Assembly (NCBI GenBank): GCA_030431455.1 | Contig: JAUIJE010000002.1 | Location: 193,294-257,293, forward strand | Reading direction: 5' to 3' | Length of the DNA: 64,000 bases | Origin: a bacterium | GTDB taxonomy: Bacteria; Myxococcota; UBA727; JAUIJE01 | Part shown: positions 1-64,000 of the stretch, piece after piece | Numbering within the stretch: position 1 is the first letter of the stretch | Layout: each line of letters starts with the position of its first letter | Notes under the pieces: model-generated | What the model saw: the letters and a program-made list of their open reading frames with translations, nothing else | What the model was told of the DNA's origin: nothing | Databases searched by the model: none | Program-made: the position numbers and the translations under genes

Positions 1-120
1 GCGCGTCACCGGCGGGAGTCGAACCCGCGCCACCAATCAAATGTAGTCTTCCCCCGCATTCGTCGAACCTGCCAAACGGCCCATCACTCCCTTCGTTCGA
101 TTTCGCTCCTGAACAATCTC
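1..120 (-). ncRNA. Candidate tRNA-like non-coding RNA element, possibly a YrlA-type Y RNA. It is partial and runs off the window start.
   Basis: The minus strand carries a near-perfect tRNA T-arm, GCGGG-TTCGACT-CCCGC (rc of 12..28), followed by a 7-nt acceptor-like 3' strand. Two more GGTTCGA/ATCGAAC T-loop-like motifs lie at rc 61..73 and 94..106. It sits immediately 3' of rsr on the same strand. No 5' acceptor partner is present, so it is not a canonical tRNA. Confidence 0.3.
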
Positions 121-245
121 TGCCCGACCTGCTGGTCAAACCTGATTCTGGTCTCGGCCGCACACCGTCTCCGGTGGCCCGGGGGGACGGCCCCATTGCC
201 GCCCCCCCCCCGCCGCGTACTGGCCCCAAAACGGGCCAAACTCAC

Positions 246-1820
246 TCACAACGTCACGCGCTCGATGCGGCGCACCCACCCGTCTGTGTCGTCGTCACCT
301 TGCGCAAACCGCGCCACCACGTTGAACACCTCGTCGGAAAAGCCGCCGACGTTCAAAATGTCCTGCGCGTTCTGCGCTTGCACCGTGCCGTAGGGCTGAA
401 TGTCAATGCAGACAAGCTTCGCCCCGGGATTGCGCGCACTCAAGATGCGCCAGGCCTCCATGGTGCGGGTGCCGCGGCCGATGCCCGCGTCCACCCACGA
501 TTCGCAATCCGACACCATCACCACCAAGTCCACCCGCGCCTGGTCGCGCACGAGCTTTTCGAGGGGCGCGGCACAGTTGGTGCCGCCCGACGGAATCTTG
601 GTGAGCCCGTCGGCGATGGTGAGCACGGTGTCCCGCGGGTTGAACGCGTGCTCGACCACCCGATCGTGGAACGGGATGAGCCGCGCCCGGTTGTTCTTCC
701 GCACCATCGCCGCCCCGAAGAGCGCGGCCACGTCGAGACAGCGCACCGCGGTGGTCGACCCGCGCCGGTACCCGGTCACCGGGCTCTGCATCGACCCCGA
801 CACGTCGATGCACACCGCCACGTCGCCGTCGATGCGGGGCACTTTTTGGAGCGCGACCTCCATCGCGTCCTGCAGCGCATCGGTGATGGGCCGCGGCATA
901 CCCCACGCGTTTTTGTACGCGGTCATCAACTGGTACGGGAACACCCGCGCCTTTTTGATCTCCTCCTTGTCCGCCAGGCGCTTGGCGATGGTCCGCACGA
1001 GGCGGGCATCGGTGAGCACGCCGTGGCGCGCAAACGTGTTCAAGTTCATGCGCGTCATCTGCCAACCGGCATCGCGCGCCACCTGCTTCCAGTCCTCGCG
1101 GTCGAGCCCGAGGCTCTGCACCATTTGGAACGGCACCTTCGGGGGCACCGCCCGACGAGAACCCGCCTGACGCAAGGCCTTGTAGGCCTCGTACTGCTGG
1201 ACCAGGTCCGGCAATGCCTCTGCGTCCACGTCCTTGCCGAGCAAGTACCCGTAGAACGCCGCGCGCTTCTCGGTCGCGGGCTTGGGGTGCACCATCTTGA
1301 TGATGTCCGCCATGCTCGGCGACTGGCCCACCGACTGGCGGAACAGCCACTCTTCGTCCCGCCCCGCCAACCACTCGCGCACCATGCGCTTGGGCCGGGT
1401 CCCGAGGGATTTACGGGGCACCGCCCCCGAGCGCATGATCTGCACAAAGTTGCGCAGCATCTTGCCGTTGTCGATCACGCGGCCGAAGATGTGCTCGGCG
1501 AGCTCGCCATGCTCGACGGTGAGCAGCGCCAAGAGCAGCGCGGGCACGTCCTTCATATACATTTTTTCGCGCATGTAGACCGCGCACTGGGCCACGAAGG
1601 CAGGATCGTCGCCGGCCACGTCGATGGCCGCCATCAACACCTCTTGCAGCTGGGTCTCGGCCCCCGCGTAAAAGGTGCGGTTGAGGCACCCGGTGGCGGT
1701 GTATTGGGCCAACGCCTGCTTGGCGGTGAGCTGGTAGGCCTTGCCTCCAGCTTCATTGCGCACGGTCGCGCGCGGAATGAGTTTGCCCACCACAGATTGA
1801 AACAAAGTTTTGTTGGCCAT
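246..1820 (-). CDS. rsr: Ro60-like ribonucleoprotein Rsr, with a TROVE domain and a C-terminal vWA domain
   Basis: 525 aa. It has a TROVE-like N-terminal region and a vWA domain with the MIDAS motif D-V-S-G-S-M (CIDVSGSM). The RBS GGGAGG lies 6 nt upstream of the ATG at 1820. The ORF-track start at 2006 is rejected because the terminator hairpin lies upstream of it. Confidence 0.88.
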   Translation of the reverse strand: MANKTLFQSVVGKLIPRATVRNEAGGKAYQLTAKQALAQYTATGCLNRTFYAGAETQLQEVLMAAIDVAGDDPAFVAQCAVYMREKMYMKDVPALLLALLTVEHGELAEHIFGRVIDNGKMLRNFVQIMRSGAVPRKSLGTRPKRMVREWLAGRDEEWLFRQSVGQSPSMADIIKMVHPKPATEKRAAFYGYLLGKDVDAEALPDLVQQYEAYKALRQAGSRRAVPPKVPFQMVQSLGLDREDWKQVARDAGWQMTRMNLNTFARHGVLTDARLVRTIAKRLADKEEIKKARVFPYQLMTAYKNAWGMPRPITDALQDAMEVALQKVPRIDGDVAVCIDVSGSMQSPVTGYRRGSTTAVRCLDVAALFGAAMVRKNNRARLIPFHDRVVEHAFNPRDTVLTIADGLTKIPSGGTNCAAPLEKLVRDQARVDLVVMVSDCESWVDAGIGRGTRTMEAWRILSARNPGAKLVCIDIQPYGTVQAQNAQDILNVGGFSDEVFNVVARFAQGDDDTDGWVRRIERVTL

Positions 1821-2002
1821 CGTGTCCCTCCCGGCAAATGTCCTGGGTTGCGGAAGACACTGCGCGAGGCGGGCCAACTTTCGTCGGTGACGTAAGATGC
1901 TGTTTTTATTGGATATTGTGAATCGTGGGCGGTTCCGGATTGATACAATGCGCTCGTATATTATCCAGCGAGATAGGCGATGCGCACGGTGCGGCCGCGG
2001 CC

Positions 2003-2047
2003 CCAAAAAAGGTGCGGGGGCCCGGCGACAAGCACCGGACCCCCGCT
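2003..2047 (-). terminator. Rho-independent terminator of the fasciclin gene
   Basis: On the minus strand a 12-bp GC stem GCGGGGGTCCGG/CCGGGCCCCCGC with a 9-nt loop is followed by ACCTTTTTTGG. It lies directly 3' of the stop at 2087. Confidence 0.6.
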
Positions 2048-2086
2048 GGTCTGGTCTGGGAAGACCGAGGAAGACCGAAGGAAGGC

Positions 2087-3973
2087 CTAATTGCTGGGCG
2101 GCAGGAGCACGGTGTCGATGACGTGGATGACGCCGTTGCTGGTTTCGATGTCGGTGTACGTCACCGTGGCGGCGCCGTTGAGCACCACGCCATCGGAGGC
2201 ATCGATGGCGATGGTGGGGTTGCCGGTGGCCGCGGTGGCCACGCTGGTCAGGCCCACCACGGTGGCGGCCAAGTTGGTGCCGGGCACGACGTGGTAGAGC
2301 AGCACGTTGGCCAGCTCCGCTTGGCTGAGGCCGCTGATGTCACCGAGGGCGGCGAAGGCTTCGTTGGTCGGCGCCAACACCGTGTAGGTGGTGCCGTCGT
2401 CGACCGCCAAGGTGGTGGCGAGGTCGGCGGTCACCACCGCGTCCACCAGCGACGAGAACCGGGGGTAGGCGGACAGGGCGTCGACCAAGTTCCCGGGGAA
2501 CACCGCCTCTTGGGGCAAGATCACGCCGTCCACGACGTGGATGAGCCCGTTTTGTGCGGGCACGTCGGTGGCGGTGACCTGGGCGGTGCCGTTGAGCACC
2601 ACGGTGCCGTTGTCGATTTGGATCGACAGCTCGGTGCTGTTGAGCATGGTGGCGGAGGAGAGCCCGACCACCGCGCCGCTGTCCACGATTCCATCGGTCA
2701 CGTGGTGCAAAAGAATGGGGGAGAGCGTGGGGGTCCCGGGCTCGCCCACGAGGGTGGCGACCAGGCCCGCGGGCAGAAGGTCGAACGCGTCGTCGGTGGG
2801 GGCGAACACGGTGAACGGCCCATTGGGCGAGCCGACATCGTCCGCGAGTTCGGCCGCGCCGAGGGCGGTGACCAGGGTGGAAAAGCCCGCGTCGGTGGCC
2901 ACGGTGGGGATGTCCCCGGGGGGCAAGAGCACCGCGTCGATGACGTGGATGACGCCGTTGGTGGTCTGGATGTCGGTGAAGGTCACGTTGACGGTGTCGT
3001 TGAGCACCACGCCCCCATCGACCACGTCCACGGTCACCGGCGCGCCCAGGGCGGTCTCGGCGGTGACGAGGCCGACCACGGTCTCGGCGGTCACCGCGCC
3101 GGGGACCACGTGGTAGAGGAGCACGTCGGCGAGTTCGGCTGGGCTGAGGCCGCTGATGTCGCCCAGCGCGGCAAACGCGTTGTTGGTGGGGGCGAACACG
3201 GTGAAGGTGTTGGCCTCATCGCCGAGGGTGGTGGCCAGGTCCGCGGTGACCACCGCGTCGACCAGGTCTGAGAACCGTGGATAGCTGGACAGGGCGTCAA
3301 CCAAGGTGCCCGGGAAGTCGTTGCCGGGGACGAGCACGCCATCGAGCACGTGAATCACGCCGTTGTCGGCCACGATGTCGGTGGCGGTGACCTGGGCGGT
3401 GCCGTTGACGACCACGGTGCCCTGGTCGACCTGGATCGTGATGTCGCCGTTGAGGGTGGTGGCGCTGTCCAAGGTCACCACCGTGTCCTCCCGGACGTCT
3501 CCGCTGATCACGTGGTGCTGCAAGATGCCGGTCAGGGTGGGCACGTCCGCCAACAGGGCGTCGACCAACCCCGCCGGCAACGCCGCGAACGCGTCATCGG
3601 TGGGCGCCAAGACGGTGTACAGATCCTCCCCGTCCAGGGTCTCGACCAAACCCGCCGCGGTCACCGCCGCCACCAGCGTGTCGAAGTTGCCGTCGCTGCT
3701 CGCGATGTCCACGATGCTGTTGTCCCCGTCACCATCACCATCACCATCACCATCCCCATCCCCATCTCCGTCGCCATCCCCATCCCCATCCCCATCACCG
3801 TCGCCGTCGCCATCCCCGTCGCCGTCGCCATCGCCGTCGCCATCGCCGTCCCCGTCACCATCGCCGTCGCCATCACCATCGCCCGCGGTGTCGCTGGGGC
3901 AGGCGGTCAGGCCGAGGGGAAGAGCGGCCATGAGCGCGGCCACCAGTGTCATTGTCCAGGTTTGTTTCAGCAT
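2087..3973 (-). CDS. Secreted lipoprotein with four fasciclin (FAS1) domains and a long (Gly-Asp)n linker
   Basis: There is a signal peptide with a lipobox (LGLTAC). The FAS1 signature TVFAPTNxAF recurs four times. About 33 GD dipeptide repeats follow the lipobox. Confidence 0.9.
   Translation of the reverse strand: MLKQTWTMTLVAALMAALPLGLTACPSDTAGDGDGDGDGDGDGDGDGDGDGDGDGDGDGDGDGDGDGDGDGDGDGDGDGDGDGDNSIVDIASSDGNFDTLVAAVTAAGLVETLDGEDLYTVLAPTDDAFAALPAGLVDALLADVPTLTGILQHHVISGDVREDTVVTLDSATTLNGDITIQVDQGTVVVNGTAQVTATDIVADNGVIHVLDGVLVPGNDFPGTLVDALSSYPRFSDLVDAVVTADLATTLGDEANTFTVFAPTNNAFAALGDISGLSPAELADVLLYHVVPGAVTAETVVGLVTAETALGAPVTVDVVDGGVVLNDTVNVTFTDIQTTNGVIHVIDAVLLPPGDIPTVATDAGFSTLVTALGAAELADDVGSPNGPFTVFAPTDDAFDLLPAGLVATLVGEPGTPTLSPILLHHVTDGIVDSGAVVGLSSATMLNSTELSIQIDNGTVVLNGTAQVTATDVPAQNGLIHVVDGVILPQEAVFPGNLVDALSAYPRFSSLVDAVVTADLATTLAVDDGTTYTVLAPTNEAFAALGDISGLSQAELANVLLYHVVPGTNLAATVVGLTSVATAATGNPTIAIDASDGVVLNGAATVTYTDIETSNGVIHVIDTVLLPPSN
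3700..3890. repeat. Imperfect hexanucleotide tandem repeat (GTCDCC/GGHGAC)n encoding (GD)~33
   Basis: Runs of gtcgccatc/gtcaccatc units inside the fasciclin CDS form a low-complexity coding microsatellite. Confidence 0.8.
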
Positions 3974-4124
3974 CGCTTGTCACTCCATTGTTGTGCCAGC
4001 AGCGGCATTGTGTGACCGATGCCTCTTCGATCGATGTGGTGACAAGAATTGCGTGAACTGTGGATCGGCTTTTTTGTCCAGAAACGCAGTATGGGAGCGC
4101 GATCGGACCGGCTATACGCAGGGC

Positions 4125-5717
4125 ATGGCCACGGTGGCGTACGGCATGTTGGGCACGACCCTCGATCGCATGGGCGCGCGGCGTTGGGATCGCTGGCGCC
4201 CGACGGTGGGGCTGTGCCAACAAGACGACCTGCTCATCGACAAGCTGGTGCTGCTGCACCCCGCCCGGAGCAAACGCCTGGGACATGAGGTGCAGCAGGA
4301 CATCGCCACGGTGTCGCCCGAGACCTCCGTCGAGCTGGTCGAGCTGTCGTTTCGCAACCCCTGGGACTTTGAAGAGGTCTACGGCAAGCTCTACGCGTTC
4401 TTGCAGACCCAGACCTTCCGCCCCAGCCGCGACGACTACCTGGTGCACATCACCACCGGCACCCACGTGGCCCAGATCTGTTGGTTCTTGCTCACCGAGA
4501 GCCGCCACATCCCCGCGCGCTTGGTGCAGACCTCCCCGAGCAACCAAAAGGAGGACGTGGCCGGGCGCGCCGACGTCATCGACCTCGACCTCTCCAAGTA
4601 CGACGCCCTCTGGCGGCGCTTTGCCAAAGAGCGCGAAGATGCACTGACATTCCTCAAGTCCGGCATCGCCACCCGCAACGAAGCGTTCAACGCCCAGATC
4701 GAACAGATCGAGCGCGTGGCGCTCTCCTCCAAAGAGCCCATGCTGCTCATGGGCCCCACCGGGGCGGGCAAGTCGCACCTCGCCTCCCGCATCTACGAGC
4801 TGAAGAACACCCGCCACCAGACCTTCGGGGACTTCGTCGAGGTCAACTGCGCGACCCTGCGCGGGGACGGGGCGATGAGCGCGCTGTTTGGGCACAAAAA
4901 GGGCGCGTTCACCGGGGCGAGCACCGACCGGGCCGGCCTGCTCAAGAAGGCGGACAAGGGCCTGCTCTTCCTCGACGAAATCGGCGAGCTCGGTCTCGAC
5001 GAGCAGGCCATGTTGCTGCGCGCCCTCGAGGACAAACGGTTCTTGCCCCTGGGGGCGGACAAGGAAGTGGACAGCGACTTTCAGCTCATCGCCGGCACCA
5101 ACCGCGACCTGTCCGAGCGCGTGGCCGAGGGCGGCTTTCGCGACGACCTGCTCGCGCGCATCGACGTGTGGACCTTTCGCCTGCCCGGGCTGCGCGACCG
5201 CATCGAGGACCTCGAGCCCAACCTCGTGTTCGAGCTCGACCGGTTCGAGCAGCGCTACCGGGGGCGGGTCACGTTCAACAAGTCGGCCAAGGCGCGTTAC
5301 CTGTCGTTCGCCACGTCCCCGCACGCGACCTGGGCGGGCAACTTCCGCGACCTGAACAAGAGCGTCACCCGCATGGCCACCCTCGCCCAGGGAGGGCGCA
5401 TCGACGACGAGGTGGTGCAGGGCGAGATCGAACGGCTTGCGCAAAGCTGGGCCAAGACCACGCCGCTGTCCGACGCACAGAAGTTCGCCCGGGACCTGCT
5501 CGGGGACGAGGCCTGGGCCGACATCGACCCGTTTGACCAGCCCCAGCTGGCCCACGCGGTGTTCGTGTGCCGGCAGGCCAAGAGCTTGTCCGAGGCGGGG
5601 CGCACCCTGTTCGCGGTGTCGCGGCAAAAGCGGCGCTCGACCAACGACGCGGACCGGCTGCGCAAATACCTCGCCCGGTTCGGCCTCAGCTATTCACAGA
5701 TTCAGGAGGCCTCGTGA
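4125..5717 (+). CDS. rtcR: Sigma54-dependent transcriptional regulator RtcR, with an N-terminal CARF-like sensor, an AAA+ sigma54 activator domain and a C-terminal HTH
   Basis: 531 aa that are colinear with E. coli RtcR from the N-terminus (MATVAYGMLGTTLDRMG...WRPTVGLCQQ...) through the Walker A motif GPTGAGKS and the GAFTGA loop to the C-terminal RLRKYLARFGL. The upstream 254 codons of the ORF-track call are antisense to the fasciclin gene and are rejected. Confidence 0.92.
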   Translation: MATVAYGMLGTTLDRMGARRWDRWRPTVGLCQQDDLLIDKLVLLHPARSKRLGHEVQQDIATVSPETSVELVELSFRNPWDFEEVYGKLYAFLQTQTFRPSRDDYLVHITTGTHVAQICWFLLTESRHIPARLVQTSPSNQKEDVAGRADVIDLDLSKYDALWRRFAKEREDALTFLKSGIATRNEAFNAQIEQIERVALSSKEPMLLMGPTGAGKSHLASRIYELKNTRHQTFGDFVEVNCATLRGDGAMSALFGHKKGAFTGASTDRAGLLKKADKGLLFLDEIGELGLDEQAMLLRALEDKRFLPLGADKEVDSDFQLIAGTNRDLSERVAEGGFRDDLLARIDVWTFRLPGLRDRIEDLEPNLVFELDRFEQRYRGRVTFNKSAKARYLSFATSPHATWAGNFRDLNKSVTRMATLAQGGRIDDEVVQGEIERLAQSWAKTTPLSDAQKFARDLLGDEAWADIDPFDQPQLAHAVFVCRQAKSLSEAGRTLFAVSRQKRRSTNDADRLRKYLARFGLSYSQIQEAS

Positions 5718-6571
5718 GCCCCGCCCCGCTGACGGTACAAGGCGTGGCCCGGTTGCGGGCCTGGGACCACGGGGGCGAGGGCCTGCCCCTGGTGCTTTTC
5801 CTACACGGCTTTTTGGACACCGGGCGCAGCTTCGACGACGTGTGCGCGCCCCTGTTGGGCCGGGCGCGGTGCGTGGCCCTCGATTGGCGCGGGCACGGGC
5901 AGAGCCAGATGGCGGGCCCGGGGGCGAGCTTTCATCTGCTCGACCACGTCAAGGACCTGACCTTGGCCCTCGAAGACCTCGAGGACCGCTTTGGGAAGTT
6001 GGCCCTGCTGGTCGGGCACTCCCTGGGCGGCAACACCGCGCTGCTCTATGCAGGGGCATTGCCAGACCGGGTGCCGCGGCTGTTGCTCCTCGATGCGCTG
6101 GGGCCGCCGGCCGAGGACCCGAGCGAACAGCCCGAACGGTTGGGCCACATGCTCGCCTTGCTGTCCGCCAAAAAACCGTTCGCCGTGGTGGCGGACAAGG
6201 ACGAAGCCATCGCCCGGCTGATGCGCAACAACCGCGGCCTGACCGCGACCGGGGCCGAACGCATGGTGCGCCACGCGTTGGTGCCACGAGAGGACGGCGG
6301 CTGGGCATTCCCGTTCGCGCGGGACCTGCGGGGGCCGAACCCGGTGCGCCACCCCGAGGAGATGTGGCTCACCCTGTGCGCGCGGGTCACCGCACGCACC
6401 GTCGTCGTGCGCGCCACGAATGGGTACGTGCCCGAGGGCGATCCCATTCCCGGCCGCATCGCCGCGTTGGGCGCGACGATGTTGACCTGGGACGCGCCCC
6501 ATCACGTGCACGTCGAGCAGCCGGACAATGTCGCCCAGCTGATCGGTACGATGCTCGACGCCGGCGCGTAA
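5714..6571 (+). CDS. Alpha/beta-hydrolase fold protein
   Basis: It contains the nucleophile-elbow motif GHSLGG and an HGF oxyanion motif. The GTG start overlaps the rtcR stop (GTGA) and follows the RBS AGGAGG, which indicates translational coupling with rtcR. Confidence 0.8.
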   Translation: MSPAPLTVQGVARLRAWDHGGEGLPLVLFLHGFLDTGRSFDDVCAPLLGRARCVALDWRGHGQSQMAGPGASFHLLDHVKDLTLALEDLEDRFGKLALLVGHSLGGNTALLYAGALPDRVPRLLLLDALGPPAEDPSEQPERLGHMLALLSAKKPFAVVADKDEAIARLMRNNRGLTATGAERMVRHALVPREDGGWAFPFARDLRGPNPVRHPEEMWLTLCARVTARTVVVRATNGYVPEGDPIPGRIAALGATMLTWDAPHHVHVEQPDNVAQLIGTMLDAGA

Positions 6572-6908
6572 CAGATCTTCACACGACGTCGTGCACGACG
6601 GTCAAACGACCGACGTGGGCTGCGCCACTGCACTGTGCACACGTTTTTTGTCGCGGGTGTTCGCGGGTGTGCGTTTTTCTGACGATCGGTGAGTGTGCCC
6701 ACCGTCGTCGATCATTCACGCTTCTGGTTCGATTCGTTGTTCGTCACAAATCTGTGCGGCGCACACCCCGCAACCTGGATCAAATCCACCGCACGCGGTC
6801 GGGCAAAACGTCTCAGGTGTGTCCGGGGGGAAACACTTTTGTCTCATGACACATCAAAAATCCGTCGGTCCGGTCTCGATCGCGGATGCGGACGCAGGCC
6901 CGCGGGGC

Positions 6909-6925
6909 TGGCACAGCCCGTGCTT
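6909..6925 (+). promoter_or_regulatory. Sigma54 (RpoN) promoter with -24/-12 elements
   Basis: The sequence is TGGCACAGCCCGTGCTT. GG sits at 6910..6911 and GC at 6922..6923, which gives the canonical 12-nt spacing and matches TGGCAC-N5-TTGCW at the conserved positions. It lies ~45 bp upstream of a small ORF that has a strong RBS. Confidence 0.55.
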
Positions 6926-6968
6926 AATCTGGGGGTGCGAACACAACCCGATCACCGGGAGGCTCATC

Positions 6969-7091
6969 ATGCGCAACTCTGAAAAGGTCAAAAACCTCAA
7001 GCAACCTGAGGACCTTCTCGAGGCGTATCAATGGTTGGCCTCGCACCTCGGGCTCGGCCAGGTCAAAAAGCCCGCCGCGGTCCGCGGCTGA
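6969..7091 (+). CDS. Small 40-aa protein (MRNSEKVKNLKQPEDLLEAYQWLASHLGLGQVKKPAAVRG)
   Basis: The RBS GGGAGG lies 8 nt upstream of the ATG. The gene sits between the sigma54 promoter and the FHA-EBP gene. Its local GC is lower than its surroundings. Confidence 0.4.
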   Translation: MRNSEKVKNLKQPEDLLEAYQWLASHLGLGQVKKPAAVRG

Positions 7092-7141
7092 TTTCCGCCG
7101 CTCGCCCGAGCGTCCGCCCAAAGCCCTGACCCGACTGTGTT

Positions 7142-8554
7142 ATGCCTGTCGCGGTGAGCCGCGGCACCCTCGCCAACCTACGAGGCACCATCGTCACCGA
7201 CCACGCGTCGGGGACCCCGGTGGTGCGCACCTACCGCTTGGTGGTGAGCGACGGCCCGGACCAGGGCAAAGAGCACGTGCTCGAGCTCGGCACCACCTTG
7301 GTGGGCAGCCATCCCTCGACGGACTTTGTGCTCACCGACCCGCGGGTGTCGCGCCGGCACTGCGAGCTGCGGGTGGTCGCCGACGGTGTCCAGGTTCGGG
7401 ACCTGGGCAGCAAAAACGGCATCTTCGTCGGCCGGGTCAAGGTCGAGCAAGCGGTGTTGCTCCCCGGGGCCAAGCTGCGGCTCGGCGACACCAAAATCGC
7501 GGTGCACAACCTCGACGCGTCGGTGGAGGTGGGAGACCTCGCCACCTTCGGCGACCTGCGCACCGAGAGCCCGGCGATGAAATCGGTGTTCGGCCTTCTG
7601 TCCCGGGCCTCGACCTCGGACGCGACCATTCTCCTCGAGGGCGAGACGGGGGTGGGCAAGGACGTGCTCGCGCGCACCATCCACGCGCAGAGCCACCGGG
7701 CCAAAGGGCCGCTGGTGGTGTTCGACTGCAGCGCGGTGTCCGAGTCGCTGATCGCGGGGGAGCTGTTTGGGCACAAAAAGGGCGCGTTCACCGGGGCGAC
7801 CACCGACCGGGCGGGGGTGTTCGAGGAGGCCGCGGGGGGTACGGTGTTCCTCGACGAGGTGGGCGAGCTCAGCCTCGACCTTCAGCCAATGCTGTTGCGT
7901 GCCCTGGAGAACCGCCAGGTGCGCCGGGTGGGCGAAGCCAAGAGCCGGGACATCGACGTGCGGGTGGTGGCGGCCACCAACCGGGACCTGATGGCCGAGG
8001 TCAAAGCCGGGCGGTTTCGCCAGGACCTCTTTTACCGGCTCGCCATCGTCAAGGTCTCGGTCCCGCCCTTGCGGGAGCGCAAGGCGGACCTGCCCTTGTT
8101 GGCCAAGGTGCTGCTCGAGCGGCTCGGCCTGTCCGGCGACGTGCTCACCCGGTCGGACATGCGCGCGCTCACCGCCTACGACTGGCCCGGCAACGTGCGC
8201 GAGCTCAAGAACATGCTCGAACAGTCCATGGCCTTGTCCGACGAGCACGAGTTCGTGCTCCTCGGTCCCCGGGGGGCGAACGAGCCGGGCCCGCCCACCG
8301 CCGTCGACGAGGACGGTGACGACGACGATTTTGGTGAGGGCGAAAACACCATGACCGGGGTGGGCGGCCCCCTCGACGTCAAAAAGCCTTACAAAGAGGC
8401 CCGCGAAGATGTGCTCCGCTCGTTCGAGCAGCGCTACATCGAGTCGTTGCTCAAGGCCCACGACGGCAATGTGTCGGCCGCGGCCCGGGCCGCGGGCATC
8501 GACCGCAATTACGTCTACCGGCTGATGAAGCGGTTCGGCATCGAAAAGCCCTGA
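7142..8554 (+). CDS. Sigma54-dependent transcriptional activator with an N-terminal FHA domain
   Basis: It has an FHA domain (CELRVVADGVQVRDLGSKNGIFVG), an AAA+ domain (GETGVGKD, GAFTGA, the ESELFGH-like ELFGHKKG) and a C-terminal Fis-type HTH. Confidence 0.9.
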   Translation: MPVAVSRGTLANLRGTIVTDHASGTPVVRTYRLVVSDGPDQGKEHVLELGTTLVGSHPSTDFVLTDPRVSRRHCELRVVADGVQVRDLGSKNGIFVGRVKVEQAVLLPGAKLRLGDTKIAVHNLDASVEVGDLATFGDLRTESPAMKSVFGLLSRASTSDATILLEGETGVGKDVLARTIHAQSHRAKGPLVVFDCSAVSESLIAGELFGHKKGAFTGATTDRAGVFEEAAGGTVFLDEVGELSLDLQPMLLRALENRQVRRVGEAKSRDIDVRVVAATNRDLMAEVKAGRFRQDLFYRLAIVKVSVPPLRERKADLPLLAKVLLERLGLSGDVLTRSDMRALTAYDWPGNVRELKNMLEQSMALSDEHEFVLLGPRGANEPGPPTAVDEDGDDDDFGEGENTMTGVGGPLDVKKPYKEAREDVLRSFEQRYIESLLKAHDGNVSAAARAAGIDRNYVYRLMKRFGIEKP

Positions 8555-8650
8555 CCGCCCTCGGGTCGAGTGTGCGCTGAGTCGCCAAACGACAGACCAA
8601 AATCAGGCGCGTTCACAGTCTTTCATGTCGCGGCGCGCTAGGGTCACGTC

Positions 8651-10036
8651 ATGAGTGGGCTCGCCGACTACGCCATCCAACGCCGCCTGGGCCAGGGCGG
8701 CATGGCGGAGATTTTTCTCGCCCACAAGCGCGGCATGCAAGGGTTTCAAAAGCCGGTGGTGCTCAAGCGCATCCTCCCGCACCTCGCCGAGGACCCGGCC
8801 TGGGTCGAGATGTTCCTCGACGAAGCCCGCATCGCCGCCGGCCTCAACCACCCCCACATCCCACAGATCTTCGAGCTCGGCGCCGAGCGCGGCGAGTACT
8901 TCATCGTGATGGAGTACATCGAGGGGCACGACCTCGACACCATCCTCGCGCGCCACGAGACGCGGGGCACCTGGCCCACCATCGGCCAGGCCCTCACCGT
9001 GGTGCTCGGGGTGGCCGAGGCCCTCGAGTACGCCCACGGCCGGCGGGGCCCCGACGGCAAGCGCATCGGCTTGGTGCACCGGGACGTCAGCCCGCACAAC
9101 ATCATGATCAGCGTCGAAGGCGCGGTGAAGCTCATCGATTTCGGCATCGCCAAATCGAAGCAGAAGGTGGTGCAGACCGACGAGGGGTCGTTCAAGGGGA
9201 AGATGGAGTACGCCGCCCCCGAACAGGTGGAGGGCGAGGAGGTCGACCGACGCGCGGACCTGTGGTCGCTGGGCGCGGTCTTGTTCGAGCTGCTGTACCA
9301 GCGCGCTGCCTATCCACAAAAAGGCATCGTGCCGCGCATGACCGCGATGAAGTCCGGGACCTGGCGCGACGAGATCCCCCCCGAGGCCCTGGCCCAGACC
9401 GCGCCCGCCCTGATGAGCGTGCTGGAGCATTGTCTCGCCCCCCGGCGCGAAGACCGCTACCCCCGCGCCCGGGACGTGATCAAGGCCCTGCACCGTCACC
9501 TCGACGACATCCGCGCCCGGGTGCCCGCGATCGAGCTCGGCCGGGCGGTGCGTGAGCTGTTCGTCGACGGCACCGAGGCCCACGTGGCCCCCGAGAGCTA
9601 CGCGACCATGAGCGCCCAAGGCGAACCCGTGGCCGGCTCGTACTCGACGATGGGCCATCCCGTGCGCGCGCCGTTCGAGGATGCGCTGGGCACCCAAAAG
9701 CTGCGCCCGCCGGGCCGGACCCAAGTGGACGCGGACCCCATTCACTCGATGGCCACCGAGCTCGCCGAGGACGAGAGCGACCTCACCACCGGGCCGAGCC
9801 GGGGCGCGATCCCCGCCCTCTATGGCTTGCACAGTTTTCCCGACGAACAGACCGACCCGCGCAACCTGACGCCCTGGGATGAGCAGACCGGCTTTTTGCC
9901 CGAACCCAATCCGGTTGCAGACGCGGACGCGATGCGCACGCGGGCCCTTCCCGTCCGCCCCCGCCGTGCCCCACCCCAACCGGAAAAAGAGGCGGACCAC
10001 GACGGGGACGAAGGAAAAGACCCCAAAAGCGAATAG
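8651..10036 (+). CDS. Hanks-type serine/threonine protein kinase
   Basis: It has the kinase motifs GQGGMAEIF, VLK, HRDVSPHN and DFGIAK, an APE motif, and a disordered acidic C-terminal tail. Confidence 0.9.
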   Translation: MSGLADYAIQRRLGQGGMAEIFLAHKRGMQGFQKPVVLKRILPHLAEDPAWVEMFLDEARIAAGLNHPHIPQIFELGAERGEYFIVMEYIEGHDLDTILARHETRGTWPTIGQALTVVLGVAEALEYAHGRRGPDGKRIGLVHRDVSPHNIMISVEGAVKLIDFGIAKSKQKVVQTDEGSFKGKMEYAAPEQVEGEEVDRRADLWSLGAVLFELLYQRAAYPQKGIVPRMTAMKSGTWRDEIPPEALAQTAPALMSVLEHCLAPRREDRYPRARDVIKALHRHLDDIRARVPAIELGRAVRELFVDGTEAHVAPESYATMSAQGEPVAGSYSTMGHPVRAPFEDALGTQKLRPPGRTQVDADPIHSMATELAEDESDLTTGPSRGAIPALYGLHSFPDEQTDPRNLTPWDEQTGFLPEPNPVADADAMRTRALPVRPRRAPPQPEKEADHDGDEGKDPKSE

Positions 10037-10067
10037 CGTCAGACGGTCGGCTCAGACATGCCCTTCG

Positions 10068-10481
10068 TCACCGGGCGCCGGACGACGCGCTTTCAGGATT
10101 GTCCACATTGTTCACGGGTGGCTGGGGACGCGGCCGCCGCGCGGCCATGGTGCCCGCCCCGGCGAGGCCGGCGAGAACTTGTCCCATGAGATCGTCGGGC
10201 ACCGTGCTCCGGAGGTCCCGCTCCGGGGCCCCCGCCTGCGCGCGCATGCTCGTGTGGCGCGGGTCGCGGGCCCCGGTGATGTCCCGCGCACGTTGGGCCG
10301 CGGCCCGGTCGACGCCGTTTTTGTCAAACCCGTCGACAAACTCCATGCCCCGGTTGGTTCCCGTGCCCACCGCGCCGAGCGGTTCTTTGGGGCCGGTGGG
10401 GGCTTCGGGCTTGCGGCCTTGGTGGCGGCGGTTGAGCCCGGGGTGGTGGCGAAGGGCGGCGGCGGATGTCTTGGCGTGCAT
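10068..10481 (-). CDS. Hypothetical basic, disordered protein
   Basis: It is a 137-aa ORF in the same orientation as the upstream trigger-factor-like gene and 76 bp downstream of it. The RBS is weak and the start codon is uncertain. Confidence 0.35.
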   Translation of the reverse strand: MHAKTSAAALRHHPGLNRRHQGRKPEAPTGPKEPLGAVGTGTNRGMEFVDGFDKNGVDRAAAQRARDITGARDPRHTSMRAQAGAPERDLRSTVPDDLMGQVLAGLAGAGTMAARRPRPQPPVNNVDNPESASSGAR

Positions 10482-10557
10482 GGGAAAACCTGTGTGTGCG
10501 GGGTGGTGTGTGCTGCGGCGTGTGTGGCGCCGTTTTCGATATTGTGAACAGCGGTGG

Positions 10558-11670
10558 CTAGACGAACTGCACCGCGACGCGTTCGAGCACGGCTTCGAGC
10601 GCACGCTGCCGGGTGGCGGCGGTGAGCAGCGTCCTCTTTTGGCTCTCGAGGTGCTGCAGGGCCTGGTCTTGCGCGGTGGGGGCGAGGTCGGTGACCGCCA
10701 ACGCCTTGCGCAGGTTGTCGAACATGTCGTGGGTGGTGACCTGGAGGGACAAGCTCCCCGCCACCGCGTCGAGGAACCGACCGCAGAACGCGCGGTAGGT
10801 GGCCTCTTGCCGCATGTGGGGGTCGGCGAAGAACTGGTCGCGCAGGCGGGCGATCTGGTCGTCGGGCGCGCCGGCGCAGACCCATTCCGCGGCGTGCGCT
10901 TGCCACATATCGCGTAGGCTCTCGCGCACCGCGGTCTCGGGCACGGGGATGACCCGGCGCTGCTGCAACTTGCGCAGGACCTTCTCCTCGGCCTCGCGGA
11001 CCATGGCTTGGCCCATGCCGAGCTTGAGCTCTTCGGCGATGGCGGCGTCGACCTCGTCCGCGGTGTGGCCGTAGCCGAGCGCGGCGAACAGCCCCGCGGG
11101 GTCGCGGGCGATGACTTCCTTGGCCGCGTGCACGCAGACCACGAACACCGCGGTCTTGCCCGCCAGGCGCAGCGAGGGGTGAGAGGTGCCGAAGGTCACG
11201 GGCACGGACAGCTGCTGGCCGATCTTGCTGCCGGCGATGCCTTCGAACAGGCCGGGGAGCTCTTCGTGGGGCGTGGCCGTGAGCCACACGCCCCGGCGGG
11301 CGGAGACGAGCTCGCCGGATTCGTAGCCCACGCAGTCGACGAGGATTTCGTCACCCAACGCCACGGTCTCTTCTTCGGTGCGGGTGCGGGTCTCCGCGTA
11401 GGCGCTGAGCAGCTCGCGCTTTCTGCGTTCGACCTCGGCGGGCCCGATGGCTCCCCGGGCCCGGACCCGCACAGCGACATTGTCGAGCAGGCGGAGGTCG
11501 AGGGCGGGGGCAGCACCGGCGGCCGACCCTGGCGTGGCCAGGGCGAGGTCCCGGGCGCGGGGGGTCGTCGAGGTGGGCCGCGGGGTGTGGGCGGTGCGTT
11601 GCGCGATGCGGCGGGGACGGGGGGCGCCGGCTTTTTTCGACGCGCGGGGGGTGGTGGTGCGGATGCCCAT
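10558..11670 (-). CDS. Trigger-factor-like protein with an FKBP-type PPIase domain and the trigger factor C-terminal domain. It lacks the ribosome-binding N-domain.
   Basis: The segment GDEILVDCVGYESGELV...LPGLFEGIAGSKIGQQLSVPVTF matches the trigger factor PPIase domain. The N-terminus is a basic Pro/Arg-rich segment instead. Confidence 0.7.
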   Translation of the reverse strand: MGIRTTTPRASKKAGAPRPRRIAQRTAHTPRPTSTTPRARDLALATPGSAAGAAPALDLRLLDNVAVRVRARGAIGPAEVERRKRELLSAYAETRTRTEEETVALGDEILVDCVGYESGELVSARRGVWLTATPHEELPGLFEGIAGSKIGQQLSVPVTFGTSHPSLRLAGKTAVFVVCVHAAKEVIARDPAGLFAALGYGHTADEVDAAIAEELKLGMGQAMVREAEEKVLRKLQQRRVIPVPETAVRESLRDMWQAHAAEWVCAGAPDDQIARLRDQFFADPHMRQEATYRAFCGRFLDAVAGSLSLQVTTHDMFDNLRKALAVTDLAPTAQDQALQHLESQKRTLLTAATRQRALEAVLERVAVQFV

Positions 11671-11759
11671 GGCGGACCTCGATGAACGTGTGGACGGGAA
11701 CAGGAGAACGAGCACAGAGGAAAGGGGCGCGCCGCCGGTCCGGCGCGCCCTTTCGCCGG

Positions 11760-12572
11760 CTACTTGATGTTGCGGATGGCGCCCATCGCGCTTTGGTGCA
11801 TGGTCGAGAGCACGTTGGAGAGGGTCTGCATCATCTGGGAGATTTTGTTCATCTCCTGTTTGATCTTCTCGAACTGAAGTTGGCGGCTGTCGGGACCTTC
11901 GCCCCCGGCGGTGGACCCGGTGCCGCCCGCGGCTTGGCCGGTGGTGCCGCCGGTCGACCCAGTGCCATTGCCCCCGGTGGTCGCGCCGGTGCTGCCGCTG
12001 CCGTTGGCGGGCCCGCTCTCCATCTGACGAATGCTCTGCTCGACCTCTTGTTCCATGTTGCTGATCATCTTCATCATGAACGCGGCGAGGATGTCTTCGA
12101 AGAACATGCCGCCCCCCGACTTGCCGCCGAGCAACGAGGGCAGCGAGCCCGCGCCGAACTGACCGGGGTTGGCGCTGCGCATCTGACCGGTCATCGGGCG
12201 CGCCACGTCGAGGGGATCATTGCCGAGCGAACGGTCCGCGCTCGACGACGCCAAGGGCGACATCGGCGCGCTTTGCATCTCGCCGTTCGGAGGTTGCGGT
12301 TTGTTGGCTTGGACCTCGGACAACGCCTGGGCCACCGCGTTCATGGCTTTGGCTTTGGCCCCTTCGATCATGGCTTTGACCGAGTCGCTGGCGCCGCCTT
12401 GGATGTCTTCGAGCTTCTCGATCTTTTGGAAGACGTCTTTGAGCTCTTTGGTGAGGCTCTGCATCACCGACTGGGCTTTGCCGATGTCTTTGGCGTCGGC
12501 CTTGATGTCCTGCAGCGCGTTCTTGAAGAGGTCGAAGTTGAAGTTCTGGGCGGCGGGGCTGGAAACGTTCAT
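11760..12572 (-). CDS. Hypothetical protein rich in Gln, Met, Lys and Gly, with coiled-coil character
   Basis: 270 aa with clearly lower GC and Lys-rich codon use than its neighbours. The amino-acid composition is diverse, unlike the antisense artefact ORF at 11682..12680. Confidence 0.7.
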   Translation of the reverse strand: MNVSSPAAQNFNFDLFKNALQDIKADAKDIGKAQSVMQSLTKELKDVFQKIEKLEDIQGGASDSVKAMIEGAKAKAMNAVAQALSEVQANKPQPPNGEMQSAPMSPLASSSADRSLGNDPLDVARPMTGQMRSANPGQFGAGSLPSLLGGKSGGGMFFEDILAAFMMKMISNMEQEVEQSIRQMESGPANGSGSTGATTGGNGTGSTGGTTGQAAGGTGSTAGGEGPDSRQLQFEKIKQEMNKISQMMQTLSNVLSTMHQSAMGAIRNIK

Positions 12573-12732
12573 CGGAGACTCCGTGTGTGGTGTGAATGTG
12601 TCTGCATGGTGGGCAGTCGCATTCGGTGTTCGCAGTTCTATGAAGCGAGCGGCGTGCCAACCCTGGCGATCGCGCCGTGATGCGCGGTCTGCGCGACCGG
12701 CGCGGACCGGAGTGCGGACCTGGGATCAAAAC

Positions 12733-12785
12733 GCGGACCGGAGGTCCGCACCGCTGTCCGCGCAGGTTGCGGACCCCGGGTCCGC
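12733..12785. promoter_or_regulatory. Two 17-bp inverted repeats GCGGACC-N3-GGTCCGC, forming a candidate enhancer/UAS cluster
   Basis: Perfect palindromes lie at 12733..12749 and 12769..12785. Extra GCGGACC half-sites lie at 12702 and 12714. The centres are 59 and 95 bp upstream of the sigma54 -24 element. Confidence 0.45.
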
Positions 12786-12834
12786 AGGCGGCCGCGCCCC
12801 ATCGTAAGTAGTTGTTTTTATTCAACAAAGCTCC

Positions 12835-12850
12835 TGGCACGAGCCCTGCG
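12835..12850 (+). promoter_or_regulatory. Sigma54 (RpoN) promoter
   Basis: The sequence is TGGCACGAGCCCTGCG, with GG at 12836..12837 and GC at 12848..12849 at the canonical spacing. It is followed by a 23-codon mini-ORF (12888..12959) and then the lipoprotein gene at 12987. Confidence 0.55.
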
Positions 12851-12986
12851 TAAGAAAGGTGCGTCACCACACCGAAAGGCCCCGGCCATGACCACCCAGA
12901 CCCGCACCCGCCGTCAAAAGCCCAAGACCACCGCCGCCTATCTCCCGGTCGTGTTCTGAACCGTCGCGCCCGGAAAGGATCCCCCG

Positions 12987-13823
12987 ATGCCCCGGTCTTT
13001 CTCTCGTTCATTGTTGTCCGCGTTCGTGCCCACGGCTTGTGCATGGGCATTGTCCGCTTGTCCCGTGGCCGGCGACGCCTGCCTCGCAGACGAGAACTGT
13101 CCTTTCGACCAAGTGTGCGTCGACGCCATCTGTGAATGGCCGATGCCGGGACAAGGCCTCGGAGGCCCCGGGGATAAGCCCCCGGTCCGCCGCGACGACG
13201 CGGGCGTGGTTCTCGCCGACGCCGGGTTCGACGGCACCGAGGACGCTGGTCGACCCGCGGACGCAGGGCCCGGCGCGCCCGACGCCCACGTCGCGACCGC
13301 CGACGCGGGGGCGCACACCCTCGACGCGGCCGAGCCCGAGGCCGACGACGCGGGGGCGCCCGATGCGGCCGGGAACGGACTGGACGCCGGCGCGCCCGAT
13401 GCCGTCGTCGTCGAGCCCGAGCCAGAACCAGAGCCAGACCCGGTCCCGGTGTGCGGCGACGTGTGGGAGCCGCCCCCCGCGAACTGTCCCGCGGCGTGCA
13501 CCGGCGGCTGCGCGGACGGGGTCTGCCACGTGGACTGCAGCGGAACCGGCTTGCTGTTCGGCTGCGTCAACGCCGACATCACCTGTCCCGAGGGCATGCC
13601 CTGCGACGTGCAATGCACCGGCTGGGGCGCGTGCAAGAACGTGCACGTCGATTGCGCCGACAGCGCCCCCTGTTCGATCACCTGCGCGGGCCAGTCCTCC
13701 CAATGTGACGACGCCAGGTTCCACTGTGGGGACAACCAATGTCACATCCAAGCCGAGCCCACGCTGTTCGGCCAGGAAGTTGACTGCAACGACTCTTGCG
13801 ACTGCCAGTACGAGGAGCTGTGA
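12987..13823 (+). CDS. Cys-rich secreted lipoprotein
   Basis: It has a signal peptide with a lipobox (LSAC), a Pro/Glu/Ala-rich linker (PEPEPEPDP) and a Cys-rich C-terminal domain. The RBS AAAGGA precedes the start. Confidence 0.75.
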   Translation: MPRSFSRSLLSAFVPTACAWALSACPVAGDACLADENCPFDQVCVDAICEWPMPGQGLGGPGDKPPVRRDDAGVVLADAGFDGTEDAGRPADAGPGAPDAHVATADAGAHTLDAAEPEADDAGAPDAAGNGLDAGAPDAVVVEPEPEPEPDPVPVCGDVWEPPPANCPAACTGGCADGVCHVDCSGTGLLFGCVNADITCPEGMPCDVQCTGWGACKNVHVDCADSAPCSITCAGQSSQCDDARFHCGDNQCHIQAEPTLFGQEVDCNDSCDCQYEEL

Positions 13824-14905
13824 TGCGACACGCCATCGACCGCGCGTGGTCCTATTTGGTGGGCCACCATTTCGACCAGGCCGAGGGCCTGCTCCACAAA
13901 CAGAACGAGCGCGATCCGCTCACCCAATGTCTCTTGGCCCGCCTCGAGATCGCCCGGCGCCAGACGCCGTCCGCCCTCGAGACCCTCAAGATGCTCACCC
14001 AGTCCAACCCGGACAACGTCGAGGTGCACGTCCATCTCGCCGCGGGCTTGTTCGCCATGGGCCACCGCAAGGCCGCCACCGAACAAGCCGAGCACGCCCT
14101 GCACCACGGCGCCCGCCACGCCGACCTCGAGGTCGTGCTCGGGGCCGACGCGCTCCGGCTCGGCGACGTCGACGAGGCCCTGGCCTGCTACGACGCCGCC
14201 CTCGGGCAATGCCCCACCTATGTCGCGGCCTGGCTCGGCAAAGCCCGCGCCCTCACGCACACCGGCGCGGTGGGCGACGCCGAAGCCGCGTACTTCCGCG
14301 TGGTCGAGCTCGCCCCCCAGGACCCCACCGCCTGGCGCGAGCTCATCCGCCTCGAGCTCAACTACGGCGCGCACGACGCCGCGCGCCAGAACTTCGAGGC
14401 CGCGCGCGGCTTTTTGCGCCGTCCAGAGGTGCTCGACGAGTTCGCACCCCATTTCGTGGCCGACGACGAGCCCGCCGAAGACGCATTTTGGGAAGAGCTG
14501 AACGATCTCTTGTCCAGCGCCGAGAAGAGACCCGCCGCGGTCATCGAGCAGGTCTTCGCCCAGCTCTCCACCAAATGGCGCGACGACGAGCGCTTCGCCG
14601 CGGTCCGCGCCGCCACCGCGCTCTTGTTGTCACAACCCGCGCAGATGACGCGTTCGATCCACGCCTTGACCCAGCTGGTCAAAGACAAGCAACACCGCCG
14701 CTGGCAAACGCTCTGGCTGCTCGGGGCCTTGCAGCTCTCGGACACCCCGCTGTTCCACCCGCACCTGGCCGTGACCTACCTCGAGGAGGCGGTGAAGATG
14801 GCGTACGACAACCGGCTGGTGGTCGAGACCCTGCAGGACGGCTATCGCCGCGCCGGCCGCGAGCGACTGGCCGAGGCGTTGACCGAGCGGGTGCGCGCGT
14901 TGTGA
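13823..14905 (+). CDS. TPR-repeat protein
   Basis: It is overlap-coupled to the upstream gene by an ATGA stop/start and contains several TPR-like helical repeats. Confidence 0.8.
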   Translation: MRHAIDRAWSYLVGHHFDQAEGLLHKQNERDPLTQCLLARLEIARRQTPSALETLKMLTQSNPDNVEVHVHLAAGLFAMGHRKAATEQAEHALHHGARHADLEVVLGADALRLGDVDEALACYDAALGQCPTYVAAWLGKARALTHTGAVGDAEAAYFRVVELAPQDPTAWRELIRLELNYGAHDAARQNFEAARGFLRRPEVLDEFAPHFVADDEPAEDAFWEELNDLLSSAEKRPAAVIEQVFAQLSTKWRDDERFAAVRAATALLLSQPAQMTRSIHALTQLVKDKQHRRWQTLWLLGALQLSDTPLFHPHLAVTYLEEAVKMAYDNRLVVETLQDGYRRAGRERLAEALTERVRAL

Positions 14906-15059
14906 TGTGGGTGGTCGTCGTTGAGGGCTCGCGGTTCGAGCTCGATGTGCTCGATGAGGTGCCCACGCTGCTCCCCGTGCGCCGGCCGCGCGAGGAGGAG
15001 GACAGGGGGAAGATGACGAAGTGGATGAGGATGAGGTGGATGGGGAATAGCGGCGGGTG

Positions 15060-15680
15060 TGGGCGGGGACGATAACGAACGCTCGCGTCGGTGAGGTTCG
15101 CGAAGGTTTGCCGCGTCGACGTTGGGCTTGCGTGCTCGTGTGCGGCGGCGCTGACGCTCGGTTGCGGTGGTGTTGCTCGTGCGGTTTTGTGTGCGAGGGA
15201 TGCGACGACGAGGGCGCGCGACGGGTGAGGTGCGAAGGCTCGCTGCCGGGTCTTGGCACGAGGGGGACTCGGTTTGCTCTTCGCGCGCTTCGCGTGCGAA
15301 GAAGCGATCGTGGGCGTTGTGACGGGTGAGTCGACGAGGTTCGCTGCGGGTTTATTGGATCGAGTTGGGGTCGCGTCCCTCGTGCGCTTTTGCGCGCGAG
15401 GAGATGAAGCTAGGCGACGAGGTTCGCTGCGGCTTCGATTGTCGAGATCGGGACCGCATCTCTCGCGCGCTTTTGCGCGCGAGAGATGCGGTCGACGGGG
15501 TTCGCTGCGGATTCGATGTGTCGAGATGGGGCGTCAACCTCGCGCGCATTTGCGCGCGAGGAGATGAAGCTAGGCGGCGAGGTTGGCTGCGGTTTCGATA
15601 GGGCGAGCTCGGGACCGAAACCCTCGCGCGCTTTTGCGCGCGAGGAAAAACGCCACCCGCGCATCGCGCGGGTGACATTT
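15060..15680. repeat. Tandem array of ~85-bp units, each containing a strong GC hairpin with a TTTT loop
   Basis: At least five copies of CTCGCGCGC-TTTT-GCGCGCGAG are present, including a 15-bp perfect stem at 15456..15489. The spacers share the motif GAGGTTCGCTGCGGNTTCGAT. The array sits between convergent genes. Confidence 0.7.
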
Positions 15681-15684
15681 GTGG

Positions 15685-18600
15685 CTAGTCAGCGCCCCAG
15701 CAGGCGACCTCGCCGTTGAATCTGAGTCCGCATGTGTGATGGGCGCCGGCCGCGACGTCCTTGAACGGACCCGGCGGAGAGTCGTTTTCGCCGTACCTCG
15801 CTTCGGCAGAGCCCCAGCATTCAATTTCGTTGTTGACTCTGAGGCCGCAGTGCCGGGATGCCCCGACCGCTCCCACGACTTTTTTGAATGCGCCAGGCGG
15901 GGAGTACGTTGAAGAGGCAGAGGCGCCCTGAAAACACTTCACTGTGTTGTTGGGCAGTGTGCCACAGACCACCAATCCCACGGTCGCTACCTTGACAAAG
16001 GGCCCTTCGGACGCGGGCACGTATGAGGGGACGTACGGCGACACCCCTCCCCAACAGACGATGGCGCCGTCAAACTCGTGCACCGCGCAACCCACGCCCG
16101 AGGCAACGCTGACATCATCGTAGATGAGGTCGGGCGGTCCCCCTCCCGAAGTCCAGCCTTTGCATTCCAACGTGCCGTCGTTTCGCAACGCGCAGGCGCC
16201 GAAATCGGAGGCAGCCAACTTCGTCACTCCGCCGGCGGCGCTGAACGGAGGGAGCGTCTTGCCCCAGCATTCGACCCCGTTTCCACGGTATCCGCAGGTG
16301 CGATTCGCGCTAATCGCCAATTGGTAGTAGCTGAGCCACGGCGCGGGACCTCCGTAGCCGGGGTCGGCCCCCCAACACCGAACGGTTCCGTCCGTTGTGA
16401 TCCCACACGTCCGGCTGCCCGCGGCTTCAATTGAGCGAAACCGGACCGGGGGCGGGCTGGACTGTCCTGCGATCACATCGTTCCAACAGACCAACCGGCC
16501 AGTTGTTCCCGGGGCACGGGCGCACGCGAGCCCTGCCCCCACTCGCGGCCCGTAGAGCCGCTCGTCGGGGACGTTCTTCTCAATGCCCGTTTTCGTACGC
16601 CCCCAACACGTGATCGACCCCTGGTCGTTCGTCGCACATCCCTTCTCTTCACGAAACGCGAAATCGATAAACGTTCCTGCTGGAGCAGACAAACTCGGCG
16701 CCGTGAACGGGCCCCAACAGGCAACGTTTCCGTCCACGGTGAGACCGCACTGGTGCTCATCACTGGTGTCTAGGCTAACGATTGTGGTGTTTGGCCACTC
16801 CCCAGCGAAGTCGGCGGCGCCTGGACCCCAACACTCCCAAAGTCCTTGGGAGAGGCCACAAACGTGGTTCGGGCCCGCGTCCAGATCCATAAACAGTGTT
16901 GTTGGTGCGTAGTCGATAACGCCCCAACAGGTCGTGGTCCCGTCGAGCGCGAGTGAGCAGGTGTACCGGTCGCCCGCTACAAGTCGGCCGTTGAGGTCAG
17001 GTGGCGGCGAGGCCTGACCCTCGTTGTCCGCTCCCCAGCAGTGGACTTCCCCGGCAACGTCGTTTCCACAGAAATGCCCCATGCCCGTCACGATTGATGT
17101 CAGGTAGATCGTGGATAGCTCTGGGAAGTACTGCACATAGGCTGATTCACCCCAATACATGCAAATTGGCTGTCCGTTGACCAGCGTGCAAACTCGCTCG
17201 CCTCTGACATCAAAGCTTGAAAATCCTTCGCACCCGTCGTTGTTTGGACAACACATGGGTCCGTTCGGCCCCTCGATACACAGACCACCATCGGTGCAAG
17301 GGTTTGGAGCGCAGCTTTCGAGTTTACAAGCAGCACTGCACCCATCGCCGTCAACAAGGTTTCCGTCGTCACATTGTTCTAGTCCCGCCTCGACGCCATC
17401 ACCGCAGTTTTCGACGACGCATGTGTCACTGCACCCGTCGCCGGAGGTGGTGTTTCCATCGTCACAGGACTCCAGAACGTTGTTTACAATCCCGTCGCCG
17501 CAGAACTCTATTTTACAGGTGGGGCCGCAACCGTCGTTTGGAAGGTCGTTTCCATCGTCACACTCCTCACCAGGGTTGCCAATCTCGTTGCCACAGAACT
17601 CGACGGTGCAGGTAGAGCTGCACCCGTCCACGGATACGGTGTTTCCGTCATCGCACTCTTCAGACACGTTGTTGGTGATGCCGTCGCCGCAGTATTCAAT
17701 CACACACGAAGCCGAGCACCCGTCTCCGTTCACGAGGTTGCCGTCATCACAACCTTCGGGTGAACTTAGAACGCCGTCGCCGCAGCCTTCGACCAAGCAC
17801 TCCGATGAACACCCATCGCCGTTGGTCGCATTTCCATCGTCGCAAACCTCTGCGCCCCCGTCGTTGAGGAGGCCATCCCCACAAACCTCCGCCTGACAAC
17901 TCGCATCGCAACCGTCACCAGAGATGGTGTTGCCATCGTCACATTCTTCTTCCGTGTTGTTCACGACCTCATCGCCGCAGAACTCAATTTTGCAGACGGC
18001 GCTGCAACCGTACCCACCCCAGAAGGAAGCATCGTCGCATTCTTCGTTGCGGTCGTTCGTGATCCCGTCGCCACAGAACTCGATTACGCAGTCTTCGGCG
18101 CAACCGTCACCAGACAGTGTGTTTCCGTCATCGCATCCTTCGCCGTTGTTCTTGACGCCATCTCCACAGAACTCAACAGCACAGTTGAAGCATCCATCTC
18201 CCGGGGCCGTGTTTCCATCATCGCAAGCCTCTCCGTTTTGGATGACCCCGTCACCACAAACGGCGGTTTCGATGCCGCAGCTGCTGCTGCAACCGTCCCC
18301 ATCCAACGCGTTCCCGTCGTCGCACGCCTCAGTTCCGCCGTTGTTCACAACACCATCGCCACAGAACTCCACAACGCAGGTTGAATCACAACCGTCCCCA
18401 GCAACAACATTGCCGTCATCACAAGCTTCGGTCCCGCCGTTGTTCACAACGCCGTCCCCGCAGTACTCCGTCACGCACAGCTCATCGCAACCATCGCCTG
18501 GGACCGCATTTCCATCATCACAGGTCTCCGTCGCGTTGTTGACTTCACCATCTCCACAGAACTCGATGACACAGATGTCACTGCAGCCGTCGTTGGCGAT

Positions 18601-21600
18601 CGCGTTGCCATCGTCACACTGCTCGCCGACGTTGTTGACCAGACCGTCGCCGCAATACTCCACCACACAAGTGGACGCGCAACCGTCGCCGTCCTGAGCG
18701 TTGCCATCGTCACAGACTTCCCCGTTGTTCACGACGCCGTCGCCACAGAACTCGACCACGCAGGCCGCACTGCACCCGTCACCGTTCATGGCGTTCCCGT
18801 CGTCGCAGCCTTCTCCGTTGTTGACGATCCCGTCGCCACACACTTCGAGTCCGCACGTAGCGGAACAACCATCGCCGCTCACCGTGTTCCCATCATCACA
18901 GGCCTCAGCACCCGAGTTGTTCACCACCCCGTCACCACAGACCTCAACTACGCAAGCAGCCGTACAACCGTCGCCGCTCACCGTGTTCCCGTCGTCACAG
19001 GCCTCAGCACCCGAGTTGTTCACAACCCCGTCGCCGCAAACCTCGACCACGCAGGTCGCAGTACAACCGTCGCCGCTCACCGTGTTCCCGTCGTCACAGC
19101 CTTCGCCGTTGTTCACCGCGCCGTCACCACAGAACTCCACCTCACAAGCGGCGCTGCAACCGTCCCCCGAAACCACGTTGCCGTCGTCACAGCCTTCGCC
19201 GTTATTGACGACGCCGTCGCCACACACTTCAAGCCCACACCCTGCCGAACAGCCGTCACCGCTCACCGTGTTTCCGTCGTCGCAAGCCTCGGCACCAGAG
19301 TTGTTCACAACCCCGTCGCCACAGACCTCGACCGCACAAGCAGCCGTACAACCATCACCGTTGGCGGTGTTCCCGTCGTCACAGGCCTCACCATTGTTGA
19401 CCGTGCCGTCACCGCAGAACTCGACCACACAGGCAGCGCTGCAGCCGTCGCCCGAGACCACGTTTCCGTCATCACAGCCTTCACCGTTGTTCACGATCCC
19501 ATCGCCACACACTTCGAGCACGCAGGCTGCCGAACAACCATCGCCGCTCACCGCGTTCCCGTCATCGCAGGCCTCAGAGCCCGAGTTGTTCACAACCCCG
19601 TCACCACAGACCTCGACCACACATGCCGCGGTACATCCATCACCGTTCGTGCTGTTCCCGTCGTCACAAGCCTCGGTACCGGAGTTGTTCACAACCCCAT
19701 CGCCACAGACCTCGATGACGCACGCGGCAGTACAGCCGTCACCGCCTACCGTGTTGCCGTCATCACAAGCCTCAGCACCGGAGTTATTCACAGCCCCGTC
19801 GCCACAGACCTCGACCACGCACGTAGCCGTACAACCATCGCCGCTCACCGCGTTCCCGTCATCGCAGGCCTCACCATTGTTGACCGTGCCGTCACCGCAG
19901 AACTCAACCACACACGCCGCGCTGCAGCCATCGCCGCTCACCGTGTTCCCGTCGTCGCAGCCTTCGCCATTGTTGACCGTGCCGTCACCACAGAACTCAG
20001 AAACGCAGGAAGCGCTGCAACCGTCACCTGAAACAACGTTGCCGTCGTCACAACCCTCGCCGTTGTTCACGACCCCATCGCCGCACACTTCGAGCGCACA
20101 CGTTGCCGAGCAACCGTCCCCGTTCACCGTGTTCCCGTCGTCACAGCCTTCGCCGTTGTTCACCGCGCCGTCACCACAGAACTCCACCTCACAAGCGGCG
20201 CTGCAACCGTCCCCCGAAACCACGTTGCCGTCGTCGCAACCTTCACCGTTGTTCACGACCCCATCGCCACACACCTCTAGCGCACATGCAGCGGAGCATC
20301 CGTCGCCGTTCGCGACGTTCCCATCGTCGCAAGCCTCATTGCCAGAGTTGTTCACAACCCCATCGCCACAAACCTCGATGACGCACGCGGCAGTACAGCC
20401 GTCGCCGCTCACCGTGTTCCCGTCGTCACAGCCCTCACCGTTGTTCACAACCCCATCGCCACACACCTCGAGCGCACAGGTCGGTGAACAGCCATCGCCG
20501 CTGACCGTGTTTCCGTCGTCACAGGCTTCGGCACCTGCGTTGTTCACAACCCCGTCGCCACACACCTCTAGCGCACATGCAGCGGAGCATCCGTCGCCGT
20601 TCGCGACGTTCCCGTCGTCGCAAGCCTCATTGCCAGAGTTGTTCACAACCCCATCGCCACAAGCCTCGATGACGCACGCGGCAGTACAGCCATCGCCACT
20701 CACCGTGTTCCCGTCGTCGCAGGCCTCGGCACCAGAGTTATTCACAACCCCGTCGCCACAAACCTCGACCACACAAGCAGCCGTACAACCATCGCCGCTC
20801 ACCGTGTTCCCGTCGTCGCAGGCCTCACCATTGTTGACCGTTCCATCACCGCAGAACTCCGAAACGCAGGAAGCGCTGCAGCCGTCACCTGAAACCACGT
20901 TTCCGTCGTCACAGCCCTCACCGTTGTTCACAATCCCATCGCCGCACACTTCAAGCGCGCACGTCGCTGAACAGCCGTCACCGTTCGCGGTATTTCCGTC
21001 GTCGCAAGCCTCAGCACCAGAGTTATTCACAGCCCCGTCGCCGCAAACCTCCAGCACACACGCCGCCGTACAACCATCACCGCTCACCGTGTTCCCGTCA
21101 TCGCAGGCCTCGCCATTGTTGACCGTTCCATCACCGCAGAACTCCGAAACGCAGGAATCGCTGCAACCGTCGCCGGAAACCACATTTCCGTCGTCGCAAC
21201 CCTCACCGTTGTTCACAACCCCGTCGCCACAAACCTCGACCACACACGAAGCGCTGCAACCATCGCCGCTCACCGTGTTCCCGTCATCGCACGCTTCCCC
21301 GTTGTTCACCGCGCCGTCGCCGCAGAACTCGACCAAACACGCCGTGCTGCAACCGTCGCCTGAAACAACGTTCCCATCATCACAGCCTTCGCCGTTGTTC
21401 ACGATGCCATCGCCGCACACTTCGAGCGCACACGTCGCCGAGCAACCGTCCCCGCTCACCGTGTTCCCGTCGTCGCACGCTTCGCCGTTGTTCACCGCGC
21501 CGTCGCCACAAAACTCGACCACACAGGCCGCGCTGCAGCCGTCGCCCGAGACAACGTTCCCGTCGTCACAGCCTTCGCCGTTGTTGACGATCCCATCGCC

Positions 21601-23019
21601 ACACACTTCGAGCACGCAGGCTGCCGAACAACCATCGCCGCTCACCGTGTTGCCATCGTCGCAAGCCTCGGCACCGGAGTTGTTCACCACACCATCGCCG
21701 CAAACCTCGACCACGCACGTCGCCGAGCAACCGTCCCCGTTCAAGGTGTTCCCGTCGTCGCACGCTTCCCCATTGTTCACCGTGCCATCGCCACAGAACT
21801 CGACCACGCAGGCCGCACTGCAACCGTCACCGTTCACGGTGTTCCCGTCGTCACAGCCTTCGCCGTTGTTGACGACGCCGTCGCCACACACCTCGAGCTG
21901 ACAGGCCGTGCTGCAACCGTCGCCGTTGATGGTGTTGCCGTCGTCGCAGGCCTCGGCGCCGTCGTTGTTGACCACGCCGTCGCCGCAGAACTCCAACATG
22001 CAGCCGGCGTTGCAGCCGTCGCCCGCGTCGGTGTTGCCGTCGTCGCAGGCTTCGCCGCTGTCCACCGTTCCGTCGCCGCAGACCGCTTCGACAAGACACG
22101 CGGCCGAGCAGCCGTCGCCGTCGACCACGTTGCCGTCGTCGCACTCTTCGCCGGCGTCGACGTTGCCGTCGCCGCAGGCAGGCTCGATGGTGCAGGTGGC
22201 CGAACAGCCGTCGCCGTCAATGAGGTTGCCGTCGTCGCATTGTTCGCTGGCTTGCACGATGCCGTCGCCGCAGGCGCTGGGCTCGTCGTTGTAGGTGATG
22301 AACAACCGGGGGGTGTAGTAGGTCGAGTCCCACGCGTAGACGCGGGCTTCGCCGCCGAGGGCTTCGTCTTGGAGGCGGATCAGCCAGCCGTGGTGGTTGG
22401 CGGGATCGGCGGCGGCCACGGCGACGTCGGGGGTGACATCGAAGCTGAGCACGCCGTTGGTGCCGTTGGTGAGGTGTACGCTGTCGGTGGGCGCGGCGGC
22501 GTGGGGGTACGGCGGGTTGTTGAGCGACCATTCGTCCTCGGGGGCGCAGTTGAGGCCGCCGTTGTAGACGTTGGTGTCGTTGGCGCAGTTGAAGGTCGCG
22601 TTGTGCTCGACCCACGGCTGCAACATGCGGTGGATCTCGATGGGTTGGCCGCCGGTGGGCAGGTTGCGGGCGTTGCGGCGGAAGATGAAGTCGAGGCGGG
22701 CGGAGACCAGCTGTTTGCCCTGCAGCGACGTGGCCATGTCGTCGGCGTCAAACTTGATCACCGCTTTGTAGCCGCCGCCGTTGCTTTGGATGAAGAGGAT
22801 CTCGTTCCAGCCGAAGTTCTTGTTGGCTTTGTTGCCACCGCGAAGGTGGGTGTCGCCGATGGGCAACAGCTGGATCTCATGGGTCACTGCCGCGCGGTCA
22901 CGTGCCGAGGGCACCGCGTCGACGTCGAGGACCGCGCTGTCCGCGCAGGCGTTGGCCAAAAGAGTGAAGGAGGCCAACACGCTCGCGCGGGCGGCGAGCG
23001 ACAGCTCAAACTTGTGCAT
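15685..23019 (-). CDS. Giant secreted protein (2444 aa). The N-terminal domain is followed by ~60 tandem myxobacterial Cys-rich repeats (CGDGxVNxGExCDDGN...GDGCSxxC) and a C-terminal RCC1-like beta-propeller.
   Basis: It has a signal peptide. The repeat unit is ~28 aa and carries six Cys. The C-terminus has RCC1/BLIP-II-like repeats (CWG...HTCGL). The opposite-strand P/S-rich ORFs such as 18701..21901 are artefacts of the symmetric repeats. Confidence 0.92.
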   Translation of the reverse strand: MHKFELSLAARASVLASFTLLANACADSAVLDVDAVPSARDRAAVTHEIQLLPIGDTHLRGGNKANKNFGWNEILFIQSNGGGYKAVIKFDADDMATSLQGKQLVSARLDFIFRRNARNLPTGGQPIEIHRMLQPWVEHNATFNCANDTNVYNGGLNCAPEDEWSLNNPPYPHAAAPTDSVHLTNGTNGVLSFDVTPDVAVAAADPANHHGWLIRLQDEALGGEARVYAWDSTYYTPRLFITYNDEPSACGDGIVQASEQCDDGNLIDGDGCSATCTIEPACGDGNVDAGEECDDGNVVDGDGCSAACLVEAVCGDGTVDSGEACDDGNTDAGDGCNAGCMLEFCGDGVVNNDGAEACDDGNTINGDGCSTACQLEVCGDGVVNNGEGCDDGNTVNGDGCSAACVVEFCGDGTVNNGEACDDGNTLNGDGCSATCVVEVCGDGVVNNSGAEACDDGNTVSGDGCSAACVLEVCGDGIVNNGEGCDDGNVVSGDGCSAACVVEFCGDGAVNNGEACDDGNTVSGDGCSATCALEVCGDGIVNNGEGCDDGNVVSGDGCSTACLVEFCGDGAVNNGEACDDGNTVSGDGCSASCVVEVCGDGVVNNGEGCDDGNVVSGDGCSDSCVSEFCGDGTVNNGEACDDGNTVSGDGCTAACVLEVCGDGAVNNSGAEACDDGNTANGDGCSATCALEVCGDGIVNNGEGCDDGNVVSGDGCSASCVSEFCGDGTVNNGEACDDGNTVSGDGCTAACVVEVCGDGVVNNSGAEACDDGNTVSGDGCTAACVIEACGDGVVNNSGNEACDDGNVANGDGCSAACALEVCGDGVVNNAGAEACDDGNTVSGDGCSPTCALEVCGDGVVNNGEGCDDGNTVSGDGCTAACVIEVCGDGVVNNSGNEACDDGNVANGDGCSAACALEVCGDGVVNNGEGCDDGNVVSGDGCSAACEVEFCGDGAVNNGEGCDDGNTVNGDGCSATCALEVCGDGVVNNGEGCDDGNVVSGDGCSASCVSEFCGDGTVNNGEGCDDGNTVSGDGCSAACVVEFCGDGTVNNGEACDDGNAVSGDGCTATCVVEVCGDGAVNNSGAEACDDGNTVGGDGCTAACVIEVCGDGVVNNSGTEACDDGNSTNGDGCTAACVVEVCGDGVVNNSGSEACDDGNAVSGDGCSAACVLEVCGDGIVNNGEGCDDGNVVSGDGCSAACVVEFCGDGTVNNGEACDDGNTANGDGCTAACAVEVCGDGVVNNSGAEACDDGNTVSGDGCSAGCGLEVCGDGVVNNGEGCDDGNVVSGDGCSAACEVEFCGDGAVNNGEGCDDGNTVSGDGCTATCVVEVCGDGVVNNSGAEACDDGNTVSGDGCTAACVVEVCGDGVVNNSGAEACDDGNTVSGDGCSATCGLEVCGDGIVNNGEGCDDGNAMNGDGCSAACVVEFCGDGVVNNGEVCDDGNAQDGDGCASTCVVEYCGDGLVNNVGEQCDDGNAIANDGCSDICVIEFCGDGEVNNATETCDDGNAVPGDGCDELCVTEYCGDGVVNNGGTEACDDGNVVAGDGCDSTCVVEFCGDGVVNNGGTEACDDGNALDGDGCSSSCGIETAVCGDGVIQNGEACDDGNTAPGDGCFNCAVEFCGDGVKNNGEGCDDGNTLSGDGCAEDCVIEFCGDGITNDRNEECDDASFWGGYGCSAVCKIEFCGDEVVNNTEEECDDGNTISGDGCDASCQAEVCGDGLLNDGGAEVCDDGNATNGDGCSSECLVEGCGDGVLSSPEGCDDGNLVNGDGCSASCVIEYCGDGITNNVSEECDDGNTVSVDGCSSTCTVEFCGNEIGNPGEECDDGNDLPNDGCGPTCKIEFCGDGIVNNVLESCDDGNTTSGDGCSDTCVVENCGDGVEAGLEQCDDGNLVDGDGCSAACKLESCAPNPCTDGGLCIEGPNGPMCCPNNDGCEGFSSFDVRGERVCTLVNGQPICMYWGESAYVQYFPELSTIYLTSIVTGMGHFCGNDVAGEVHCWGADNEGQASPPPDLNGRLVAGDRYTCSLALDGTTTCWGVIDYAPTTLFMDLDAGPNHVCGLSQGLWECWGPGAADFAGEWPNTTIVSLDTSDEHQCGLTVDGNVACWGPFTAPSLSAPAGTFIDFAFREEKGCATNDQGSITCWGRTKTGIEKNVPDERLYGPRVGAGLACARAPGTTGRLVCWNDVIAGQSSPPPVRFRSIEAAGSRTCGITTDGTVRCWGADPGYGGPAPWLSYYQLAISANRTCGYRGNGVECWGKTLPPFSAAGGVTKLAASDFGACALRNDGTLECKGWTSGGGPPDLIYDDVSVASGVGCAVHEFDGAIVCWGGVSPYVPSYVPASEGPFVKVATVGLVVCGTLPNNTVKCFQGASASSTYSPPGAFKKVVGAVGASRHCGLRVNNEIECWGSAEARYGENDSPPGPFKDVAAGAHHTCGLRFNGEVACWGAD
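17470..22270. repeat. Nucleotide-level tandem repeats (~84 bp) encoding the Cys-rich repeat array within the giant gene
   Basis: There are dozens of near-identical units. Blocks such as gtgttcccgtcgtcacagccttcgccgttgtt recur. Confidence 0.8.
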
Positions 23020-23289
23020 CGAGGATCCTTTTCCGAGCAGACAGCGCCCCGGGGCGCCTGCACGGCGATTACCGGATCAAACTGAATAGCGAAACAACCG
23101 AATCGCGTTTTGTGGACCTTTTTTTCAGGAATCGGGAGGCGGGCGCAGCGCTTTCGAGGTCTCATCCGTAAGCATTGGAGATCGTGGCGGTTTGGGCATC
23201 TGGGCAGGGCCTCCGGCCCAGACCGTGACAGGGTGACGTCACCCCACGCCGCGGGTCCCAATGCTTTGGCTTCGCCGCCCGCGCGTGGG

Positions 23290-23691
23290 TCAGCTGTCGT
23301 CGCCGTAGGATTCGCGGTTGGATCGGGCGTCTTCGCGCAGCTCCTCCTCCCAATCGCGGGGGCGTGGGGGGGCGGTGACGAAGTGTTCGAAGTGCATCGC
23401 GCAGAGCACGCCGAGGTCGACGCCGGGCGGGGACAGCTCGAGATCCAGCCGGGCGGAGGTGAGGTCGAAGTCGAGGTTGACGATGTCGTCGGCCGAGAGC
23501 CGGTAGGCGGCCAGCGCCTCGTGGAGGTCTTCGAGGGCGACGCCGAACCTGCGCGCGACGGTCGGCCCGTTTTGGAACTCGACGGTACCGTCGTCGGTGA
23601 GGCCCAGGTGATACGCGCAAAAGAGCGCGAACGGGTCGAGGTCATGGACGCGGGCGGAGGGATCGCGGTGGGCGCGGAGAGCCGGATGCAT
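23290..23691 (-). CDS. Hypothetical acidic protein (133 aa)
   Basis: It has a non-repetitive composition, an AAGGGGG RBS-like stretch before the ATG, and lies upstream of the giant gene on the same strand. Confidence 0.5.
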   Translation of the reverse strand: MHPALRAHRDPSARVHDLDPFALFCAYHLGLTDDGTVEFQNGPTVARRFGVALEDLHEALAAYRLSADDIVNLDFDLTSARLDLELSPPGVDLGVLCAMHFEHFVTAPPRPRDWEEELREDARSNRESYGDDS

Positions 23692-23736
23692 GCCCCCTTA
23701 TGGCGTGCTAACCGGTCGCCGAACAGGAGGATCGCC

Positions 23737-24015
23737 ATGGCTGAGAATGTGTATCTGCTGAAGGTCTCGAGCGGGGTGTCCGGCGACGTGAAGAGCCGGC
23801 TGGACGTGAAGAAAGACCCGACCCACGTGCGGGTGGCCACGCTCGCGCCGCTGTCCAACTACGGCTACCCGCCGGGGGCGGAGGGTTCGCTGTTGAAGGT
23901 GAGCGGGGACGGCCTGGTGTTCGGCGTGGAGGGCAACGATGCGGTGCCGCGCGCGTTTGTGCCCTGGCAGAACGTCAGCTACGTGGCGGACGGTTCGCAG
24001 GTGACCAAGGGCTGA
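23737..24015 (+). CDS. Hypothetical small protein (92 aa)
   Basis: A perfect AGGAGG RBS lies 7 nt upstream of the ATG. The gene is divergent from the 133-aa gene. Confidence 0.6.
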   Translation: MAENVYLLKVSSGVSGDVKSRLDVKKDPTHVRVATLAPLSNYGYPPGAEGSLLKVSGDGLVFGVEGNDAVPRAFVPWQNVSYVADGSQVTKG

Positions 24016-24127
24016 ACGCTCTTGGGTTGATATGGTGACAAGCGCCGGCCCGAAGGTCGGCGTTTTGTTTTTGTGGCCTGTCGCGTTTGTTCAATCCCTG
24101 TCGGCCGCGGCCTGGTATCCCTTTCGC

Positions 24128-24520
24128 ATGAACGCGACCGGACCCTTCGACGTCAAGATGAACTTCACCCCGCCCTTCGCCGCCCACGAGGGGGTGGAGC
24201 TGTCACGGGCCACCGGAGACAAGCGCTTCACCGGGGTGCTCGAGGCCGAAAGCCAAGTGCACATGCTCGCGGTCAAGACCCCGGTCGAGGGGTCGGCCGC
24301 GTACGTCGCGGTCGAGCAGATCGTGGGCACCCTCGACGGGCGCGCGGGCAGCTTCGCCGTGACCCACGTGGCCTCGATGGGCGCCGCCGGGCCGCAGATG
24401 TCGCTGTCCATCGTGCCCGACTCGGGCACCGGCGAGCTCACCGGCATCACCGGGTCGATGGCCATCCGCATCGTCGACAAGCAACACCACTACGACATCG
24501 ACTGGAACTTGCCGGGCTGA
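24128..24520 (+). CDS. DUF3224-like small protein
   Basis: 130 aa. The N-terminal style MNATGPFDVKMNFTP is typical of DUF3224. The start was chosen by that family architecture rather than by an RBS. Confidence 0.55.
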   Translation: MNATGPFDVKMNFTPPFAAHEGVELSRATGDKRFTGVLEAESQVHMLAVKTPVEGSAAYVAVEQIVGTLDGRAGSFAVTHVASMGAAGPQMSLSIVPDSGTGELTGITGSMAIRIVDKQHHYDIDWNLPG

Positions 24521-24527
24521 GCGCGCG

Positions 24528-25979
24528 CTATTCCCGCACGTCACACCGGAGCAAGAAGCCCGGCCGGCACGGGTCGTACACCCCGACGTAGGTCTGGTCC
24601 GCCCAACAATCGCAGCAGCAATACTTGTCGTAGGTGTACTGCGCGTTCGCGGGGCATTCGGTCTGCGTGCACCCGACGACGTCCGCGTCACAAAAGAACC
24701 CCTCGATGCAGCCTGATTCGCCCCCGCACGGGGTGGGGTCGGCGACGGCGTACGCCGGGCACGGCTCGTCGTCGCATTCGTGCCCGAGCCCGTCGTTGTC
24801 CGAGTCCACCTGGTCGGGGTTGTACACCCCCGGGCAGTTGTCGGTGAGGTCGAACACCCCGTCGCCGTCGATGTCGTCGGCGAACTGGGTGCGGTCCTTT
24901 TCACAGTAGACGAGCACGTGTTCGTAACGTTTTTGCCCTGTGCGCTCCGCCTGCAGGTTGACCGGTTGGCCGAGCACAAACTCGCGCCATATCTCGCCCG
25001 AACGGATGTCGCGCAGGCCGAACTCGTCGTCGATGGCCCCGAGCGGGAGGTCCACGGTGGTGCTGCGCCCGGCCTCTTCCATCGTGGTCAGGACCTGCGG
25101 GGTCGTGACGTAGATTTGGTTGCGGATGACGTAGTCGGCGCCCACCTTGGCGAGGTGCGCGCTGTGCGCAATGTTGTTGCGCTCGCCCACGGGTCCCTCG
25201 GCCCGGTCCGCGAGCAGGAACACCACCTCGTGTCCGCTGTCCACTTTTGCCTTCATCGCGTCCAGGGCGGCCGCGTCCACCGGGGTGCCGGGCGGAAAGT
25301 CGTAACAAGGCTCGAAGTAGATGTTCAAAATCGTCTGCAGCGAGCGCGCGGAGAAGTTGCGGCTCGAGCTTTGGAGCGCGTCGGTGCTGCACACCTCGAG
25401 CTCCTCGAGCCCGATGTCGGTCACCTGCGAGACGTCCTCGAGGCTGCGCCCGCGCACCCCGCGCCAAGACTCGAACAAGCGGTCGCGGGTGCCGGCGTGG
25501 CAGTTTTTGCCCACCACCTTGACGGAAAAGCCCTCGATGGTGCCCACCGCGCCCCCCTCCGCGTCGACCACGAACAGGTGGTGGTCGTCATAGAACGCAT
25601 CGAGGTCGTCGCCCGGCTGCTCGAACAGCTTGAGCTCGGTGCCCTCCAGCAGCCCGGGCACGGGGATGCGCAATGTCACCGGACGGGAAAAGCGCAGGCC
25701 GTGCGGCTCGAGCTTCACCCCCGCGAACACGTCGAGCTCGGCGAGGTCGGGAAAGACCAAGGGCGTGACCGTGACCGCGGTGTCCTCTTCGAGCGCGCCC
25801 GCGGGGATGTCGAGCAACAGGCCAGTGGGCAGTTCGATCACCGCGCCCTCGGCGGCGGTCACCGTCACCGTCTCGGCCGCGTCCTCGTCGAGGGTGATGG
25901 TCGGCCCGAGCCCACACGCGGTCGGGTCACATGCGGCGAAGGCGAAGAGCGGCCAGAGCGTACGCGCGATTTTGCCCAT
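24528..25979 (-). CDS. Lipoprotein with thrombospondin type-3 (Ca-binding) repeats and a conserved Cys-rich C-terminal module
   Basis: It has a lipobox (LFAFAAC) and TSP3 motifs (DIDGDGVFDLTDNCPGVYNPDQVDSDNDGLGHECD). The C-terminal ~90 aa are ~75% identical to the C-terminus of the next gene. Confidence 0.8.
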   Translation of the reverse strand: MGKIARTLWPLFAFAACDPTACGLGPTITLDEDAAETVTVTAAEGAVIELPTGLLLDIPAGALEEDTAVTVTPLVFPDLAELDVFAGVKLEPHGLRFSRPVTLRIPVPGLLEGTELKLFEQPGDDLDAFYDDHHLFVVDAEGGAVGTIEGFSVKVVGKNCHAGTRDRLFESWRGVRGRSLEDVSQVTDIGLEELEVCSTDALQSSSRNFSARSLQTILNIYFEPCYDFPPGTPVDAAALDAMKAKVDSGHEVVFLLADRAEGPVGERNNIAHSAHLAKVGADYVIRNQIYVTTPQVLTTMEEAGRSTTVDLPLGAIDDEFGLRDIRSGEIWREFVLGQPVNLQAERTGQKRYEHVLVYCEKDRTQFADDIDGDGVFDLTDNCPGVYNPDQVDSDNDGLGHECDDEPCPAYAVADPTPCGGESGCIEGFFCDADVVGCTQTECPANAQYTYDKYCCCDCWADQTYVGVYDPCRPGFLLRCDVRE

Positions 25980-27502
25980 CAGCGCACCTCGCAGCGCAGC
26001 AGGAAGCCCGGCCGGCATGGGTCATAGACATTGCGGTAGGTCTGGTCCGCCCAACAATCACAGCAACAATATTTGTCGAAGGTGTACGAGGCGTTGTCGG
26101 GGCACATCTCCTGGGTGCAGCCCGCGACCTGGGGGTCACAGAAGAACCCTTCGATGCAGCCGCTCGGCCCCCCGCACGCGCCGGTCACCTCTTCGTATTC
26201 GGGACAAGCGGTGTCGTCGCACTCGTTGCCGAGGCCGTCCCCGTCGGAGTCGATCTGGTCGGGGTTGGCCACCGCCGGGCAGTTGTCGACGTCGCTGTCG
26301 ATGCCGTCCCCGTCGGGGTCCGACTCTTGGCAGTAGGCGCCGTGCGCGGCCACCGCCGGGTCGGGCCGGGTGCTCGGTGGCCCGCCGGCTTTGTAGCGGT
26401 AGATTTGGCGTGACGCGTAGCGGGCGTCGGGGGCGCCCGGCCACCACGCGCCGAAGTAGTAGGGTGCGTCGATGGCCGCGTCGAACAGCCCGCTGTGGTT
26501 GTCGGCGTTGCGCACGGTGATCGCGCCGCCGTCGTTGTCCAAGACCTCGGCCACGTGACCGGCCGCCCGCACCCCCTCGTCGTCGGGGGCGCTGAAATAG
26601 AACACCAGGTCGCCGGGGCGGGCCGCGCCGTCGTCGGTGACCGGCTCGATGAGGTCGGCGGCGAGCAGCGCGGTGAGCAGGCGCGGGGCCGAGCCGTTCC
26701 AGGGCCGGCCTTGGTTGACCCCGCGGGTCACGTAGCCCGCGCAGTTGAACGCCGATGTGGCTTGCCCCGCGAACACCGCGTCGTCGGTCACGTAGGTGCC
26801 GCCGCCGGCGGCGACCTGCTCGGCCAGCCGGGCGCGTTCGTCCTCGTCCACGGTCTCGATGAACGTCTCGCGCCCCTCGATGAACACCTCTTGTTCGACG
26901 TTGTCCCCGTCCAGCACCGTGACGGGGCTGCCGTCGGGGCGCAGCAACACCTGGCGGCGGGTGCACGACGCGGGACCCCGCGGTGCCTGGTAGGTGGGCG
27001 GGTCCCGGCGGGCGTGTTCGTAGACCTCGACGGTGGTGTAGTGGCCGTCTTTGTCGATGTCCGCGCGCTCGAGCACGAGGATGTGCTCCACCGCCGCGGC
27101 GGGGAACTTGCTGTGCGGGCCGTCGCCATAGGCGAACGCGGCGTCGCGCAAATAGGGGATAGCGGCGTCATCGTCGCGTTCGGCCAGGGCGAAGGCGAGC
27201 ACCATCAGGCTCATTTCGGTGTGCACGGTGTCGTCGGTGACGTCGGCGGACAGGCCGGCGAGGGCTTCACCCAGCGCGGCGGTGGTGCCGTCTGCGCCCT
27301 GGACCAGGGTGTCCAGGTCCTCGATCACCACCGGGATGCGGGCCTGGACCCCCCGCATCGAGCCGCTGGCGGTGAGCAGGGGCTCGACCACCGCCGGGTC
27401 CTGCACGTGTTCGATCGCGGCTTGGACCTCGGCGGGCACCGCGCTGGGGCAGCCCGCGAGCAAGGTCGTCGCAGCAAAGAAAATCACGTGTGTCTTCGGC
27501 AT
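25979..27502 (-). CDS. Lipoprotein with a CHAP/NlpC-P60-like domain, TSP3 repeats and the same Cys-rich C-terminal module
   Basis: It has a lipobox (LLAGC) and a CHAP-like Cys/His pair (AFNCAGYV ... GHVAEV). The TSP3 repeats read DPDGDGIDSDVDNCPAVANPDQIDSDGDG. Its C-terminus is shared with the 24528..25979 gene. Confidence 0.8.
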   Translation of the reverse strand: MPKTHVIFFAATTLLAGCPSAVPAEVQAAIEHVQDPAVVEPLLTASGSMRGVQARIPVVIEDLDTLVQGADGTTAALGEALAGLSADVTDDTVHTEMSLMVLAFALAERDDDAAIPYLRDAAFAYGDGPHSKFPAAAVEHILVLERADIDKDGHYTTVEVYEHARRDPPTYQAPRGPASCTRRQVLLRPDGSPVTVLDGDNVEQEVFIEGRETFIETVDEDERARLAEQVAAGGGTYVTDDAVFAGQATSAFNCAGYVTRGVNQGRPWNGSAPRLLTALLAADLIEPVTDDGAARPGDLVFYFSAPDDEGVRAAGHVAEVLDNDGGAITVRNADNHSGLFDAAIDAPYYFGAWWPGAPDARYASRQIYRYKAGGPPSTRPDPAVAAHGAYCQESDPDGDGIDSDVDNCPAVANPDQIDSDGDGLGNECDDTACPEYEEVTGACGGPSGCIEGFFCDPQVAGCTQEMCPDNASYTFDKYCCCDCWADQTYRNVYDPCRPGFLLRCEVR

Positions 27503-27581
27503 GTTCTGTCCCCCAGAAGGCGCGCGCAGATCTTCTCATCCCCGACTTGCTCTGAAAAACCGCTGCGTCATACTGCGTCAC

Positions 27582-28196
27582 ATGCGCGCGATGGTGCTCG
27601 GTCCGGTCTTGTTGTTCACCGCTTGTGGGTTTGCCCCCGACGACGAACGCGGGCGCGTGTTCCCCGCGCCGGCGGAGCGGCCGGCCACGGTGGGCGGCGC
27701 GTCCGAGGTGGACGCCCGCTTCGTCGGCACCTGGGTCGTCGACCAGCCCGGGCATGCGCTCTACGAGGCCAGTGTGTACGAGTTTCGCGCCGACGGGGCC
27801 CTCGCCCTGCTGGGCAGCTTCTCGTTCGACCAGCCGATGGAGGGCTACCAGACCGGCCAGGTCGCGGTCTCCGACGACAGCTGCGGCGACTGGTACTGCG
27901 AAGACGTCAAGTTTGTGTGCGGCTTTGGCCAGCAATGGGCGGCGCCCGATTCAGACACATTGTTGATTCAGAGCCCCTGCGACGATGGCGTGACCCGCGA
28001 CGTGGAGCTCTCGTTCACCGACGACGCGAGCGCCAACAGCCAAGGCCAGACCACGGTGATCATCGAGCGCGTGGGCGAACACGACGACGCGTTCCACTGG
28101 GGCCCGGACTGGCGGTTCGTCAAGTGCCTCGACGACAACGGCGCGGCGTTGACCGATCATTGGGCCTGCGAGCAGCCCGTGTTCGAGGGCCAATAA
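27582..28196 (+). CDS. Lipoprotein, hypothetical
   Basis: It has a signal peptide with a lipobox (LLFTAC) and is 204 aa. Confidence 0.6.
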   Translation: MRAMVLGPVLLFTACGFAPDDERGRVFPAPAERPATVGGASEVDARFVGTWVVDQPGHALYEASVYEFRADGALALLGSFSFDQPMEGYQTGQVAVSDDSCGDWYCEDVKFVCGFGQQWAAPDSDTLLIQSPCDDGVTRDVELSFTDDASANSQGQTTVIIERVGEHDDAFHWGPDWRFVKCLDDNGAALTDHWACEQPVFEGQ

Positions 28197-28199
28197 CGC

Positions 28200-28712
28200 T
28201 CAGCCTTCGCGAGGACAGGTGCAGGCGTCGCCCTCCGGGGTGAAGCCGCAGCCCTCGTCACAGGTTTGCATCAGGCGGTGCCGCAGGGTGCGGGTGCCGG
28301 ACGCGACCGCCCCGGCGTCGCACGCGCTGAGCACGTCGGTGTGCAGCAACACGGTGAAGTCGCCGCTGCGGTGCTTGACCAGCTCGGCCCGGTCGCGGAC
28401 CACGCAGCCCTGCTCCACCCGGTTGGTGCCCGCCCCGTCGATCTCCAGGGTGCGCCGCTCCCAGTGCGTGACCTCGTAGCGGTGGTCGTGGGTGTGCTCG
28501 ACGTTGGTGCGCATCGGCATCCACAATGTCAATGTATCTTTCGCGGGGTCGACGTCGATTTCGCCCCGCCGCGACCCGCTGACCCGCAGCACGTCCTCGG
28601 CCGGCCCTTGCGCCTGCACGAGCTCGATCTCATACACCCCGCGCGCGACCACCGGCTCCGAGCCGCCACAAGCCACGCCCCACAATGCCAACGACATGAG
28701 TACCCAACGCAT
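28200..28712 (-). CDS. Lipoprotein, hypothetical (170 aa)
   Basis: A signal peptide with a lipobox (LWGVAC) is visible only from the internal Met. The upstream part of the ORF-track call is low complexity and is rejected. Confidence 0.55.
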   Translation of the reverse strand: MRWVLMSLALWGVACGGSEPVVARGVYEIELVQAQGPAEDVLRVSGSRRGEIDVDPAKDTLTLWMPMRTNVEHTHDHRYEVTHWERRTLEIDGAGTNRVEQGCVVRDRAELVKHRSGDFTVLLHTDVLSACDAGAVASGTRTLRHRLMQTCDEGCGFTPEGDACTCPREG

Positions 28713-28812
28713 GCGCGCACCGTATGGCCGGTCCGCCCGGGGGGCGTGTGAAAGCTCCTGAAACCGACCCAACAGCCGCCTCCAGGAACAAAATCGCAGT
28801 GTTTCTAGACGG

Positions 28813-29790
28813 TTAGCGCGCGGGCCGCACCCACTCGGCCACCACCGGGCGGTGGTCTGACAAGGTGCTGTCCACCACCTGGGCCGGCCCGCGGGTCCAC
28901 GATTTGGGGGCCGCGACCCAGTCGATGGCCCGGTCGGGGGCCGTGCTCGGGAACGACAGGCCCGCGCGGGTCTCGAAGCCTTGGTGCGGGCTGAGCACAA
29001 AGCCGCGGCTGCCGACAAGCTCGTCGACCGCGTTGCGCCCCTTGTCGTCGGTGTCGTGCCCGGGCACGCCGCTCGGCGCAGAGTTGAAGTCACCGGCCAG
29101 CACCGCCTCGAGCCCGCGGCCGCGCGCGTGCTCGAGCACGAAGCGCATCGAATCGGTGCGCAGCCGCTCGGACCGGTGCGAGAGGTGCAGCGCATAGAGG
29201 TCGAACCCGTCGTGACCGCCCACGCGGCAGACCAGGCCCCGCTTCTTGCCCGCCACCACCGTCTCCCAGCCGCGCAGGCCAGGCAGCGCGATCACCGCGC
29301 AGTCGTCGAGCGGCACTTTGCTCAAGATCGCATTGCCGAACCGGTAAGGCCCGGTGGGCACGAACCCGGGCACGTCGAGGTTGGTCTGGGTCGCGACGTA
29401 GGGGTAGCCGGCCCGGTCCGCGAGCACGCGGGCTTGGTCGATGCCGTAACTCCAGGCGGAATCAAAATCGACCTCGTTGAGCACCCAGATGTCCGCGTCG
29501 ACGTCGCGCAACAGGGCCGCAATGTCGGTGAGGCGCGCGTCCCGTTCGGCCTGGTCGCCGCCCGCGTGGTTGTCGTCGTGGGGGCCGCGGCCGTGGGCGA
29601 TGTTGTACGTGCCGATGCGCACCCGGCGGGACAGCTCGCGGATGGGGTGTTGGTCGCTCACCGTGAGCGTGGGCCCGGCGCGGTGGGCGCGCCACCGGTA
29701 GAGGCCAAACGCGGTCACGTACCCCGCCGTCAGGGCGAGCAGCATCCAGAACCACCGTCGGGCGAGCAAGAACTTCGTGAGGGTCACCAC
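28813..29790 (-). CDS. Endonuclease/exonuclease/phosphatase (EEP) family protein with an N-terminal TM helix
   Basis: It carries EEP catalytic motifs (GTYNIAHG, VLNEVD, SDHRPV). Confidence 0.85.
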   Translation of the reverse strand: MVTLTKFLLARRWFWMLLALTAGYVTAFGLYRWRAHRAGPTLTVSDQHPIRELSRRVRIGTYNIAHGRGPHDDNHAGGDQAERDARLTDIAALLRDVDADIWVLNEVDFDSAWSYGIDQARVLADRAGYPYVATQTNLDVPGFVPTGPYRFGNAILSKVPLDDCAVIALPGLRGWETVVAGKKRGLVCRVGGHDGFDLYALHLSHRSERLRTDSMRFVLEHARGRGLEAVLAGDFNSAPSGVPGHDTDDKGRNAVDELVGSRGFVLSPHQGFETRAGLSFPSTAPDRAIDWVAAPKSWTRGPAQVVDSTLSDHRPVVAEWVRPAR

Positions 29791-29860
29791 GCGAACACAA
29801 CCGCGCGGTCTGCGCGCTCATGCCCGGCCGGCTGTGAAGCCGGTCACGGCCTCTTTCGGG

Positions 29861-31057
29861 TCACCGAAACGCGCTCTGTCCGGTCAACGCGTGGCCCACC
29901 ACCAGCTGGTGCACGTCGTGGGTGCCTTCGTAGGTATACACAGTTTCAAGATTGCTCATGTGGCGCATGATGCCGTACTCGTCCATGATGCCGTTGCCCC
30001 CCAGAATGTCTCTGCATGTGCGCGCGATGTGCAAAGCGGTCTCGACATTGGCCATCTTCGCCATCGAGGTGCGCGCGCCTTCAATGTCACCGCCCTTTTC
30101 CACGGCCTCGTCCTTGAGCCGGCCAAAACGCCAGGCCAAAAGCTGCGCGTGGGTGAGCCGCGCCGACATCTGGGCGAACTTCTGCTGCACCAACTGAAAC
30201 CCCGCGATGGGCCGCCCGAACGCCATGCGCTCCTTGGCGAAATCGAGCGCGGTGGCAAAACAATCCTCGGCCGCCCCGAGCACCCCCCAACAAATCCCGT
30301 ACCGGCCCTGGTTGAGCACCGCGAGGGCGCTCTTGAGCCCATCGGTGCCGGGCAAGAGCGCCTCGTCGGGCACGAACACGTCGTCGAGCATGAGCTCGGC
30401 GGTGTCCGAGGCTCTGAACGACTGTTTGCCGTCGAGCTTGTGCCGGGAAAATCCGTCCGCGTCGGTGGGCACGACGAAGCCGCGAATGCTGCTGGCGCCT
30501 TGCCCGGTCCGGGCCCAGACGATCGCGATGTCGGCCAAGGTCCCGTTGGTGATCCACCGCTTGGTCCCCGAGATGCGCCAGCCGCCGTCCACCTTCGTGG
30601 CCCGGGTGCTCATGTTGCCGGGGTCGCTGCCCGCGTCGGGTTCGGACAGGCCAAAACAGCCCACCAATGTGCCTGCGGCGAGCTGGGGCAGGAGCTCTTC
30701 TTTGTGCTGGGCGGACCCGAAGGTGAAGATCGGGTACATGCACAAATTGCTCTGTACCCCGACCATGGAGCGCACGCACGAGTCCGCGCGTTCGAGCTCG
30801 CGCATACACAGCCCATAGGCCACGTAGTTGAGCGTGGGCCCGTCCCCGAGGTCCAAGGTCGCGCCGAACAGCCCGAGCTCGGCCAGCTCCCGCATGATCG
30901 GCAATGGGGCTGCATCGCGCCAGGCCTGCGCCACGTGGGGCCGGACCTTGGCCTCGACAAAACGGCGCACGCTGTCGCGCGCGGCGCGCTCCTCTTCGGT
31001 GAGCAGGTCTTCGAAGGCAAAGAAGTCGAGCGGATTGGGCATGCCGCGTTCTAGCAC
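29861..31057 (-). CDS. Acyl-CoA dehydrogenase (glutaryl-CoA dehydrogenase-like)
   Basis: It has ACAD family motifs (GLSEPDAGSD, the RWITNG-like KRWITNG, and a C-terminal YEGTHDV). The start could instead be the internal Met at 31042. Confidence 0.9.
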   Translation of the reverse strand: MLERGMPNPLDFFAFEDLLTEEERAARDSVRRFVEAKVRPHVAQAWRDAAPLPIMRELAELGLFGATLDLGDGPTLNYVAYGLCMRELERADSCVRSMVGVQSNLCMYPIFTFGSAQHKEELLPQLAAGTLVGCFGLSEPDAGSDPGNMSTRATKVDGGWRISGTKRWITNGTLADIAIVWARTGQGASSIRGFVVPTDADGFSRHKLDGKQSFRASDTAELMLDDVFVPDEALLPGTDGLKSALAVLNQGRYGICWGVLGAAEDCFATALDFAKERMAFGRPIAGFQLVQQKFAQMSARLTHAQLLAWRFGRLKDEAVEKGGDIEGARTSMAKMANVETALHIARTCRDILGGNGIMDEYGIMRHMSNLETVYTYEGTHDVHQLVVGHALTGQSAFR

Positions 31058-31078
31058 CGCCGGATGTCCGGTGTGGCC

Positions 31079-32455
31079 TCAGGCCGCGGGCGGCGCGGGC
31101 CAGCGCTCCCAGGTCGGGCCCCACACGACCTTCGAGGCGACAAAGTGCAGGGGGTCGTCCTTCGGCCAGGGGCTCGCGAACGGCTCTTCCACGAGGGCGA
31201 ACTCCCCGTTGTCGAACGGCGCGCCGCTCGCCTTACGTTTTTGGTGCGTGCGCTCGCGCAGGCCGCGGCCCTTTTGGACCAGTGCGCGGTGGTGGCAGTA
31301 AGGGTTATTGCCCCGGCGGTCGAAAAACACGTGGCTGGTCCAGCTGCAGCCCGCGCGGCACAACGATTTGTATTCGCACGTGGCGCAAAAGCCCCAGAGG
31401 TGCTTTTCGCCTTCGGGGGTGCCGCCGCCCATGTTGATGAGCAGCTCTTTGGTTTGCAGAATGTCACTGAGTCGCGTGTCGCGGATGTTGCCCCCGGTGT
31501 ACGCGCTGGTGGGCAGAGACGGGCAGCCTTTGATCGCCCCGTCGGCTTCGATGCCGAGGGCGTGCAGGCCCGCTTGGCAGCCGCGCCAAAAGCCCCACTC
31601 CCCCGCGGTGCGGCCGCGGAACAGCCGTTCGTAGGGGCCGTAATAGCCAATGTTATTGCCGGGAAGGACGGTCACGCCCTCTTGGTTGGCGCGGTTCACC
31701 ACCCGGGCGACCATGGGGTACATGTCGAGCAGCTCGGCGGGTTGCATCAGGATGTCGTGGTTGTCGGCGGCGTTGCCCATGGGCACGGTGAGCTGAATCT
31801 GCCAGGCGGTGGCCCCCGCGCGCTGGATGTATTCGTAGAGCGTGGGGAACTGCGGCGCGCTTTTGCGGTTGAGCTGGGTGTTGACCCCGCAGAGCATGCC
31901 CACGTCGGAGAAGTGGCCCAGCGACCGAAAACACGCGTCCCAGCTGCCGGGCTTGCCGCGCAGCTCGTCGTGCACATCGCGCAGGCCGTCGATGCTCACG
32001 CTCACCCGGGCGATGCCCGCGTCGACCATGCGCCGGGCGGTCTCGCGGCTGATGCCGTAGCCGCCGGTGGTCATGGTCGCGATCATGCCCACGTCGTTGA
32101 TTTTGCGCGCGAGGTCGAGCCAATCCGGCCGCAGGTAGGCTTCGCCCCCGATGAGCGTGACCTCGGTGATGCCGTTTTGCGCCATCTGTTCGATGAGGTC
32201 GAACGCCTCTTCGGTGGTGAGCTCGTCGGTGCGCGCGTCGCCGGCCCGGGACCCGCAGTGGCTACAGGCCAAATTACACTTGAGGGTAATTTCCCAGACC
32301 GCGTAGGACTGGCGCTGGTACTCGACGAGTTTGCCCCGGGCTTCGTCGCGCAACGAGGGCAATAGATCGCGGGCGCGCGACTTGGTGAGCGGCACCGGGC
32401 CCACGGTGGTGTTGGCGACCGCGTCGCCGTTGTTCAGGATTTTGAAGTCGACCAT
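31079..32455 (-). CDS. Radical SAM enzyme with a C-terminal SPASM domain (peptide/protein-modifying type)
   Basis: It has the motif CNLACSHCG (CxxxCxxC) after a ~58-aa N-terminal extension. The SPASM Cys cluster reads GCPS...GFCATCEYKSLCRAGC. A ~70-aa C-terminal tail follows. Confidence 0.9.
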   Translation of the reverse strand: MVDFKILNNGDAVANTTVGPVPLTKSRARDLLPSLRDEARGKLVEYQRQSYAVWEITLKCNLACSHCGSRAGDARTDELTTEEAFDLIEQMAQNGITEVTLIGGEAYLRPDWLDLARKINDVGMIATMTTGGYGISRETARRMVDAGIARVSVSIDGLRDVHDELRGKPGSWDACFRSLGHFSDVGMLCGVNTQLNRKSAPQFPTLYEYIQRAGATAWQIQLTVPMGNAADNHDILMQPAELLDMYPMVARVVNRANQEGVTVLPGNNIGYYGPYERLFRGRTAGEWGFWRGCQAGLHALGIEADGAIKGCPSLPTSAYTGGNIRDTRLSDILQTKELLINMGGGTPEGEKHLWGFCATCEYKSLCRAGCSWTSHVFFDRRGNNPYCHHRALVQKGRGLRERTHQKRKASGAPFDNGEFALVEEPFASPWPKDDPLHFVASKVVWGPTWERWPAPPAA

Positions 32456-32558
32456 CGTCGGTCTCCCACAATGAAACTGGACAATGTTGCCGGTTCAGGC
32501 CCCGAAACGAAAAGAGGGAGGGCGACCCCTCCCTCTTTTGTTCAGCGCGAGGCGTGCA

Positions 32559-33914
32559 TCACGAATCGCCACCCGCGGGGTTGACCCCGGTGAGCGGCGC
32601 GCCGATGGGCATGCCGTACATCGGGCGCACCACCGGGCCGCCGTCGATGGGGCCCACGTCGATGGGATTGGGCATGCCGTACATCGGCATGATGTCGATG
32701 GGCGACGGCCCCGGGGTCGGGGCCGGGCCGGGGCCCACGTCGATGGGGTTGGGCATGCCGTACATCGGCAGGATGTCGATGGGGTCGATGATGTTCAGCC
32801 CGATGTAGGTCTCGAGCTTGGCCTTGGCGTCGGCGTCGATGAACTGCGCGACGTCGTTGAGGATGAGCTGGAGGTCTTCCTTCTCGGTCTTGGACAGCCG
32901 GCCCCCGTCGTTGGCGGCTTTGATCAAGGCCTCGGCGTCGGCTTTGTCGATGCGGAAGTCTTGCAGCATGCCCTCGAACGCTTCGCGCAGGCCCTTGTCC
33001 TTGAGCTGGCGCGAGAGGCTCGGCACCGCCACGCCGTACATCGGGGCGATGGGCGGCTCGGGCGGGTGAATGTTGGGCTCGTCTTTGATCGCGGCCATCA
33101 ACAGCGCCTTGGCCGTCGAGGTCAGGCGCAGGCTGCTCACAATGGTGGATAGGTCGTTCTTCTGCGCGTCGGAGAGCGAACCGAGGCCGTTCTGTTCGTC
33201 GAGGGCGGCCTGCACCAGACCGCTCGCCTCGTTGGCGTCGATTTGGAAGTCGCCCATCATGCCGCGCAGCGCGTCGCGGATGGCGCCGGTCTGGAGGTTG
33301 AGGCCGTCGGGCGAGCTCATGAGCTGGTCGTTGATGATCTGGTGCGCTTGGCCGGTGAGCTCAAACGTGAGGTTGTGGAGGATGCGCTCGAGGTCCTGCC
33401 GCTCGCGGGCGGTCATCACCCCGCCGTCGAGGGCCGCTTCCACCAGCTGCTTGGCTTCGACGTCGGTGATTTTGCTGTCCTGCATCACCTTGTCGAACAC
33501 CTCGCGCAGCTGCACGTCGCTGGGCCGCGCCGCAAACTCGGGGGGCATGGGCATCCCGTACATCGGCAAGAAGATGTTGGGGTCGACGGGCAGGCTCACC
33601 GCCGGGGTGTCGGGCTGGGGCACGCGGAAGTTCACCTCGCCGGACTTTTGCACTTCGGCGTCGAGGGTCGCGCGGGCCTGGGCCACGTTTTGGTTGAGGG
33701 TGGCTTGGTTGGCCCAGCCCGAGCGGGGGAGGGCCTGGCCTTGGGCCGCGGTGGGCGCGCCGGTCGCGGTGCCGGCGGTCTGGTCCATCTTGTCGGCGGG
33801 GCCGGCGGGCTTTTTCGCCTCCACCTGGGCTTTTTGGGCCGCGGGGGCTTGCTCGGCCTGTCCGGTCTGGCCGATGCGGGGAGAAAATCCGGGTCCCTTG
33901 TTGATTTTGGTCAT
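32559..33914 (-). CDS. Cytoplasmic repeat protein. It has three ~63-aa helical repeats interleaved with five P-M-Y-G-(M/V)-P motifs and is a candidate rSAM substrate.
   Basis: The five motifs are PMYGMPMPP, PMYGVAVP, PMYGMPNPIDVGP (twice) and PMYGMPIGAP. The three repeats each read LRExF..M.QDF.ID...A..L..AA.DGG...T..E..DL..IL. There is no signal peptide. The gene is immediately upstream of the rSAM/SPASM gene on the same strand. Confidence 0.8.
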   Translation of the reverse strand: MTKINKGPGFSPRIGQTGQAEQAPAAQKAQVEAKKPAGPADKMDQTAGTATGAPTAAQGQALPRSGWANQATLNQNVAQARATLDAEVQKSGEVNFRVPQPDTPAVSLPVDPNIFLPMYGMPMPPEFAARPSDVQLREVFDKVMQDSKITDVEAKQLVEAALDGGVMTARERQDLERILHNLTFELTGQAHQIINDQLMSSPDGLNLQTGAIRDALRGMMGDFQIDANEASGLVQAALDEQNGLGSLSDAQKNDLSTIVSSLRLTSTAKALLMAAIKDEPNIHPPEPPIAPMYGVAVPSLSRQLKDKGLREAFEGMLQDFRIDKADAEALIKAANDGGRLSKTEKEDLQLILNDVAQFIDADAKAKLETYIGLNIIDPIDILPMYGMPNPIDVGPGPAPTPGPSPIDIMPMYGMPNPIDVGPIDGGPVVRPMYGMPIGAPLTGVNPAGGDS

Positions 33915-34038
33915 GATGGTCCTCGAAAGTCGGGAAAGCGCTTGGGGGTTTTATGCCAGAAGCGGGCTGTTTGGCGATTGATCTCGACGGAAAACCCAAT
34001 GGTATCGGCCGCTTGCCCGACGAGCGGGGCGCGCCCTG

Positions 34039-35190
34039 ATGCGCCTTGGCCTGTTTGTCACCCGGCTCGACCTCGGCGGCGCCCAGCAGGTGGTGCTCGA
34101 CCTCGCCGCGCACGCGGCCGGCCAGGGCGTCGACGTGATCCTGTACGCCGGCGCCGGGGGCGCGCTGGACGACGCCGCGCGGGCCTTGCCCGTCCAGGTG
34201 CGGCTCTTGCCGTGGTTGCCGCACGCGGTAGCACCAGGCGACGCGCTGGCCGTGCCCCGCTTGGCACAGTTGTTTCGCGCGGGCCGGCTCGACGTGCTGC
34301 ACACCCATTCGAGCAAAGCCGGCGCCCTCGGCCGGGTCGCGGCGAAGCTCGCGCGGGTGCCCGCGGTGGTGCACACCGTGCACGGCTGGAGCTTCAACGA
34401 CACACAATCGGCGGCCACCCAGCGCGCGTTCGTCGCCGTCGAGAGAGCCTGCGCCAAGCTCTCCGACGCGCTGGTGTGCGTGAGCGAACACGACCGCGCG
34501 CGCGGCCTGTCCCTGCACATTGGGCAAAAAGACCAGTACCGCATCCTGCGCGCGGGCATCGACGTCGAGCGGTTCTCGGCCCCCACCGGGGGGCCCGCCC
34601 TGCGCCAACGGCTCGGCATCCCCGACGGACACCGCGTGGTCGGGACCGTGGCCAATTTCAAGCCGCAAAAAGGTCCGCTCGACTGGGCCGAGGTCGCGGT
34701 GCGCGTCCTCCGCGCGCGCGATGACGTGCACGTGGTGTACGCCGGGGACGGCCCTTTGCGCAGCCTGGCCGAACAGCGCCTGGTCCACGCCGGCGTGCAC
34801 CAACGCGCGCACCTGCTCGGCTGGTGCGACGACGTGGACGCGGTCTACGCGGCCTCGGATGTGTTCTTGTTGATGTCGCACTTCGAGGGCCTGCCCCGCT
34901 CGGTGTTGCAGGCCATGGCCGGCCGCGTGCCGGTGGTGGCCACCGCCGTCGACGGCACCGCCGAAGTCGTGCGGCACGAGACCGGCTATCCCGTGGCCCG
35001 GGGGGACGTAGCCGGCGCGGCCGAGGCGGTGCTGGCCGCGCTCGAGGGCGACGAAGGCCGGGCCGCGCGCGCCCATGCCCAGTTGCCCGCGTTTTCGCTC
35101 GCCGCGATGCGGGACGGGCACATCGCCTTGTACGAGGAGCTCACGGCACCAGGCGCGCGGCGCGCTCGTCGAGCAGCTCGCGCTCGATGA
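34039..35190 (+). CDS. Glycosyltransferase family 1 (GT4-like)
   Basis: It has the GT-B fold signature including the EGLP motif (FEGLPRSVLQAMAGRVPVV). Confidence 0.85.
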   Translation: MRLGLFVTRLDLGGAQQVVLDLAAHAAGQGVDVILYAGAGGALDDAARALPVQVRLLPWLPHAVAPGDALAVPRLAQLFRAGRLDVLHTHSSKAGALGRVAAKLARVPAVVHTVHGWSFNDTQSAATQRAFVAVERACAKLSDALVCVSEHDRARGLSLHIGQKDQYRILRAGIDVERFSAPTGGPALRQRLGIPDGHRVVGTVANFKPQKGPLDWAEVAVRVLRARDDVHVVYAGDGPLRSLAEQRLVHAGVHQRAHLLGWCDDVDAVYAASDVFLLMSHFEGLPRSVLQAMAGRVPVVATAVDGTAEVVRHETGYPVARGDVAGAAEAVLAALEGDEGRAARAHAQLPAFSLAAMRDGHIALYEELTAPGARRARRAARAR

Positions 35191-36238
35191 GATAAGGCCC
35201 GATCAAACTCATGAACCCTGGGCTGTGCACAAATTGGCGCGCCACCTGCTGCACCGCCAAGGTCACGTCGCCGGTCTCGAGGGCGAGCAGGCGCACGGCG
35301 CAGAGCTCGGCCAGGACCTGCACGGCGAAATCGAACGCCTCGTACCGCGCGGGCACGTGGGTGTAGATGCGCCACGCGGCATATCGTGTATAGGCGCGCT
35401 CCCAGATCGGGTCTTCGCCCGGGCTCGCCGCGGCCAGGCGCGCCTCGATCTCGTCGAGCCCGCGCGCGCTTTTCGGCGGCGGGTCCTGGTCAAAAAAGCC
35501 GCGTACCTCGTCCAGGGTGGGCTGGGTCGCGAACACCAAACGCAACACCGGCTCGGTAAAAAGCGCGGACTGGGCGTGCATCACCCGGGCCACGAGCAGG
35601 TCGCGCCCCACCCGCGCGCGGGTCGCCATGTCATTGCACACGATGCCGGCCGGGGCCCCGTCGGGCCAGAGCATGGCCAAGAGCCGCTCGCGCACCGGGC
35701 GGGTCTCGTCGGTGAGCACGGCCATGACCCGGTCGCGGTGGGCCAATGAGTCTGCACCCACCTTCTTGTCGTGGCGCGCATCGGGCCCGTGCGCGACCTG
35801 CTCGAGGGCGAAGGGCGCGTCCAGGGCCAGCACCAGCCGCGCGATCTCCGGACACCCGAGGGTGGCCCCGACCTCGACGCGCCCGCCCACGTCGTTGGTC
35901 TGGCGCGGGTATTGGCGACAGATTTGCCCCAGGGGGGCTTGGCCGTGCGCGGCGATGACCACGCAGAGATTGTCCTCGCGCAAGAACGCGCAGCGACCGT
36001 TCGGCCGGGTGATGACCGCGGCCTCTTTTTCGGTGGGCTTTTGCACCGGGACCACGAGCTCGTCGAAGGGCGCGTGCAGTGACATGTCTTCGCCCGCCTT
36101 GCGCAGGCGGACCAGCTCGGGCTGGGTCAGGGACACGTCGAGCCCGATGCAGCAGCTGTCCGGGCAGTCGCCGGCGATGCACTCAAACGCCCCGACGTAG
36201 GCCGGGCGCACCGTGGGCAAGGTCGGCCGATCGGTCAT
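35141..36238 (-). CDS. YkgJ/UPF0153-type Cys-cluster (CxxCxxCC) protein
   Basis: The N-terminal motif CIAGDCPDSCC matches the putative Zn/Fe-chelating domain of the YkgJ family. Its 3' end overlaps the convergent GT gene. Confidence 0.7.
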   Translation of the reverse strand: MTDRPTLPTVRPAYVGAFECIAGDCPDSCCIGLDVSLTQPELVRLRKAGEDMSLHAPFDELVVPVQKPTEKEAAVITRPNGRCAFLREDNLCVVIAAHGQAPLGQICRQYPRQTNDVGGRVEVGATLGCPEIARLVLALDAPFALEQVAHGPDARHDKKVGADSLAHRDRVMAVLTDETRPVRERLLAMLWPDGAPAGIVCNDMATRARVGRDLLVARVMHAQSALFTEPVLRLVFATQPTLDEVRGFFDQDPPPKSARGLDEIEARLAAASPGEDPIWERAYTRYAAWRIYTHVPARYEAFDFAVQVLAELCAVRLLALETGDVTLAVQQVARQFVHSPGFMSLIGPYLIERELLDERAARLVP

Positions 36239-36278
36239 GCCCCCACCGTACCGCGAACCGCCGCGCGCGGAAGACCGC

Positions 36279-38741
36279 TCAGGCCAGCGAGGTGGTCGCT
36301 TTTTGTGACCACTCTTTGCGCGCCAAGCGCAACGTCATCGAGAAGGGTTCGAGGCCGATGGCCTTTTCCGCTTCCATCAGCGCCAACGCCCAGCTGCCCT
36401 GGTGCGCGGCCTGCATCGCCTTGGCCTGGTGCAACGCCGCGCGGTCCACCCGGTCGGGGAACACATGGTGCCAAGCCTCGCGCAGCATCTGCACGTCGGG
36501 GCCCTTCTTCTGCGCGGCCAGGCGCAGCCGCTCCTCGGCGCGCACGTGCCCGCAGCGGAAATCGTAGTGCAACCGCGCGCGCGGGTTGAGGAACAGCCGC
36601 TTGAGCTTGACCCCCACCGCCTGGGCCCGCTTGAGCCGTTCGCGCACCGGCGGGGACGCGCCCACCATCGCGGTGGCGACGAGGTCCTCGAGGTCCTGGA
36701 CCGCCCGCTGCACTTTGTCCGCGGGGGCGAGGGGGTCGTCGATGCCGATGGCCTCGTACATGCGCTGGGCGGCCACCGCCTTGAGGAACAGCCGGAGCCG
36801 CTCGGCCACCGAAAGCTGCGGGGTCTGCTCGACGGTCTCGATGTCGAAGTCGAGCTCTTCTTGGTCCTGGGCCTGGTCTTGCACCACCATCGCGGCCAAC
36901 GCCCGCTGGGCGGTGGGGCTGATGGTCAAAAACTTCACCCCGATGCCGCGTTGGCCGTTGGCCCCGACCCCGAGGCGGGTGACCTCGGCCCGGGCCCCGC
37001 CCCAGCCCCCGACGTCGAGCTCCACGTCGAGCTTGGTCCCCACCGGGTAGCTGTAGGGGGTCTCGATGAACAGCCCTTGGGCGGACACGTCGGTGGCCAC
37101 CGCGTCGACAAACTCGGACGCCCCGTGGCGCCGGAAGTGCAATGTCACTTGAGCCGGCGCGCGCCCCGACTGCCGCATCCGGCTCGGGTCCCCGGTGTTG
37201 GCCGTGCCCGGCCGCAGCGCCTTTTGTCCCGGCCCGTGCAGATAAAGGGGCAAGCGGCCGCCCTCGGTGGCCTCGACCTCGGCGGACAGCTCAAACCCCG
37301 CGGACATCGCCGCGTGCAGCTTGAGCCCCCCGGGGTTCTCGTCGAGCCAGTCGCCGGGCACCTCGAGCACCCCGAGCATTTCCCGGTCGATGCTGGTCAC
37401 GTCCACCGACTCGTACAGCGCGATCTTGAGCGGGGTGCCCGCCGCCGGCCGCATGGGCAACTCAATGACATTGGCGGTGGGCAGCCGCGCGTTCTGGGGC
37501 AGGGCGGTGCCGCCGGACAGCCCGGGGGCCATCACCCCGATGGGCAGGCTGAGCACGTCGACCAGCCGGCTCGCCCCCGCGCCGAGCAACGCCGCGCCCT
37601 GGGCCACCGCGCGCACCGCGTCGACCGACTCGGCGCTTTTCACCGCGGGGAACACCTGCTCCAGCCGGCGCCGGACCGCGGGCATCCGGGTCTGGCCCCC
37701 GACGAGAACCACCCCGTGCAACAGGTCAGGGCTGATGCCGGCCTTTTTGGTGGTCTCCTCGGCCAGGCCGATGGAGCGCTCGATGAGCTTGGCCACCGCG
37801 CCTTCGATCTCTTGGCGGCGCAGCACCTCGTCCATGTCGATGAACCGCTCGCCGTCGGTGAACACCACCGGGACCCGGACCCGAAACTCGCTCTCGGTGG
37901 ACAGCGCGATCTTGGCCTTCTCCGCGGCTTGGCGCACGCGCAGGGCGACCACCGGGTCGTCCATGATGTCGACCTGGTGTTTTTGCCGGATGCGCTCAGC
38001 CAGCAACAACGCAATCTCATTGTCGAAGTCGAGCCCCCCGAGGAACGACTCGCCCCCGGTGGCCATCACCCCCACGGTGTTTTCGTGGATGCGCAGCACG
38101 GTGACGTCGAGGGTGCCGCCCCCCAGGTCATAGACCATGACCATCGCGTCCTCGGGCGCGTTCATCGCGAACGAGAGCGCGGCCGCGGTGGGCTCGTTGA
38201 TCATCGCCTTGACGTTGAGCAAGCGCTCGGCCGCTTTGCGCAACAAGCTGCGCTGGCGGTACGAAAAGTGCGCCGGCACCGAGAGCACACACTCTTCGAA
38301 CGGCACCGGGGAGGCGATGTTGGCCAGCTCCACCACCCGGTCGAGCACCGCGAAGGCCACGTCCTCGAGCGCCCTCACTTTGCCATGCACAAACACTGCG
38401 GCGAGGCCGCTGTCGCCCTCACAAATCTCGTACGAAAACTGCCCCTGGTTGCGCCCCACAAACTCAGACAGGAACCGGCGCCCCAAAAACCGCTTCACCC
38501 CGTACACGGTCTCGGTGGGCGCATCGAGCAGGCGCCCCTTCGCCGACTCGCCGACCAGGATGCTCTCGCCCGGCATGTACGAGACGACGGTCGGCATTTC
38601 GTCCGTGGCCTCCCCCATGCGGACCACGTGCAACTCGCCGCGCTCGTCCAGCCACGCGGCCACGGTGTTGGTCGTACCGAAATCGATACCCAGAACGGGG
38701 GTCAATGGGCCTCCTGCAGAGGGTTCGACACGGTTTACCAC
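36279..38741 (-). CDS. Hsp70-family ATPase fused to a PilZ-like domain and a C-terminal helical region
   Basis: It has the Hsp70 NBD motifs GIDFGTTNT and DLGGGTLD. A PilZ-like segment follows: RMRQSGR ... DVSAQGLFI ... GIGVKF. Confidence 0.85.
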   Translation of the reverse strand: MVNRVEPSAGGPLTPVLGIDFGTTNTVAAWLDERGELHVVRMGEATDEMPTVVSYMPGESILVGESAKGRLLDAPTETVYGVKRFLGRRFLSEFVGRNQGQFSYEICEGDSGLAAVFVHGKVRALEDVAFAVLDRVVELANIASPVPFEECVLSVPAHFSYRQRSLLRKAAERLLNVKAMINEPTAAALSFAMNAPEDAMVMVYDLGGGTLDVTVLRIHENTVGVMATGGESFLGGLDFDNEIALLLAERIRQKHQVDIMDDPVVALRVRQAAEKAKIALSTESEFRVRVPVVFTDGERFIDMDEVLRRQEIEGAVAKLIERSIGLAEETTKKAGISPDLLHGVVLVGGQTRMPAVRRRLEQVFPAVKSAESVDAVRAVAQGAALLGAGASRLVDVLSLPIGVMAPGLSGGTALPQNARLPTANVIELPMRPAAGTPLKIALYESVDVTSIDREMLGVLEVPGDWLDENPGGLKLHAAMSAGFELSAEVEATEGGRLPLYLHGPGQKALRPGTANTGDPSRMRQSGRAPAQVTLHFRRHGASEFVDAVATDVSAQGLFIETPYSYPVGTKLDVELDVGGWGGARAEVTRLGVGANGQRGIGVKFLTISPTAQRALAAMVVQDQAQDQEELDFDIETVEQTPQLSVAERLRLFLKAVAAQRMYEAIGIDDPLAPADKVQRAVQDLEDLVATAMVGASPPVRERLKRAQAVGVKLKRLFLNPRARLHYDFRCGHVRAEERLRLAAQKKGPDVQMLREAWHHVFPDRVDRAALHQAKAMQAAHQGSWALALMEAEKAIGLEPFSMTLRLARKEWSQKATTSLA

Positions 38742-38885
38742 CGGGCCAAGCGCGCTGTCGCCCGTGTGCGCCGTTTTGGGGCGATCGGCCGGTGGCGTTC
38801 GCGGGGCGGTTTTCGGTATGCTTGTTTTCTCGGGAATTGAGGTGTCGGCTCGGGTGATCGACCGATGCGCAAGGCCCGCCGCGCG

Positions 38886-38915
38886 TTGTCACGCCCGTTA
38901 TAACCTCGTTATACT
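38886..38915 (+). promoter_or_regulatory. Sigma70-like promoter for the cytochrome gene
   Basis: The -35 element is TTGTCA, the spacer is 18 nt and the -10 element is TATACT. It lies ~20 bp upstream of the RBS GGAGGGA and the ATG at 38934. Confidence 0.35.
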
Positions 38916-38933
38916 GGGCGGAGGGAGAGACAC

Positions 38934-40499
38934 ATGCTGCGCAAACCACTCCTGGCTCTGGTCGTCGCGTCCTTGGCCGCCGCCGCCTGCGGCGAGCTGA
39001 TCACGGTCCCGCCCCAGAAGTTCCCCGCGGCCCCCGAGGCCGCCACCTGCGATGTGCCCGCGCTGGTCACCGCCACCGTCGACGATTTCACCGAAGCGCC
39101 GTTCACCACCGTCACCACGCTCGACGGCAACAGCCAATGCAGCACCTGCCACGCGGTGGGCACGCCCGACGGCGTCGACGCCGCCTGGGGCCCGGGCGAC
39201 GGCACCTGGCACAACGCCGCCGCCGCGCTGCTCGCCCGCCCCAGCAACGCCGAAGGCGGGGCCGACGACAACTCCCTGCTCTCCCACATCAACCAAGACG
39301 GCAGCTACCACGGTCTGCCCGCGGCCGAGCGGGCGGAGGTCGAGGCGTTCATCGCGAGCTTCTTCGACAACGGGGGCGACGGCTGCGCCGATGCCGTCGT
39401 CGTGCCCGACGGCGACCTTGCCGCGAGCCTGGCGTCGTTCCAAGCCAACGGCCTGCCCGCGTTGTACGGCTGCGCGACCTGCCACCAGGCCCCGCCCAAC
39501 GCCAACACCAACGGCAACTGGGGCAACGGCGGCGACAACTCCGACGAGGGCTGGCACAACATCGCGGTCGTGATCATGTCCCGCGATCTCTCCGCCGGGC
39601 TCGCCCCCGAACAGACAAGCATGTACGAGAAGTTCAACGGCTTCGACGGCCTGCACCCCATCGACGAGGACGGCAAGGCCGCGGTGCTGGCCTGGATCCC
39701 CGACTTCGAAGCCGCCGGCCTCGTCGGCAACACCGGCGGCGATGGGGATGGCGACGGGGACGGAGACGGCGACGGCGACGGCGACCCGGACTTCCCGGGG
39801 TGCGCCACCTACTACCCGGCCACCGACAACCAAATCGACGCCGCCTTCACCGACGACTTGGTCGCGGGCTTTTCCAACAACGCGTGTTTCCCCTGCCACA
39901 TCGACCGCGCCGACGGCGGCTTTCAGTTCGTGCGCAACGACAAAGCCAACATGGTCACGCAGTTCTCGACGGTGATCGAGCCCGCCACCTATCCCGACGA
40001 CACCACCCTCGGCTTTTACATGTTCAGCAAACAGGACCACAGCAACTACGCGCTCCAGGCCGGGCTGGTGTTCGACGAGGCGCGCAAGCTCGCCTTCCGC
40101 ACCTTCATCGACACCGTGAGCCGCGGCGCCTGCGAGCCCGACCCGGGCGGGGGCGGCGGCACCGACTGCAACCTCGACTCGGTGATCGAATGGAACAACC
40201 GCGGGCTCAACGACGCCTTCTCGTGCGCGGGGTGCCACCAAGAGGCCGCCGACACCCCCACCGGACAGGGCAACAACTGGGGCAGCCCGTCGGGCGCCAA
40301 CTGGCACGACGCCGCGGTGGGCAGCCTCTCCACCGACGCCAACTACCCCGCGACCCCGACGTCGACGGAGCTTTACTTCGGGGTGAGCGGCCTTCTGTTG
40401 TTGCCCGCGTCGATCACCCACACCAACGCCACCGCCAACGGCCTCGCCCCCGCGCTGCAAGAGTGGATCGAGTGGCGCGCCACCAACGGCTGTCCGTAG
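38934..40499 (+). CDS. Multihaem c-type cytochrome lipoprotein
   Basis: It has a lipobox (LAAAAC) and four CxxCH motifs (CSTCH, CATCH, CFPCH, CAGCH), plus an internal (GD)n linker. Confidence 0.85.
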   Translation: MLRKPLLALVVASLAAAACGELITVPPQKFPAAPEAATCDVPALVTATVDDFTEAPFTTVTTLDGNSQCSTCHAVGTPDGVDAAWGPGDGTWHNAAAALLARPSNAEGGADDNSLLSHINQDGSYHGLPAAERAEVEAFIASFFDNGGDGCADAVVVPDGDLAASLASFQANGLPALYGCATCHQAPPNANTNGNWGNGGDNSDEGWHNIAVVIMSRDLSAGLAPEQTSMYEKFNGFDGLHPIDEDGKAAVLAWIPDFEAAGLVGNTGGDGDGDGDGDGDGDGDPDFPGCATYYPATDNQIDAAFTDDLVAGFSNNACFPCHIDRADGGFQFVRNDKANMVTQFSTVIEPATYPDDTTLGFYMFSKQDHSNYALQAGLVFDEARKLAFRTFIDTVSRGACEPDPGGGGGTDCNLDSVIEWNNRGLNDAFSCAGCHQEAADTPTGQGNNWGSPSGANWHDAAVGSLSTDANYPATPTSTELYFGVSGLLLLPASITHTNATANGLAPALQEWIEWRATNGCP

Positions 40500-40515
40500 C
40501 CACCGCGCATTGTGA

Positions 40516-41247
40516 CTAGCGCGGCGGGGGCGCGCCCTCCCGCGCCGGCAATGTGACATACCGGCCGAGGGACTCTTCGCCCCGGTAGCCAAAGTGCCGG
40601 TGACCCCACGCGTCGAACCACAAAAGCCGGTCGAGCACCTGCCCGCTCGTCAGCTGCGTGACCCCGTAGTGGTGGCTGAGCGCTTCGCAGCTCGGCGCCA
40701 CCTGCTGCATGGCCCGACAGAACGCCTCCACGCACGGCACAAACTGCGCCGGCGGCGCCATCCCGTTGTCCTCGACCTCGGGCTTTTCGACCCCGCGGGT
40801 CAAAAGCCAGACCGCGCCGTCCTCGAGCAGGGGCACGACCTCTGGAAAGAGCAGCGCGAGCACCTTGCTCACCGCGCTCAGGTGGCAGCGTCCGTCGCCG
40901 AGCGCGTCGAACGCGGCCTGGAGCCGCGCCTTCTCCGCCGGGCTGCGCTGCAACACCGCGGTGGGCGAGCCCGACAACAGCTCGAACAGGACCTCCCAAT
41001 GGGGCCGCATCTCCTCGGACAGCCACGTCTTGAACACCGGGGAAGGGGCCTTGCCATTGACCAGCCAACTGCCGGGCAGACACAGCGGCAGCAGGTTGTA
41101 CGCGGTGATGCCGGACTGGCTGAGGCTATGCACTTTTTCCGCCAGGCGGTCGTAGCAATAGGCGCCGGGCAGCTCGGCGCGGCTCACCAGCTTGCGCAGG
41201 GCTTCGGTCACCACCCAGGTCCGGTCGTCGTCGAGCTGAATCTCCAT
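40516..41247 (-). CDS. Hypothetical protein
   Basis: 243 aa counted from the Met of MEIQLDDD. No family was recognised. Confidence 0.55.
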   Translation of the reverse strand: MEIQLDDDRTWVVTEALRKLVSRAELPGAYCYDRLAEKVHSLSQSGITAYNLLPLCLPGSWLVNGKAPSPVFKTWLSEEMRPHWEVLFELLSGSPTAVLQRSPAEKARLQAAFDALGDGRCHLSAVSKVLALLFPEVVPLLEDGAVWLLTRGVEKPEVEDNGMAPPAQFVPCVEAFCRAMQQVAPSCEALSHHYGVTQLTSGQVLDRLLWFDAWGHRHFGYRGEESLGRYVTLPAREGAPPPR

Positions 41248-41368
41248 GCGCGTCCCCCTCCCGCGGCGTCTGAGCCGGTGGGTGTACCCAAGCGCGCACA
41301 AAAAAGCACCGGCCTCGCGACCGGTGCCGCCGACCAAAAGGCCGGCCATCCCCCCAGATGAGTTGTGA

Positions 41369-42163
41369 TCAACCGTCCATGGGGTTCATCTGCAGCGCGG
41401 TGAACGTGCCCTGCGACGGGTCTTGGATGATCGCGAAGGTGCCGACCGAGATTTTCTGCGGCCCCACGTGCACCGTGCCGCCGAGGTCTTTGGCTTTCTT
41501 CATCGTGGCCTCGATGTCCGCCACCGCGAAGTAGGTCTGCCAGTTGGGGGGCACCCCTTCGAACTGCGGACCGATCAGCGCCATGAAGCCCCCGTTGGGG
41601 TTGTCACCATTTTTGATCGTCAGGTACGTGCCCCCGTCGGGCATGGCCATCTCTTCGTAGGTCCAGCCCCACACCTTGGCATAGAAGTCTTTGTTCTTGG
41701 TGATGTCTCGGGTTTGCAGCTCGTTCCAGCACAGGGTGTTGGGCTCGTTGCACAGGCCCGCGCCCTTGTGGTTCTTCGGTTGCCACGCGCCGAACGCGGT
41801 GCCGGTGGGATCGGCGAACAGCGCCATCCGGCCTTCTTCCATCACGTCCATCGGCGGCATCATCACCGTGCCCCCGGCCGCGGTGACCTTTTGGGCCACC
41901 GCGTCGACGTCGTCGGTGCGCACATAGGACATCCACACCGACGGCATGCCCCCGGCCATCATGTCGGGGTCCATTTGGCCGCAGCCAGCCACCGCCTCGC
42001 CATTATACAGAAACATTGTGTAGTGGGCGCCGCCCCCGATGGGTTTGTCCTGCGCCTCCCAGCCGAACAGACCGGTGTAGAACGCCTTGGCCTTTTGTTG
42101 GTCGCGGGAGTTGAGGTCGACCCACGAGAAAGTACCATTGGGAAAATCGTTGAACTTCGCCAT
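41369..42163 (-). CDS. VOC (glyoxalase/bleomycin-resistance) family protein with tandem domains
   Basis: It shows two VOC-like beta-alpha-beta-beta-beta modules (FSWVDL..., ...FAVADIE). Confidence 0.8.
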   Translation of the reverse strand: MAKFNDFPNGTFSWVDLNSRDQQKAKAFYTGLFGWEAQDKPIGGGAHYTMFLYNGEAVAGCGQMDPDMMAGGMPSVWMSYVRTDDVDAVAQKVTAAGGTVMMPPMDVMEEGRMALFADPTGTAFGAWQPKNHKGAGLCNEPNTLCWNELQTRDITKNKDFYAKVWGWTYEEMAMPDGGTYLTIKNGDNPNGGFMALIGPQFEGVPPNWQTYFAVADIEATMKKAKDLGGTVHVGPQKISVGTFAIIQDPSQGTFTALQMNPMDG

Positions 42164-42270
42164 CTCACAGCTCCGATCGGTGGTTGTCGGGCATCAGGCC
42201 CGGCGCAGTCATCGTCGAGCGCCGGATTTTTGTCCAGCCGCCGAATCGAAACCGCGGGGTATTTTGGTTC

Positions 42271-43071
42271 TCAGCGCTCGATCGGACGTTCGGCGCCGAC
42301 GCGGGCGGCCGGGGCTGGCAGAGATGGCCCGGTCGGGGCGAACGGCGCGAGCAGCTGCGCGAAGTAGGTCTCGGGCCCGGGCGTGGCCACCCCGACCGGA
42401 ATGCACGGTTCGGGGTCGGCGTAGGTGCCGAACAAGCGGTCGAGCCACGGAAACAGCCCAGCGAAGTTCACCGCGGGGCCGTCGATGTGGTGGTGTTGGC
42501 GGTGCCAATGGGGAAAAGCGACCAGCTGGCGCAGACCGGGCACCGTGGTCACGATGTCGGCGTGGACAAAAACTGTGTGCAGCTTCTGCAGCGCGACGAC
42601 GGCAACGACGGGGCCAAAGTCAAACCCGAGCAAAATGGCGGGTACGTTGATCGCCGCGAGGAAAAGCACGGTCTCGGCCGGGTGCTGGCGGTGGGCGGCG
42701 AGGAAGTCGAGCGGCGCGGCCGAGTGGTGCACGCGGTGCATGCGCCACAACCAGGGCACGCGGTGGAGCGCACGGTGGAGCCAGTAGGAGTTGGTTTCTC
42801 CGATGACGAACACCAGCGCGGTCTGTGCCCACAATGGCATTGTGGAGAACCAGGCCGGGCCGGGACCGGGGGCGCAGGCCTCGAGCAGCCCAAAGCCGAG
42901 ACCGGCCGCGGGGGCGATGAGCAGCGGGTTGAGCCAGAAGTGCAGAAGGTCGGTGGCGCGATTTTGCACGCGGGGGGCCCGGCGGTGTTCGAGCCACTCC
43001 AGGGGCGCGAACACGACGACCACGACGGCAAAAAAGAACGCGGTGCGGGCCAGGGTCTCGATCAGGTGCAC
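42271..43071 (-). CDS. Fatty acid hydroxylase / sterol desaturase superfamily membrane protein
   Basis: It has His boxes (HRALH, HRVHH, HWHRQHHH) and several TM segments. Confidence 0.85.
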   Translation of the reverse strand: MHLIETLARTAFFFAVVVVVFAPLEWLEHRRAPRVQNRATDLLHFWLNPLLIAPAAGLGFGLLEACAPGPGPAWFSTMPLWAQTALVFVIGETNSYWLHRALHRVPWLWRMHRVHHSAAPLDFLAAHRQHPAETVLFLAAINVPAILLGFDFGPVVAVVALQKLHTVFVHADIVTTVPGLRQLVAFPHWHRQHHHIDGPAVNFAGLFPWLDRLFGTYADPEPCIPVGVATPGPETYFAQLLAPFAPTGPSLPAPAARVGAERPIER

Positions 43072-43398
43072 CTAGTAGCCGCCGGCGAAGTCCGGCTCGT
43101 AGATCGGTTTGCGCCGCTTTTTCACCCCCGCGTGCCGCGTCGGTTTTCGACCGACGCCGCCGATGCTGAGGCCTTTGGGCCGGGCGGTGGCGCGGCGCAC
43201 CTTCTCGGCCCGGGCCCGCTTCTCGGGGGCGGCGATGGGCTTTGTGCTCCGGGCCGCGAAGCGGGGCGTGGTCTCTTGCAGGACCGGCACCGGCGCGGGT
43301 GCGGTGCGCGTGCTCGCGTAGGCTTCCGCCGCGAACAACGCCCCGGACAGGGCAAAGAAGGCACACGCGGCGAGCAGGGTCTTCATCAGGTGGGTCAT
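43072..43398 (-). CDS. Small secreted basic protein ending ...DFAGGY
   Basis: It has a signal peptide. Its stop is adjacent to the start of the hydroxylase gene. Confidence 0.55.
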   Translation of the reverse strand: MTHLMKTLLAACAFFALSGALFAAEAYASTRTAPAPVPVLQETTPRFAARSTKPIAAPEKRARAEKVRRATARPKGLSIGGVGRKPTRHAGVKKRRKPIYEPDFAGGY

Positions 43399-43408
43399 CG
43401 GTCCTCCG

Positions 43409-43522
43409 TCAGTACCCGCCCGCGTCGTCGACGGCCATCATCGCGACCGCCACCGCGGGGAAGGCGACGACAACGCTGGTCACGGCCACGAAGTAGGCGA
43501 GAACAATCATGGTCTTTCGCAT
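43409..43522 (-). CDS. Small hydrophobic peptide (37 aa) ending ...DDAGGY
   Basis: MRKTMIVLAYFVAVTSVVVAFPAVAVAMMAVDDAGGY contains a single TM helix and shares the C-terminal AGGY with the next gene downstream. Confidence 0.4.
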   Translation of the reverse strand: MRKTMIVLAYFVAVTSVVVAFPAVAVAMMAVDDAGGY

Positions 43523-43724
43523 CGACAGCCCCCCTGGTTGTTGGGTTCCAACGGACGAGCCGCGGAAAAGATTCAAGGACCGGCGTGACCCGCACACGCG
43601 CCGGGTGACGTTCGATGCGGCCTGGCAGCACCACCGAGGGGGGCTCGTCGCCGGCGGGAATGGCTTGCGCGAACCGCGCGACCGGTGGGATGCTTTGCCG
43701 CCGCGTCACGGTTGAGACCATCAG

Positions 43725-44375
43725 GTGTTTTTCGCGTTCCTCTCCCTGCCCCTCGAGAAGAAAGACGAGCCGGCGCCGCGGTCGGACGAAGAGCTGATGG
43801 CCGCGTACCGCGACGGCGAGGTCGCCGCGTTTCGGGAGCTGGTGCGTCGTCACGAAAAGCCGGTGTACCGGTTCTGCCTGCGGTCGTTGGGCCGGCCCGA
43901 GGCCGCCGCCGACGCGGCCCAAGAGGTCTTTTTGCGGGTGGTGAAGTACGCCCCCAAGTGGGAACACAAGGCGAAGTTCACGACGTGGATGTACACCATC
44001 GCGCGCAACTACTGCATCGACGCGTCCCGCAAGGCGGTCCACCGGCGCACCGAGTCGCTCAACGAAAAGCTCGGCCGTGACGACGAAGGCGGCGCCGAAC
44101 GGCTCGACCAGGTCAAAGACGAGGGCCCCGACCAAGGGCGCCTCGTCGACAGCCGCCGCATCCGCGAGGTGGTGGACGCGGCCTTGGCCGAGCTCCCCGA
44201 GGAGCAGCGCGAGGTGTTCTGCCTGCGGCAATACAGCGGGCTGTCGTTCAAGGACATTGCCCTGGCGGTGGACGCGGGGGAGAACACCGTGAAGTCGAGG
44301 ATGCGTTACGCCCTCACCAGCTTGAGAAAAGCCTTGCTGCAAGCGGGGTTGGAGCTGCCGGGGGGGTCGTCGTGA
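43725..44375 (+). CDS. ECF-family RNA polymerase sigma factor
   Basis: It has sigma-70 region 2 (FRELVRRHEKPVYRFCLR) and region 4 (LPEEQREVFCLRQYSGLSFKDIA). Confidence 0.88.
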   Translation: MFFAFLSLPLEKKDEPAPRSDEELMAAYRDGEVAAFRELVRRHEKPVYRFCLRSLGRPEAAADAAQEVFLRVVKYAPKWEHKAKFTTWMYTIARNYCIDASRKAVHRRTESLNEKLGRDDEGGAERLDQVKDEGPDQGRLVDSRRIREVVDAALAELPEEQREVFCLRQYSGLSFKDIALAVDAGENTVKSRMRYALTSLRKALLQAGLELPGGSS

Positions 44376-44469
44376 TTCGAGAGATCGCCCGGGCCCATCG
44401 TCCGTTTAGATCTGGTGAGCACGGTGGTGAAAAGCCGTCTCATCGAGGAGAATTGTCACTACAATTGAC

Positions 44470-46161
44470 GTGTCCGCCATGACCACCGCACGTGAAGACC
44501 TGATGCTCGCGTATGTCTACGACGAGCTGTCCGACGAGGACAAAGCATCGTTCGAGACCCTGCTCGACGAGGACGCGGACCTGCGCGCGGAGGTCGATGG
44601 GCTGCTCGCCACCCGGCAGCTGCTCGACGAGGACATGGCGTTCGGCCAGGAGAGCGGGCTCGACCTGCCCCCCGCGCACCTCGCCGACGCGATCCTGCGG
44701 GCCGAAGCGTTGGCCCGGCCGGCCGCGCTGCGCGAAGCGGTGGTGGAGCATGCCCAGGTGCGCCGTGACGGTCCCTCGTCGTCGACCAAGGGCTGGGCCC
44801 CCAAGCTGATGACCTGGCTGCTCGGCGGCTCGGTCGCGCTCGGCGGCGCGGCCGCGGCGGTGTTTTTCCTCGTCGCCGACGCGGAGCACGCGACCGAGGC
44901 GCCCGCGGTGGCGCGCGCGACCCCGGAGATGGCCGACGGGGCGCCCGCGGGGGCCGACCGGTCCGCGCGCGGGGCGGCCCAGGAAAAGGCGTTCGCGTTC
45001 GACGGCGACGACGACGACCGGGCCAACGCCGAGGCCGAGGCCGACCTCGACCAGGTCGCGGCCGTCGAGGAGTCCGTGGACAAAGCGGGCAGCCGCCGCC
45101 CCGCGGACAAAAAGGACGCCAAAGCCGAGGACCCCGGGGACGGCTACGTGCAAGGGCTCGAACAGAACGCCCACGGCCGCGCCTACCCCACCGCCCCGCC
45201 CCCGCCCGCGGACACGCCAAAGGCTGAGCCCGCGCCCGAGCAGAAAAAAGTTCAGGTCACGGCCGCGCCGGCCAAGAGCGGCAACGTCTACCAGCGCGAC
45301 GACCTCGAGCCCCCCGGGGTGATGGTCGGCGAGGACGCGGCCGAGGGGGGATCGACCGGCCGGATCGCGGACATGGACAACGCCATGGGCGCCGGCGGCG
45401 GCTTCGCCCTCGGGCGCGAGCAGCAGCGCACCGACCGGCGCAAGGACGCGGCCCCCGCGCCCGAGCCCATCGCCGAGCGCAAGACCAAGCCCAAGACCAA
45501 GTCGGCCAAGCGCCGCGCCCGTGCGGTGCCGCCCGCGCAATCCTTCGGCAGCACGGTGAGCAAAGGCGACGTGGTGAAAGGCCCGCAGCGGCTGAGCAAA
45601 AAGGAGCGCGAGTTCCTCCAGGGCGCCGGCAAAAAGAAGGCCCAGGACGCCCGGCTCGACGACGAAGCGGAGCTGCGCAAGCTCGAGATGGAGCGGGACA
45701 GCTTCCAAGCCGAGATCACCCTCGCCGGCGCCAACCGCGCGTTCCGGACCAAGCACTACCGCGACGCGGCGCGCATGTACCGCCAGGCCCGCGAGGAAGA
45801 CCGGGCCGCGGGCCGGCTCGGCCTGCTCGCCCACATCGGTGAGGTCCAAGCGCTGCACAAGCTCGGCCGGCACCAGGAAGCGCTCAAGGTGTTCGGCTTG
45901 GTCCAGCGCGGCGGGGCCAATGAGACCTCGGCCGACGCCTACCTCGCCGCGGCCCAGAGCGCCGAGGCCCTGCAAGACTTTGCCCGCGCCGAGATGCTGT
46001 ACCGGGACGTGGCGGCGGTGAAATCCAAAAACCAGGTCGCCAAGCGGGCCCTGGTGCGGGTGCAGCGCCAACGCAAGGCGCGCGCGGAGACGTCCTACGA
46101 GGCCGAGGCCGCTGCCGACGAAGCGCCGGCCGAGGCGCCCGCGGCCGATTCCAAAGAGTAA
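44470..46161 (+). CDS. Anti-sigma factor-like membrane protein with a C-terminal TPR region
   Basis: It sits immediately downstream of the ECF sigma gene. It has an N-terminal anti-sigma-like helix, a TM segment and TPR motifs near the C-terminus. Confidence 0.7.
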   Translation: MSAMTTAREDLMLAYVYDELSDEDKASFETLLDEDADLRAEVDGLLATRQLLDEDMAFGQESGLDLPPAHLADAILRAEALARPAALREAVVEHAQVRRDGPSSSTKGWAPKLMTWLLGGSVALGGAAAAVFFLVADAEHATEAPAVARATPEMADGAPAGADRSARGAAQEKAFAFDGDDDDRANAEAEADLDQVAAVEESVDKAGSRRPADKKDAKAEDPGDGYVQGLEQNAHGRAYPTAPPPPADTPKAEPAPEQKKVQVTAAPAKSGNVYQRDDLEPPGVMVGEDAAEGGSTGRIADMDNAMGAGGGFALGREQQRTDRRKDAAPAPEPIAERKTKPKTKSAKRRARAVPPAQSFGSTVSKGDVVKGPQRLSKKEREFLQGAGKKKAQDARLDDEAELRKLEMERDSFQAEITLAGANRAFRTKHYRDAARMYRQAREEDRAAGRLGLLAHIGEVQALHKLGRHQEALKVFGLVQRGGANETSADAYLAAAQSAEALQDFARAEMLYRDVAAVKSKNQVAKRALVRVQRQRKARAETSYEAEAAADEAPAEAPAADSKE

Positions 46162-46240
46162 GCTTCCGCACCCGGGCCCACGGCCCCACCACGATCACGC
46201 GGTCTCACGCCCCTTTGCCCGCGATGTGGCCGCCCGCAGA

Positions 46241-46260
46241 ATAAACGAACGCTCATTTAT
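46241..46260. promoter_or_regulatory. Near-palindrome ATAAACGAACGCTCATTTAT, copy 1 of a duplicated operator-like element
   Basis: 16 of 20 positions are self-complementary. The same element occurs as a perfect palindrome at 49679..49698. It is AT-rich in a ~70% GC background. Confidence 0.4.
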
Positions 46261-46309
46261 CTTTCACCCCGCGGGTAGTCAGCTTGGCCCCCGCGCCTAC
46301 AACGGACAC

Positions 46310-46597
46310 ATGATGAACGACACGTCCGCATTCCACTCCGCCACCCGGCTGTCCGGGGCGTTGGCTTTCGAGGCGCTGCGCGAGCGTGGCTGGTCGGCCG
46401 AAGACCTGGTGCTGTTCACCACCGCCGTGCGCGGGGTGGAGATCGAGCCCAACGACGACCACACTGGCGTGCACGTCACGCTGCAGTGGGACCAAGAAGC
46501 CGAGGTCGATCGCGACCTGTTCGACAAGATCGGCCAAGACGACCTGCCGCTCTTTTTCTGCGCGTTCACCGGCCGGCGCGAGCCGCCCCAAGCCTGA
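46310..46597 (+). CDS. Hypothetical protein (95 aa)
   Basis: The start MMNDTSAFHS lies 50 bp downstream of the palindrome copy. Confidence 0.45.
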   Translation: MMNDTSAFHSATRLSGALAFEALRERGWSAEDLVLFTTAVRGVEIEPNDDHTGVHVTLQWDQEAEVDRDLFDKIGQDDLPLFFCAFTGRREPPQA

Positions 46598-46651
46598 GAC
46601 CGCCACCCGGCTGAGGCCGCCCTGGGCGCCCCGGCAGGGCCGGGCCGCGGG

Positions 46652-47176
46652 TCATCGACGCCACAAGAGCGAGCTCACCACCCGGCGGCCGGTCACGTCC
46701 ACGTTAGAACCATTTTCTAGAAGGGCGGCGCCCCCCGGGTTCAGGGCCCGGCGGCGCTCGTGGCAAGACAGGCACGCCCCGGTGATGGTCCCGACCAAAA
46801 AGTAATCGGGGGGGTCGCCGGCGGCCGCCACCCGCGCCTCCGCCAAGCGGTCGCGCAGCTGGTCGAGGTACCGGTCGAACAGCGGGTGGTTGGACACCGC
46901 CTCGCCCCGCAACGCGAGCTCCGCGGCGGCCTCCTCCATCTTTTTGAGGGTGCTGAGCACCGTGGCCTGGGTCGTGGCGTCGCGCGGCCCGGCCAAGGTC
47001 TCGTCGAGCACCTGGACCCCATCGGCCAGCCGGTCCATGGTGTCTAGAATTTCATTCTGGTCGTAGTAGCGAAACTGCGGGCCGTAAAAGGTCGCCCGGG
47101 CCGCGCCCTCGGTGGCGCAGCCCGACAAAAGCGCACCGCCCACCAACACCCCCACCATCGACAGCCGAATCCACAT
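46652..47176 (-). CDS. Cytochrome c'-like (class II) haem lipoprotein
   Basis: It has a lipobox (LLSGC) and a single C-terminal CxxCH (CLSCH) in a helical protein, which is the typical cytochrome c' architecture. Confidence 0.7.
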   Translation of the reverse strand: MWIRLSMVGVLVGGALLSGCATEGAARATFYGPQFRYYDQNEILDTMDRLADGVQVLDETLAGPRDATTQATVLSTLKKMEEAAAELALRGEAVSNHPLFDRYLDQLRDRLAEARVAAAGDPPDYFLVGTITGACLSCHERRRALNPGGAALLENGSNVDVTGRRVVSSLLWRR

Positions 47177-47190
47177 GGTCTGGTCCTTTC

Positions 47191-47649
47191 CTAGGCCGCG
47201 GCCACCTGCCCGGTCTGGTCGACCATCCGCAGCAAGAACCGAAACGGCAGGGTCTTTTTTTCGCGGTTGTCATCGATGAGCAAGGTCAAAAGGTCGGTCG
47301 ACGTCACCAGGCCGACCAAGCGGTCGCTGGGCCCCAGGATCGGAATCGCGTCGATCTTGTGTTCGACCATGGTCGCGGCCAACGACGACACGCTCGTGTC
47401 CGGCGTCGCGGTCAGGGGGCACAGGCTCATGGCATCGGCCACGAACACATCCGCGACCGCCCGCCCGTCGTCGTCGATGTCGGTGCGCAACAGGATGTCG
47501 CGGTCGGACACGATGCCGACCAGGCGGTCGCCTTGCAGCACCGGCAGGTGGCGCACGTTCTCCCGGCGCATCAACGCATCCGCCACCCGCAGCGAAAGCG
47601 CAGGGGGCACGGTCAGCACGTGTCGGGTCATGGTCGCGTCGGCTCGCAT
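47191..47649 (-). CDS. CBS-domain protein
   Basis: It has tandem CBS motifs (HLPVL..LVGIVSDRDI; IPIL...LVGLVTSTDL). Confidence 0.8.
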   Translation of the reverse strand: MRADATMTRHVLTVPPALSLRVADALMRRENVRHLPVLQGDRLVGIVSDRDILLRTDIDDDGRAVADVFVADAMSLCPLTATPDTSVSSLAATMVEHKIDAIPILGPSDRLVGLVTSTDLLTLLIDDNREKKTLPFRFLLRMVDQTGQVAAA

Positions 47650-47775
47650 CGGCACCTCCGCCCCTCCCCATGGCAAGTATTGCGCCCGCGCCGGGTCGCG
47701 TCCTGGCCGCGATCGCCGCGACCCGGTGGGCGGCCTCGCCCGGTTCTTGGCCCCCCGCTGGGCCGGTTGGCCCGG

Positions 47776-49680
47776 CTAGGGGCGCAGGGTCGAAAAGCCC
47801 GCCGCCTCCCGCACAAACTCGCTCCCCCGCGCGGCTTTGGACAGGTACAGCCGGTGGTGTTCGATTTTGCGGTGGTCGGACGCGCGCAGGTACAGGTCGA
47901 GCGCGTCGTCCCCGTCGAGGTCACCGGCCCAGACCAGGACCGCCTCGGCCCCGTCGCCCTCGGGCGCGTAAAAGAGCGTCTGGCGGGTGCGGTCGATCTT
48001 GAGCGTGACCCGCAGCCCCCCGCCGTCGTGGGGCACGGCCTTGAGCTCGGCGGTGCTGTCCCCGAACGCGAGCGTGACCGGCGCCCCCGCGGACAGCGGC
48101 TGACCGAGCGCGGCCGCAGGCCGGACCTCGGCCGCGCGCACCGGCCCCGGCGCGAACTGCAGCGCCCCGGTGAACAACAACGTGGCCGGACAAGGCGCCT
48201 CGATGCGGACCGCGGGGCCGCGGTCGCCGGCGACCTCGGTCTGGTCGACGTGCACGCGGCGCAGGCCGCCGTCGCAGAGCGCGAGCGCGGAGTCGACCGC
48301 GGGGAGCGCTTCGGTCTCGGCGCGCACGAACGTCCCGGGGACAAACACCGCGCCCGGGTTGGTCACCCGGCGCGCCCGAAACAGCGCCTGGTCCGCGGCG
48401 CGGGCTTGTTGCTGCGCGTCGGTGAGGCCCGTTTTTGTCAGCTGTTGTTCGTGGGCCAGGCAACGGCCGGCGGCCAGCGTGCGCACCAACCGGCGGGCCG
48501 GGTCCTGGTCCATGCCGGGCCAGAGGTGGAGGCCACGCCGCGCGCCGCCAGGCTGGGACAAGGCCTGGCGTGCGCCGCCGCCGGGCACCCACGCGGCGAA
48601 CACCCGGTCCGGGCCGCAGCGGAGCCGAAACCGCCGCAGGGCGAGCATCCGCGTGTCGCTGACCGCGTCGAGGGTGCAGGCGGCGGGGGCGCCGCGATTT
48701 TTCGGCAGCTTGGCCCAGGTCTCCGCCACCGCTTGGGCAAAGGGACTGTCCGCGGGGCTCACCTCGAGCCGCGCGGGCAAGGCATCGCGGCAGGTGCGCG
48801 GCAACGAAAAGGCATGGGGGCCGAGGCCGGCGGCCTCCGCCCCGGTGAGTTCGCGCGTGTTCTGCAGGGCGCGCGCCCCGTCGTACAAGATGCGCGCGTC
48901 GCCGCCGGGCTGGCGCACGATGTCGGTGACCGGCCGGGTGTCGCCGGCGGTGCCCTGGCCCGAGAGCGCGGCGAGCGCGGCCTCGACGTTGTTTTCGCCC
49001 GCGGCCAGGGCGGTGATGGTGCGGCCCGAGCGGACCTCGACCGCCCGGGCCACGGTGGCCGCGCCTTGTTCGTGGTGAAAGACCGTCCAGTCCTTGTTCA
49101 GCTCGGTCCAGCGGTGGTTGTGCACATAGAGCACGACCTCGACCCCGGCCTCGCGCATCATGTCGGCGAAGACCGCGTCGACCACCTGCCCGCGGCACAG
49201 CCACCGCTCCTCGTCGCGCAGGCCCGCTTGCCAGTCCGCGCCTTGCGCGCCGAACCCCGACCAGTCGTCGCACGCGGCCTCGCCCTCGCGCCAGATGGCC
49301 CGCTGCCGGTCGGTGAAATCCTCGGGCAACGTCGCGAGCACGTCGGGGAGCGCGCGCAGCCGGCGCAGGCCCTCCCGGCGGCGCGACAGGTCCTGCACGC
49401 TCACCCCCCGGTCGACAAGACCGCGGAAGATGCCGGTGGCCGGGTAGGTGCCCTCCTGCCAGGCGGGCTCGTTGCTGAGGGCGGTGCGCGACTGCGACCG
49501 CTGGGTCTCGGCGTGCTCCTGCACCACCAAGGCGATGCGACCAGAACGATTTTCTAGTCCACGGGACGCGGCCCGCTGTGGGCCCAGACAGCCGGCCACG
49601 GCGACCCAGACCGCCAGGCACGCGGACAAGGCCCCCCAGGACGCGGGGCGGGGGGCGGGGGAATGGAAAGAGTCATTCAT
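47776..49680 (-). CDS. Large lipoprotein, hypothetical
   Basis: It has a lipobox (VAVAGC). The start ATG overlaps the end of the perfect 20-bp palindrome. Confidence 0.75.
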   Translation of the reverse strand: MNDSFHSPAPRPASWGALSACLAVWVAVAGCLGPQRAASRGLENRSGRIALVVQEHAETQRSQSRTALSNEPAWQEGTYPATGIFRGLVDRGVSVQDLSRRREGLRRLRALPDVLATLPEDFTDRQRAIWREGEAACDDWSGFGAQGADWQAGLRDEERWLCRGQVVDAVFADMMREAGVEVVLYVHNHRWTELNKDWTVFHHEQGAATVARAVEVRSGRTITALAAGENNVEAALAALSGQGTAGDTRPVTDIVRQPGGDARILYDGARALQNTRELTGAEAAGLGPHAFSLPRTCRDALPARLEVSPADSPFAQAVAETWAKLPKNRGAPAACTLDAVSDTRMLALRRFRLRCGPDRVFAAWVPGGGARQALSQPGGARRGLHLWPGMDQDPARRLVRTLAAGRCLAHEQQLTKTGLTDAQQQARAADQALFRARRVTNPGAVFVPGTFVRAETEALPAVDSALALCDGGLRRVHVDQTEVAGDRGPAVRIEAPCPATLLFTGALQFAPGPVRAAEVRPAAALGQPLSAGAPVTLAFGDSTAELKAVPHDGGGLRVTLKIDRTRQTLFYAPEGDGAEAVLVWAGDLDGDDALDLYLRASDHRKIEHHRLYLSKAARGSEFVREAAGFSTLRP

Positions 49681-49698
49681 AAACGAGCGCTCGTTTAT
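49679..49698. promoter_or_regulatory. Perfect 20-bp palindrome ATAAACGAGCGCTCGTTTAT, copy 2
   Basis: It is perfectly self-complementary. Its last two bases form the AT of the start codon of the 634-aa lipoprotein gene. Confidence 0.45.
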
Positions 49699-49765
49699 TC
49701 AGGGAAACAAGGGGCGGGGCCACAGGGCCGGCGGCACGCGGGCAACACGCCGGTGCAACGGCTGG

Positions 49766-50776
49766 TCAGCTGCTTTTGGCCAGGGCGGCGCGGGCCGCGG
49801 ACGGGCTTTGGCCGGTCCAGCGCTTGTACGCCCGGGAAAAGGCGGTGGCGTCGCTGTAGCCGAGCAAAAACGCGATGTCGGTGAAGCTGAGCGTGGGCTC
49901 TTGCAGGTACCCCGCGGAGAGCTCCTGGCGCACCGCCTCGACAAGCTCTTGGTGGACCAGACCCTCGGCCTTGAGCCGGCGCTGCAACGTGCGGGGGCTG
50001 AGCTGCAGCCGGGTCGCGACCGCGTCCAGACCGGGGTCGTCGGCCAGCAGCTGAATGATCGCGGACTTGGCCCGGGTCCCGAAGTCGTCCTGGGGCAGGG
50101 CCGCGATCATCTTTTGCGCGGTCTGATCGAGCCGCTCGGACAGCGCCGCGTCGGGGGGATGGACCTGCACCCGCATGACCTCGGGGCTGACCACCAGCGC
50201 GCTCTCCACCGCGCCGGTGCGCACGGTGACCCCGTCGAACACGTCGGGCACCGGCTTGCCCTCGACCGCCGGCTCGGTGAGCCAGACCGTGCTCAGGGTG
50301 AACTGCTGGTCGGTCATCGCTTGGGCCGCCCGGTACACCGCCGCGAGGAGGAAGTGCACCGACACCGCGTGGGGCTCTGCCCCCGGGCGTTTGCGCACCC
50401 CGGCGAGATAACTGCCCTCGGGGGTCTCGGCGGTGAAGAACACCCCGGTCTGGTTGACCAGCTGCAGATACCGGCCGAACCGCTTGAGCCCGTCGCGCAC
50501 GTTGGCGCTCGCCCCGCACGCGTAGCGCACCACCCCCACCGCCCCCTGGTCGAGGGCGGCCGCGGCCCCGAGGCGCAGGCCGATCCAAGGATCGCCCGAG
50601 TCGCGCTCGAGGGCGTTGCACACCGTGCGCAACACCCCGGTGTCGAAGCGCTGGTTGACGAGCTCGGCCGACATCGCCAGGCCGGCCTCGTCGAGGATCT
50701 TGGCCCCGTCGAGCCCGAGGGCCCCCGCGGTCACACCGAGCTGCAGCAAATACGAACCGTCGACGGTTGAGGTCAC
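49766..50776 (-). CDS. AraC-family transcriptional regulator
   Basis: It has a C-terminal AraC-type HTH (FTDIAFLLGYSDATAFSRAYKRWTGQSP). Confidence 0.88.
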   Translation of the reverse strand: MTSTVDGSYLLQLGVTAGALGLDGAKILDEAGLAMSAELVNQRFDTGVLRTVCNALERDSGDPWIGLRLGAAAALDQGAVGVVRYACGASANVRDGLKRFGRYLQLVNQTGVFFTAETPEGSYLAGVRKRPGAEPHAVSVHFLLAAVYRAAQAMTDQQFTLSTVWLTEPAVEGKPVPDVFDGVTVRTGAVESALVVSPEVMRVQVHPPDAALSERLDQTAQKMIAALPQDDFGTRAKSAIIQLLADDPGLDAVATRLQLSPRTLQRRLKAEGLVHQELVEAVRQELSAGYLQEPTLSFTDIAFLLGYSDATAFSRAYKRWTGQSPSAARAALAKSS

Positions 50777-50900
50777 GCCCCACCACCCCCCAACTGACCG
50801 GCAAGGTCGGGGGAAAAATGTCGCGTTTTGCCGCGGCGTGCAACGTCGGACAGCGGCGCGGCTGGTTGCGCGGGGGCAGCAGATTTTTCATACCCCTCCT

Positions 50901-51563
50901 GTGCGGTGGTTGTTTGTTCTGGTGGTGCTGAGCGTGGCCGGCGGGGGCTGCCGCGAACACGTCAACCGTTTGCCCGAAAACGCCCACTTGCTCGCCCGCC
51001 TGGCCCTGGTCGAAGGCGACGCCCCGTTCCCGGTGGCGTCGTTGGGCTCGACCATGAACGACAACAGCTCGCCCTTCGCCGACCCCTACAACCCGCCCGA
51101 CACCTCGGTGTCGATGAGCGAAGCGGTGATGCTCGACGTGCTCGAGCGGGCCACGCCGCCCCGGCAGGTGCAGCGGTGGTTCGCGGATGCCTTCTCGCAG
51201 GCATTGTTGGACAATTTCAGAGATATCAAACTGGTGGGCGAGGACGCCTGCGACGCCCGGCTGCTCGTCGAGATCACCAGCTACGGGGTGTTCGCCGCCA
51301 CCAGCCAATCGACCCCCGAGCTGCAGATCACGGTCACCGGGCGCATGGTGAGCTGTGAAGGCGAAAACGGGCTCTGGCAGTTCACCTTCACCAAAGCCGA
51401 GGCCCTGCCCCGCTCGGTCGCGCGCCTCGGGTTTGCCCTGCCCCAGAGCAACGCGGGCCCGAGCCTGGTCGACGAGGACGTGGCCTACATCGTCGAGCGG
51501 TTGGCCACCGGGGCCGCGGTCAAGCTCGCGCAACAGATGCGCGACGACGCGGCCGGGCTCTGA
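50901..51563 (+). CDS. Lipoprotein, hypothetical
   Basis: It has a GTG start and a lipobox (LSVAGGGC). The start assignment is uncertain. Confidence 0.5.
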   Translation: MRWLFVLVVLSVAGGGCREHVNRLPENAHLLARLALVEGDAPFPVASLGSTMNDNSSPFADPYNPPDTSVSMSEAVMLDVLERATPPRQVQRWFADAFSQALLDNFRDIKLVGEDACDARLLVEITSYGVFAATSQSTPELQITVTGRMVSCEGENGLWQFTFTKAEALPRSVARLGFALPQSNAGPSLVDEDVAYIVERLATGAAVKLAQQMRDDAAGL

Positions 51564-51648
51564 GCCGCACAATCCATCTTGGGCCCGGCGCGCGCTTGGG
51601 CTAGAGCGGCCCGGTCGGCGCATCGCCGCCCCTCACGACGAGACCCAC

Positions 51649-52392
51649 ATGTCCAGCCTTCTCCAAGCCATCTCCCAAGAACTCGGCGGCGACTCGCTGA
51701 AAAGCATCGCCCAGGCCATCGGCGCCCCCGAGGACAAGACCCAAAGCGCGATCAGCGCGGCCCTGCCCGCCCTCGTCGGGGGCTTGGCCCAAAACGCCAA
51801 GACCGACGACGGGGCGCAAGGCCTGGCCCAGGCCCTGGAGCGCGACCACCAACAGCCGTTCGGCGATGTGCTCGGCAGCGCAGCTTCATTGCTGGGCGGC
51901 GGCGGTGGCGGCGGCATGCTCGGCGCGGCCCTGGGCGCGCTCGGCGGTGGCGGTCAGGAATCGAGCGGGGGGGGCGGCGGGCTCGGCTCGTTGCTCGGCG
52001 CGGCCGCGGGCCTGATGGGCGACGGCCCCGGCCAGCCGCCCAAGGCCCTCGACGGCCTCGGCATCCTGGGCCACATCTTTGGCGGCCAACAAAGCGGCGT
52101 CGAACAAGGCGTGGCCAAAGCGTCCGGCCTCGACGTGGGCGTCATCAAAAAGTTGCTGCCGCTGCTCGCGCCGTTGGTGATGAGCGCGCTCGGGTCGCTC
52201 AAAAAGGACCGCAACCTCGACGCCCAGGGCGTGAGCGGCCTGCTCCAAGAAGAGCAGCAACAGCTCAGCGACCAGTCGCCGGGGGGCGGCATCCTCGACG
52301 CGCTGGACAAAGACGGGGACGGCCTCGGCGACGACCTCTTGCGCATCGGGGGCGGCCTCGCCCAAAGCGGCCTGCTCAAGAGCCTGTTCTGA
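51649..52392 (+). CDS. Gly-rich protein, DUF937-like
   Basis: It has repeated LGG/GGGG low-complexity blocks between helical segments. The upstream part of the ORF-track call was rejected on composition. Confidence 0.6.
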   Translation: MSSLLQAISQELGGDSLKSIAQAIGAPEDKTQSAISAALPALVGGLAQNAKTDDGAQGLAQALERDHQQPFGDVLGSAASLLGGGGGGGMLGAALGALGGGGQESSGGGGGLGSLLGAAAGLMGDGPGQPPKALDGLGILGHIFGGQQSGVEQGVAKASGLDVGVIKKLLPLLAPLVMSALGSLKKDRNLDAQGVSGLLQEEQQQLSDQSPGGGILDALDKDGDGLGDDLLRIGGGLAQSGLLKSLF

Positions 52393-52416
52393 CCTCCCCG
52401 CAAGGGGTGCCACACA

Positions 52417-52755
52417 TCAAATGCAGCTGCATTGGCCCTGGGCCGCTTTGGCCCGCAGCTTGGTCACCGCCCGGGCCATCTGCAATGACCACAGGCCAAA
52501 GCCGCTCGCGGCGATCGCCACCTGAACGAGGCTGCGCGGCTGGAGCTCGCCGACGAGCACCAACAGGGCATAGCCGGCGGCGAGGTTCAGCAGGGCGTAC
52601 AGGGTGTTCACCACCGGGGACGAGAGCCCGCGAAACGGCGGGCGCGCAAACGGCGTGGGAAACCGCGTGCCCGACCCGCCGGCCACCGCGTGGGGCAGGA
52701 AGTTGGCCAAGAACAGCCCGCCGAAAAAGAGCGCCACCCCGTGGGCAAAGTCCAT
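52417..52755 (-). CDS. Small integral membrane protein, hypothetical
   Basis: It has three predicted TM helices, counted from MDFAHGV. Confidence 0.45.
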   Translation of the reverse strand: MDFAHGVALFFGGLFLANFLPHAVAGGSGTRFPTPFARPPFRGLSSPVVNTLYALLNLAAGYALLVLVGELQPRSLVQVAIAASGFGLWSLQMARAVTKLRAKAAQGQCSCI

Positions 52756-52770
52756 GGTTCGCCTTTCGTT

Positions 52771-52789
52771 TGGCAACCGTGAGTTGCCA
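52771..52789. promoter_or_regulatory. Inverted repeat TGGCAAC-N5-GTTGCCA, a candidate TetR operator
   Basis: It has perfect 7-bp arms and lies between a divergent membrane-protein gene and the TetR gene. Confidence 0.4.
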
Positions 52790-52870
52790 TCTGTGGTGAG
52801 CATAATGGCGTGGCGGACAAGAAGGCAACTCCCCGTCGCCATCTTGCCGCGGGCCTGCTAGCCTCGACCG

Positions 52871-53479
52871 ATGGCGGGCACGCGACGCACCCAAGGCATC
52901 CTCGGCGGCCGCAGCGACGACGTGGTCGAACGCGTGCTCGAGGCCGCGCTCGCGGAGGTCGCCCGCGCGGGCTACGCGGGGTTTCGAATCGCGGACGTGG
53001 CCACCCAGGCGAACGTGCACAAGACCACGATTTACCGGCGTTGGCCGGACCGCGCGGCGTTGGTCGGGGCCGTCGTGGACCGCATGCGCCAGCCGATCGA
53101 ACAGACCCCGCTGCCCGACACCGGCGCGCTCGAGACCGACCTTTTGGAAGCCTTTTCGCGGCGGGCGACCTTTGGGCGCAAACGCGAAGGCCAAGCCTGG
53201 GCCATGCTGCTCGCCGAGCGGCACAGCGAAGAGGTCAGCGCACTCATCGGCCACACCGTGTTTGCTCGCCGCGACGCGTGGCACGCGATGATCGAGCGCG
53301 CCGCCGACCGGGGCGAGATACCGCGCGACACCGACGGGCCGCGGGTGCTGCATCTCATCCGGGCGCTGGTCGATGCCCAGCCCGGCGATGCCGCGTGGTT
53401 GGGCGTCGCGGTGCGCACGGTGCTCGCCGGCGTGCGCGCGGGCACGGTGCTGCGCGAGACCGGACCCGCCGCGCGCTAG
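52871..53479 (+). CDS. TetR-family transcriptional regulator
   Basis: It has an N-terminal TetR HTH (FRIADVATQANVHKTTIYRRWPDR). Confidence 0.88.
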   Translation: MAGTRRTQGILGGRSDDVVERVLEAALAEVARAGYAGFRIADVATQANVHKTTIYRRWPDRAALVGAVVDRMRQPIEQTPLPDTGALETDLLEAFSRRATFGRKREGQAWAMLLAERHSEEVSALIGHTVFARRDAWHAMIERAADRGEIPRDTDGPRVLHLIRALVDAQPGDAAWLGVAVRTVLAGVRAGTVLRETGPAAR

Positions 53480-54045
53480 CCCGGGTCGGTGAGCACGCCC
53501 TCGAGCAACAGCGTCGCGAGCCTGCGCGCGCGCGCGGGGCCGACCTTGGCCACCGCCCCCTTGAGCGTGATGAAGTCCTCTTCGGTGAAGTCGGGACGCA
53601 ATGTTCCTGCTTCGATGCCCGCGCGTACGAGGGGGCCCACCGCCTCTTGCACGAGGGCGTTGCTGCGCGAGATCGAGGCCGGGCCCTCCGCGTCCACCAT
53701 CGCGCGCAACGCGCTCGACAGGCCGGTGTTGGTCGTGACCTCCTCGACGAACAGGTCCAAAAACCGGCGCAACGCGACGTCGGGTGCATGCGCGCGCAGC
53801 AACCCGTCCGCCTGCTCACAGATGCGGGTCATGCGGTCGCGGTGCGCGGCCTCGAGCAGATGGGCGCGGGTGGGGAAGTGCCGGTAGAGCGTGCCGATCC
53901 CGACCCCGGCGTCTTTGGCGATGCCCTCGAGCGATGCCTGCGGGTCCTGGCCAAACGCCGCGTGGGCCGCGGCGAGGATTTTGCCGCGATTGCGCTGGGC
54001 GTCGCGACGCTTTGGTTTGTCCGCGGGACGGGTCATGCTTGACAA
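53476..54045 (-). CDS. TetR-family transcriptional regulator
   Basis: It has a TetR HTH (LEGIAKDAGVGIGTLYRHFPTR). Confidence 0.88.
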   Translation of the reverse strand: MSSMTRPADKPKRRDAQRNRGKILAAAHAAFGQDPQASLEGIAKDAGVGIGTLYRHFPTRAHLLEAAHRDRMTRICEQADGLLRAHAPDVALRRFLDLFVEEVTTNTGLSSALRAMVDAEGPASISRSNALVQEAVGPLVRAGIEAGTLRPDFTEEDFITLKGAVAKVGPARARRLATLLLEGVLTDPG

Positions 54046-54046
54046 C

Positions 54047-54089
54047 CGGAGGGCCCTCCGTTTATTTCAGAAAAGCGGAGGTGCCTCCG
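54047..54089. promoter_or_regulatory. Two palindromic operator candidates, CGGAGGGCCCTCCG and CGGAGG-TG-CCTCCG
   Basis: The first is a perfect 14-bp palindrome at 54047..54060. The second has 6-bp perfect arms at 54076..54089. Both sit in the 63-bp divergent region between the TetR and aldo/keto reductase genes. Confidence 0.45.
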
Positions 54090-54108
54090 TTCAGGAAGGA
54101 TAGCAGAC

Positions 54109-54957
54109 ATGCCCGATACGTTTCGCCTGGGCCAAGACTTGGTGGTGCGCCGTTTGGGATTTGGCGCCATGCGGCTTCCGACCGCAGGCTGGTTTGGACC
54201 GGCCCGCGATCCCGAGACCGGCCGCGCCGTGTTGCGCCGGGCCATCGCCCGCGGGGTGAACCACATCGACACCGCCGCGTTTTACCAGAGCGGCGACGGC
54301 AGCGTGCGCGCCAACGACCTCATCCGGGAGGCCCTTGCCCCCTATCCGGGGTTGGTCATCGCGACCAAGGTCGGTCCCACCCTCGGGCCGGACGGCCTCG
54401 CCCCGGGAGGGCCCGAGGACCTGCGGCCCGCGGTCGAGGAGAACCTCGCGATGTTGGGCCTCGACCGATTGGACCTCGTCTACCTGCGCATCGGGCACAT
54501 GGGCGTGCCCCACGGTGAGTCCCTGGGCAAACGCTTCGAAGTGTTGGCCCGGCTGCGCGACGAGGGTCTCATCCGCCACCTGGGGGTGAGCAACATCGAC
54601 ACGGGGCAGCTCGCGGAGGCGCGTTCGATCGCGCCCGTGGTCGCGGTGCAGAACCATTTTCACCCTGGTCACCAGGACGACCGCGCCCTGCTCGACACCT
54701 GCGCGGCCGCGGGCATCGCGTTTGTGCCGTACTTCCCGCTCGGGGGTGGCCGGGGTGACCCGCCCGCGCGGCTCGCGGAGGTCGCCGCCCGCCACGAGGC
54801 ATCCCCCGCCCAGGTCGCGCTCGCCTGGCTTCTGGCCCTCGCGCCGGTGACCCTGGCGATCCCGGGCACGGGGTCTTTGGCCCACCTCGACGAGAATCTC
54901 GACGCGGATGCGCTCACCCTCACCGCCCAGGACCTGGCGGACCTCGGCGACGGGTGA
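54109..54957 (+). CDS. Aldo/keto reductase
   Basis: It has AKR family motifs (GAMRL, NHIDTA, the LVYLRIGH-like, HLGVSN). Confidence 0.9.
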   Translation: MPDTFRLGQDLVVRRLGFGAMRLPTAGWFGPARDPETGRAVLRRAIARGVNHIDTAAFYQSGDGSVRANDLIREALAPYPGLVIATKVGPTLGPDGLAPGGPEDLRPAVEENLAMLGLDRLDLVYLRIGHMGVPHGESLGKRFEVLARLRDEGLIRHLGVSNIDTGQLAEARSIAPVVAVQNHFHPGHQDDRALLDTCAAAGIAFVPYFPLGGGRGDPPARLAEVAARHEASPAQVALAWLLALAPVTLAIPGTGSLAHLDENLDADALTLTAQDLADLGDG

Positions 54958-54978
54958 GCGGGGCCGTCCTGCCCAATG

Positions 54979-56367
54979 TTACTGACAGGGCGCCTCGGGG
55001 GTGCCGGCGTTGATCCAGGCCTCGACCAACTGGAGGTCGGTGTCGTCGAGACCGATCGAGCCTGGGGGCATCGATTGGTCGAGCATGCGCTGGTACGAGG
55101 CCTCCCAATTGGTGAGCGGCGCGTAGAACGGGTGTTGGGTCGCGACCGTGCCCGCCGCGTAGTTGTCGAGCGGGAGGTAGCCCGCGGGGCCCACGCTGGT
55201 GTGACAGCCGACGCAGTTGAACGCGAGGATGGGCTCGACGTCGGCGTAGCTCGGCGTGCCGCAGGTCGATTTCTCGACCGGGGTGAGGGGCCAGGCCGGG
55301 GCCGTCGGGGTGCACGCGGTCTCCGGCCCGCCTTCGTCGATCCACGCGTGCAGGAACGTGCGCTCGTCGCCGGTGAGCTGGGACGCGGCCAACGGCGGCA
55401 TGTGCAGCGCGCTGTTCTGCGGCAGGTCCATCACCTCCGCGAACACCTCGACCAGCGGCCGCCCCGGGGCGAACGGGGTGTCGTAGCGGGTCTCTTCGTA
55501 GTCGAGGAAGTGTTCGGCCGCACCTTCGCGGCCCTCTTGGGTGTGGCAGCCCGAGCAACGGGGCCCGAGCACCTGCCAGGCCTCGTCCCAGCCGCCGGCC
55601 TCGCCGCACACCGTGGGCGGGTCAAAATAGGTGGGCTCGAAGGTGGGCTCGGGCTCGGGCTCGGGCCCGTCGCTTTCGCCGGGCACGAGCACGAGGTTGA
55701 GCATGAGGTCGACGTCGGGGTTGATGCAACCGGTGAGGCCCGCCCCGCTGGGGAAGCTGTGGTTGGCCCCGGACAACACCCCGCGTCCGGTGATCACAAG
55801 CTCGTCATCGGCGTAGCTCCCGTCGAAGGTGACGGTGGTGTTGCTCTTGCCGCCGTTGAACTCGATCTCGGCTTGGGCGGTCAGCCCCTCGCCGATGACC
55901 TGCGAGAGCGAGGACAGCTTGAACACCATGTCGGTGCCGTCGCCGCCGAGCTCGCCCTTCATGGTCTCGGTGATCTGGCCGCGCTCGAGATCGCTCATGA
56001 TGTATTCGCGGGTCTCGTCGAACCGTTCGCGCAGGGCGGGGCGGTCGGGGGACACGCCGTTGACCGGCACGGTGAGGTCGAAGGTGGAGCGGGCGTTCTC
56101 GTCGAGGTCGATGGAGAAGTCCCAGCTGTATCCCGCGGCCTCGGCCACGTGGTTGTGGCACACGCTGCCCGACACGGTGACGAGCACCACCAACTCGGAG
56201 CGCTCGGTGTCGATGGTGAAGGCCCGGGCCTCGCCCCCTTCGATGAGCTGGCCGCTGCCTTCGGTGGTGGTGTTGCCCGTGGGGGTCGGGCAGCCCACGC
56301 CGAACAAGACAGGCAAGGCAAAGGTGGACAGCACCGGGGCGAGACGGTTGATTGGTTTGGTCATCAT
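54979..56367 (-). CDS. Lipoprotein fusing a YceI-like domain to a di-haem cytochrome c domain
   Basis: It has a lipobox (LFGVGC), a YceI-like N-terminal half and two C-terminal CxxCH motifs (CSGCH, CVGCH). Confidence 0.75.
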   Translation of the reverse strand: MMTKPINRLAPVLSTFALPVLFGVGCPTPTGNTTTEGSGQLIEGGEARAFTIDTERSELVVLVTVSGSVCHNHVAEAAGYSWDFSIDLDENARSTFDLTVPVNGVSPDRPALRERFDETREYIMSDLERGQITETMKGELGGDGTDMVFKLSSLSQVIGEGLTAQAEIEFNGGKSNTTVTFDGSYADDELVITGRGVLSGANHSFPSGAGLTGCINPDVDLMLNLVLVPGESDGPEPEPEPTFEPTYFDPPTVCGEAGGWDEAWQVLGPRCSGCHTQEGREGAAEHFLDYEETRYDTPFAPGRPLVEVFAEVMDLPQNSALHMPPLAASQLTGDERTFLHAWIDEGGPETACTPTAPAWPLTPVEKSTCGTPSYADVEPILAFNCVGCHTSVGPAGYLPLDNYAAGTVATQHPFYAPLTNWEASYQRMLDQSMPPGSIGLDDTDLQLVEAWINAGTPEAPCQ

Positions 56368-56557
56368 GCACACAAAGTACACAGCGCCCGTCGGGGCGGT
56401 CTGTGCGAGGGGGTACTTAATACGCTTAAAGCGTACGTGTCGTGGTCACAACTTGTTACGCGTGACCACGACTCTTTGTGTGCCATGTGTCGTCGAATTT
56501 GCCGTGGGCGATTTCACCCACGCGCCAAAAGCGTGCGCGGATCGCCGCGCGCCGAGC

Positions 56558-57079
56558 TCAGAGCGCCCGCGCGCCGATCTTGGCCAGGGTGATCACCACC
56601 CGCCGGGTCTGGGGATCGTCGCCGCCCAGCAGGTTGTGGGTCTCGGCGTGCAAGCCGCGCTCGTCGTCGAGCAGACGACAGGCGTTGTACAGCTCACGTT
56701 GGCGGGTCTCGAGGCGCTCCATCGCGTGGGTGTCGACAAGCGAGAACGACACAAACGATGCCAAGCTGTCGAGCGCGATGCCCGCGTTGGTGTCGCGCAT
56801 CGGGTCCCAGCTGAGCTCGTCAAGGTAGCGGCCGTACACCTCCGGGGCGACCCCGTCGTAGCAGCCCTCGTCATAGCTGAGCTGTCCGCGCAGGTTGTCG
56901 ACGGAGATGTCGAACGCCACCCGCGTCACCGTGAGCGTGGTGAGCAGCGCCAGGGCGACCGTGACCGTGACCCGCACCAGCGTGCGCCGCTTGTGCGTGC
57001 GCAACGGCGCCACCACCTCGCGCACGAGCTGGCGAAGAGACGGGCCTTGGACTGATTGGGCTGGGTCGCGTTCGGACAT
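56558..57079 (-). CDS. Hypothetical membrane-anchored protein
   Basis: It has a single N-terminal TM helix and is 173 aa. Confidence 0.55.
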   Translation of the reverse strand: MSERDPAQSVQGPSLRQLVREVVAPLRTHKRRTLVRVTVTVALALLTTLTVTRVAFDISVDNLRGQLSYDEGCYDGVAPEVYGRYLDELSWDPMRDTNAGIALDSLASFVSFSLVDTHAMERLETRQRELYNACRLLDDERGLHAETHNLLGGDDPQTRRVVITLAKIGARAL

Positions 57080-57193
57080 GGACTACCCCCGCTGGTGTTG
57101 GTCTCAGTGTAACCATCGACACGCGGGGGTTTGTTCCGTTGACTCACATTGGTGCGCCACCGTGCACCATGAGATCTTGTCGCCGGGGACGGG

Positions 57194-58525
57194 CTAAGGC
57201 CGGCCGAGGGTGCCGTCTTGCCCGATGACCACCCCGGTCTTCGGAAAGTCCGCGCGGGTCAGCTTGTGCACCAACTTGATCACGCCCCCGTCGGGGTCTG
57301 GCACCGCGATGCCTTTGCCCACTTGTTTGGTGGCGATGATCTTGCCGCCCACAAACCGGCCGTCTTTGTCCAGGTTGGTCTCGAGCACCATGCCCTGGCC
57401 GAGCGCGCCCTTGAGGGTGAAGCGGCCGTAGGTCGCGAAGTTGCCCAGGGAGTAGGCGATGAGCCGGTCGTTGTAGACCTCCATGCCGCGGGCCACGTGG
57501 GGGCCGTGGCCGAGCACGAGGTCGGCGCCGGCGTCGATCACCGCGCGGGCGAACTTGCGCAGGTGGCCGCGCTTTTCCCCGTAAAAAATCTCCATCTCGT
57601 CGGGCACGTGCAGGGCCTTGCTGCCCTCGGCCCCGCCGTGGAAGGACACGATCACAATGTGATTGCTTTTCGCCTCCCGGGCCACGAGCTTCTGCGCGGT
57701 CTCGTGATCGTTGACGTAGTTGACCCCGTCCCCGGTGTGAAAACCGATCATCGCGATCTTGAGCCCGTTCTTTTCGACGTGGGCCACGGTCCCGAGCCGG
57801 CCGGACCAGGCGATGCCGGCTTTGTCCAAGGTCTGCTCGGTCTCGGTGCGGCATTCGTCGCCAAAGTCCCCGCTGTGGTTGTTCGCGGTGGAGGCCAAGT
57901 CGACGCCCGCGGTCACAAGGTGCTCGACGTATTTTGTCGGCGACCGAAACGCGTAGCAGTTCTGTCCGGGTTTACATTTTTTGGTCTCGCCCGAATCGCA
58001 CAACGGCCCTTCGAGGTTGACGAAGGTCAGGTCGGCGTCTTTCAGGACCGGGGCGACCGCGGCCATGACCCCCGCGGGGTCTTTCGGCAGGTACCCGTCG
58101 GGAAAGTCGGTCCCGATCATCACGTCCCCGGCCGCGCGGATGCGCAGCGTCGCCCCGTCGGGCGCGGGCTGGGCCACGGTGGCGGGGGCACCGGCCGCGC
58201 TTTTGTCGACCTCGCGCATGAACGCGAGCTGTTGCTCCGCTTGGGGGAGGTGCGCGCCGACCTCGGGGTGGGCGGGGTCGAGGCGTTGGACCGCGCGCCA
58301 GTGCTCGACCACCTTTTGCCAGTCGCGGTTGAGGTAATGGGCCCAGCCGAGCTCCCAGTGGCAGTCCACGCGGTCGGGCGCCTTTTGCAGACACGCGGTG
58401 AGCGCGCGGGCCGCGCCTTGTCCGTCTTTGTCGCGCAACAGGGCGCGGCCGCGGTCGAGGTCTTGGTCACCCGGCGCGGCGGTGAGCGCCAGGGTCAACA
58501 ACAGGGGCAAGCTTTGCATCATCAT
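57194..58525 (-). CDS. CapA-family metallophosphatase-like protein with an N-terminal TPR
   Basis: It has the CapA/PGA_cap signature (VNLEGP ... NNHSGDFG ... LGHGPHV) and a signal peptide. Confidence 0.85.
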   Translation of the reverse strand: MMMQSLPLLLTLALTAAPGDQDLDRGRALLRDKDGQGAARALTACLQKAPDRVDCHWELGWAHYLNRDWQKVVEHWRAVQRLDPAHPEVGAHLPQAEQQLAFMREVDKSAAGAPATVAQPAPDGATLRIRAAGDVMIGTDFPDGYLPKDPAGVMAAVAPVLKDADLTFVNLEGPLCDSGETKKCKPGQNCYAFRSPTKYVEHLVTAGVDLASTANNHSGDFGDECRTETEQTLDKAGIAWSGRLGTVAHVEKNGLKIAMIGFHTGDGVNYVNDHETAQKLVAREAKSNHIVIVSFHGGAEGSKALHVPDEMEIFYGEKRGHLRKFARAVIDAGADLVLGHGPHVARGMEVYNDRLIAYSLGNFATYGRFTLKGALGQGMVLETNLDKDGRFVGGKIIATKQVGKGIAVPDPDGGVIKLVHKLTRADFPKTGVVIGQDGTLGRP

Positions 58526-60035
58526 CGGCAGTCTTTGCGCCGAGCGAACTCAGCTCGGCGGTCTTGTCAGGGTGGACGAGCCATTCGAGAAAACGATTCT
58601 GGGCCTCGACCAGGTCATTGACGCTCTTGCCCTCCATCAGGGCGGCGAACGCGACCGGGGTGCCGCCGGGCCGCTGGGCGTAGCCGCACATCGCGGCTTG
58701 GCCCTGCACCACGTCGACGTGCACGCGCACGATGTCGAGCACGTCGTCGGACAGGCCCCGGGCCACCAGTTGGCGGTGGGTGCGGGCGGGACCGAGCGCG
58801 CGGGCGAACTCATTTTTGACCTCGAACCGGCCGTACAAGGCATCAAGCACGTCGACGAGCTGGCCCGCCGACAGCCGCGTCTCGCCCAACGCGGGGTCGA
58901 GGGTGTAGCTGCCGCGCGGCACCTTGTACCGCGACTCGAGCAAGTCCACGACGCGCGCGGCCCCGTATTCGACCGTCCCGGTGCCGAGGCCCTCGTCGTG
59001 GTCGTGGCCGATGCGGCGCAACAGCGCCCGGGTGAACACGTCCTCGCGCACGCCGTCGCCGTGCAGGTACTCGGACACGAGGTCGGTCAGCTCGGGGCTG
59101 ACGTCGGTCATGATCCACCGGTAGGTGTCGGTCTTTTTTTCGATGTCGATGCGGTAGGGGATGCGCACCCCTTGGCCGCGCAGTTCGGTGTAGAGCGCGT
59201 GGCCGAACAAATACGTCGAGTCGTCGACCTGCACCCGGGTCTCGGTCCGGTCCTGCACCGCCCCGGACACAAACAGTGACGGGGCCCCGTCGGCCTGCTC
59301 GAACACCACCGCGCGCACCCGCTGGCCGAAGGTCTGCGAGCGCACGTCGTCGAGGATGGGCACCCCGATCATCGGGGGGACCAGCGCGACCTCGGCCCGG
59401 TTGCCGCGGTGGTAGGCGGCCACGTCGAGGGTGTTTTCCCGAAACACGAGCGCCTTGCTCGGCGACCAGTCGCCGGTGATCTCTTTGTCCGGCCGCTCGA
59501 CCTCCACCGGCGTGCCCCCGTCGGGGGTCGGCGGCGCGGGGGGCAGGGGGGGCGCGGGCAGAAAGTACAGGTCGTTCAGCCGGATGCCGTGGGTGATGCG
59601 CTCGATGCCCATCTGGCGCAGGCGCGAAGCGATCCAGGCCACGCGCACGTCGTCGACGGTGGGGTCACCGTGGCCCTCGACCACCAAGTGCCCCCACAAG
59701 ATGCCGTCTTTGACCCGGCCCCGGGCCCAAAAGACCGTGCCGAACCGGAACTCCGGCCCGAGCAGCTCGAGCGCGGCCCCGGCGTACAGCACCTTTTGGG
59801 TCCCCAGCGCGGCCCCGGGCGCGTAGGGCTCGTGCGCGTCGGTGAGCTTGTCGGTCTGGAGATTTTTCACCGCGAAGCGGGTGCTCACGCCCGGCACCGC
59901 AAACGGCAGCGGCTTTTGCGCGGGCCTTTCCTGGGCCGCGCCCTGCACCGGCATGGTGAAGCCGGCGGTCAGGCCGATGGCCGCCCCGAGGACGACCATG
60001 AGCGCGATGGGCAGGGTGCGCATCTGGCGGAACAT
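58467..60035 (-). CDS. D-alanyl-D-alanine carboxypeptidase/endopeptidase (PBP4/DacB-like, S13 family)
   Basis: It has PBP4-like architecture with a signal/TM segment. The start was chosen at MFRQ. Its 3' end overlaps the capA-like start. Confidence 0.75.
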   Translation of the reverse strand: MFRQMRTLPIALMVVLGAAIGLTAGFTMPVQGAAQERPAQKPLPFAVPGVSTRFAVKNLQTDKLTDAHEPYAPGAALGTQKVLYAGAALELLGPEFRFGTVFWARGRVKDGILWGHLVVEGHGDPTVDDVRVAWIASRLRQMGIERITHGIRLNDLYFLPAPPLPPAPPTPDGGTPVEVERPDKEITGDWSPSKALVFRENTLDVAAYHRGNRAEVALVPPMIGVPILDDVRSQTFGQRVRAVVFEQADGAPSLFVSGAVQDRTETRVQVDDSTYLFGHALYTELRGQGVRIPYRIDIEKKTDTYRWIMTDVSPELTDLVSEYLHGDGVREDVFTRALLRRIGHDHDEGLGTGTVEYGAARVVDLLESRYKVPRGSYTLDPALGETRLSAGQLVDVLDALYGRFEVKNEFARALGPARTHRQLVARGLSDDVLDIVRVHVDVVQGQAAMCGYAQRPGGTPVAFAALMEGKSVNDLVEAQNRFLEWLVHPDKTAELSSLGAKTADDDAKLAPVVDPGAHRRAG

Positions 60036-60133
60036 GGCGACGCCATGGTGACACCGGACACAGGCCATTGCCAACTTCTGCCCGGGGGAGCGGCACGCTT
60101 TTTTTGCGCGGTTGTTCGACGTATACGCGGGGC

Positions 60134-61327
60134 ATGTCCCACGCTCTCAAGCCGCGCTTCGATGCTGTCCGACGCGAACTCGAACAGCGCTTTTTGGCCA
60201 AAGAAGAAATCATCCGCTTGATGATGGTCGCGGCCATCGCCGGCGAGCACATGGTGCTCATCGGCCCGCCCGGGACCGCCAAGTCGGCGGTCATCCGCGC
60301 CTTCGCCCGCCTGGTCGACGCCAAGTACTTCGAGTACCTGCTCACGCGTTTTTCGGAGCCCAACGAGCTGTTCGGCCCCGTCGACATCCAGAGCTTCCGG
60401 GCCGGGACCTACCAACGCGTGACCACGGGCATGCTCCCCGAGGCCGAGATCGTGTTTTTGGACGAGGCCTTCAAAGCCAACTCCGCGATCCTCAACTCGC
60501 TGCTCACCCTGCTCAACGAGCGCCGGTTCAACAACGGCGCGCGGGTGCTCAACGTGCCCCTCATCTCGCTGTTCGCCGCGTCCAACGAGGTGCCCAGCTC
60601 CGACGAGCTCAACGCGATCTTCGACCGCTTTTTGCTCCGGGTGCACTCCGACAACCTCGACAGCTACCACTTCCACGAACTGATGCGCATGGGCCTCGCC
60701 CTCGAGCGCGAAGCGATGGCCCGCGAGTCGACAAGCTCGCCCGCCCCGGTCCAGACCTCGATGCTGTCCGCGGCCGACCTGCACGACACCCGCCGCAACC
60801 TGCTCGACCGGGTGCAGTTCCCCGAAGACTTCCTCGCCACCTACAAGGGCCTGTGTTTCCAGCTGCGCGGCGAAGGCATCTCGCTGTCCGACCGGCGGGT
60901 GGTGCGGCTGCTCAAGCTGTTCGCGGCCAGCGCGTTCCTCGACGGGCGCACCCACGCGCACGAAGGCGATCTCTTCATCCTGCGACATTGCTGGAACAAC
61001 CTCGACCAGCGCGAGATCCTCGACGACGTGGTCGAGCCGGTGGTCGCGCACTACTACGCCGAACACCCCGAGGACCGGCCCCACCAAGCCACCGCCGACA
61101 TCAACCGCCTGGTCGCCGAGCTCAAGCTTGTGCACAAGACCCTCACCCAAGGCGGCGAGCTCAGTGACATTCAGCTGTTCACCCAGCTGCGCAACCTCAA
61201 CGACCTGCGCACCGCGTTCGCCGGGCACGGCGGCGACACCGCCGACCGCATGATCAAACAGGTCGATCTTTTGCTCGAGCAGATCTTCGAAGGCGGCCGC
61301 TTCGGGGCCGGCGGCGCCCCCGGCTGA
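60134..61327 (+). CDS. MoxR-like AAA+ ATPase
   Basis: It has Walker A (GPPGTAKS) and Walker B (IVFLDE) motifs and a RavA/MoxR-type C-terminal region. Confidence 0.9.
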   Translation: MSHALKPRFDAVRRELEQRFLAKEEIIRLMMVAAIAGEHMVLIGPPGTAKSAVIRAFARLVDAKYFEYLLTRFSEPNELFGPVDIQSFRAGTYQRVTTGMLPEAEIVFLDEAFKANSAILNSLLTLLNERRFNNGARVLNVPLISLFAASNEVPSSDELNAIFDRFLLRVHSDNLDSYHFHELMRMGLALEREAMARESTSSPAPVQTSMLSAADLHDTRRNLLDRVQFPEDFLATYKGLCFQLRGEGISLSDRRVVRLLKLFAASAFLDGRTHAHEGDLFILRHCWNNLDQREILDDVVEPVVAHYYAEHPEDRPHQATADINRLVAELKLVHKTLTQGGELSDIQLFTQLRNLNDLRTAFAGHGGDTADRMIKQVDLLLEQIFEGGRFGAGGAPG

Positions 61328-61363
61328 TCGCGGCCCCGGCGCGCCTTTGCGGACGCGCCGCCG

Positions 61364-61978
61364 GTGTCGATGGATGTGCGCATGTCGCGCCCCGCGTTCC
61401 CCCCTGAATACCCCGCGCCGGATGAGCGCACGCCCCTCGACCTCGACGCCCACCGCGCGTTGATCCCGGACGAGGCGGTGCTCAAGGGGATGTATTTCAA
61501 CGACCTGCGCAAAGTGATGCGGGAGGCCGGCCACCCGTCGCGCAACACCCAGCACTACACGCTGTTCAAAGACTACCCGCAGCGCGACTATTTCGAGCTG
61601 CTCGTCGAGGCCGCCCAGACCGTGTACCCGGACTTGCCCCTGGCCCGCGCGCTGCGCGAGGTGGGCCGTTCGGCCTACCCGACCTTGGCCAGCTCGACGA
61701 TCGGCCGGGTGGTGTTCGGCGTGCTCGGCGGCAACCTGCAAGCGATCTTCCGCGTCGCCAAAAAGGGCTACGACGTCTCGATGAACCTCACCGAGGTCAA
61801 GACCCTCGAGACCTCACCCCACCACGCGGTGGTGCAGCTCGATCGTTGCTTCGTGTTCCCCCACCAGTACCAGGTCGGGGTGTTCGAAGGCGCGCTGGCC
61901 ACCGCCGGCCGCGACGGCGAGGTGCGCCCCCTCCCCTTGAGCCCCACGTCGGTGCGCCTGTACATCGTCTGGGACTGA
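61364..61978 (+). CDS. Hypothetical protein, possibly from a myxobacterial paralogous family
   Basis: 204 aa. No catalytic motifs were recognised. It follows the MoxR gene. Confidence 0.55.
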   Translation: MSMDVRMSRPAFPPEYPAPDERTPLDLDAHRALIPDEAVLKGMYFNDLRKVMREAGHPSRNTQHYTLFKDYPQRDYFELLVEAAQTVYPDLPLARALREVGRSAYPTLASSTIGRVVFGVLGGNLQAIFRVAKKGYDVSMNLTEVKTLETSPHHAVVQLDRCFVFPHQYQVGVFEGALATAGRDGEVRPLPLSPTSVRLYIVWD

Positions 61979-62016
61979 CCCCCGAAAGCCGGCCCGGGTC
62001 GCGCTCGAGACGTGCG

Positions 62017-62685
62017 CTACCCGGGGGGGCGCAAGCCTTCCAGCAGGATTGTGATGACGTTGGCCCCAAGGGAGAGCACGTCCCCGACGTCCCCGCCCGA
62101 CAGCACCATGAACGACAGGTGTTCGATGGTGCCGAGCAACAGGTTGGCGGAGGTCTCGGGGGGCACGTCGTCGCGGATGAGCCCCGCCTCCCGGGCCACG
62201 AGGGTCAGGCGCACCGCGGCCGCGGTGGTCTCGTCGACGAAGGCCTGCACCACCGGGTGGCCGAGCCGGCGTTCGCGCAGGTAGACCAACGTGGCTTGGT
62301 CGTGCTCGAGCACCGCCCCGGTCAATGACCCGGCGAGGTCCTCGTAGGCCGCGAGCATGTCCGCGTCGGTCTTGGCGTGGTGCAAGCCCGCCTCCGCCGC
62401 GGTCAGCGCCGCCCGCAACGCGGCGAAAAAGGGCGCGAACAGCACCGCGAGCAGCTCGTCGCGGTTTTTGAAGTACTGGTAGAAGCTGCCCTTGGCGATG
62501 CCGGCCGCTTTGGTGATCTGGTCGATGGTCACCGCCCGGACCCCGTGCTCCAAAAACAGCGAGGCCCCCGCCTCCACGATCCGGGCGATCTTTTCTTCTC
62601 GGTTTTTCGCGCGTTTGCCCCCGGCCGGGCCAGGCCGGTGGGCGCGTTCGGCCGTCTTGGGCAAAAACGAGGGCTTGTCAGACAT
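62017..62685 (-). CDS. TetR-family transcriptional regulator
   Basis: It has a TetR HTH (IDQITKAAGIAKGSFYQYFKNRDEL). Confidence 0.85.
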   Translation of the reverse strand: MSDKPSFLPKTAERAHRPGPAGGKRAKNREEKIARIVEAGASLFLEHGVRAVTIDQITKAAGIAKGSFYQYFKNRDELLAVLFAPFFAALRAALTAAEAGLHHAKTDADMLAAYEDLAGSLTGAVLEHDQATLVYLRERRLGHPVVQAFVDETTAAAVRLTLVAREAGLIRDDVPPETSANLLLGTIEHLSFMVLSGGDVGDVLSLGANVITILLEGLRPPG

Positions 62686-62729
62686 GGGTCCTTTATAATA
62701 TGACTGTATGGTCACTATTTGGAGGCGAC

Positions 62730-63287
62730 ATGATCGGGATTCCGCTGGGGCTGCTCTATTCCAATGCGTCTGAATGGCTCATTCACAAGCATCTCCTGCA
62801 CGGCCGCGGGAAGAACAAGAAGAGCTTCTGGTCCTTTCACTTCCACGAGCACCACAAAGCATCCCGCCAAGCGGACATGCTCGACGACGATTACCACCGT
62901 CCGCTCTTTTCCGCGTGGGATGCGCAGACCAAAGAGGTCGTGACCCTCACCGCCGCGGCGGTGGCCCACGCCCCCCTGCTCCCGGTGGCGCCCTTTTTTA
63001 CCCTCACCGTGTGGTGGTCGGCCTACAACTACTACCGGGTGCACAAGCGCTCGCACCTCGACCCCGCCTGGGCCAAAGAGAACCTCGCGCACCATTGGGA
63101 CCACCACATGGGCCCCGACCAAGACAAGAACTGGTGCGTGACCCACCCCTTCTTCGACTACCTCATGGGCACCCGCGAGGAGTACCTCGGCACCGACGAG
63201 GAGCGCGCGACCCGCGACAAGCGCGCGCGGTTTTTTGCCCAGAAGGCGGCCGAAAAGGGCGGCCCGACCACCCGCGCCGCGGCCTGA
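62730..63287 (+). CDS. Small fatty-acid hydroxylase / carotene-hydroxylase-like membrane protein
   Basis: It has His boxes (HKHLLHG, HFHEHH, HHWDHH). The RBS GGAGG lies 4 nt upstream of the ATG. It is divergent from the TetR gene. Confidence 0.75.
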   Translation: MIGIPLGLLYSNASEWLIHKHLLHGRGKNKKSFWSFHFHEHHKASRQADMLDDDYHRPLFSAWDAQTKEVVTLTAAAVAHAPLLPVAPFFTLTVWWSAYNYYRVHKRSHLDPAWAKENLAHHWDHHMGPDQDKNWCVTHPFFDYLMGTREEYLGTDEERATRDKRARFFAQKAAEKGGPTTRAAA

Positions 63288-63419
63288 GCCACCGCGAAAT
63301 CCACGCGATCGCGCCGGTTTTCTGAGACCGGGCCCGGGGGCCGGGCGCTTGGCGCCGGGCGCGAGCGGCTGGCACCGGGCTTGCGTTCGGACCGGGACAA
63401 ACAACCAGGAGTTTGTCCA

Positions 63420-64000
63420 TGACCCGCCGCCTCCCCCGAATCGCGCTCGCCCTCGGTCTTGTCACCGCGACCGCCGCCGCCTGCCCGATGCCGACCCGCG
63501 CCGGCGACGTCACCGTCCGCCCCTTGCCCACCCACGAGACCGGGGCCTGGGTCGGCGTGACCGAAGACCCGGCCGGCCAACGCTTCGCGCTTCACAGCCA
63601 GGGCGGCCTGTACCAGCTCGACGACGACGGGGACGCCACCTTGTTGGCCAGCCCCGCGCTCATGTTGGCCGACGCCGACGCGCAGCCCACCAGCGACTTT
63701 CACGACGTGGCCGCGATGGGCGGGGGCCGCTTTGTCCTGATCGCCGACAACGACGGGTTTTTGTACGACCACAACTTCGCGCTGCTCACGCGCCACTTTT
63801 GTTACGAGCCGAACATGAACGGCGAGCCCTGGAGCCCGGGCCCCGATCCCGTGCCCACCGCCGCCAGCGCGCGCCAACGCGCCTTGAGCCTCGACTACGA
63901 CGCGGCCAACCACCGCATCATCGCGCAACCGCGCACCTTCGACGAAGACACCGGCGAGACCGTGGCCGCCCACGTGGCCAGCTTCGACGGCGCCACCGGG
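63420..64000 (+). CDS. Lipoprotein, hypothetical. It is partial and continues past the window end.
   Basis: The RBS AGGAG lies 9 nt upstream of the ATG. It has a lipobox (ATAAAC). The frame is open to the end of the window. Confidence 0.55.

Follow-up and report, generated by a model that had tools for sequence, protein, structure and literature searches.

A non-coding tandem array of hairpin-bearing units between two convergent genes in a Myxococcota bacterium

REP/BIME elements are thought to protect the upstream mRNA and to modulate transcription. The MIRU family of mycobacteria occupies ~40 loci and is not centered on a strong palindrome. LhrC-type small RNA (sRNA) arrays and ToxI-type type III antitoxins are head-to-tail repeats that give several similar structured RNAs. 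As reported previously, dispersal is part of the definition of REP, REPIN, and BIME elements, and two REPs in inverted arrangement form the mobile REPIN unit (PMC3116915, PMC3337134). The mycobacterial MIRUs have been described as an example of intergenic minisatellites, or VNTRs (PMC3635867).

Here, a tandem array of GC-rich hairpins was analyzed in 64,000 nucleotides of DNA from a Myxococcota bacterium (the whole stretch is referred to as the window). The array was tandem, non-coding, private to one lineage, and unstable. In addition, we infer that it is transcribed and serves at most as an RNA barrier or stabilizer. The array is real but fairly ordinary.

Genomic setting and architecture of the array

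The array lies between a TPR gene (+) and a DUF4215/RCC1 gene (-), which are convergent and separated by a gap of 779 bp (14906-15684) (Table 1). The TPR gene is part of a + strand operon of three genes (12987-13823, 13823-14905, and 14905-15075). The last of these, a small ORF, showed a gene-like GC content over the codon positions (0.63, 0.47, and 0.86) and was called as a gene in Logan contigs, and its C-terminal half was frame-shifted in a related contig, L003. Because the small ORF is gene-like, the true gap is probably 15076-15684, which is nearly filled by the units and the terminator. Thus, the preliminary description, in which the array filled the 780-bp gap, applied to the region from 15087, where the recognizable units begin, but not to the first 170 bp. 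The small ORF may hold a further decayed hairpin relic at 14971-14997. An origin of the array from the small ORF was considered and rejected, as the similarity of this site to the U1 hairpin was marginal (13 of 500 shuffles). A G-quadruplex-type run, GGGG-N9-GGG-N3-GGG-N1-GGGG, was observed on the + strand at 15042-15068, just before the first recognizable unit.

The giant gene is built as a tandem array in its own right, with 36.5 copies of a 93-bp unit and a 285-bp super-period. Its GC content was 0.60 to 0.63, compared with 0.65 to 0.72 around it, and its GC3 was only 0.72. The Logan assemblies broke off ~1027 codons from the 3' end of this gene. The DUF4215 homologues were named as Polyangiaceae, Sandaracinaceae, and Myxococcota MAGs, which puts the window within Myxococcota or close to it. 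Two nearby orphan genes had no family match: 11760-12572 (-) encodes a 270-aa coiled-coil, Gly/Thr-rich protein with a weak WXG100-like N terminus, and 12987-13823 (+) encodes one of 278 aa that begins with a signal-peptide-like segment and is rich in cysteine in its C-terminal half. A link of the locus to defense or toxin-antitoxin systems was rejected. PADLOC returned a weak generic TPR-repeat match for the TPR protein and none for the other four neighbors, NCBIfam gave sub-threshold matches only, and no nuclease match was found among the neighboring proteins.

Table 1. Features of the array and its surroundings, with predicted RNA folding energies
Feature	Position	Strand	Description	Fold on + (kcal/mol)	Fold on - (kcal/mol)
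TPR-repeat gene	13823-14905	+	Last long gene of the three-gene operon reading into the array		
Small ORF, 56 aa	14905-15075	+	ATG overlaps the TPR stop codon (GTGATG)		
Decayed unit Ua	15087-15219	+			
Ua hairpin	15177-15198	+	Relic, CTCGTGCGG-TTTT-GTGTGCGAG; three G.U pairs	-10.4	-2.6
Decayed unit Ub	15220-15329	+			
Ub hairpin	15279-15303	+	Variant stem, TCTTCGCGCGC-TTC-GCGTGCGAAGA; compensatory C-G to T-A pair and one G.U	-21.3	-16.4
Unit U1 (83 bp)	15330-15412	+	Motif GGTTCGCTGCGG at 15338-15349		
U1 hairpin	15378-15401	+	CCTCGTGCGC-TTTT-GCGCGCGAGG; one G.U pair on the + strand	-21.3	-17.7
Unit U2 (78 bp)	15413-15490	+	Motif at 15421-15432		
U2 hairpin	15452-15493	+	Perfect 19-bp stem (15452-15470 / 15475-15493), TTTT loop; outer core pair changed from C-G to T-A	-43.8	
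Unit U3 (82 bp)	15491-15572	+	Motif at 15499-15510		
U3 hairpin	15538-15561	+	Loop ATTT	-22.2	
Unit U4, last	15573-15646	+	Motif variant GGTTGGCTGCGG at 15581-15592		
U4 hairpin	15622-15645	+		-23.2	
Predicted bidirectional intrinsic terminator	15646-15682	both	AAAAACGC-CACCCGCGC-ATC-GCGCGGGTG-ACATTTGT; separate, outside the repeat	-18.6	-25.8
Giant gene, 2444 aa	15685-23019	-	41 cysteine-rich DUF4215 repeat stretches; C-terminal region RCC1-like		

A tandem array was detected by TRF at 15332-15646, with a period of 83, 3.9 copies, and 78% matches; a 161-bp super-period fitted the array better (83% matches). It is the sole long-period non-coding tandem repeat within the 64-kb window. Four well-kept units of 78 to 84 bp each (83, 78, 82, and 84 bp for U1 to U4) span 15330-15656, and two decayed units, Ua and Ub, lie upstream of them at 15087-15329. 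Judged by the asymmetric flanks, all units have the same orientation, and the array units are 80 to 91% alike with the "spacers" included. The units decay progressively toward the 5' side of the array, and Ua carries an internal duplication of ~40 nt between short direct repeats, which is absent from L003. At its 3' end, the array finishes with the U4 hairpin, which directly abuts the terminator.

Each well-kept unit carries the palindrome CTCGCGCGC-TTTT-GCGCGCGAG and the motif GGTTCGCTGCGGNTTCGAT. With up to 3 mismatches allowed, the 22-nt palindrome was found four times on the + strand (15379, 15462, 15539, and 15623), compared with a shuffle expectation of 0.01; two copies were exact and two had one mismatch. 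The start-to-start spacing was 83, 77, and 84 bp, and 98 to 104 bp in the older units. The spacer motif GAGGTTCGCTGCGGNTTCGAT was also found four times, with 0.00 expected. In the module, a linker that varies separates the 12-nt motif GGTTCGCTGCGG from a GC stem of 10 bp, which is capped by a UUUU loop. Among the 14 hairpins in the 64 kb with a perfect stem of 8 bp or more, 4 fell within 15452-15674. The excess of palindromes and motifs, the TRF array, and this clustering of hairpins indicate that the observation is real. The preliminary description of a tandem array with symmetric GC hairpins between convergent genes, with the T run in the loop and a conserved motif shared by the spacers, was thus borne out. 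Several of its figures changed: the "at least five" hairpin copies became four good copies and two decayed relics, the extended perfect stem was present with a length of 19 rather than 15 bp, and the units were tandem but shorter and less evenly spaced than the regular ~85 bp proposed.

Two independent Logan assemblies from different runs of the same strain (L010 and L011) were 100% identical to the window over 14890-15700 and encoded an identical TPR protein. Because the array is identical in both, it is not an assembly artefact. A coding repeat was ruled out as well. The unit lengths break the reading frame, and the GC content of the ORFs inside the array was flat over the codon positions (0.59 to 0.69), compared with a GC3 of 0.83 to 0.90 in the two upstream genes; the array is therefore non-coding.

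Terminators, transcription, and hairpin conservation

The unit hairpins had been proposed to act as bidirectional terminators. A scan for consensus terminators detected none at the unit hairpins on either strand. The unit stems are followed by GAGATGAAG, AGATGCGG, and GAAAAACG on the + strand and by GGTTTCGG, GTTGACGC, AGATGCGG, and GGACGCGA on the - strand, and they lack a 3' T tract because the T run sits in the loop. The terminators at 15646-15682 and 32510-32539, in contrast, do have one, and the proposal was not upheld. The element at 15646-15682 consists of an A-rich flank, a 9-bp GC stem, a 3-nt loop, and a T-rich flank, with the hairpin itself at 15654-15674. On the - strand, its stem is followed by GCGUUUUUCC, 4 nt after the stop codon of the giant gene. 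From the A-rich and T-rich flanks, it is predicted to be the canonical bidirectional terminator of the TPR and giant gene pair, and the hairpin at 15654-15674 is a better candidate for this role than the unit hairpins. The role of bidirectional terminator thus shifts from the repeat hairpins to the adjacent canonical terminator. A textbook bidirectional terminator, AAAAGAGGGAGGG-CGAC-CCCTCCCTCTTTT, was also observed at 32510-32539 between two - strand genes, which indicates that this genome makes use of U-tract terminators.

On the + strand, the stretch from the TPR stop codon to the array held no terminator-like site, and no sigma70-like promoter was found in 14600-16000 in a scan that covered sigma70-like promoters only. 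Therefore, read-through from the operon would be the simplest source of a transcript. The idea of a sigma54 promoter or enhancer was rejected, as such sites occurred at chance rate in the window. A sigma54 activator gene with an N-terminal FHA domain is located at 7142-8554 (+), 6.5 kb from the array, and TGGCAC-N5-xTGC-like sites lie upstream of this gene (6909-6924) and of the TPR operon (12835-12850).

The variation among U1 to U4 was unevenly distributed. Within the hairpin and the 12-nt motif, 5 of 36 columns were variable, compared with 30 of 48 elsewhere (Fisher p = 7e-6, for blocks that were picked after the alignment was seen). Eight hairpins were compared, of which L003 contributed two and the window six. 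Their 10-bp core helix was paired in 94.9% of the cells, and two pairs had changed on both sides, from C-G to U-A. All seven wobble cells were G.U pairs on the + strand, which are A.C mismatches on the - strand; these wobbles favor an RNA hairpin on the + strand. With the G.U wobbles and the two compensatory pairs, all six hairpins of the window are predicted to fold stably as + strand RNA, whereas the decayed ones are weaker on the - strand (Table 1). Moreover, the Ub stem had 0 substitutions in 25 nt between the window and L003, compared with a divergence of 14.7% for the whole of Ub. No claim is made for extra helices beyond the main hairpin, because only four sequences were compared and no compensatory change was seen.

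The + strand is rich in G and T (G 252, C 153, T 133, and A 83). This composition fits either selection at the RNA level or a C-to-T bias on the non-template strand, both of which point to transcription of the + strand. A simple mutational bias unrelated to transcription might also have produced it. Similarly, the G.U bias could reflect C-to-T mutation on a G/T-rich strand and not selection for RNA pairing. Compensatory changes in palindromes can also arise without selection, through the template switching known as "quasipalindrome correction."

Distribution, instability, and interpretation

No second copy of the unit was found elsewhere in the 64-kb window, with its ~50 intergenic regions, by nhmmer with a unit HMM, and the palindrome and motif patterns at up to 3 mismatches matched only the array. 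In the Rfam search suggested by the preliminary description, the array matched no family: none reached the gathering threshold in the whole window, and a permissive scan of 14800-15800 with E up to 10 gave only noise (best score 20 bits, compared with thresholds of 100 to 168). The window also holds a gene for a Ro60/Rsr-like RNA-binding protein at 246-2006 (-), with TROVE and Ro60-type vWA domains. Bacterial rsr genes usually adjoin Y-RNA-like genes, but at gathering thresholds Rfam detected no RNA family anywhere in the window.

Public collections were searched for the hairpin pattern. Among the GTDB representative genomes, there were two matches, which were set aside because both lie in an unrelated Rhizobiales-type repeat of a Xanthobacteraceae MAG. 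On two contigs of this MAG (L001 951-972 and L002 5041-5062), an identical 22-nt palindrome, CTCGCGCGCTTTTGCGCGCGAG, was located inside a larger repeated element (…CCTCATCCTGAGGAG-palindrome-CGTCTCGAAGGATGGCC…), which looks like a Rhizobiales-type dispersed repeat, probably unrelated to the array but for the palindrome. The six matches in the JGI metagenomes were also rejected, four being in one coding sequence and two being single unrelated hairpins, and none of the six carried the motif. In IMG/VR, the hairpin gave 0 matches, and the motif gave 38 single matches that were attributed to chance, none with the whole unit. The plasmid and phage collections gave no match by blastn, and no description of such an element was found in the literature on myxobacteria. 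No transposase was present among the 16 window proteins scanned against Pfam, although a RAYT gene, being single-copy, could be located elsewhere in the genome, and no terminal inverted repeats or target duplications were found at the array. A REP- or MITE-like dispersed family, which had been offered as one reading of the hairpins, thus had no member besides the array in the window and nothing related in GTDB, JGI, IMG/VR, the plasmids, or the phages.

Among 5.8 billion clusters, the TPR protein had a single relative that was 98% identical and no other match exceeding 33%, which indicates that the lineage is barely sampled. A search for orthologous loci with the C terminus of the giant protein returned only paralogues of up to 35% identity or DUF4215 repeat matches. 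The only diverged comparator was the contig that encodes the 98% identical TPR protein, L003, which ends inside the array. At the four-fold sites of the flanking genes, 17 of 301 positions (5.6%) differed between L003 and the window. The substitution divergence was 10.7% over 14906-15075, 20.5% in Ua, 14.7% in Ub, and 28.6% in U1. In addition, L003 had indels of 41 to 62 nt in the intergenic region, which removed parts of units, and one of its units apparently had no hairpin. In the window, one of these indels has the short direct repeats GCTCGTG(T)GCGG on both sides, a signature of slippage. Over the part of the array that the L003 contig covers, unit content thus varies between close strains. 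The substitutions and the unit-scale indels indicate that the array is unstable and changes faster than synonymous sites. A 62-nt stretch was 92% identical between the U1-U2 and U3-U4 junctions, which, together with the 161-bp super-period, indicates that the last step duplicated a two-unit block.

In the best explanation, to which we give about even confidence, the array is a lineage-private minisatellite that is transcribed as the structured 3' tail of the TPR operon and has at most a passive role of the REP/BIME kind. An ~83-bp module would have been amplified head to tail into six recognizable units, four of them intact, most recently by copying two units as a block. The array would grow and shrink by slipped-strand mispairing or unequal recombination, and would for this reason change faster than synonymous sites. 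The transcript would be a long, highly structured + strand tail that ends at the predicted bidirectional terminator. By analogy with enterobacterial REP/BIME elements, the stem-loops would play a passive part, as barriers to 3'-to-5' exonucleases, as pause sites for polymerase, and as spacers between convergent transcription units. The unit hairpins would be no classical terminators, separate sRNA genes, or mobile element. The faster-than-synonymous change and the hairpin loss in L003 argue against strong selection on the whole array, and this model leaves the conserved 12-nt motif without a role.

A minisatellite that arose by slippage around a GC palindrome could also be a by-product with no RNA or DNA role at all, which we regard as somewhat unlikely while taking it seriously. 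Its hairpins would persist because the units are young and the palindromes are homogenized by templated repair or gene conversion. Evolution 2 to 5 times faster than at four-fold sites with unit-scale indels, confinement to one strain cluster, the progressive decay toward the 5' side, and the apparent loss of a hairpin in L003 are all as expected from such a by-product. It fits poorly, however, with the non-random variation among the units, with the oldest units still pairing on the + strand through G.U only, and with a Ub stem that is unchanged between strains while its flanks are ~15% different. The same strand-specific hairpin has a further reading, in which the units are structured sRNA modules, either tandem sRNA genes or a precursor cut to ~80-nt hairpin RNAs, that work as regulators or as a protein sponge. 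Every unit has a conserved 12-nt, single-stranded-looking motif beside a stable stem-loop, and a 19-bp perfect duplex like that of U2 is in principle long enough for a double-strand-specific RNase. However, there was no Rfam family even at E = 10 and no sigma70-like promoter in or before the units, no unit ends in a U tract, conservation reaches only to one close relative that has already rearranged the units, and the products of the flanking genes are secreted, TPR, and cysteine-rich proteins without RNA-related function. Thus, sRNA modules are improbable.

The palindromes could also work as DNA, by binding a dimeric protein (a regulator, a nucleoid protein, or a partition protein) or by extruding cruciforms, and thereby form a boundary. 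The four palindromes, which are near-perfect and have half-sites of 9 bp around a 4-bp spacer, would suit this function, as would the two spacings of 83 and 84 bp, which are ~8 helical turns; the 77-bp spacing and the 98 to 104 bp of the older units, however, break the helical phasing. Furthermore, the decayed copies lose DNA symmetry (G.T positions) and keep RNA pairing, none of the promoters in the window has such a palindrome upstream, and sigma54-type sites are no more frequent than by chance, so we consider a DNA-level element very unlikely. The least probable reading, to which we give almost no weight, is that a mobile repeat of the REP/REPIN/BIME or MITE type is dispersed in many copies over the rest of the source genome and forms a local cluster here. 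Convergent 3' ends with a short, GC-rich palindrome outside the genes are a typical REP setting, and within the source genome the search covered only the 64 kb. Against this reading, those 64 kb with ~50 intergenic regions hold no other copy, the units are direct and not inverted pairs, terminal inverted repeats and target duplications are lacking, every public collection searched was negative for the element, and the only exact palindrome matches sit in unrelated elements. There is a slim chance that the array encodes a new multi-module structured RNA or a new serial transcription insulator without U tracts. With ~83-nt modules that present GGUUCGCUGCGG beside a stable stem-loop, it could be a set of processed small RNAs or a decoy for an RNA-binding factor.

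If the minisatellite and 3'-tail explanation is true, the array would be one more case in which high-GC bacteria form long structured 3' regions by amplifying a stem-loop locally, and it would be useful in practice as a hypervariable strain marker for the lineage. Were the array to yield discrete RNAs, or to terminate transcription through its hairpins without U tracts, it would be of more interest, with consequences for our view of how transcripts end in GC-rich bacteria.

Comparison with known systems

Like intrinsic terminators, the array places GC-rich stems of 9 to 10 bp, each closed by a 4-nt loop, where convergent genes end. However, a U tract is missing on both strands, whereas the genuine terminators of the window have flanking A and T tracts. 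The array also resembles a CRISPR in that a 24-bp palindromic repeat recurs regularly, separated by ~55 to 60 bp. As the preliminary description had stated, it is not one: the intervals between the palindromes are themselves repeats, with the 80 to 91% likeness noted above and a shared 12-nt motif. The sole CRISPR-DR match scored 15.6 bits (gathering score 42), was placed on the terminator, and was regarded as noise.

Like tandem sRNA arrays, the array has head-to-tail repeats that could yield a series of similar structured RNAs, but the units showed no sigma70-like promoter or U-tract terminator of their own. A type III toxin-antitoxin RNA array was rejected, as no co-directional toxin gene lies downstream; what follows the array is a convergent gene, entered from its 3' end, which leaves no place for one. 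The unit is also 83 nt long, compared with ~36 nt in type III antitoxins.

With the REP/BIME elements of enterobacteria and pseudomonads, the array shares short GC-rich extragenic palindromes at gene 3' ends, often between convergent genes, and RNA stem-loops that are stable without a U tract. Its palindromes measure 22 to 24 nt and fold at -21 to -23 kcal/mol as RNA. REPs, however, have tens to hundreds of dispersed copies, inverted pairs, and a link to RAYT transposases, whereas the array is a single locus of head-to-tail 83-bp units with no second copy found; it showed neither dispersal within the window nor inverted pairing. By analogy, the array would work most like REP/BIME stem-loops, outside the membership of the REP/REPIN family.

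Like MIRU-type VNTRs, the array is built of intergenic, head-to-tail units in the range of 40 to 100 bp in a high-GC genome, its unit content differs between close strains, and it changes by slippage. In contrast to MIRUs, it occupies one locus in the sequence examined and is built on a GC stem of 10 to 19 bp; in the strict sense, MIRUs are a unit family at many loci, and the array is a single locus in the window. With head-to-tail non-coding units whose content differs in L003, the array fits the general class of intergenic minisatellites/VNTRs.

Follow-up and report, generated by a model that had tools for sequence, protein, structure and literature searches.

A cysteine-rich C-terminal domain shared by two tandem lipoproteins with different enzyme-like heads in a Myxococcota genome

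What role does a conserved, cysteine-rich tail play at the end of two neighbouring lipoproteins that begin quite differently? The question is raised by a gene pair on the reverse strand of the window, the whole 64-kb stretch of DNA that was analysed; all coordinates below lie on that strand. Gene B (25979..27502; ORF call, GC3 of 0.90) encodes a protein of 507 residues (P0001) and is followed by gene A (24528..25979), which encodes 483 residues (P0008). The sequence at the TGATG junction (25977..25981) joins the stop of gene B to the start of gene A with a one-base overlap, suggestive of translational coupling. Such a tandem arrangement of genes with this tail was found nowhere else in the window or in the flanks of related loci, and PADLOC defence models gave no match.

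Both products are predicted lipoproteins, with signal peptides that end in a lipobox, LLAG↓C at residues 14–18 of B (signal peptide residues 1–18, 27449..27502) and FAFAA↓C ending at Cys17 of A (residues 1–17, 25929..25979). These motifs were read by eye; the lipobox was defined as [LVI][ASTVI][GAS]C and recognised by motif alone rather than by a dedicated predictor. Motif inspection also located a lipobox in nearly all full-length proteins that carry the tail.

Comparison of the two proteins by BLASTP aligned residues 370–495 of A with 389–507 of B (83 of 126 positions identical, 66%, E = 1e-53), with no significant segment outside this shared tail. The cysteine-rich part, hereafter the module (A residues 407–483, 24531..24761, from BLASTP and the profile search; B residues 433–507, 25982..26206, from the profile search and AlphaFold2), is 75% identical across 75–77 residues. 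The motifs CGG.SGCIEGFFCD, CCCDCWADQTY and VYDPCRPGFLLRC are present in both. The Cys-rich module reported for the pair by the initial annotation persists on proper alignment, as a discrete conserved unit behind a thrombospondin type-3 (TSP3) repeat. At the nucleotide level, the 119 shared codons are 72% identical, and of the 83 identical residues, 56 are encoded by one and the same codon in both genes and 27 by different ones. Thus, the likeness of the tails reflects conserved protein sequence rather than a recent DNA copy, and recent gene conversion between them was rejected on the same figures.

The repeat before each module (A residues 369–404, 24768..24875; B residues 395–430, 26213..26320) follows the Asp-rich consensus NCP...NP.Q.D.D.DG.GD.CD and is a predicted Ca-binding TSP3 unit. 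Pfam TSP_3 (PF02412) scores 24.9 bits in B (E = 1.6e-5) and 20.4 bits in A (E = 4e-4), both just under the gathering cut-off of 25. The A repeat was aligned to that of B, and phmmer aligned residues 390–431 of B to thrombospondin-2, COMP and TSP-1 (E = 5.6e-13 to 4e-9). The TSP3 motifs described before each tail are therefore real, but there is one unit per protein and not several. Other Myxococcota proteins, TraB and MtsC for example, have the calcium-binding unit DxDxDGxxDxxDNCPxxxNPDQxDSDxDGxGxxCD in common with A and B, whereas A and B use a single repeat as a linker and lack a MYXO-CTERM or OmpA domain. Across the family the module is joined to its heads through TSP3 repeats or low-complexity linkers, and roughly one in three module proteins has no such repeat.

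The module has the cysteine spacing C-x9-C-x5-C-x5-C-x6-C-x4-C-x11-CCC-x-C-x12-C-x7-C. All 40 aligned copies hold an even number of cysteines (10, 12, 14 or 16), and losses are paired: Cys12 and Cys24 (numbered within the module) are jointly missing in four sequences, and Cys49 or Cys50 is missing jointly with Cys52 in four. The even counts and paired losses argue that the cysteines are engaged in disulfides and, together with the lipoboxes, indicate that the module is disulfide-bonded and extracytoplasmic. The cysteine pattern suggests a domain of ~75 residues with six disulfides, which AlphaFold2 modelled at a pLDDT of 94.7. Searches of Pfam-A, NCBIfam, PDB sequences and PDB folds gave no significant match to the module, and no likeness to a known carbohydrate-binding, dockerin or sorting domain. 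Judged by these searches the tail is not a well-known domain but a new one, belonging to no described family or solved fold, and it adds to the bacterial extracellular modules a confidently modelled domain that lacks sequence and structural relatives.

A HMMER profile search of 1.84 billion representatives returned 40 module proteins, in which the module is carried by at least five head families unrelated by sequence. The layout proposed for the pair, in which the tail is conserved and the enzymatic head varies, extends far outside the window. The family totals ~45 proteins, from uncultured Myxococcota-like bacteria only, and its distribution is patchy and very rare (8 loci among 185,579 species genomes, with one or two module proteins in each locus examined). 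Within the 64-kb window, tblastn and HMM searches found no copies besides those of A and B. The module forms the extreme C-terminus in 39 of the 40 matches, followed by 0–10 residues; P0149 carries a divergent copy near its N-terminus, and P0151 is a small module protein of 159 residues.

The head of A comprises two domains. Residues 36–157 (25509..25874) adopt a ZU5-type β-sandwich fold, and residues 158–361 (24897..25508) a clan CA papain fold typical of thiol peptidases and amidases, with Cys160 at a helix N-terminus, His272 on a β-strand, and Asn287. Matches to the head include an endolysin, NlpC/P60 proteins and the T6SS amidases Tse1 and Tae3. This thiol-peptidase fold behind a ZU5 domain had not featured in the initial annotation. 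Phe151-Ser152 (25524..25529) is a candidate autoproteolysis site, invariant in all seven A-family members and located between model strands E121-128 and E131-135, the last two strands of the ZU5 domain. PIDD, FIIND and Nup98 share an autoproteolytic (H/S)-F↓S motif close to where the fold ends on its C-terminal side, and in PIDD and Nup98 the preceding residue is His. That position is Gly in five of the A-family members, His in one and Ser in one. We compared the A head with the autoproteolytic domains FIIND, PIDD and GAIN of eukaryotes and with the bacterial toxins and surface enzymes in which ZU5 serves as an N-terminal auto-processing domain (Zhang et al. 2012, PMC3482391). Relative to those toxins, A is a small lipoprotein without RHS repeats, SpvB or a β-propeller, its family largely lacks the His of HFS, and its cleavage is putative. 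The compact fusion of ZU5 and papain-type domains makes A a candidate for studying ZU5-type self-cleavage beside an active site.

The head of B is built differently. Its N-terminal region (residues 19–179, 26966..27448) is conserved in B-type and D-type heads and is possibly helical or HEAT-like; the homologue P0018 has a weak HEAT_PBS match. Alignment of the B and D heads by hhalign (probability of 96.5% across 265 columns) identifies the two as homologous. Residues 180–374 (26381..26965) form a putative CHAP/NlpC-P60-like thiol hydrolase domain with Cys254, His316 and Asp334. Across 13 B homologues N253-C254, H316 and R331..D334 are invariant, in the order expected of the catalytic residues, with Cys first, His second and a polar residue third. 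Gene B itself has no CHAP or NLPC_P60 match in Pfam, and its homologues reach 16.6–23.1 bits for CHAP (PF05257; E = 1e-4 to 1e-2, cut-off 26) and 16.5 bits for NLPC_P60 (PF00877; cut-off 23), so that the gathering thresholds are attained neither by B nor by its homologues. The best two PDB phmmer matches for the B head family are NlpC/P60 proteins (E of about 0.17) with the catalytic Cys aligned, FDCSGF of 6b8c (NLP/P60) lying opposite the FNCAGY motif of the homologue P0024; the B-head profile found no meaningful match among PDB sequences. Of the CHAP/NlpC-P60 signature proposed for B, the invariant residues stand, but every family match is sub-threshold.

The initial annotation regarded the two heads as unrelated. 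They lack sequence similarity, and hhalign aligned them only locally and with low probability, near the His strand, but A and B probably share a papain fold. Of the five main types of head, four carry Cys-His signatures. The C head shows a GNCREKA...H...D pattern, and the head of P0127 has a CCRLHDYC motif with a weak match to Phospholip_A2_2 (E = 0.017).

Module subtypes, set by shared indels, are found on heads A, B, C and D; in a check of the samples of origin, P0140 and P0137 came from different samples. The modules of A and B are mutual nearest relatives (74%) and have lineage-specific substitutions in common; orthologous heads elsewhere do not show these and carry a different, commoner module sequence type. 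The module is also better conserved than the heads. Since the subtypes cut across head types, the module appears to be a shared, shuffled domain, and movement between heads, by shuffling or homogenisation, is a fair description of these alignments.

Taking heads and tail together, we tentatively favour a reading in which A, B and their relatives are exported, envelope-degrading enzymes with a common new targeting or docking tail, functions that we infer from the domains; it includes possible ZU5-mediated release in A. The heads would be envelope- or matrix-degrading hydrolases, peptidoglycan amidase- or peptidase-like, with one relative weakly phospholipase-A2-like. The tail would be the targeting or docking part, guiding different enzymes to a single ligand or partner that all of them share, in keeping with an earlier suggestion, likewise conjectural, of an anchoring or targeting domain. 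The ZU5 domain of A may undergo self-cleavage at Phe151↓Ser152, a site eight residues ahead of the catalytic Cys. After such a cut, only non-covalent contacts would keep the enzyme and tail on the lipid-anchored stub, and they would be poised for release or activation. The layout resembles that of modular cell-wall hydrolases and endolysins, in which an N-terminal CHAP or NlpC/P60 catalytic domain precedes a C-terminal wall-binding domain. However, the tail of A and B is unrelated to SH3b, LysM, CW_7 or other known binding domains, both are lipoproteins of Gram-negative MAGs, and wall binding by the tail is hypothetical. Under this reading the module is tied to probable envelope-degrading enzymes of a predatory, mostly uncultured lineage. 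The family is tiny and its function putative, and its present value is that of a clean lead that overturns nothing. A targeting, docking or export role would provide a handle on how lytic enzymes are deployed in these bacteria, and the module could then serve as a compact, disulfide-rich engineering tag.

A bolder extension, which we consider unlikely, casts the proteins as a family of polymorphic effectors, inverted in layout, from uncultured Myxococcota-like bacteria. The six-disulfide tail would provide delivery or receptor docking, and the heads (several unrelated thiol peptidases or amidases and one weakly phospholipase-A2-like) would be warheads swapped by recombination. Some members, such as A, would be primed for release from the lipid anchor by ZU5 self-cleavage beside the active site, and the lineage-specific module subtypes would encode partner specificity. 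SitA lipoprotein toxins of myxobacteria have a conserved escort domain at the N-terminus, a polymorphic nuclease at the C-terminus and an immunity gene alongside (PMC8546572, PMC5562445), and resemble A and B as lipoprotein-anchored, modular, effector-like proteins of Myxococcota. In contrast, the module proteins are inverted, with a variable N-terminal head, which looks envelope-directed, and a conserved C-terminal module in place of an N-terminal escort and variable C-terminal toxin. Across 10 distinct loci we found no conserved neighbour, whether an immunity, scaffold or secretion gene, and no downstream immunity gene. Thus, apart from the kinds of enzyme involved, the genomic data lend no support to an antagonistic role. 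The 'cassette system' raised by the initial annotation, taken in the classical polymorphic-toxin sense, is not supported, given the inverted domain order and the lack of conserved immunity or cassette genes at the loci examined. One neighbour common to loci L007 and L010, GH31-like by eye and unrelated, was rejected as a functional partner as it reflects synteny of two related MAGs, and the gene beside P0137 (locus L015) encodes a multi-pass membrane protein that is unrelated, not a module copy.

The extreme C-terminal position of the module would also suit an export or sorting domain, perhaps removed later, that addresses proteins to a lineage-specific secretion or display machinery in the manner of the T9SS C-terminal domain or MYXO-CTERM. 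The diverse cargo and narrow taxonomic range fit this proposal, and module subtypes follow lineage and not head, as co-evolution with a machine predicts. However, secretion genes were linked in no locus examined, P0149 carries its copy near the N-terminus, and the proteins already have a lipoprotein signal and no similarity to known sorting domains. We consider a sorting role doubtful.

A dockerin-like module, which would plug the enzymes into a common surface or vesicle scaffold or receptor with lineage-specific pairing, is distinctly unlikely. The succession of a variable catalytic head, a linker that binds Ca and a small, conserved module at the C-terminus parallels cellulosomal enzymes, and the lineage-specific substitutions shared by A and B would fit co-evolution with one partner. 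Against this, no candidate scaffold gene is linked to loci that hold only one or two module proteins, and the module has no structural likeness to dockerins.

The tail might instead be an intramolecular accessory of thiol peptidases, with a stabilising, maturation or inhibitory role, like the pre-peptidase C-terminal (PPC) domain found on peptidases that bacteria secrete or the granulin domain of plant RD21-type papain-like proteases; we rate this improbable. These are likewise small C-terminal domains on secreted peptidases, the RD21 granulin domain, like the module of A and B, contains 12 Cys and lies behind the protease, and the prevalence of Cys-His signatures among the heads is consistent with such a partnership, but the module shares neither sequence, fold nor Cys spacing with them. 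A simple lineage-specific duplication of housekeeping lipoproteins that remodel the cell wall, with a tail that has no common targeting role, has a similarly slim likelihood: NlpC/P60 lipoproteins are common housekeeping enzymes and the genes near A and B are housekeeping or unrelated, but the two heads are not paralogous, the family is exceedingly rare, with a patchy distribution, and the module has passed between heads and is better conserved than they are.

The longest ORF for gene A spans 24528..26018, with an upstream in-frame ATG at 26018, whereas public gene calls and the sequence favour a start at Met-14 of this ORF, at 25979. A GAGG lies 7 nt 5' of the ATG at 25979, and proteins identical to those of genes A and B occur in public assemblies.

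Two ORFs lie on the minus strand between 24528 and 27502, and their codon bias is that of genuine genes (GC3 about 0.9, in a window of ~68% GC). Gene B (25979..27502, 507 aa) is followed by gene A (24528-25979), whose ORF listing begins at an ATG at 26018. The preferable start is Met-14 (25979): its product is the 483-aa protein of public assemblies (P0008), a GAGG lies ahead of the codon, and the ATG overlaps the B stop codon as TGATG. The overlap and the GAGG therefore mark A and B as a translationally coupled pair. Both N-termini bear a signal peptide with a lipobox (LLAG↓C in B, FAFAA↓C in A). Together the two lipoprotein genes form an operon; the N-terminal heads of their products are unrelated, and the tail is common, new and disulfide-rich.

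BLASTP aligned B 389-507 with A 370-495 (83/126 identical, 66%, E 1e-53; 75% for the Cys-rich part alone) and nothing outside these regions. This bears out the initial annotation, which had claimed a conserved Cys-rich C-terminal module behind unrelated N-terminal parts, and the similarity holds at the protein level on proper alignment. The 119 common codons share 72% DNA identity, with different codons at one third of the identical residues, thus the likeness comes from conservation of the protein sequence and not from recent copying. Of the several TSP3 motifs described ahead of the module, there is one thrombospondin type-3 repeat, directly preceding it, which aligns to thrombospondin-2 and COMP (phmmer, E 5.6e-13) and scores slightly below the Pfam cut-off. 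NCBIfam matches to MtsC, Omp28_seleno and TraB are confined to this repeat. The 64-kb window holds no module copy besides those of A and B.

We searched 1.84 billion cluster representatives with HMMER, using a two-sequence module profile (threshold E <= 1e-3), and found 40 module proteins; word-index searches added further members. A word-index search with the 75-aa module itself gave no candidate even though the collection contains an identical protein, and such searches can yield false negatives for short Cys-rich queries. The module is covered by neither Pfam-A nor NCBIfam, and the 40-sequence profile matched no PDB sequence at E <= 10. AF2 predicted a small, beta-rich fold with confidence from the 40-sequence alignment (mean pLDDT 94.7; >= 90 at 70/76 residues), for which the top Foldseek match among PDB folds had E 0.74, with TM <= 0.31. 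By these four comparisons the module is an undescribed domain and no well-known one.

The consensus is C-P-x8-C-x5-C-x5-C-x6-C-x4-C-P-x10-CCC-x-C-W-x11-P-C-R-x6-C. All 40 aligned modules have an even number of cysteines (10, 12, 14 or 16). Cys12 and Cys24 are lost jointly in four sequences, Cys52 is lost together with Cys49 or Cys50 in four, and variants with inserts gain cysteines in even numbers. The even counts, pairwise losses and export signal point to six disulfides in an extracytoplasmic domain and not to metal binding.

Head B had been read as carrying a CHAP/NlpC-P60-like signature. In thirteen B homologues an N-C (Cys254), an H (His316) and an R..D (Asp334) are invariant, which favors this reading, but B itself matches no Pfam peptidase family and the homologue matches all fall below gathering thresholds: CHAP in three (E 1e-4 to 1e-2) and NLPC_P60 in one (E 0.008), both covering the Cys-to-His core. 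The best two PDB phmmer matches to the head of the B homologue P0024, both NlpC/P60 hydrolases, align at the catalytic Cys but are not significant (E about 0.17). The assignment is thus putative, plausible but not established.

Head A belongs to a family of seven sequences, a dedicated search included, and was modeled by AF2 with pLDDT 79.8 and pTM 0.73. Phe151-Ser152, between the last two ZU5 strands of the model, is invariant across the family and is a candidate cleavage site; PIDD, FIIND and Nup98 are cut at this position, within an (H/S)F↓S motif. A His precedes Phe-Ser in one of the seven members. Only the ZU5-like N-terminal part of head A recurs in P0154 (Candidatus Krumholzibacteria, 438 aa), which bears an SHF↓T motif of canonical appearance, so ZU5-headed lipoproteins are also present beyond the module family. 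N-terminal ZU5 domains have been described as modules for auto-processing in bacterial toxins and surface enzymes (PMC3482391).

Among the other head families, hhalign identified the D-type heads (P0010, P0011, P0136) as homologues of B (96.5%, E 8e-10). C-type heads (P0130-P0139) have a GNCREKA...HAVAIAC...DPW pattern, which we read, by eye, as a further putative Cys-His-Asp enzyme. E-type heads and several singletons were assigned to no family, and profile-profile comparison detected no similarity between heads A, B/D, C and E. Module similarity does not track head type: modules of the 'SSGGQGTG' insertion subtype are attached to A-, B- and C-type heads, and those of the long 'CPAGG..CAC' insertion subtype to A-, B-, D-type and other heads. 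P0140 and P0137 share one subtype and come from different samples. The modules of A and B are each other's nearest relatives (74%), with GCTQ, DKYCCC and FFCD substitutions absent from the modules of orthologous A- and B-type heads elsewhere. Therefore, the module may have moved between heads, been homogenised within lineages, or co-evolved with a lineage-specific partner, and the data separate none of the three; by the first reading it would have recombined among several heads within a narrow group of uncultured bacteria.

The module is new as a domain but familiar in its architectural role. We propose, tentatively and at slightly below even odds, that the different heads are exported hydrolases degrading envelope or matrix, that the common tail would serve them as a targeting or docking module, and that the ZU5 domain of A may pre-cleave the protein. 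The initial interpretation is partly supported, by the new common tail and differing heads, whereas the targeting role of the tail is what we infer. That the tail is instead a C-terminal sorting signal is unlikely. The module lies at the extreme C-terminus in 39 of the 40 HMMER proteins, and nearly all full-length members have an N-terminal lipobox. In the exception, P0149, a divergent module sits right behind the signal peptide, followed by a Lys/Pro-rich linker, and P0151 (159 aa) is a divergent module with little else; thus the module is not strictly a C-terminal appendage. The TSP3 repeat is missing in about a third of module proteins, replaced by a Gly/Asp/Pro-rich linker. A dockerin-like docking module is quite unlikely; no conserved scaffold, secretion or immunity-like gene was found at module loci. 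An intramolecular accessory or pro-domain of thiol peptidases, which would suit the putative Cys-His heads, is improbable. P0127 (metagenome protein, 576 aa) has a Cys-rich head with CCRLHDYC and a weak Phospholip_A2_2 match (E 0.017), which suggests a lipase-type head on the same module. We give little credence to A and B being ordinary housekeeping hydrolases, although module genes elsewhere are surrounded by housekeeping or unrelated genes. In SitA (PMC8546572, PMC5562445) and in classical polymorphic toxins the domains come in the reverse order, and these toxins, unlike the module proteins, depend on adjacent immunity genes, so the module family may at most work like them and is not a member. 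We regard it as a clean and moderately interesting lead, with the roles of heads and tail as we infer them.

The module was found at 8 loci among 185,579 species (one genome each), all in MAGs labelled Polyangiaceae, Myxococcales, Deltaproteobacteria, Desulfobulbia, Proteobacteria or 'bacterium'; tandem module genes were found only in the window's lineage. In the 46% GC MAG labelled Desulfobulbia, a B-type gene (L004, 6375-8234, plus strand) neighbors pheT, an FGE-sulfatase-family gene and putA; therefore the family extends beyond high-GC Myxococcota bins, or the label is unreliable. Downstream of the module gene at two other loci is a ~1000-aa lipoprotein (L007 8221-11259 and L010 6548-9472, both minus strand; 49% identical between the two MAGs), which by eye has a GH31-type glycosidase look and a starch-binding-like end. 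The window lacks this gene, and its presence at both loci is probably synteny.

PADLOC gave no match, and none of the window neighbors of A and B recurs beside module genes at other loci. A DUF3224 gene (24032-24520, plus strand) converges on A; the two stop codons lie only 7 nt apart, with no terminator-like hairpin in the gap. Immediately upstream of B are two orphan Cys-containing lipoproteins, one at 27582-28196 (plus strand, 204 aa, lipobox LFTAC) and one at 28200-28712 (minus strand, 170 aa, lipobox WGVAC). They match no Pfam family and could be immunity or partner candidates; homologues adjoin no module gene at the other loci. Further neighbors include an Exo_endo_phos protein, an acyl-CoA dehydrogenase, and a 2444-aa protein (15685-23019, minus strand) with a weak CBM96-like N-terminus, 51 DUF4215 (myxobacterial Cys-rich) repeats and C-terminal RCC1 repeats. 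Owing to the repeat codons of this protein, the GC skew at 16-22 kb is strongly negative.

Follow-up and report, generated by a model that had tools for sequence, protein, structure and literature searches.

Two copies of a 20-bp palindrome as probable TetR-family operators at the ends of a lineage-specific gene group

Two copies of a 20-bp palindrome occupy the two outer ends of a 3.4-kb convergent gene group, two genes of which are orphans, in the 64-kb stretch of DNA analysed here (hereafter, the window). Judging from the sequence comparisons below, both copies are probably operators of a homodimeric TetR-family repressor of the FadR/FatR/Bm3R1-like class, which would block transcription at the ends of the group. 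The core of this class is AAYGA-N4-TCRTT inside a 20-bp dyad. This is ordinary gene regulation ahead of two lineage-specific genes, and neither a new kind of element nor a new mechanism. The first-pass annotation had considered a dimeric HTH repressor site, and this idea is strongly supported by the comparative data: TetR genes occur beside the same 20-mer class in many phyla, and TetR orthologues carry the site as well. We infer that a TetR protein binds the two copies, and its gene probably lies outside the window.

The palindrome copies and the surrounding genes

Copy 2 (49679..49698, unstranded) is the perfect 20-bp palindrome ATAAACGAGCGCTCGTTTAT, a full dyad located 67 nt downstream of the stop of an AraC-family gene (49766). 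It shares 2 nt with the annotated ATG (49680..49678) of a 634-aa gene: in the minus-strand reading, its last AT is the AT of that ATG, which opens the ORF MNDSFHS..., and the sequence agrees here with the earlier description. Copy 1 (46241..46260, unstranded) reads ATAAACGAACGCTCATTTAT and is found 79 nt past the stop of a 563-aa gene and 49 nt ahead of the ATGATG at 46310 (MMNDTSAFHS). A second copy had indeed been reported ahead of this gene, but its identity to copy 2 is 18/20 rather than 16/20, with G>A at positions 9 and 15, and 8 of its 10 pairs are symmetric. In the direction of the gene that follows it, copy 1 carries C6 and A15, the orientation favoured ahead of TetR genes in other genomes (65% C6, 79% A15). 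Both copies are two-fold symmetric sites of about 18–20 bp, as in TetR-family operators. No chance match to them was found in 100 shuffles of the window (about 70% GC) at ≤ 3 mismatches, and the 64-kb window holds no further copy at ≤ 5 mismatches.

The block common to both copies comprises only 22 nt (GAATAAACGA.CGCTC.TTTAT), and not the roughly 40 nt of shared flank with a 9-nt indel that had been described. A duplicated promoter/5′-end cassette had also been suggested; this was not borne out, as the scores of the best local alignments of the 100–120-nt flanks were reached by 240/2000 and 345/2000 shuffles (MAFFT, Smith-Waterman). The resemblance between MNDSFHS and MMNDTSAFHS proved not to be significant (BLASTP E = 45 for the segment), and BLASTP gave no sign of homology between the two downstream proteins as a whole. 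The motif TTTTCTAG, thought to recur at three places, is exact only at 46713 and 49550, while 47043 reads TCTAGAAT; allowing one mismatch, 10 occurrences were found against 8.7 expected. The two exact copies fall within genes, where the coding strand gives CTA GAA AAY (Leu-Glu-Asn), and the apparent motif is a matter of two coding-sequence coincidences.

In a repeat search, the two copies appeared as inverted arms of 22 nt, 91% complementary and 3418 nt apart, and the four genes enclosed between them are all poorly conserved or orphan. These features could point to the terminal inverted repeats of a 3.46-kb mobile cassette (46239–49700). We regard this as extremely unlikely: each arm is itself palindromic, so that the term "inverted" hangs on two extra bases; the flanks CCCGCA and AGGGAA contain no target-site duplication; Pfam detected no transposase or integrase inside the cassette; its composition is native; and the same 20-mer class occurs as a single copy beside TetR genes in more than 80 other genomes. 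A MITE or another mobile element was likewise rejected (22 nt shared only, no duplication, no transposase domain, and just two copies in 64 kb), and the palindrome is not a MITE terminal repeat.

Behind copy 1 lies the gene for a 95-aa protein (46310..46597, plus strand; 94 aa from the second ATG) with a coding-type GC3 of 0.87. It is an orphan: no homologue was found in 5.8 billion proteins and no Pfam family matched, and a fold search with its single-sequence model (pLDDT 70) gave no significant match. Behind copy 2 lies the 634-aa orphan lipoprotein gene (47776..49680, minus strand; GC3 = 0.91), with a signal peptide ending in VAGC, for which the homologue search and the Pfam search were both empty. 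Downstream of the latter on the same strand are a CBS-domain gene (47191..47676; Pfam CBS, E = 1.4e-24) and the gene for a 174-aa lipoprotein bearing CxxCH at its C-terminus (46652..47176; single-sequence model, pLDDT 54). Judging from the gaps of about 100–126 nt and 14 nt, these two are possibly co-transcribed with the 634-aa gene.

On its outer side, each site is found just downstream of co-directional regulator genes. For copy 1, these are an ECF sigma factor gene (43725..44375, plus strand) and the 563-aa gene (44470..46161, plus strand; no Pfam match), which we take to be anti-sigma-like because it follows the sigma gene; transcripts of this pair may read through into the 95-aa gene. For copy 2, it is the AraC-family regulator gene directly upstream on the same strand (49766..50776, minus; Pfam Arabinose_bd and HTH_18), from which read-through transcription towards copy 2 is possible.

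Occurrence of the palindrome class in other genomes

The first-pass annotation had proposed a search for the palindrome and for an associated regulator family. The search was run with the pattern ATAAAYGARCGYTCRTTTAT across 185,579 species genomes (one genome per species), and the family found to be associated was TetR. At least 118 loci from at least 12 phyla match the pattern, as compared with about 9 matches expected by chance (a rough estimate with equal base frequencies), and one archaeal MAG is also among the matches listed; the palindrome is far from confined to the two window copies. The commonest form among the matches listed is ATAAAYGAACGTTCRTTTAT. The start of a TetR-family ORF was found within − 200 to + 120 nt of the palindrome in 83/118 loci among the matches listed. 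For the loci of ≥ 55% GC among them, the adjacent TetR start was found in 34/41, or in 34/36 of those testable; of the others, one has a TetR gene within 2.5 kb, five are cut by the block edge, and one (L048) has none, its palindrome being located ahead of an apparent multi-pass membrane transporter ORF. The inferred spacing between the palindrome and the TetR start is 15 nt in the median (1–62 nt). When the ORFs within 2.5 kb were clustered, TetR was the sole recurrent regulator family at the 118 loci listed. The association of the class with TetR gene starts across phyla is tight, a signature of autoregulation.

The converse relation was also found. All of four TetR orthologues, collected by protein similarity alone, have a variant palindrome 10–15 nt upstream of their start, and in three of these four loci the palindrome is between TTGnnn and a − 10 box (TAYTTA/TATTAT). 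At least two TetR subfamilies, with less than 30% identity between them (single-linkage clustering), occur beside the palindrome. The window copies carry G/C at positions 9 and 12, which is rare in the class (about 5%). Variants with such a GC-richer centre do occur beside TetR genes (L099, L073, L024, L034, and L118), and L099 has exactly the 20-mer of copy 2, between divergent genes and adjoining a TetR gene start. The substitutions in copy 1 (positions 9 and 15) are at positions degenerate across the class. A comparison of 18 window proteins with the 118 loci listed (tblastn) yielded nothing informative on shared neighbours, and exact 16-mers of the operator matched no paper in the literature that could be searched.

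A regulator of another family could bind the palindrome, and two candidates are a LacI-type protein and the AraC-family protein whose gene is directly upstream of copy 2. This gene and copy 2 are 67 nt apart, the centre GAGCGCTC is that of the symmetric lac operator, and no cognate TetR was identified in the window or among the 120 listed homologues described below. Nevertheless, we consider such a regulator very unlikely, as TetR is the only family that recurrently flanks the palindrome at the 118 loci listed, where a LacI assignment is not supported. In addition, 40 metagenome loci with distant relatives of this AraC protein lack the palindrome at ≤ 3 mismatches, and AraC-family sites are usually direct repeats and typically not perfect dyads.

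The palindrome might instead act as RNA, in that an mRNA hairpin would hide the start codon of the 634-aa gene or terminate the upstream AraC or anti-sigma-like transcripts. For copy 2, a hairpin with a stem of 8 bp and a GCGC loop is possible, which takes in the AU of the AUG (− 10 kcal/mol for 56 nt, z = − 2.85), and both copies are downstream of co-directional genes. Such a role is judged to be very improbable. The scan for intrinsic terminators was empty at both sites: no U-run exists, and after the AT-rich stem comes AUGAAU or CUUUCA. Copy 1 does not fold better than its shuffles (z = − 0.92) and has a C6–A15 mismatch without compensation; the commonest variants across genomes are asymmetric in the same way (C6 with A15), which fits the half-site degeneracy of a protein better than an RNA stem. 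Rfam found no family match in the window, and the association with TetR gene starts cannot be accounted for by RNA. Translational control through the start-codon overlap, which had been thought plausible, is unlikely because the hairpin is weak, the C6–G15 pair is broken in copy 1 without compensation, and start codons 1–30 nt from the palindrome are the norm in the class. The overlap is probably a by-product of the very compact, often leaderless promoter–operator layout typical of the class, and not a separate translational device.

The operator class can also be compared with known systems. In the operator of Bm3R1 (Bacillus megaterium), CGGAATGAACGTTCATTCCG, the central 14 bases are those of the class consensus. 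The class core also matches the B. subtilis operators of FatR (GGAATGAATATTCATTCC) and FadR/YsiA. The FadR/YsiA box, WTGAATGAMTANTCATTCAN, is a pseudo-palindrome of 20 bp to which a TetR-family protein binds as a pre-formed dimer (bioRxiv 10.1101/2023.10.16.562645), and the FatR probe is TACGGAATGAATATTCATTCCCTTT (supplement of PMC3814354). The FatR probe and the class are alike in the dyad core and its spacing (GGAATGAAT/ATTCATTCC in the probe and (A)TAAATGAAC/GTTCATTTA(T) in the class), whereas the outer bases of FatR/Bm3R1 operators are GG/CC instead of TA/TA; the window copies further differ in having AACGA instead of AATGA and a GC-richer centre. The FadR box is compatible with ATAAAYGARCGYTCRTTTAT at 16/20 positions, but has G/C instead of A/T at position 3/18 and TA instead of CG at the centre. 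We also considered whether the window copies are the FadR/FatR box proper (WTGAATGAMTANTCATTCAN or GGAATGAATATTCATTCC) and rejected this: the FadR consensus is matched at 15/20 positions by copy 1 and 13/20 by copy 2, so that the copies share its architecture without being the same box. As for the proteins, the FadR-type PDB entries 3whb, 1vi0, and 5gp9 are among the better Protein Data Bank sequence matches to one associated TetR; nevertheless, the palindrome-associated TetRs elsewhere score 45–52 bits against the NCBIfam FadR model NF053878 (cut-off 200) and are not FadR/FatR equivalogs.

The genetic contexts also differ. FatR and Bm3R1 are "fatty-acid-displaced" TetR-family repressors of CYP102 genes that act by a ligand-relieved steric block or roadblock near or downstream of the transcription start (PMC3814354), while a P450 gene is absent from the window, as is an adjacent repressor gene. 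The regulon of FadR is one of fatty-acid degradation, and no such genes adjoin the window sites. In Dyadobacter and the loci of the four TetR orthologues, the palindrome is followed by TetR and then by an MFS transporter, as in autoregulated modules of the generic TetR/AcrR "multidrug operon repressor" layout, with the operator between or over the − 35 and − 10 boxes; in contrast, the window operator stands apart from any TetR or transporter gene, ahead of two orphan genes.

Search for the cognate repressor and the promoter

Three TetR genes are present in the window (52871–53479, 53476–54045, and 62017–62715), with starts 3.2, 4.3, and 13 kb from copy 2. Against a profile of the palindrome-associated TetRs, they score 50–56 bits, as compared with ≥ 99 bits for the training members, and tblastn and the profile HMM gave only generic HTH-level matches in the window. 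Their upstream regions lack this site, and two of them have different palindromes. The Pfam families DUF4215 and DUF2378 point to Myxococcota. A homologue search with a TetR of the myxobacterial type gave 2,073 matches, and among the 120 of these listed none is on the 767,511-bp source contig. A cognate TetR gene adjoining the site was not found in this genome. High-GC loci without a neighbouring TetR are rare (1/36 testable, among the matches listed), and the window is therefore atypical.

Weak − 10-like hexamers, TATCTT and TATGAA, begin at palindrome position 18 of the two copies, as in other genomes. However, at the − 35 position, where TTGnnn abuts the palindrome in other genomes, the window has CGCAGA and CCCTGA and no TTG, and a promoter scan around both copies found no sigma-70-like promoter. 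With ATG 49680 as the true start codon, a promoter of the canonical geometry would be unable to express the 634-aa gene. This ATG was chosen by gene callers on two independent assemblies. An alternative start read from the sequence is the TTG at 49629..49627 (codon 18), which is likewise 49 nt past the palindrome. The true start may be this TTG, 51 nt further in, and the annotated ATG would then be wrong.

Given that no partner regulator was found nearby, that the target genes are orphans, and that the start-codon geometry (− 2 and 49 nt) is at the edges of the class distribution, the copies might be non-functional leftovers, such as promoter–operator remnants from horizontally acquired DNA, that are unbound here. 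We think this very unlikely. Copy 2 remains a perfect 20-bp dyad, and copy 1 departs from it only at class-degenerate positions; an AT-rich 20-mer would be lost quickly from a genome of 70% GC; both copies are intergenic and face gene starts; and the enclosed genes have native GC content and GC3. As both target genes are orphans, they offer no orthologous loci for comparing the regulation.

Proposed regulation and its meaning

Under the preferred reading as TetR operators, the bound repressor would block RNA polymerase at both sites. It may do so by covering the weak − 10-like hexamers, or it may form a roadblock to transcripts arriving from upstream. The latter mode is known for Bm3R1 (PMC3814354), and the site bound by FatR comes after the transcription start and before the Shine-Dalgarno sequence (PMC3814354). 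A small-molecule ligand would release the repressor; both the mode of repression and the ligand are putative. Copy 1 would control the 95-aa gene, and copy 2 the 634-aa gene and then the CBS and 174-aa genes. More tentatively, ATAAAYGAACGTTCRTTTAT, which the scan met in nearly unchanged form in at least 12 bacterial phyla and one archaeal MAG, may be one of the most widely shared of all known repressor sites. In this myxobacterial genome it would have become separated from the gene of its regulator and would stand at each entrance to the 3.4-kb lineage-specific group, where a distant TetR might insulate the group from the read-through of the ECF-sigma and AraC operons.

These results assign a probable regulatory logic to four poorly characterised genes of the window, two of them without a homologue anywhere searched, and flag the annotated start codon of the 634-aa gene as possibly wrong. 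The operator is a ready-made motif for predicting the targets of a large family of uncharacterised TetR regulators, which has more than 2,000 protein clusters in one subfamily alone. It may help to predict regulons, and also to select or avoid parts that cross-react when biosensors and circuits are built from TetR proteins.

The two palindromes and the genes around them

Copy 2, ATAAACGAGCGCTCGTTTAT, is a perfect 20-bp palindrome at 49679–49698, and its last two bases on the minus strand are the AT of the ATG (49680–49678) that opens a 634-aa ORF (MNDSFHSPAPRPASWGALSACLAVWVAVAGC...) with a lipoprotein-type signal. The first-pass annotation had described this overlap, and the sequence bears it out; the same ATG was chosen as the gene start by gene callers in two independent assemblies. 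Copy 1, ATAAACGAACGCTCATTTAT (46241–46260), is present as described, 49 nt ahead of the ATGATG at 46310 (MMNDTSAFHS...), and it is identical to copy 2 at 18 of the 20 positions, not 16 as claimed. No palindrome match with three or fewer mismatches appeared in 100 dinucleotide-preserving shuffles of the window, and a third copy is absent from the 64-kb window at up to five mismatches. The suggestion of a duplicated promoter/5′-end cassette does not hold: the block common to the two copies is only 22 nt long (GAATAAACGA.CGCTC.TTTAT), and the local alignment of the flanks is no better than that of shuffled sequence. Neither is the proposed N-terminal likeness of the two proteins significant. The supposedly recurring motif TTTTCTAG has only two exact copies (46713–46720 and 49550–49557) and no enrichment at one mismatch. 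Both copies are coding, reading CTA GAA AAY (Leu-Glu-Asn; CTA and GAA are rare codons) in the contexts ALLENGS and RGLENRS, in short stretches richer in AT than the remainder of these high-GC3 genes; their sharing is probably a coincidence. Thus, the earlier observation is real, and its description is partly wrong.

On the plus strand, an ECF sigma factor gene (43725–44375) and a gene for a 563-aa protein (44470–46161; without a Pfam hit, called anti-sigma-like from its position) precede copy 1, which is followed by the 95-aa gene (46310–46597). On the minus strand lie the genes for a 174-aa CxxCH lipoprotein (46652–47176), a CBS-domain protein (47191–47676), and the 634-aa lipoprotein (47776–49680), then copy 2 and an AraC-family regulator gene (49766–50776, also minus). 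Therefore, the copies bracket a 3.4-kb set of convergent genes, one at each outer end, with a co-directional regulator operon immediately upstream of each. The 95-aa and 634-aa proteins have no homologues among 5.8 billion proteins, and are orphans despite their normal codon composition (coding-type GC3 of 0.87 and 0.91, respectively). The predicted structure of the 95-aa protein is alpha/beta with moderate confidence, and a fold search gave no significant match. The 174-aa lipoprotein, which carries CLSCH near its C-terminus and has no Pfam hit, is possibly a class-II-like c-type cytochrome; its model is all-helical with low confidence. Elsewhere in the window, a 2,444-aa ORF (15685–23019, minus) contains 41 cysteine-rich DUF4215 repeats plus one of the RCC1_2 type. 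With the DUF2378 protein encoded at 61364–61978, it suggests that this DNA is probably myxobacterial.

If the palindromes were terminal repeats of a mobile element, a target duplication and a transposase might be expected; both are absent, and the region has native composition. A relic without function is also disfavored, as the AT-rich dyad is still intact in a genome of 70% GC (the window itself is ~70% GC).

Occurrence of the palindrome class beside TetR genes

The pattern ATAAAYGARCGYTCRTTTAT, which covers the four half-sites present in the window, was scanned against 185,579 genomes (one per species). At least 118 loci were found, compared with about 9 matches expected by chance in a rough estimate assuming equal base frequencies. 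The matches listed include Bacteroidota, Chloroflexota, Gemmatimonadota, Acidobacteriota, Myxococcota, Actinomycetota, Pseudomonadota, Bacillota, Verrucomicrobiota, Fibrobacterota, and others, and their commonest form is ATAAAYGAACGTTCRTTTAT. When the ORFs lying up to 2.5 kb from each palindrome were clustered, one neighbor family was outstanding: a TetR regulator of ~200 aa, found at 90 of the 118 loci listed. Its gene starts within −200 to +120 nt of the palindrome at 83 of these 118, with an inferred median distance of 15 nt, so that the earlier proposal of a dimeric HTH repressor site was right in kind. An AraC or LacI site is disfavored: neither family recurs beside the motif among the loci listed, and the loci of forty distant metagenomic relatives of the window's AraC gene lack the palindrome.

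Most chance matches should come from AT-rich genomes. Among the listed loci with GC of 55% or more, a TetR start adjoins the palindrome in 34 of 41; of the others, a TetR gene lies within 2.5 kb in one, a block edge truncates five, and one (L048, from Streptosporangium) has no TetR gene, the palindrome there preceding an ORF that resembles a multi-pass membrane transporter. The palindrome-associated TetRs form two main subfamilies (64 and 13 of the loci listed) and a few singletons, and all score below the cut-offs of the named NCBIfam equivalogs. Within the class, the window copies are peripheral: AACGA replaces AATGA in three of the four half-sites, and G/C occupies positions 9 and 12, which is rare. 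GC-richer variants of this type are also found beside TetR genes (L099, L073, L024, L034, and L118), and the 20-mer of L099 is identical to copy 2.

The association was also tested in reverse. One palindrome-associated TetR served as the query of a protein search, which gave 2,073 relatives, and the contigs of four were fetched regardless of DNA pattern. A variant palindrome stands 10–15 nt ahead of the start codon in each of the four; in three of them, it is preceded by TTGnnn and followed by a TAYTTA/TATTAT −10 box starting at position 18 of the palindrome.

Start codons, promoters, and the putative repressor

At L030 (4040–4080) and L099 (926–962), two divergent genes are separated by ~40 nt, which the palindrome occupies, and their start codons are 6–11 nt away from it on both sides. 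Start codons so close to the operator are thus normal for the class. The layout implies two face-to-face leaderless promoters with one common operator. The canonical class promoter geometry cannot express ATG 49680. A TTG in the same frame, at 49629, is 49 nt past copy 2 (gap 49630–49678), exactly the spacing between copy 1 and ATG 46310 (gap 46261–46309). The agreement could be a coincidence or a hint that TTG is the true start of the 634-aa gene; a start there would leave the signal peptide without a charged N-region.

Translational control, the other earlier reading, is not supported, nor is a hairpin or terminator acting as RNA: the weak stem has no U-run, copy 1 carries an uncompensated mismatch, and the window has no Rfam hits. 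A TetR-type dimer on each palindrome would instead obstruct RNA polymerase until ligand binding frees the DNA. It might block weak promoters, with −10-like hexamers (TATCTT and TATGAA) beginning at position 18 of the palindrome, or act as a roadblock against read-through out of the upstream operons. A promoter scan found no sigma-70-like promoter at either copy, and the canonical −35 place has no TTG at either.

By profile comparison, the window's three TetR genes fall outside the palindrome-associated subfamilies; this is not a strict exclusion, because several unrelated TetR clusters share the operator and the profile's own members served as its training set. The upstream regions of these three genes carry sequences other than this palindrome. 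Between a TetR gene (53476–54045, minus) and a divergent aldo/keto reductase gene (54109–54957, plus), the region 54037–54108 contains TTGACA (54039–54044), the 20-bp near-palindrome AACCGGAGGGCCCTCCGTTT (54044–54063), and a second dyad, CGGAGGTGCCTCCG (54076–54089). AACCGGAGGGCCCTCCGTTT, probably the operator of that TetR itself, shares the outer AAACG/CGTTT with our palindrome, while its dyad is 4 bp wider. At 62680–62740, the ORF starts of a TetR gene (62017–62715, minus) and a fatty-acid-hydroxylase-family gene (62700–63287, plus) overlap within an AT-rich stretch, TTTATAATATGACTGTATGGTCACTATTT, which may house the promoter and operator of the pair.

The Bm3R1 operator is CGGAATGAACGTTCATTCCG, and its 14 central bases are common to the class consensus. 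The B. subtilis FadR (YsiA) consensus, WTGAATGAMTANTCATTCAN (bioRxiv 10.1101/2023.10.16.562645), is compatible with the class pattern at 16 of 20 positions, and the B. subtilis FatR probe, TACGGAATGAATATTCATTCCCTTT (PMC3814354 supplement), has equal length, spacing, and AATGA-N4-TCATT core. The window palindromes are most likely TetR operators of the FadR/FatR/Bm3R1 type, a kind already known; the exact operator is apparently absent from the searchable literature. That it is conserved so broadly is mildly interesting, and its use in the window is unusual: the operator stands away from any regulator gene, at both ends of a lineage-specific gene group.
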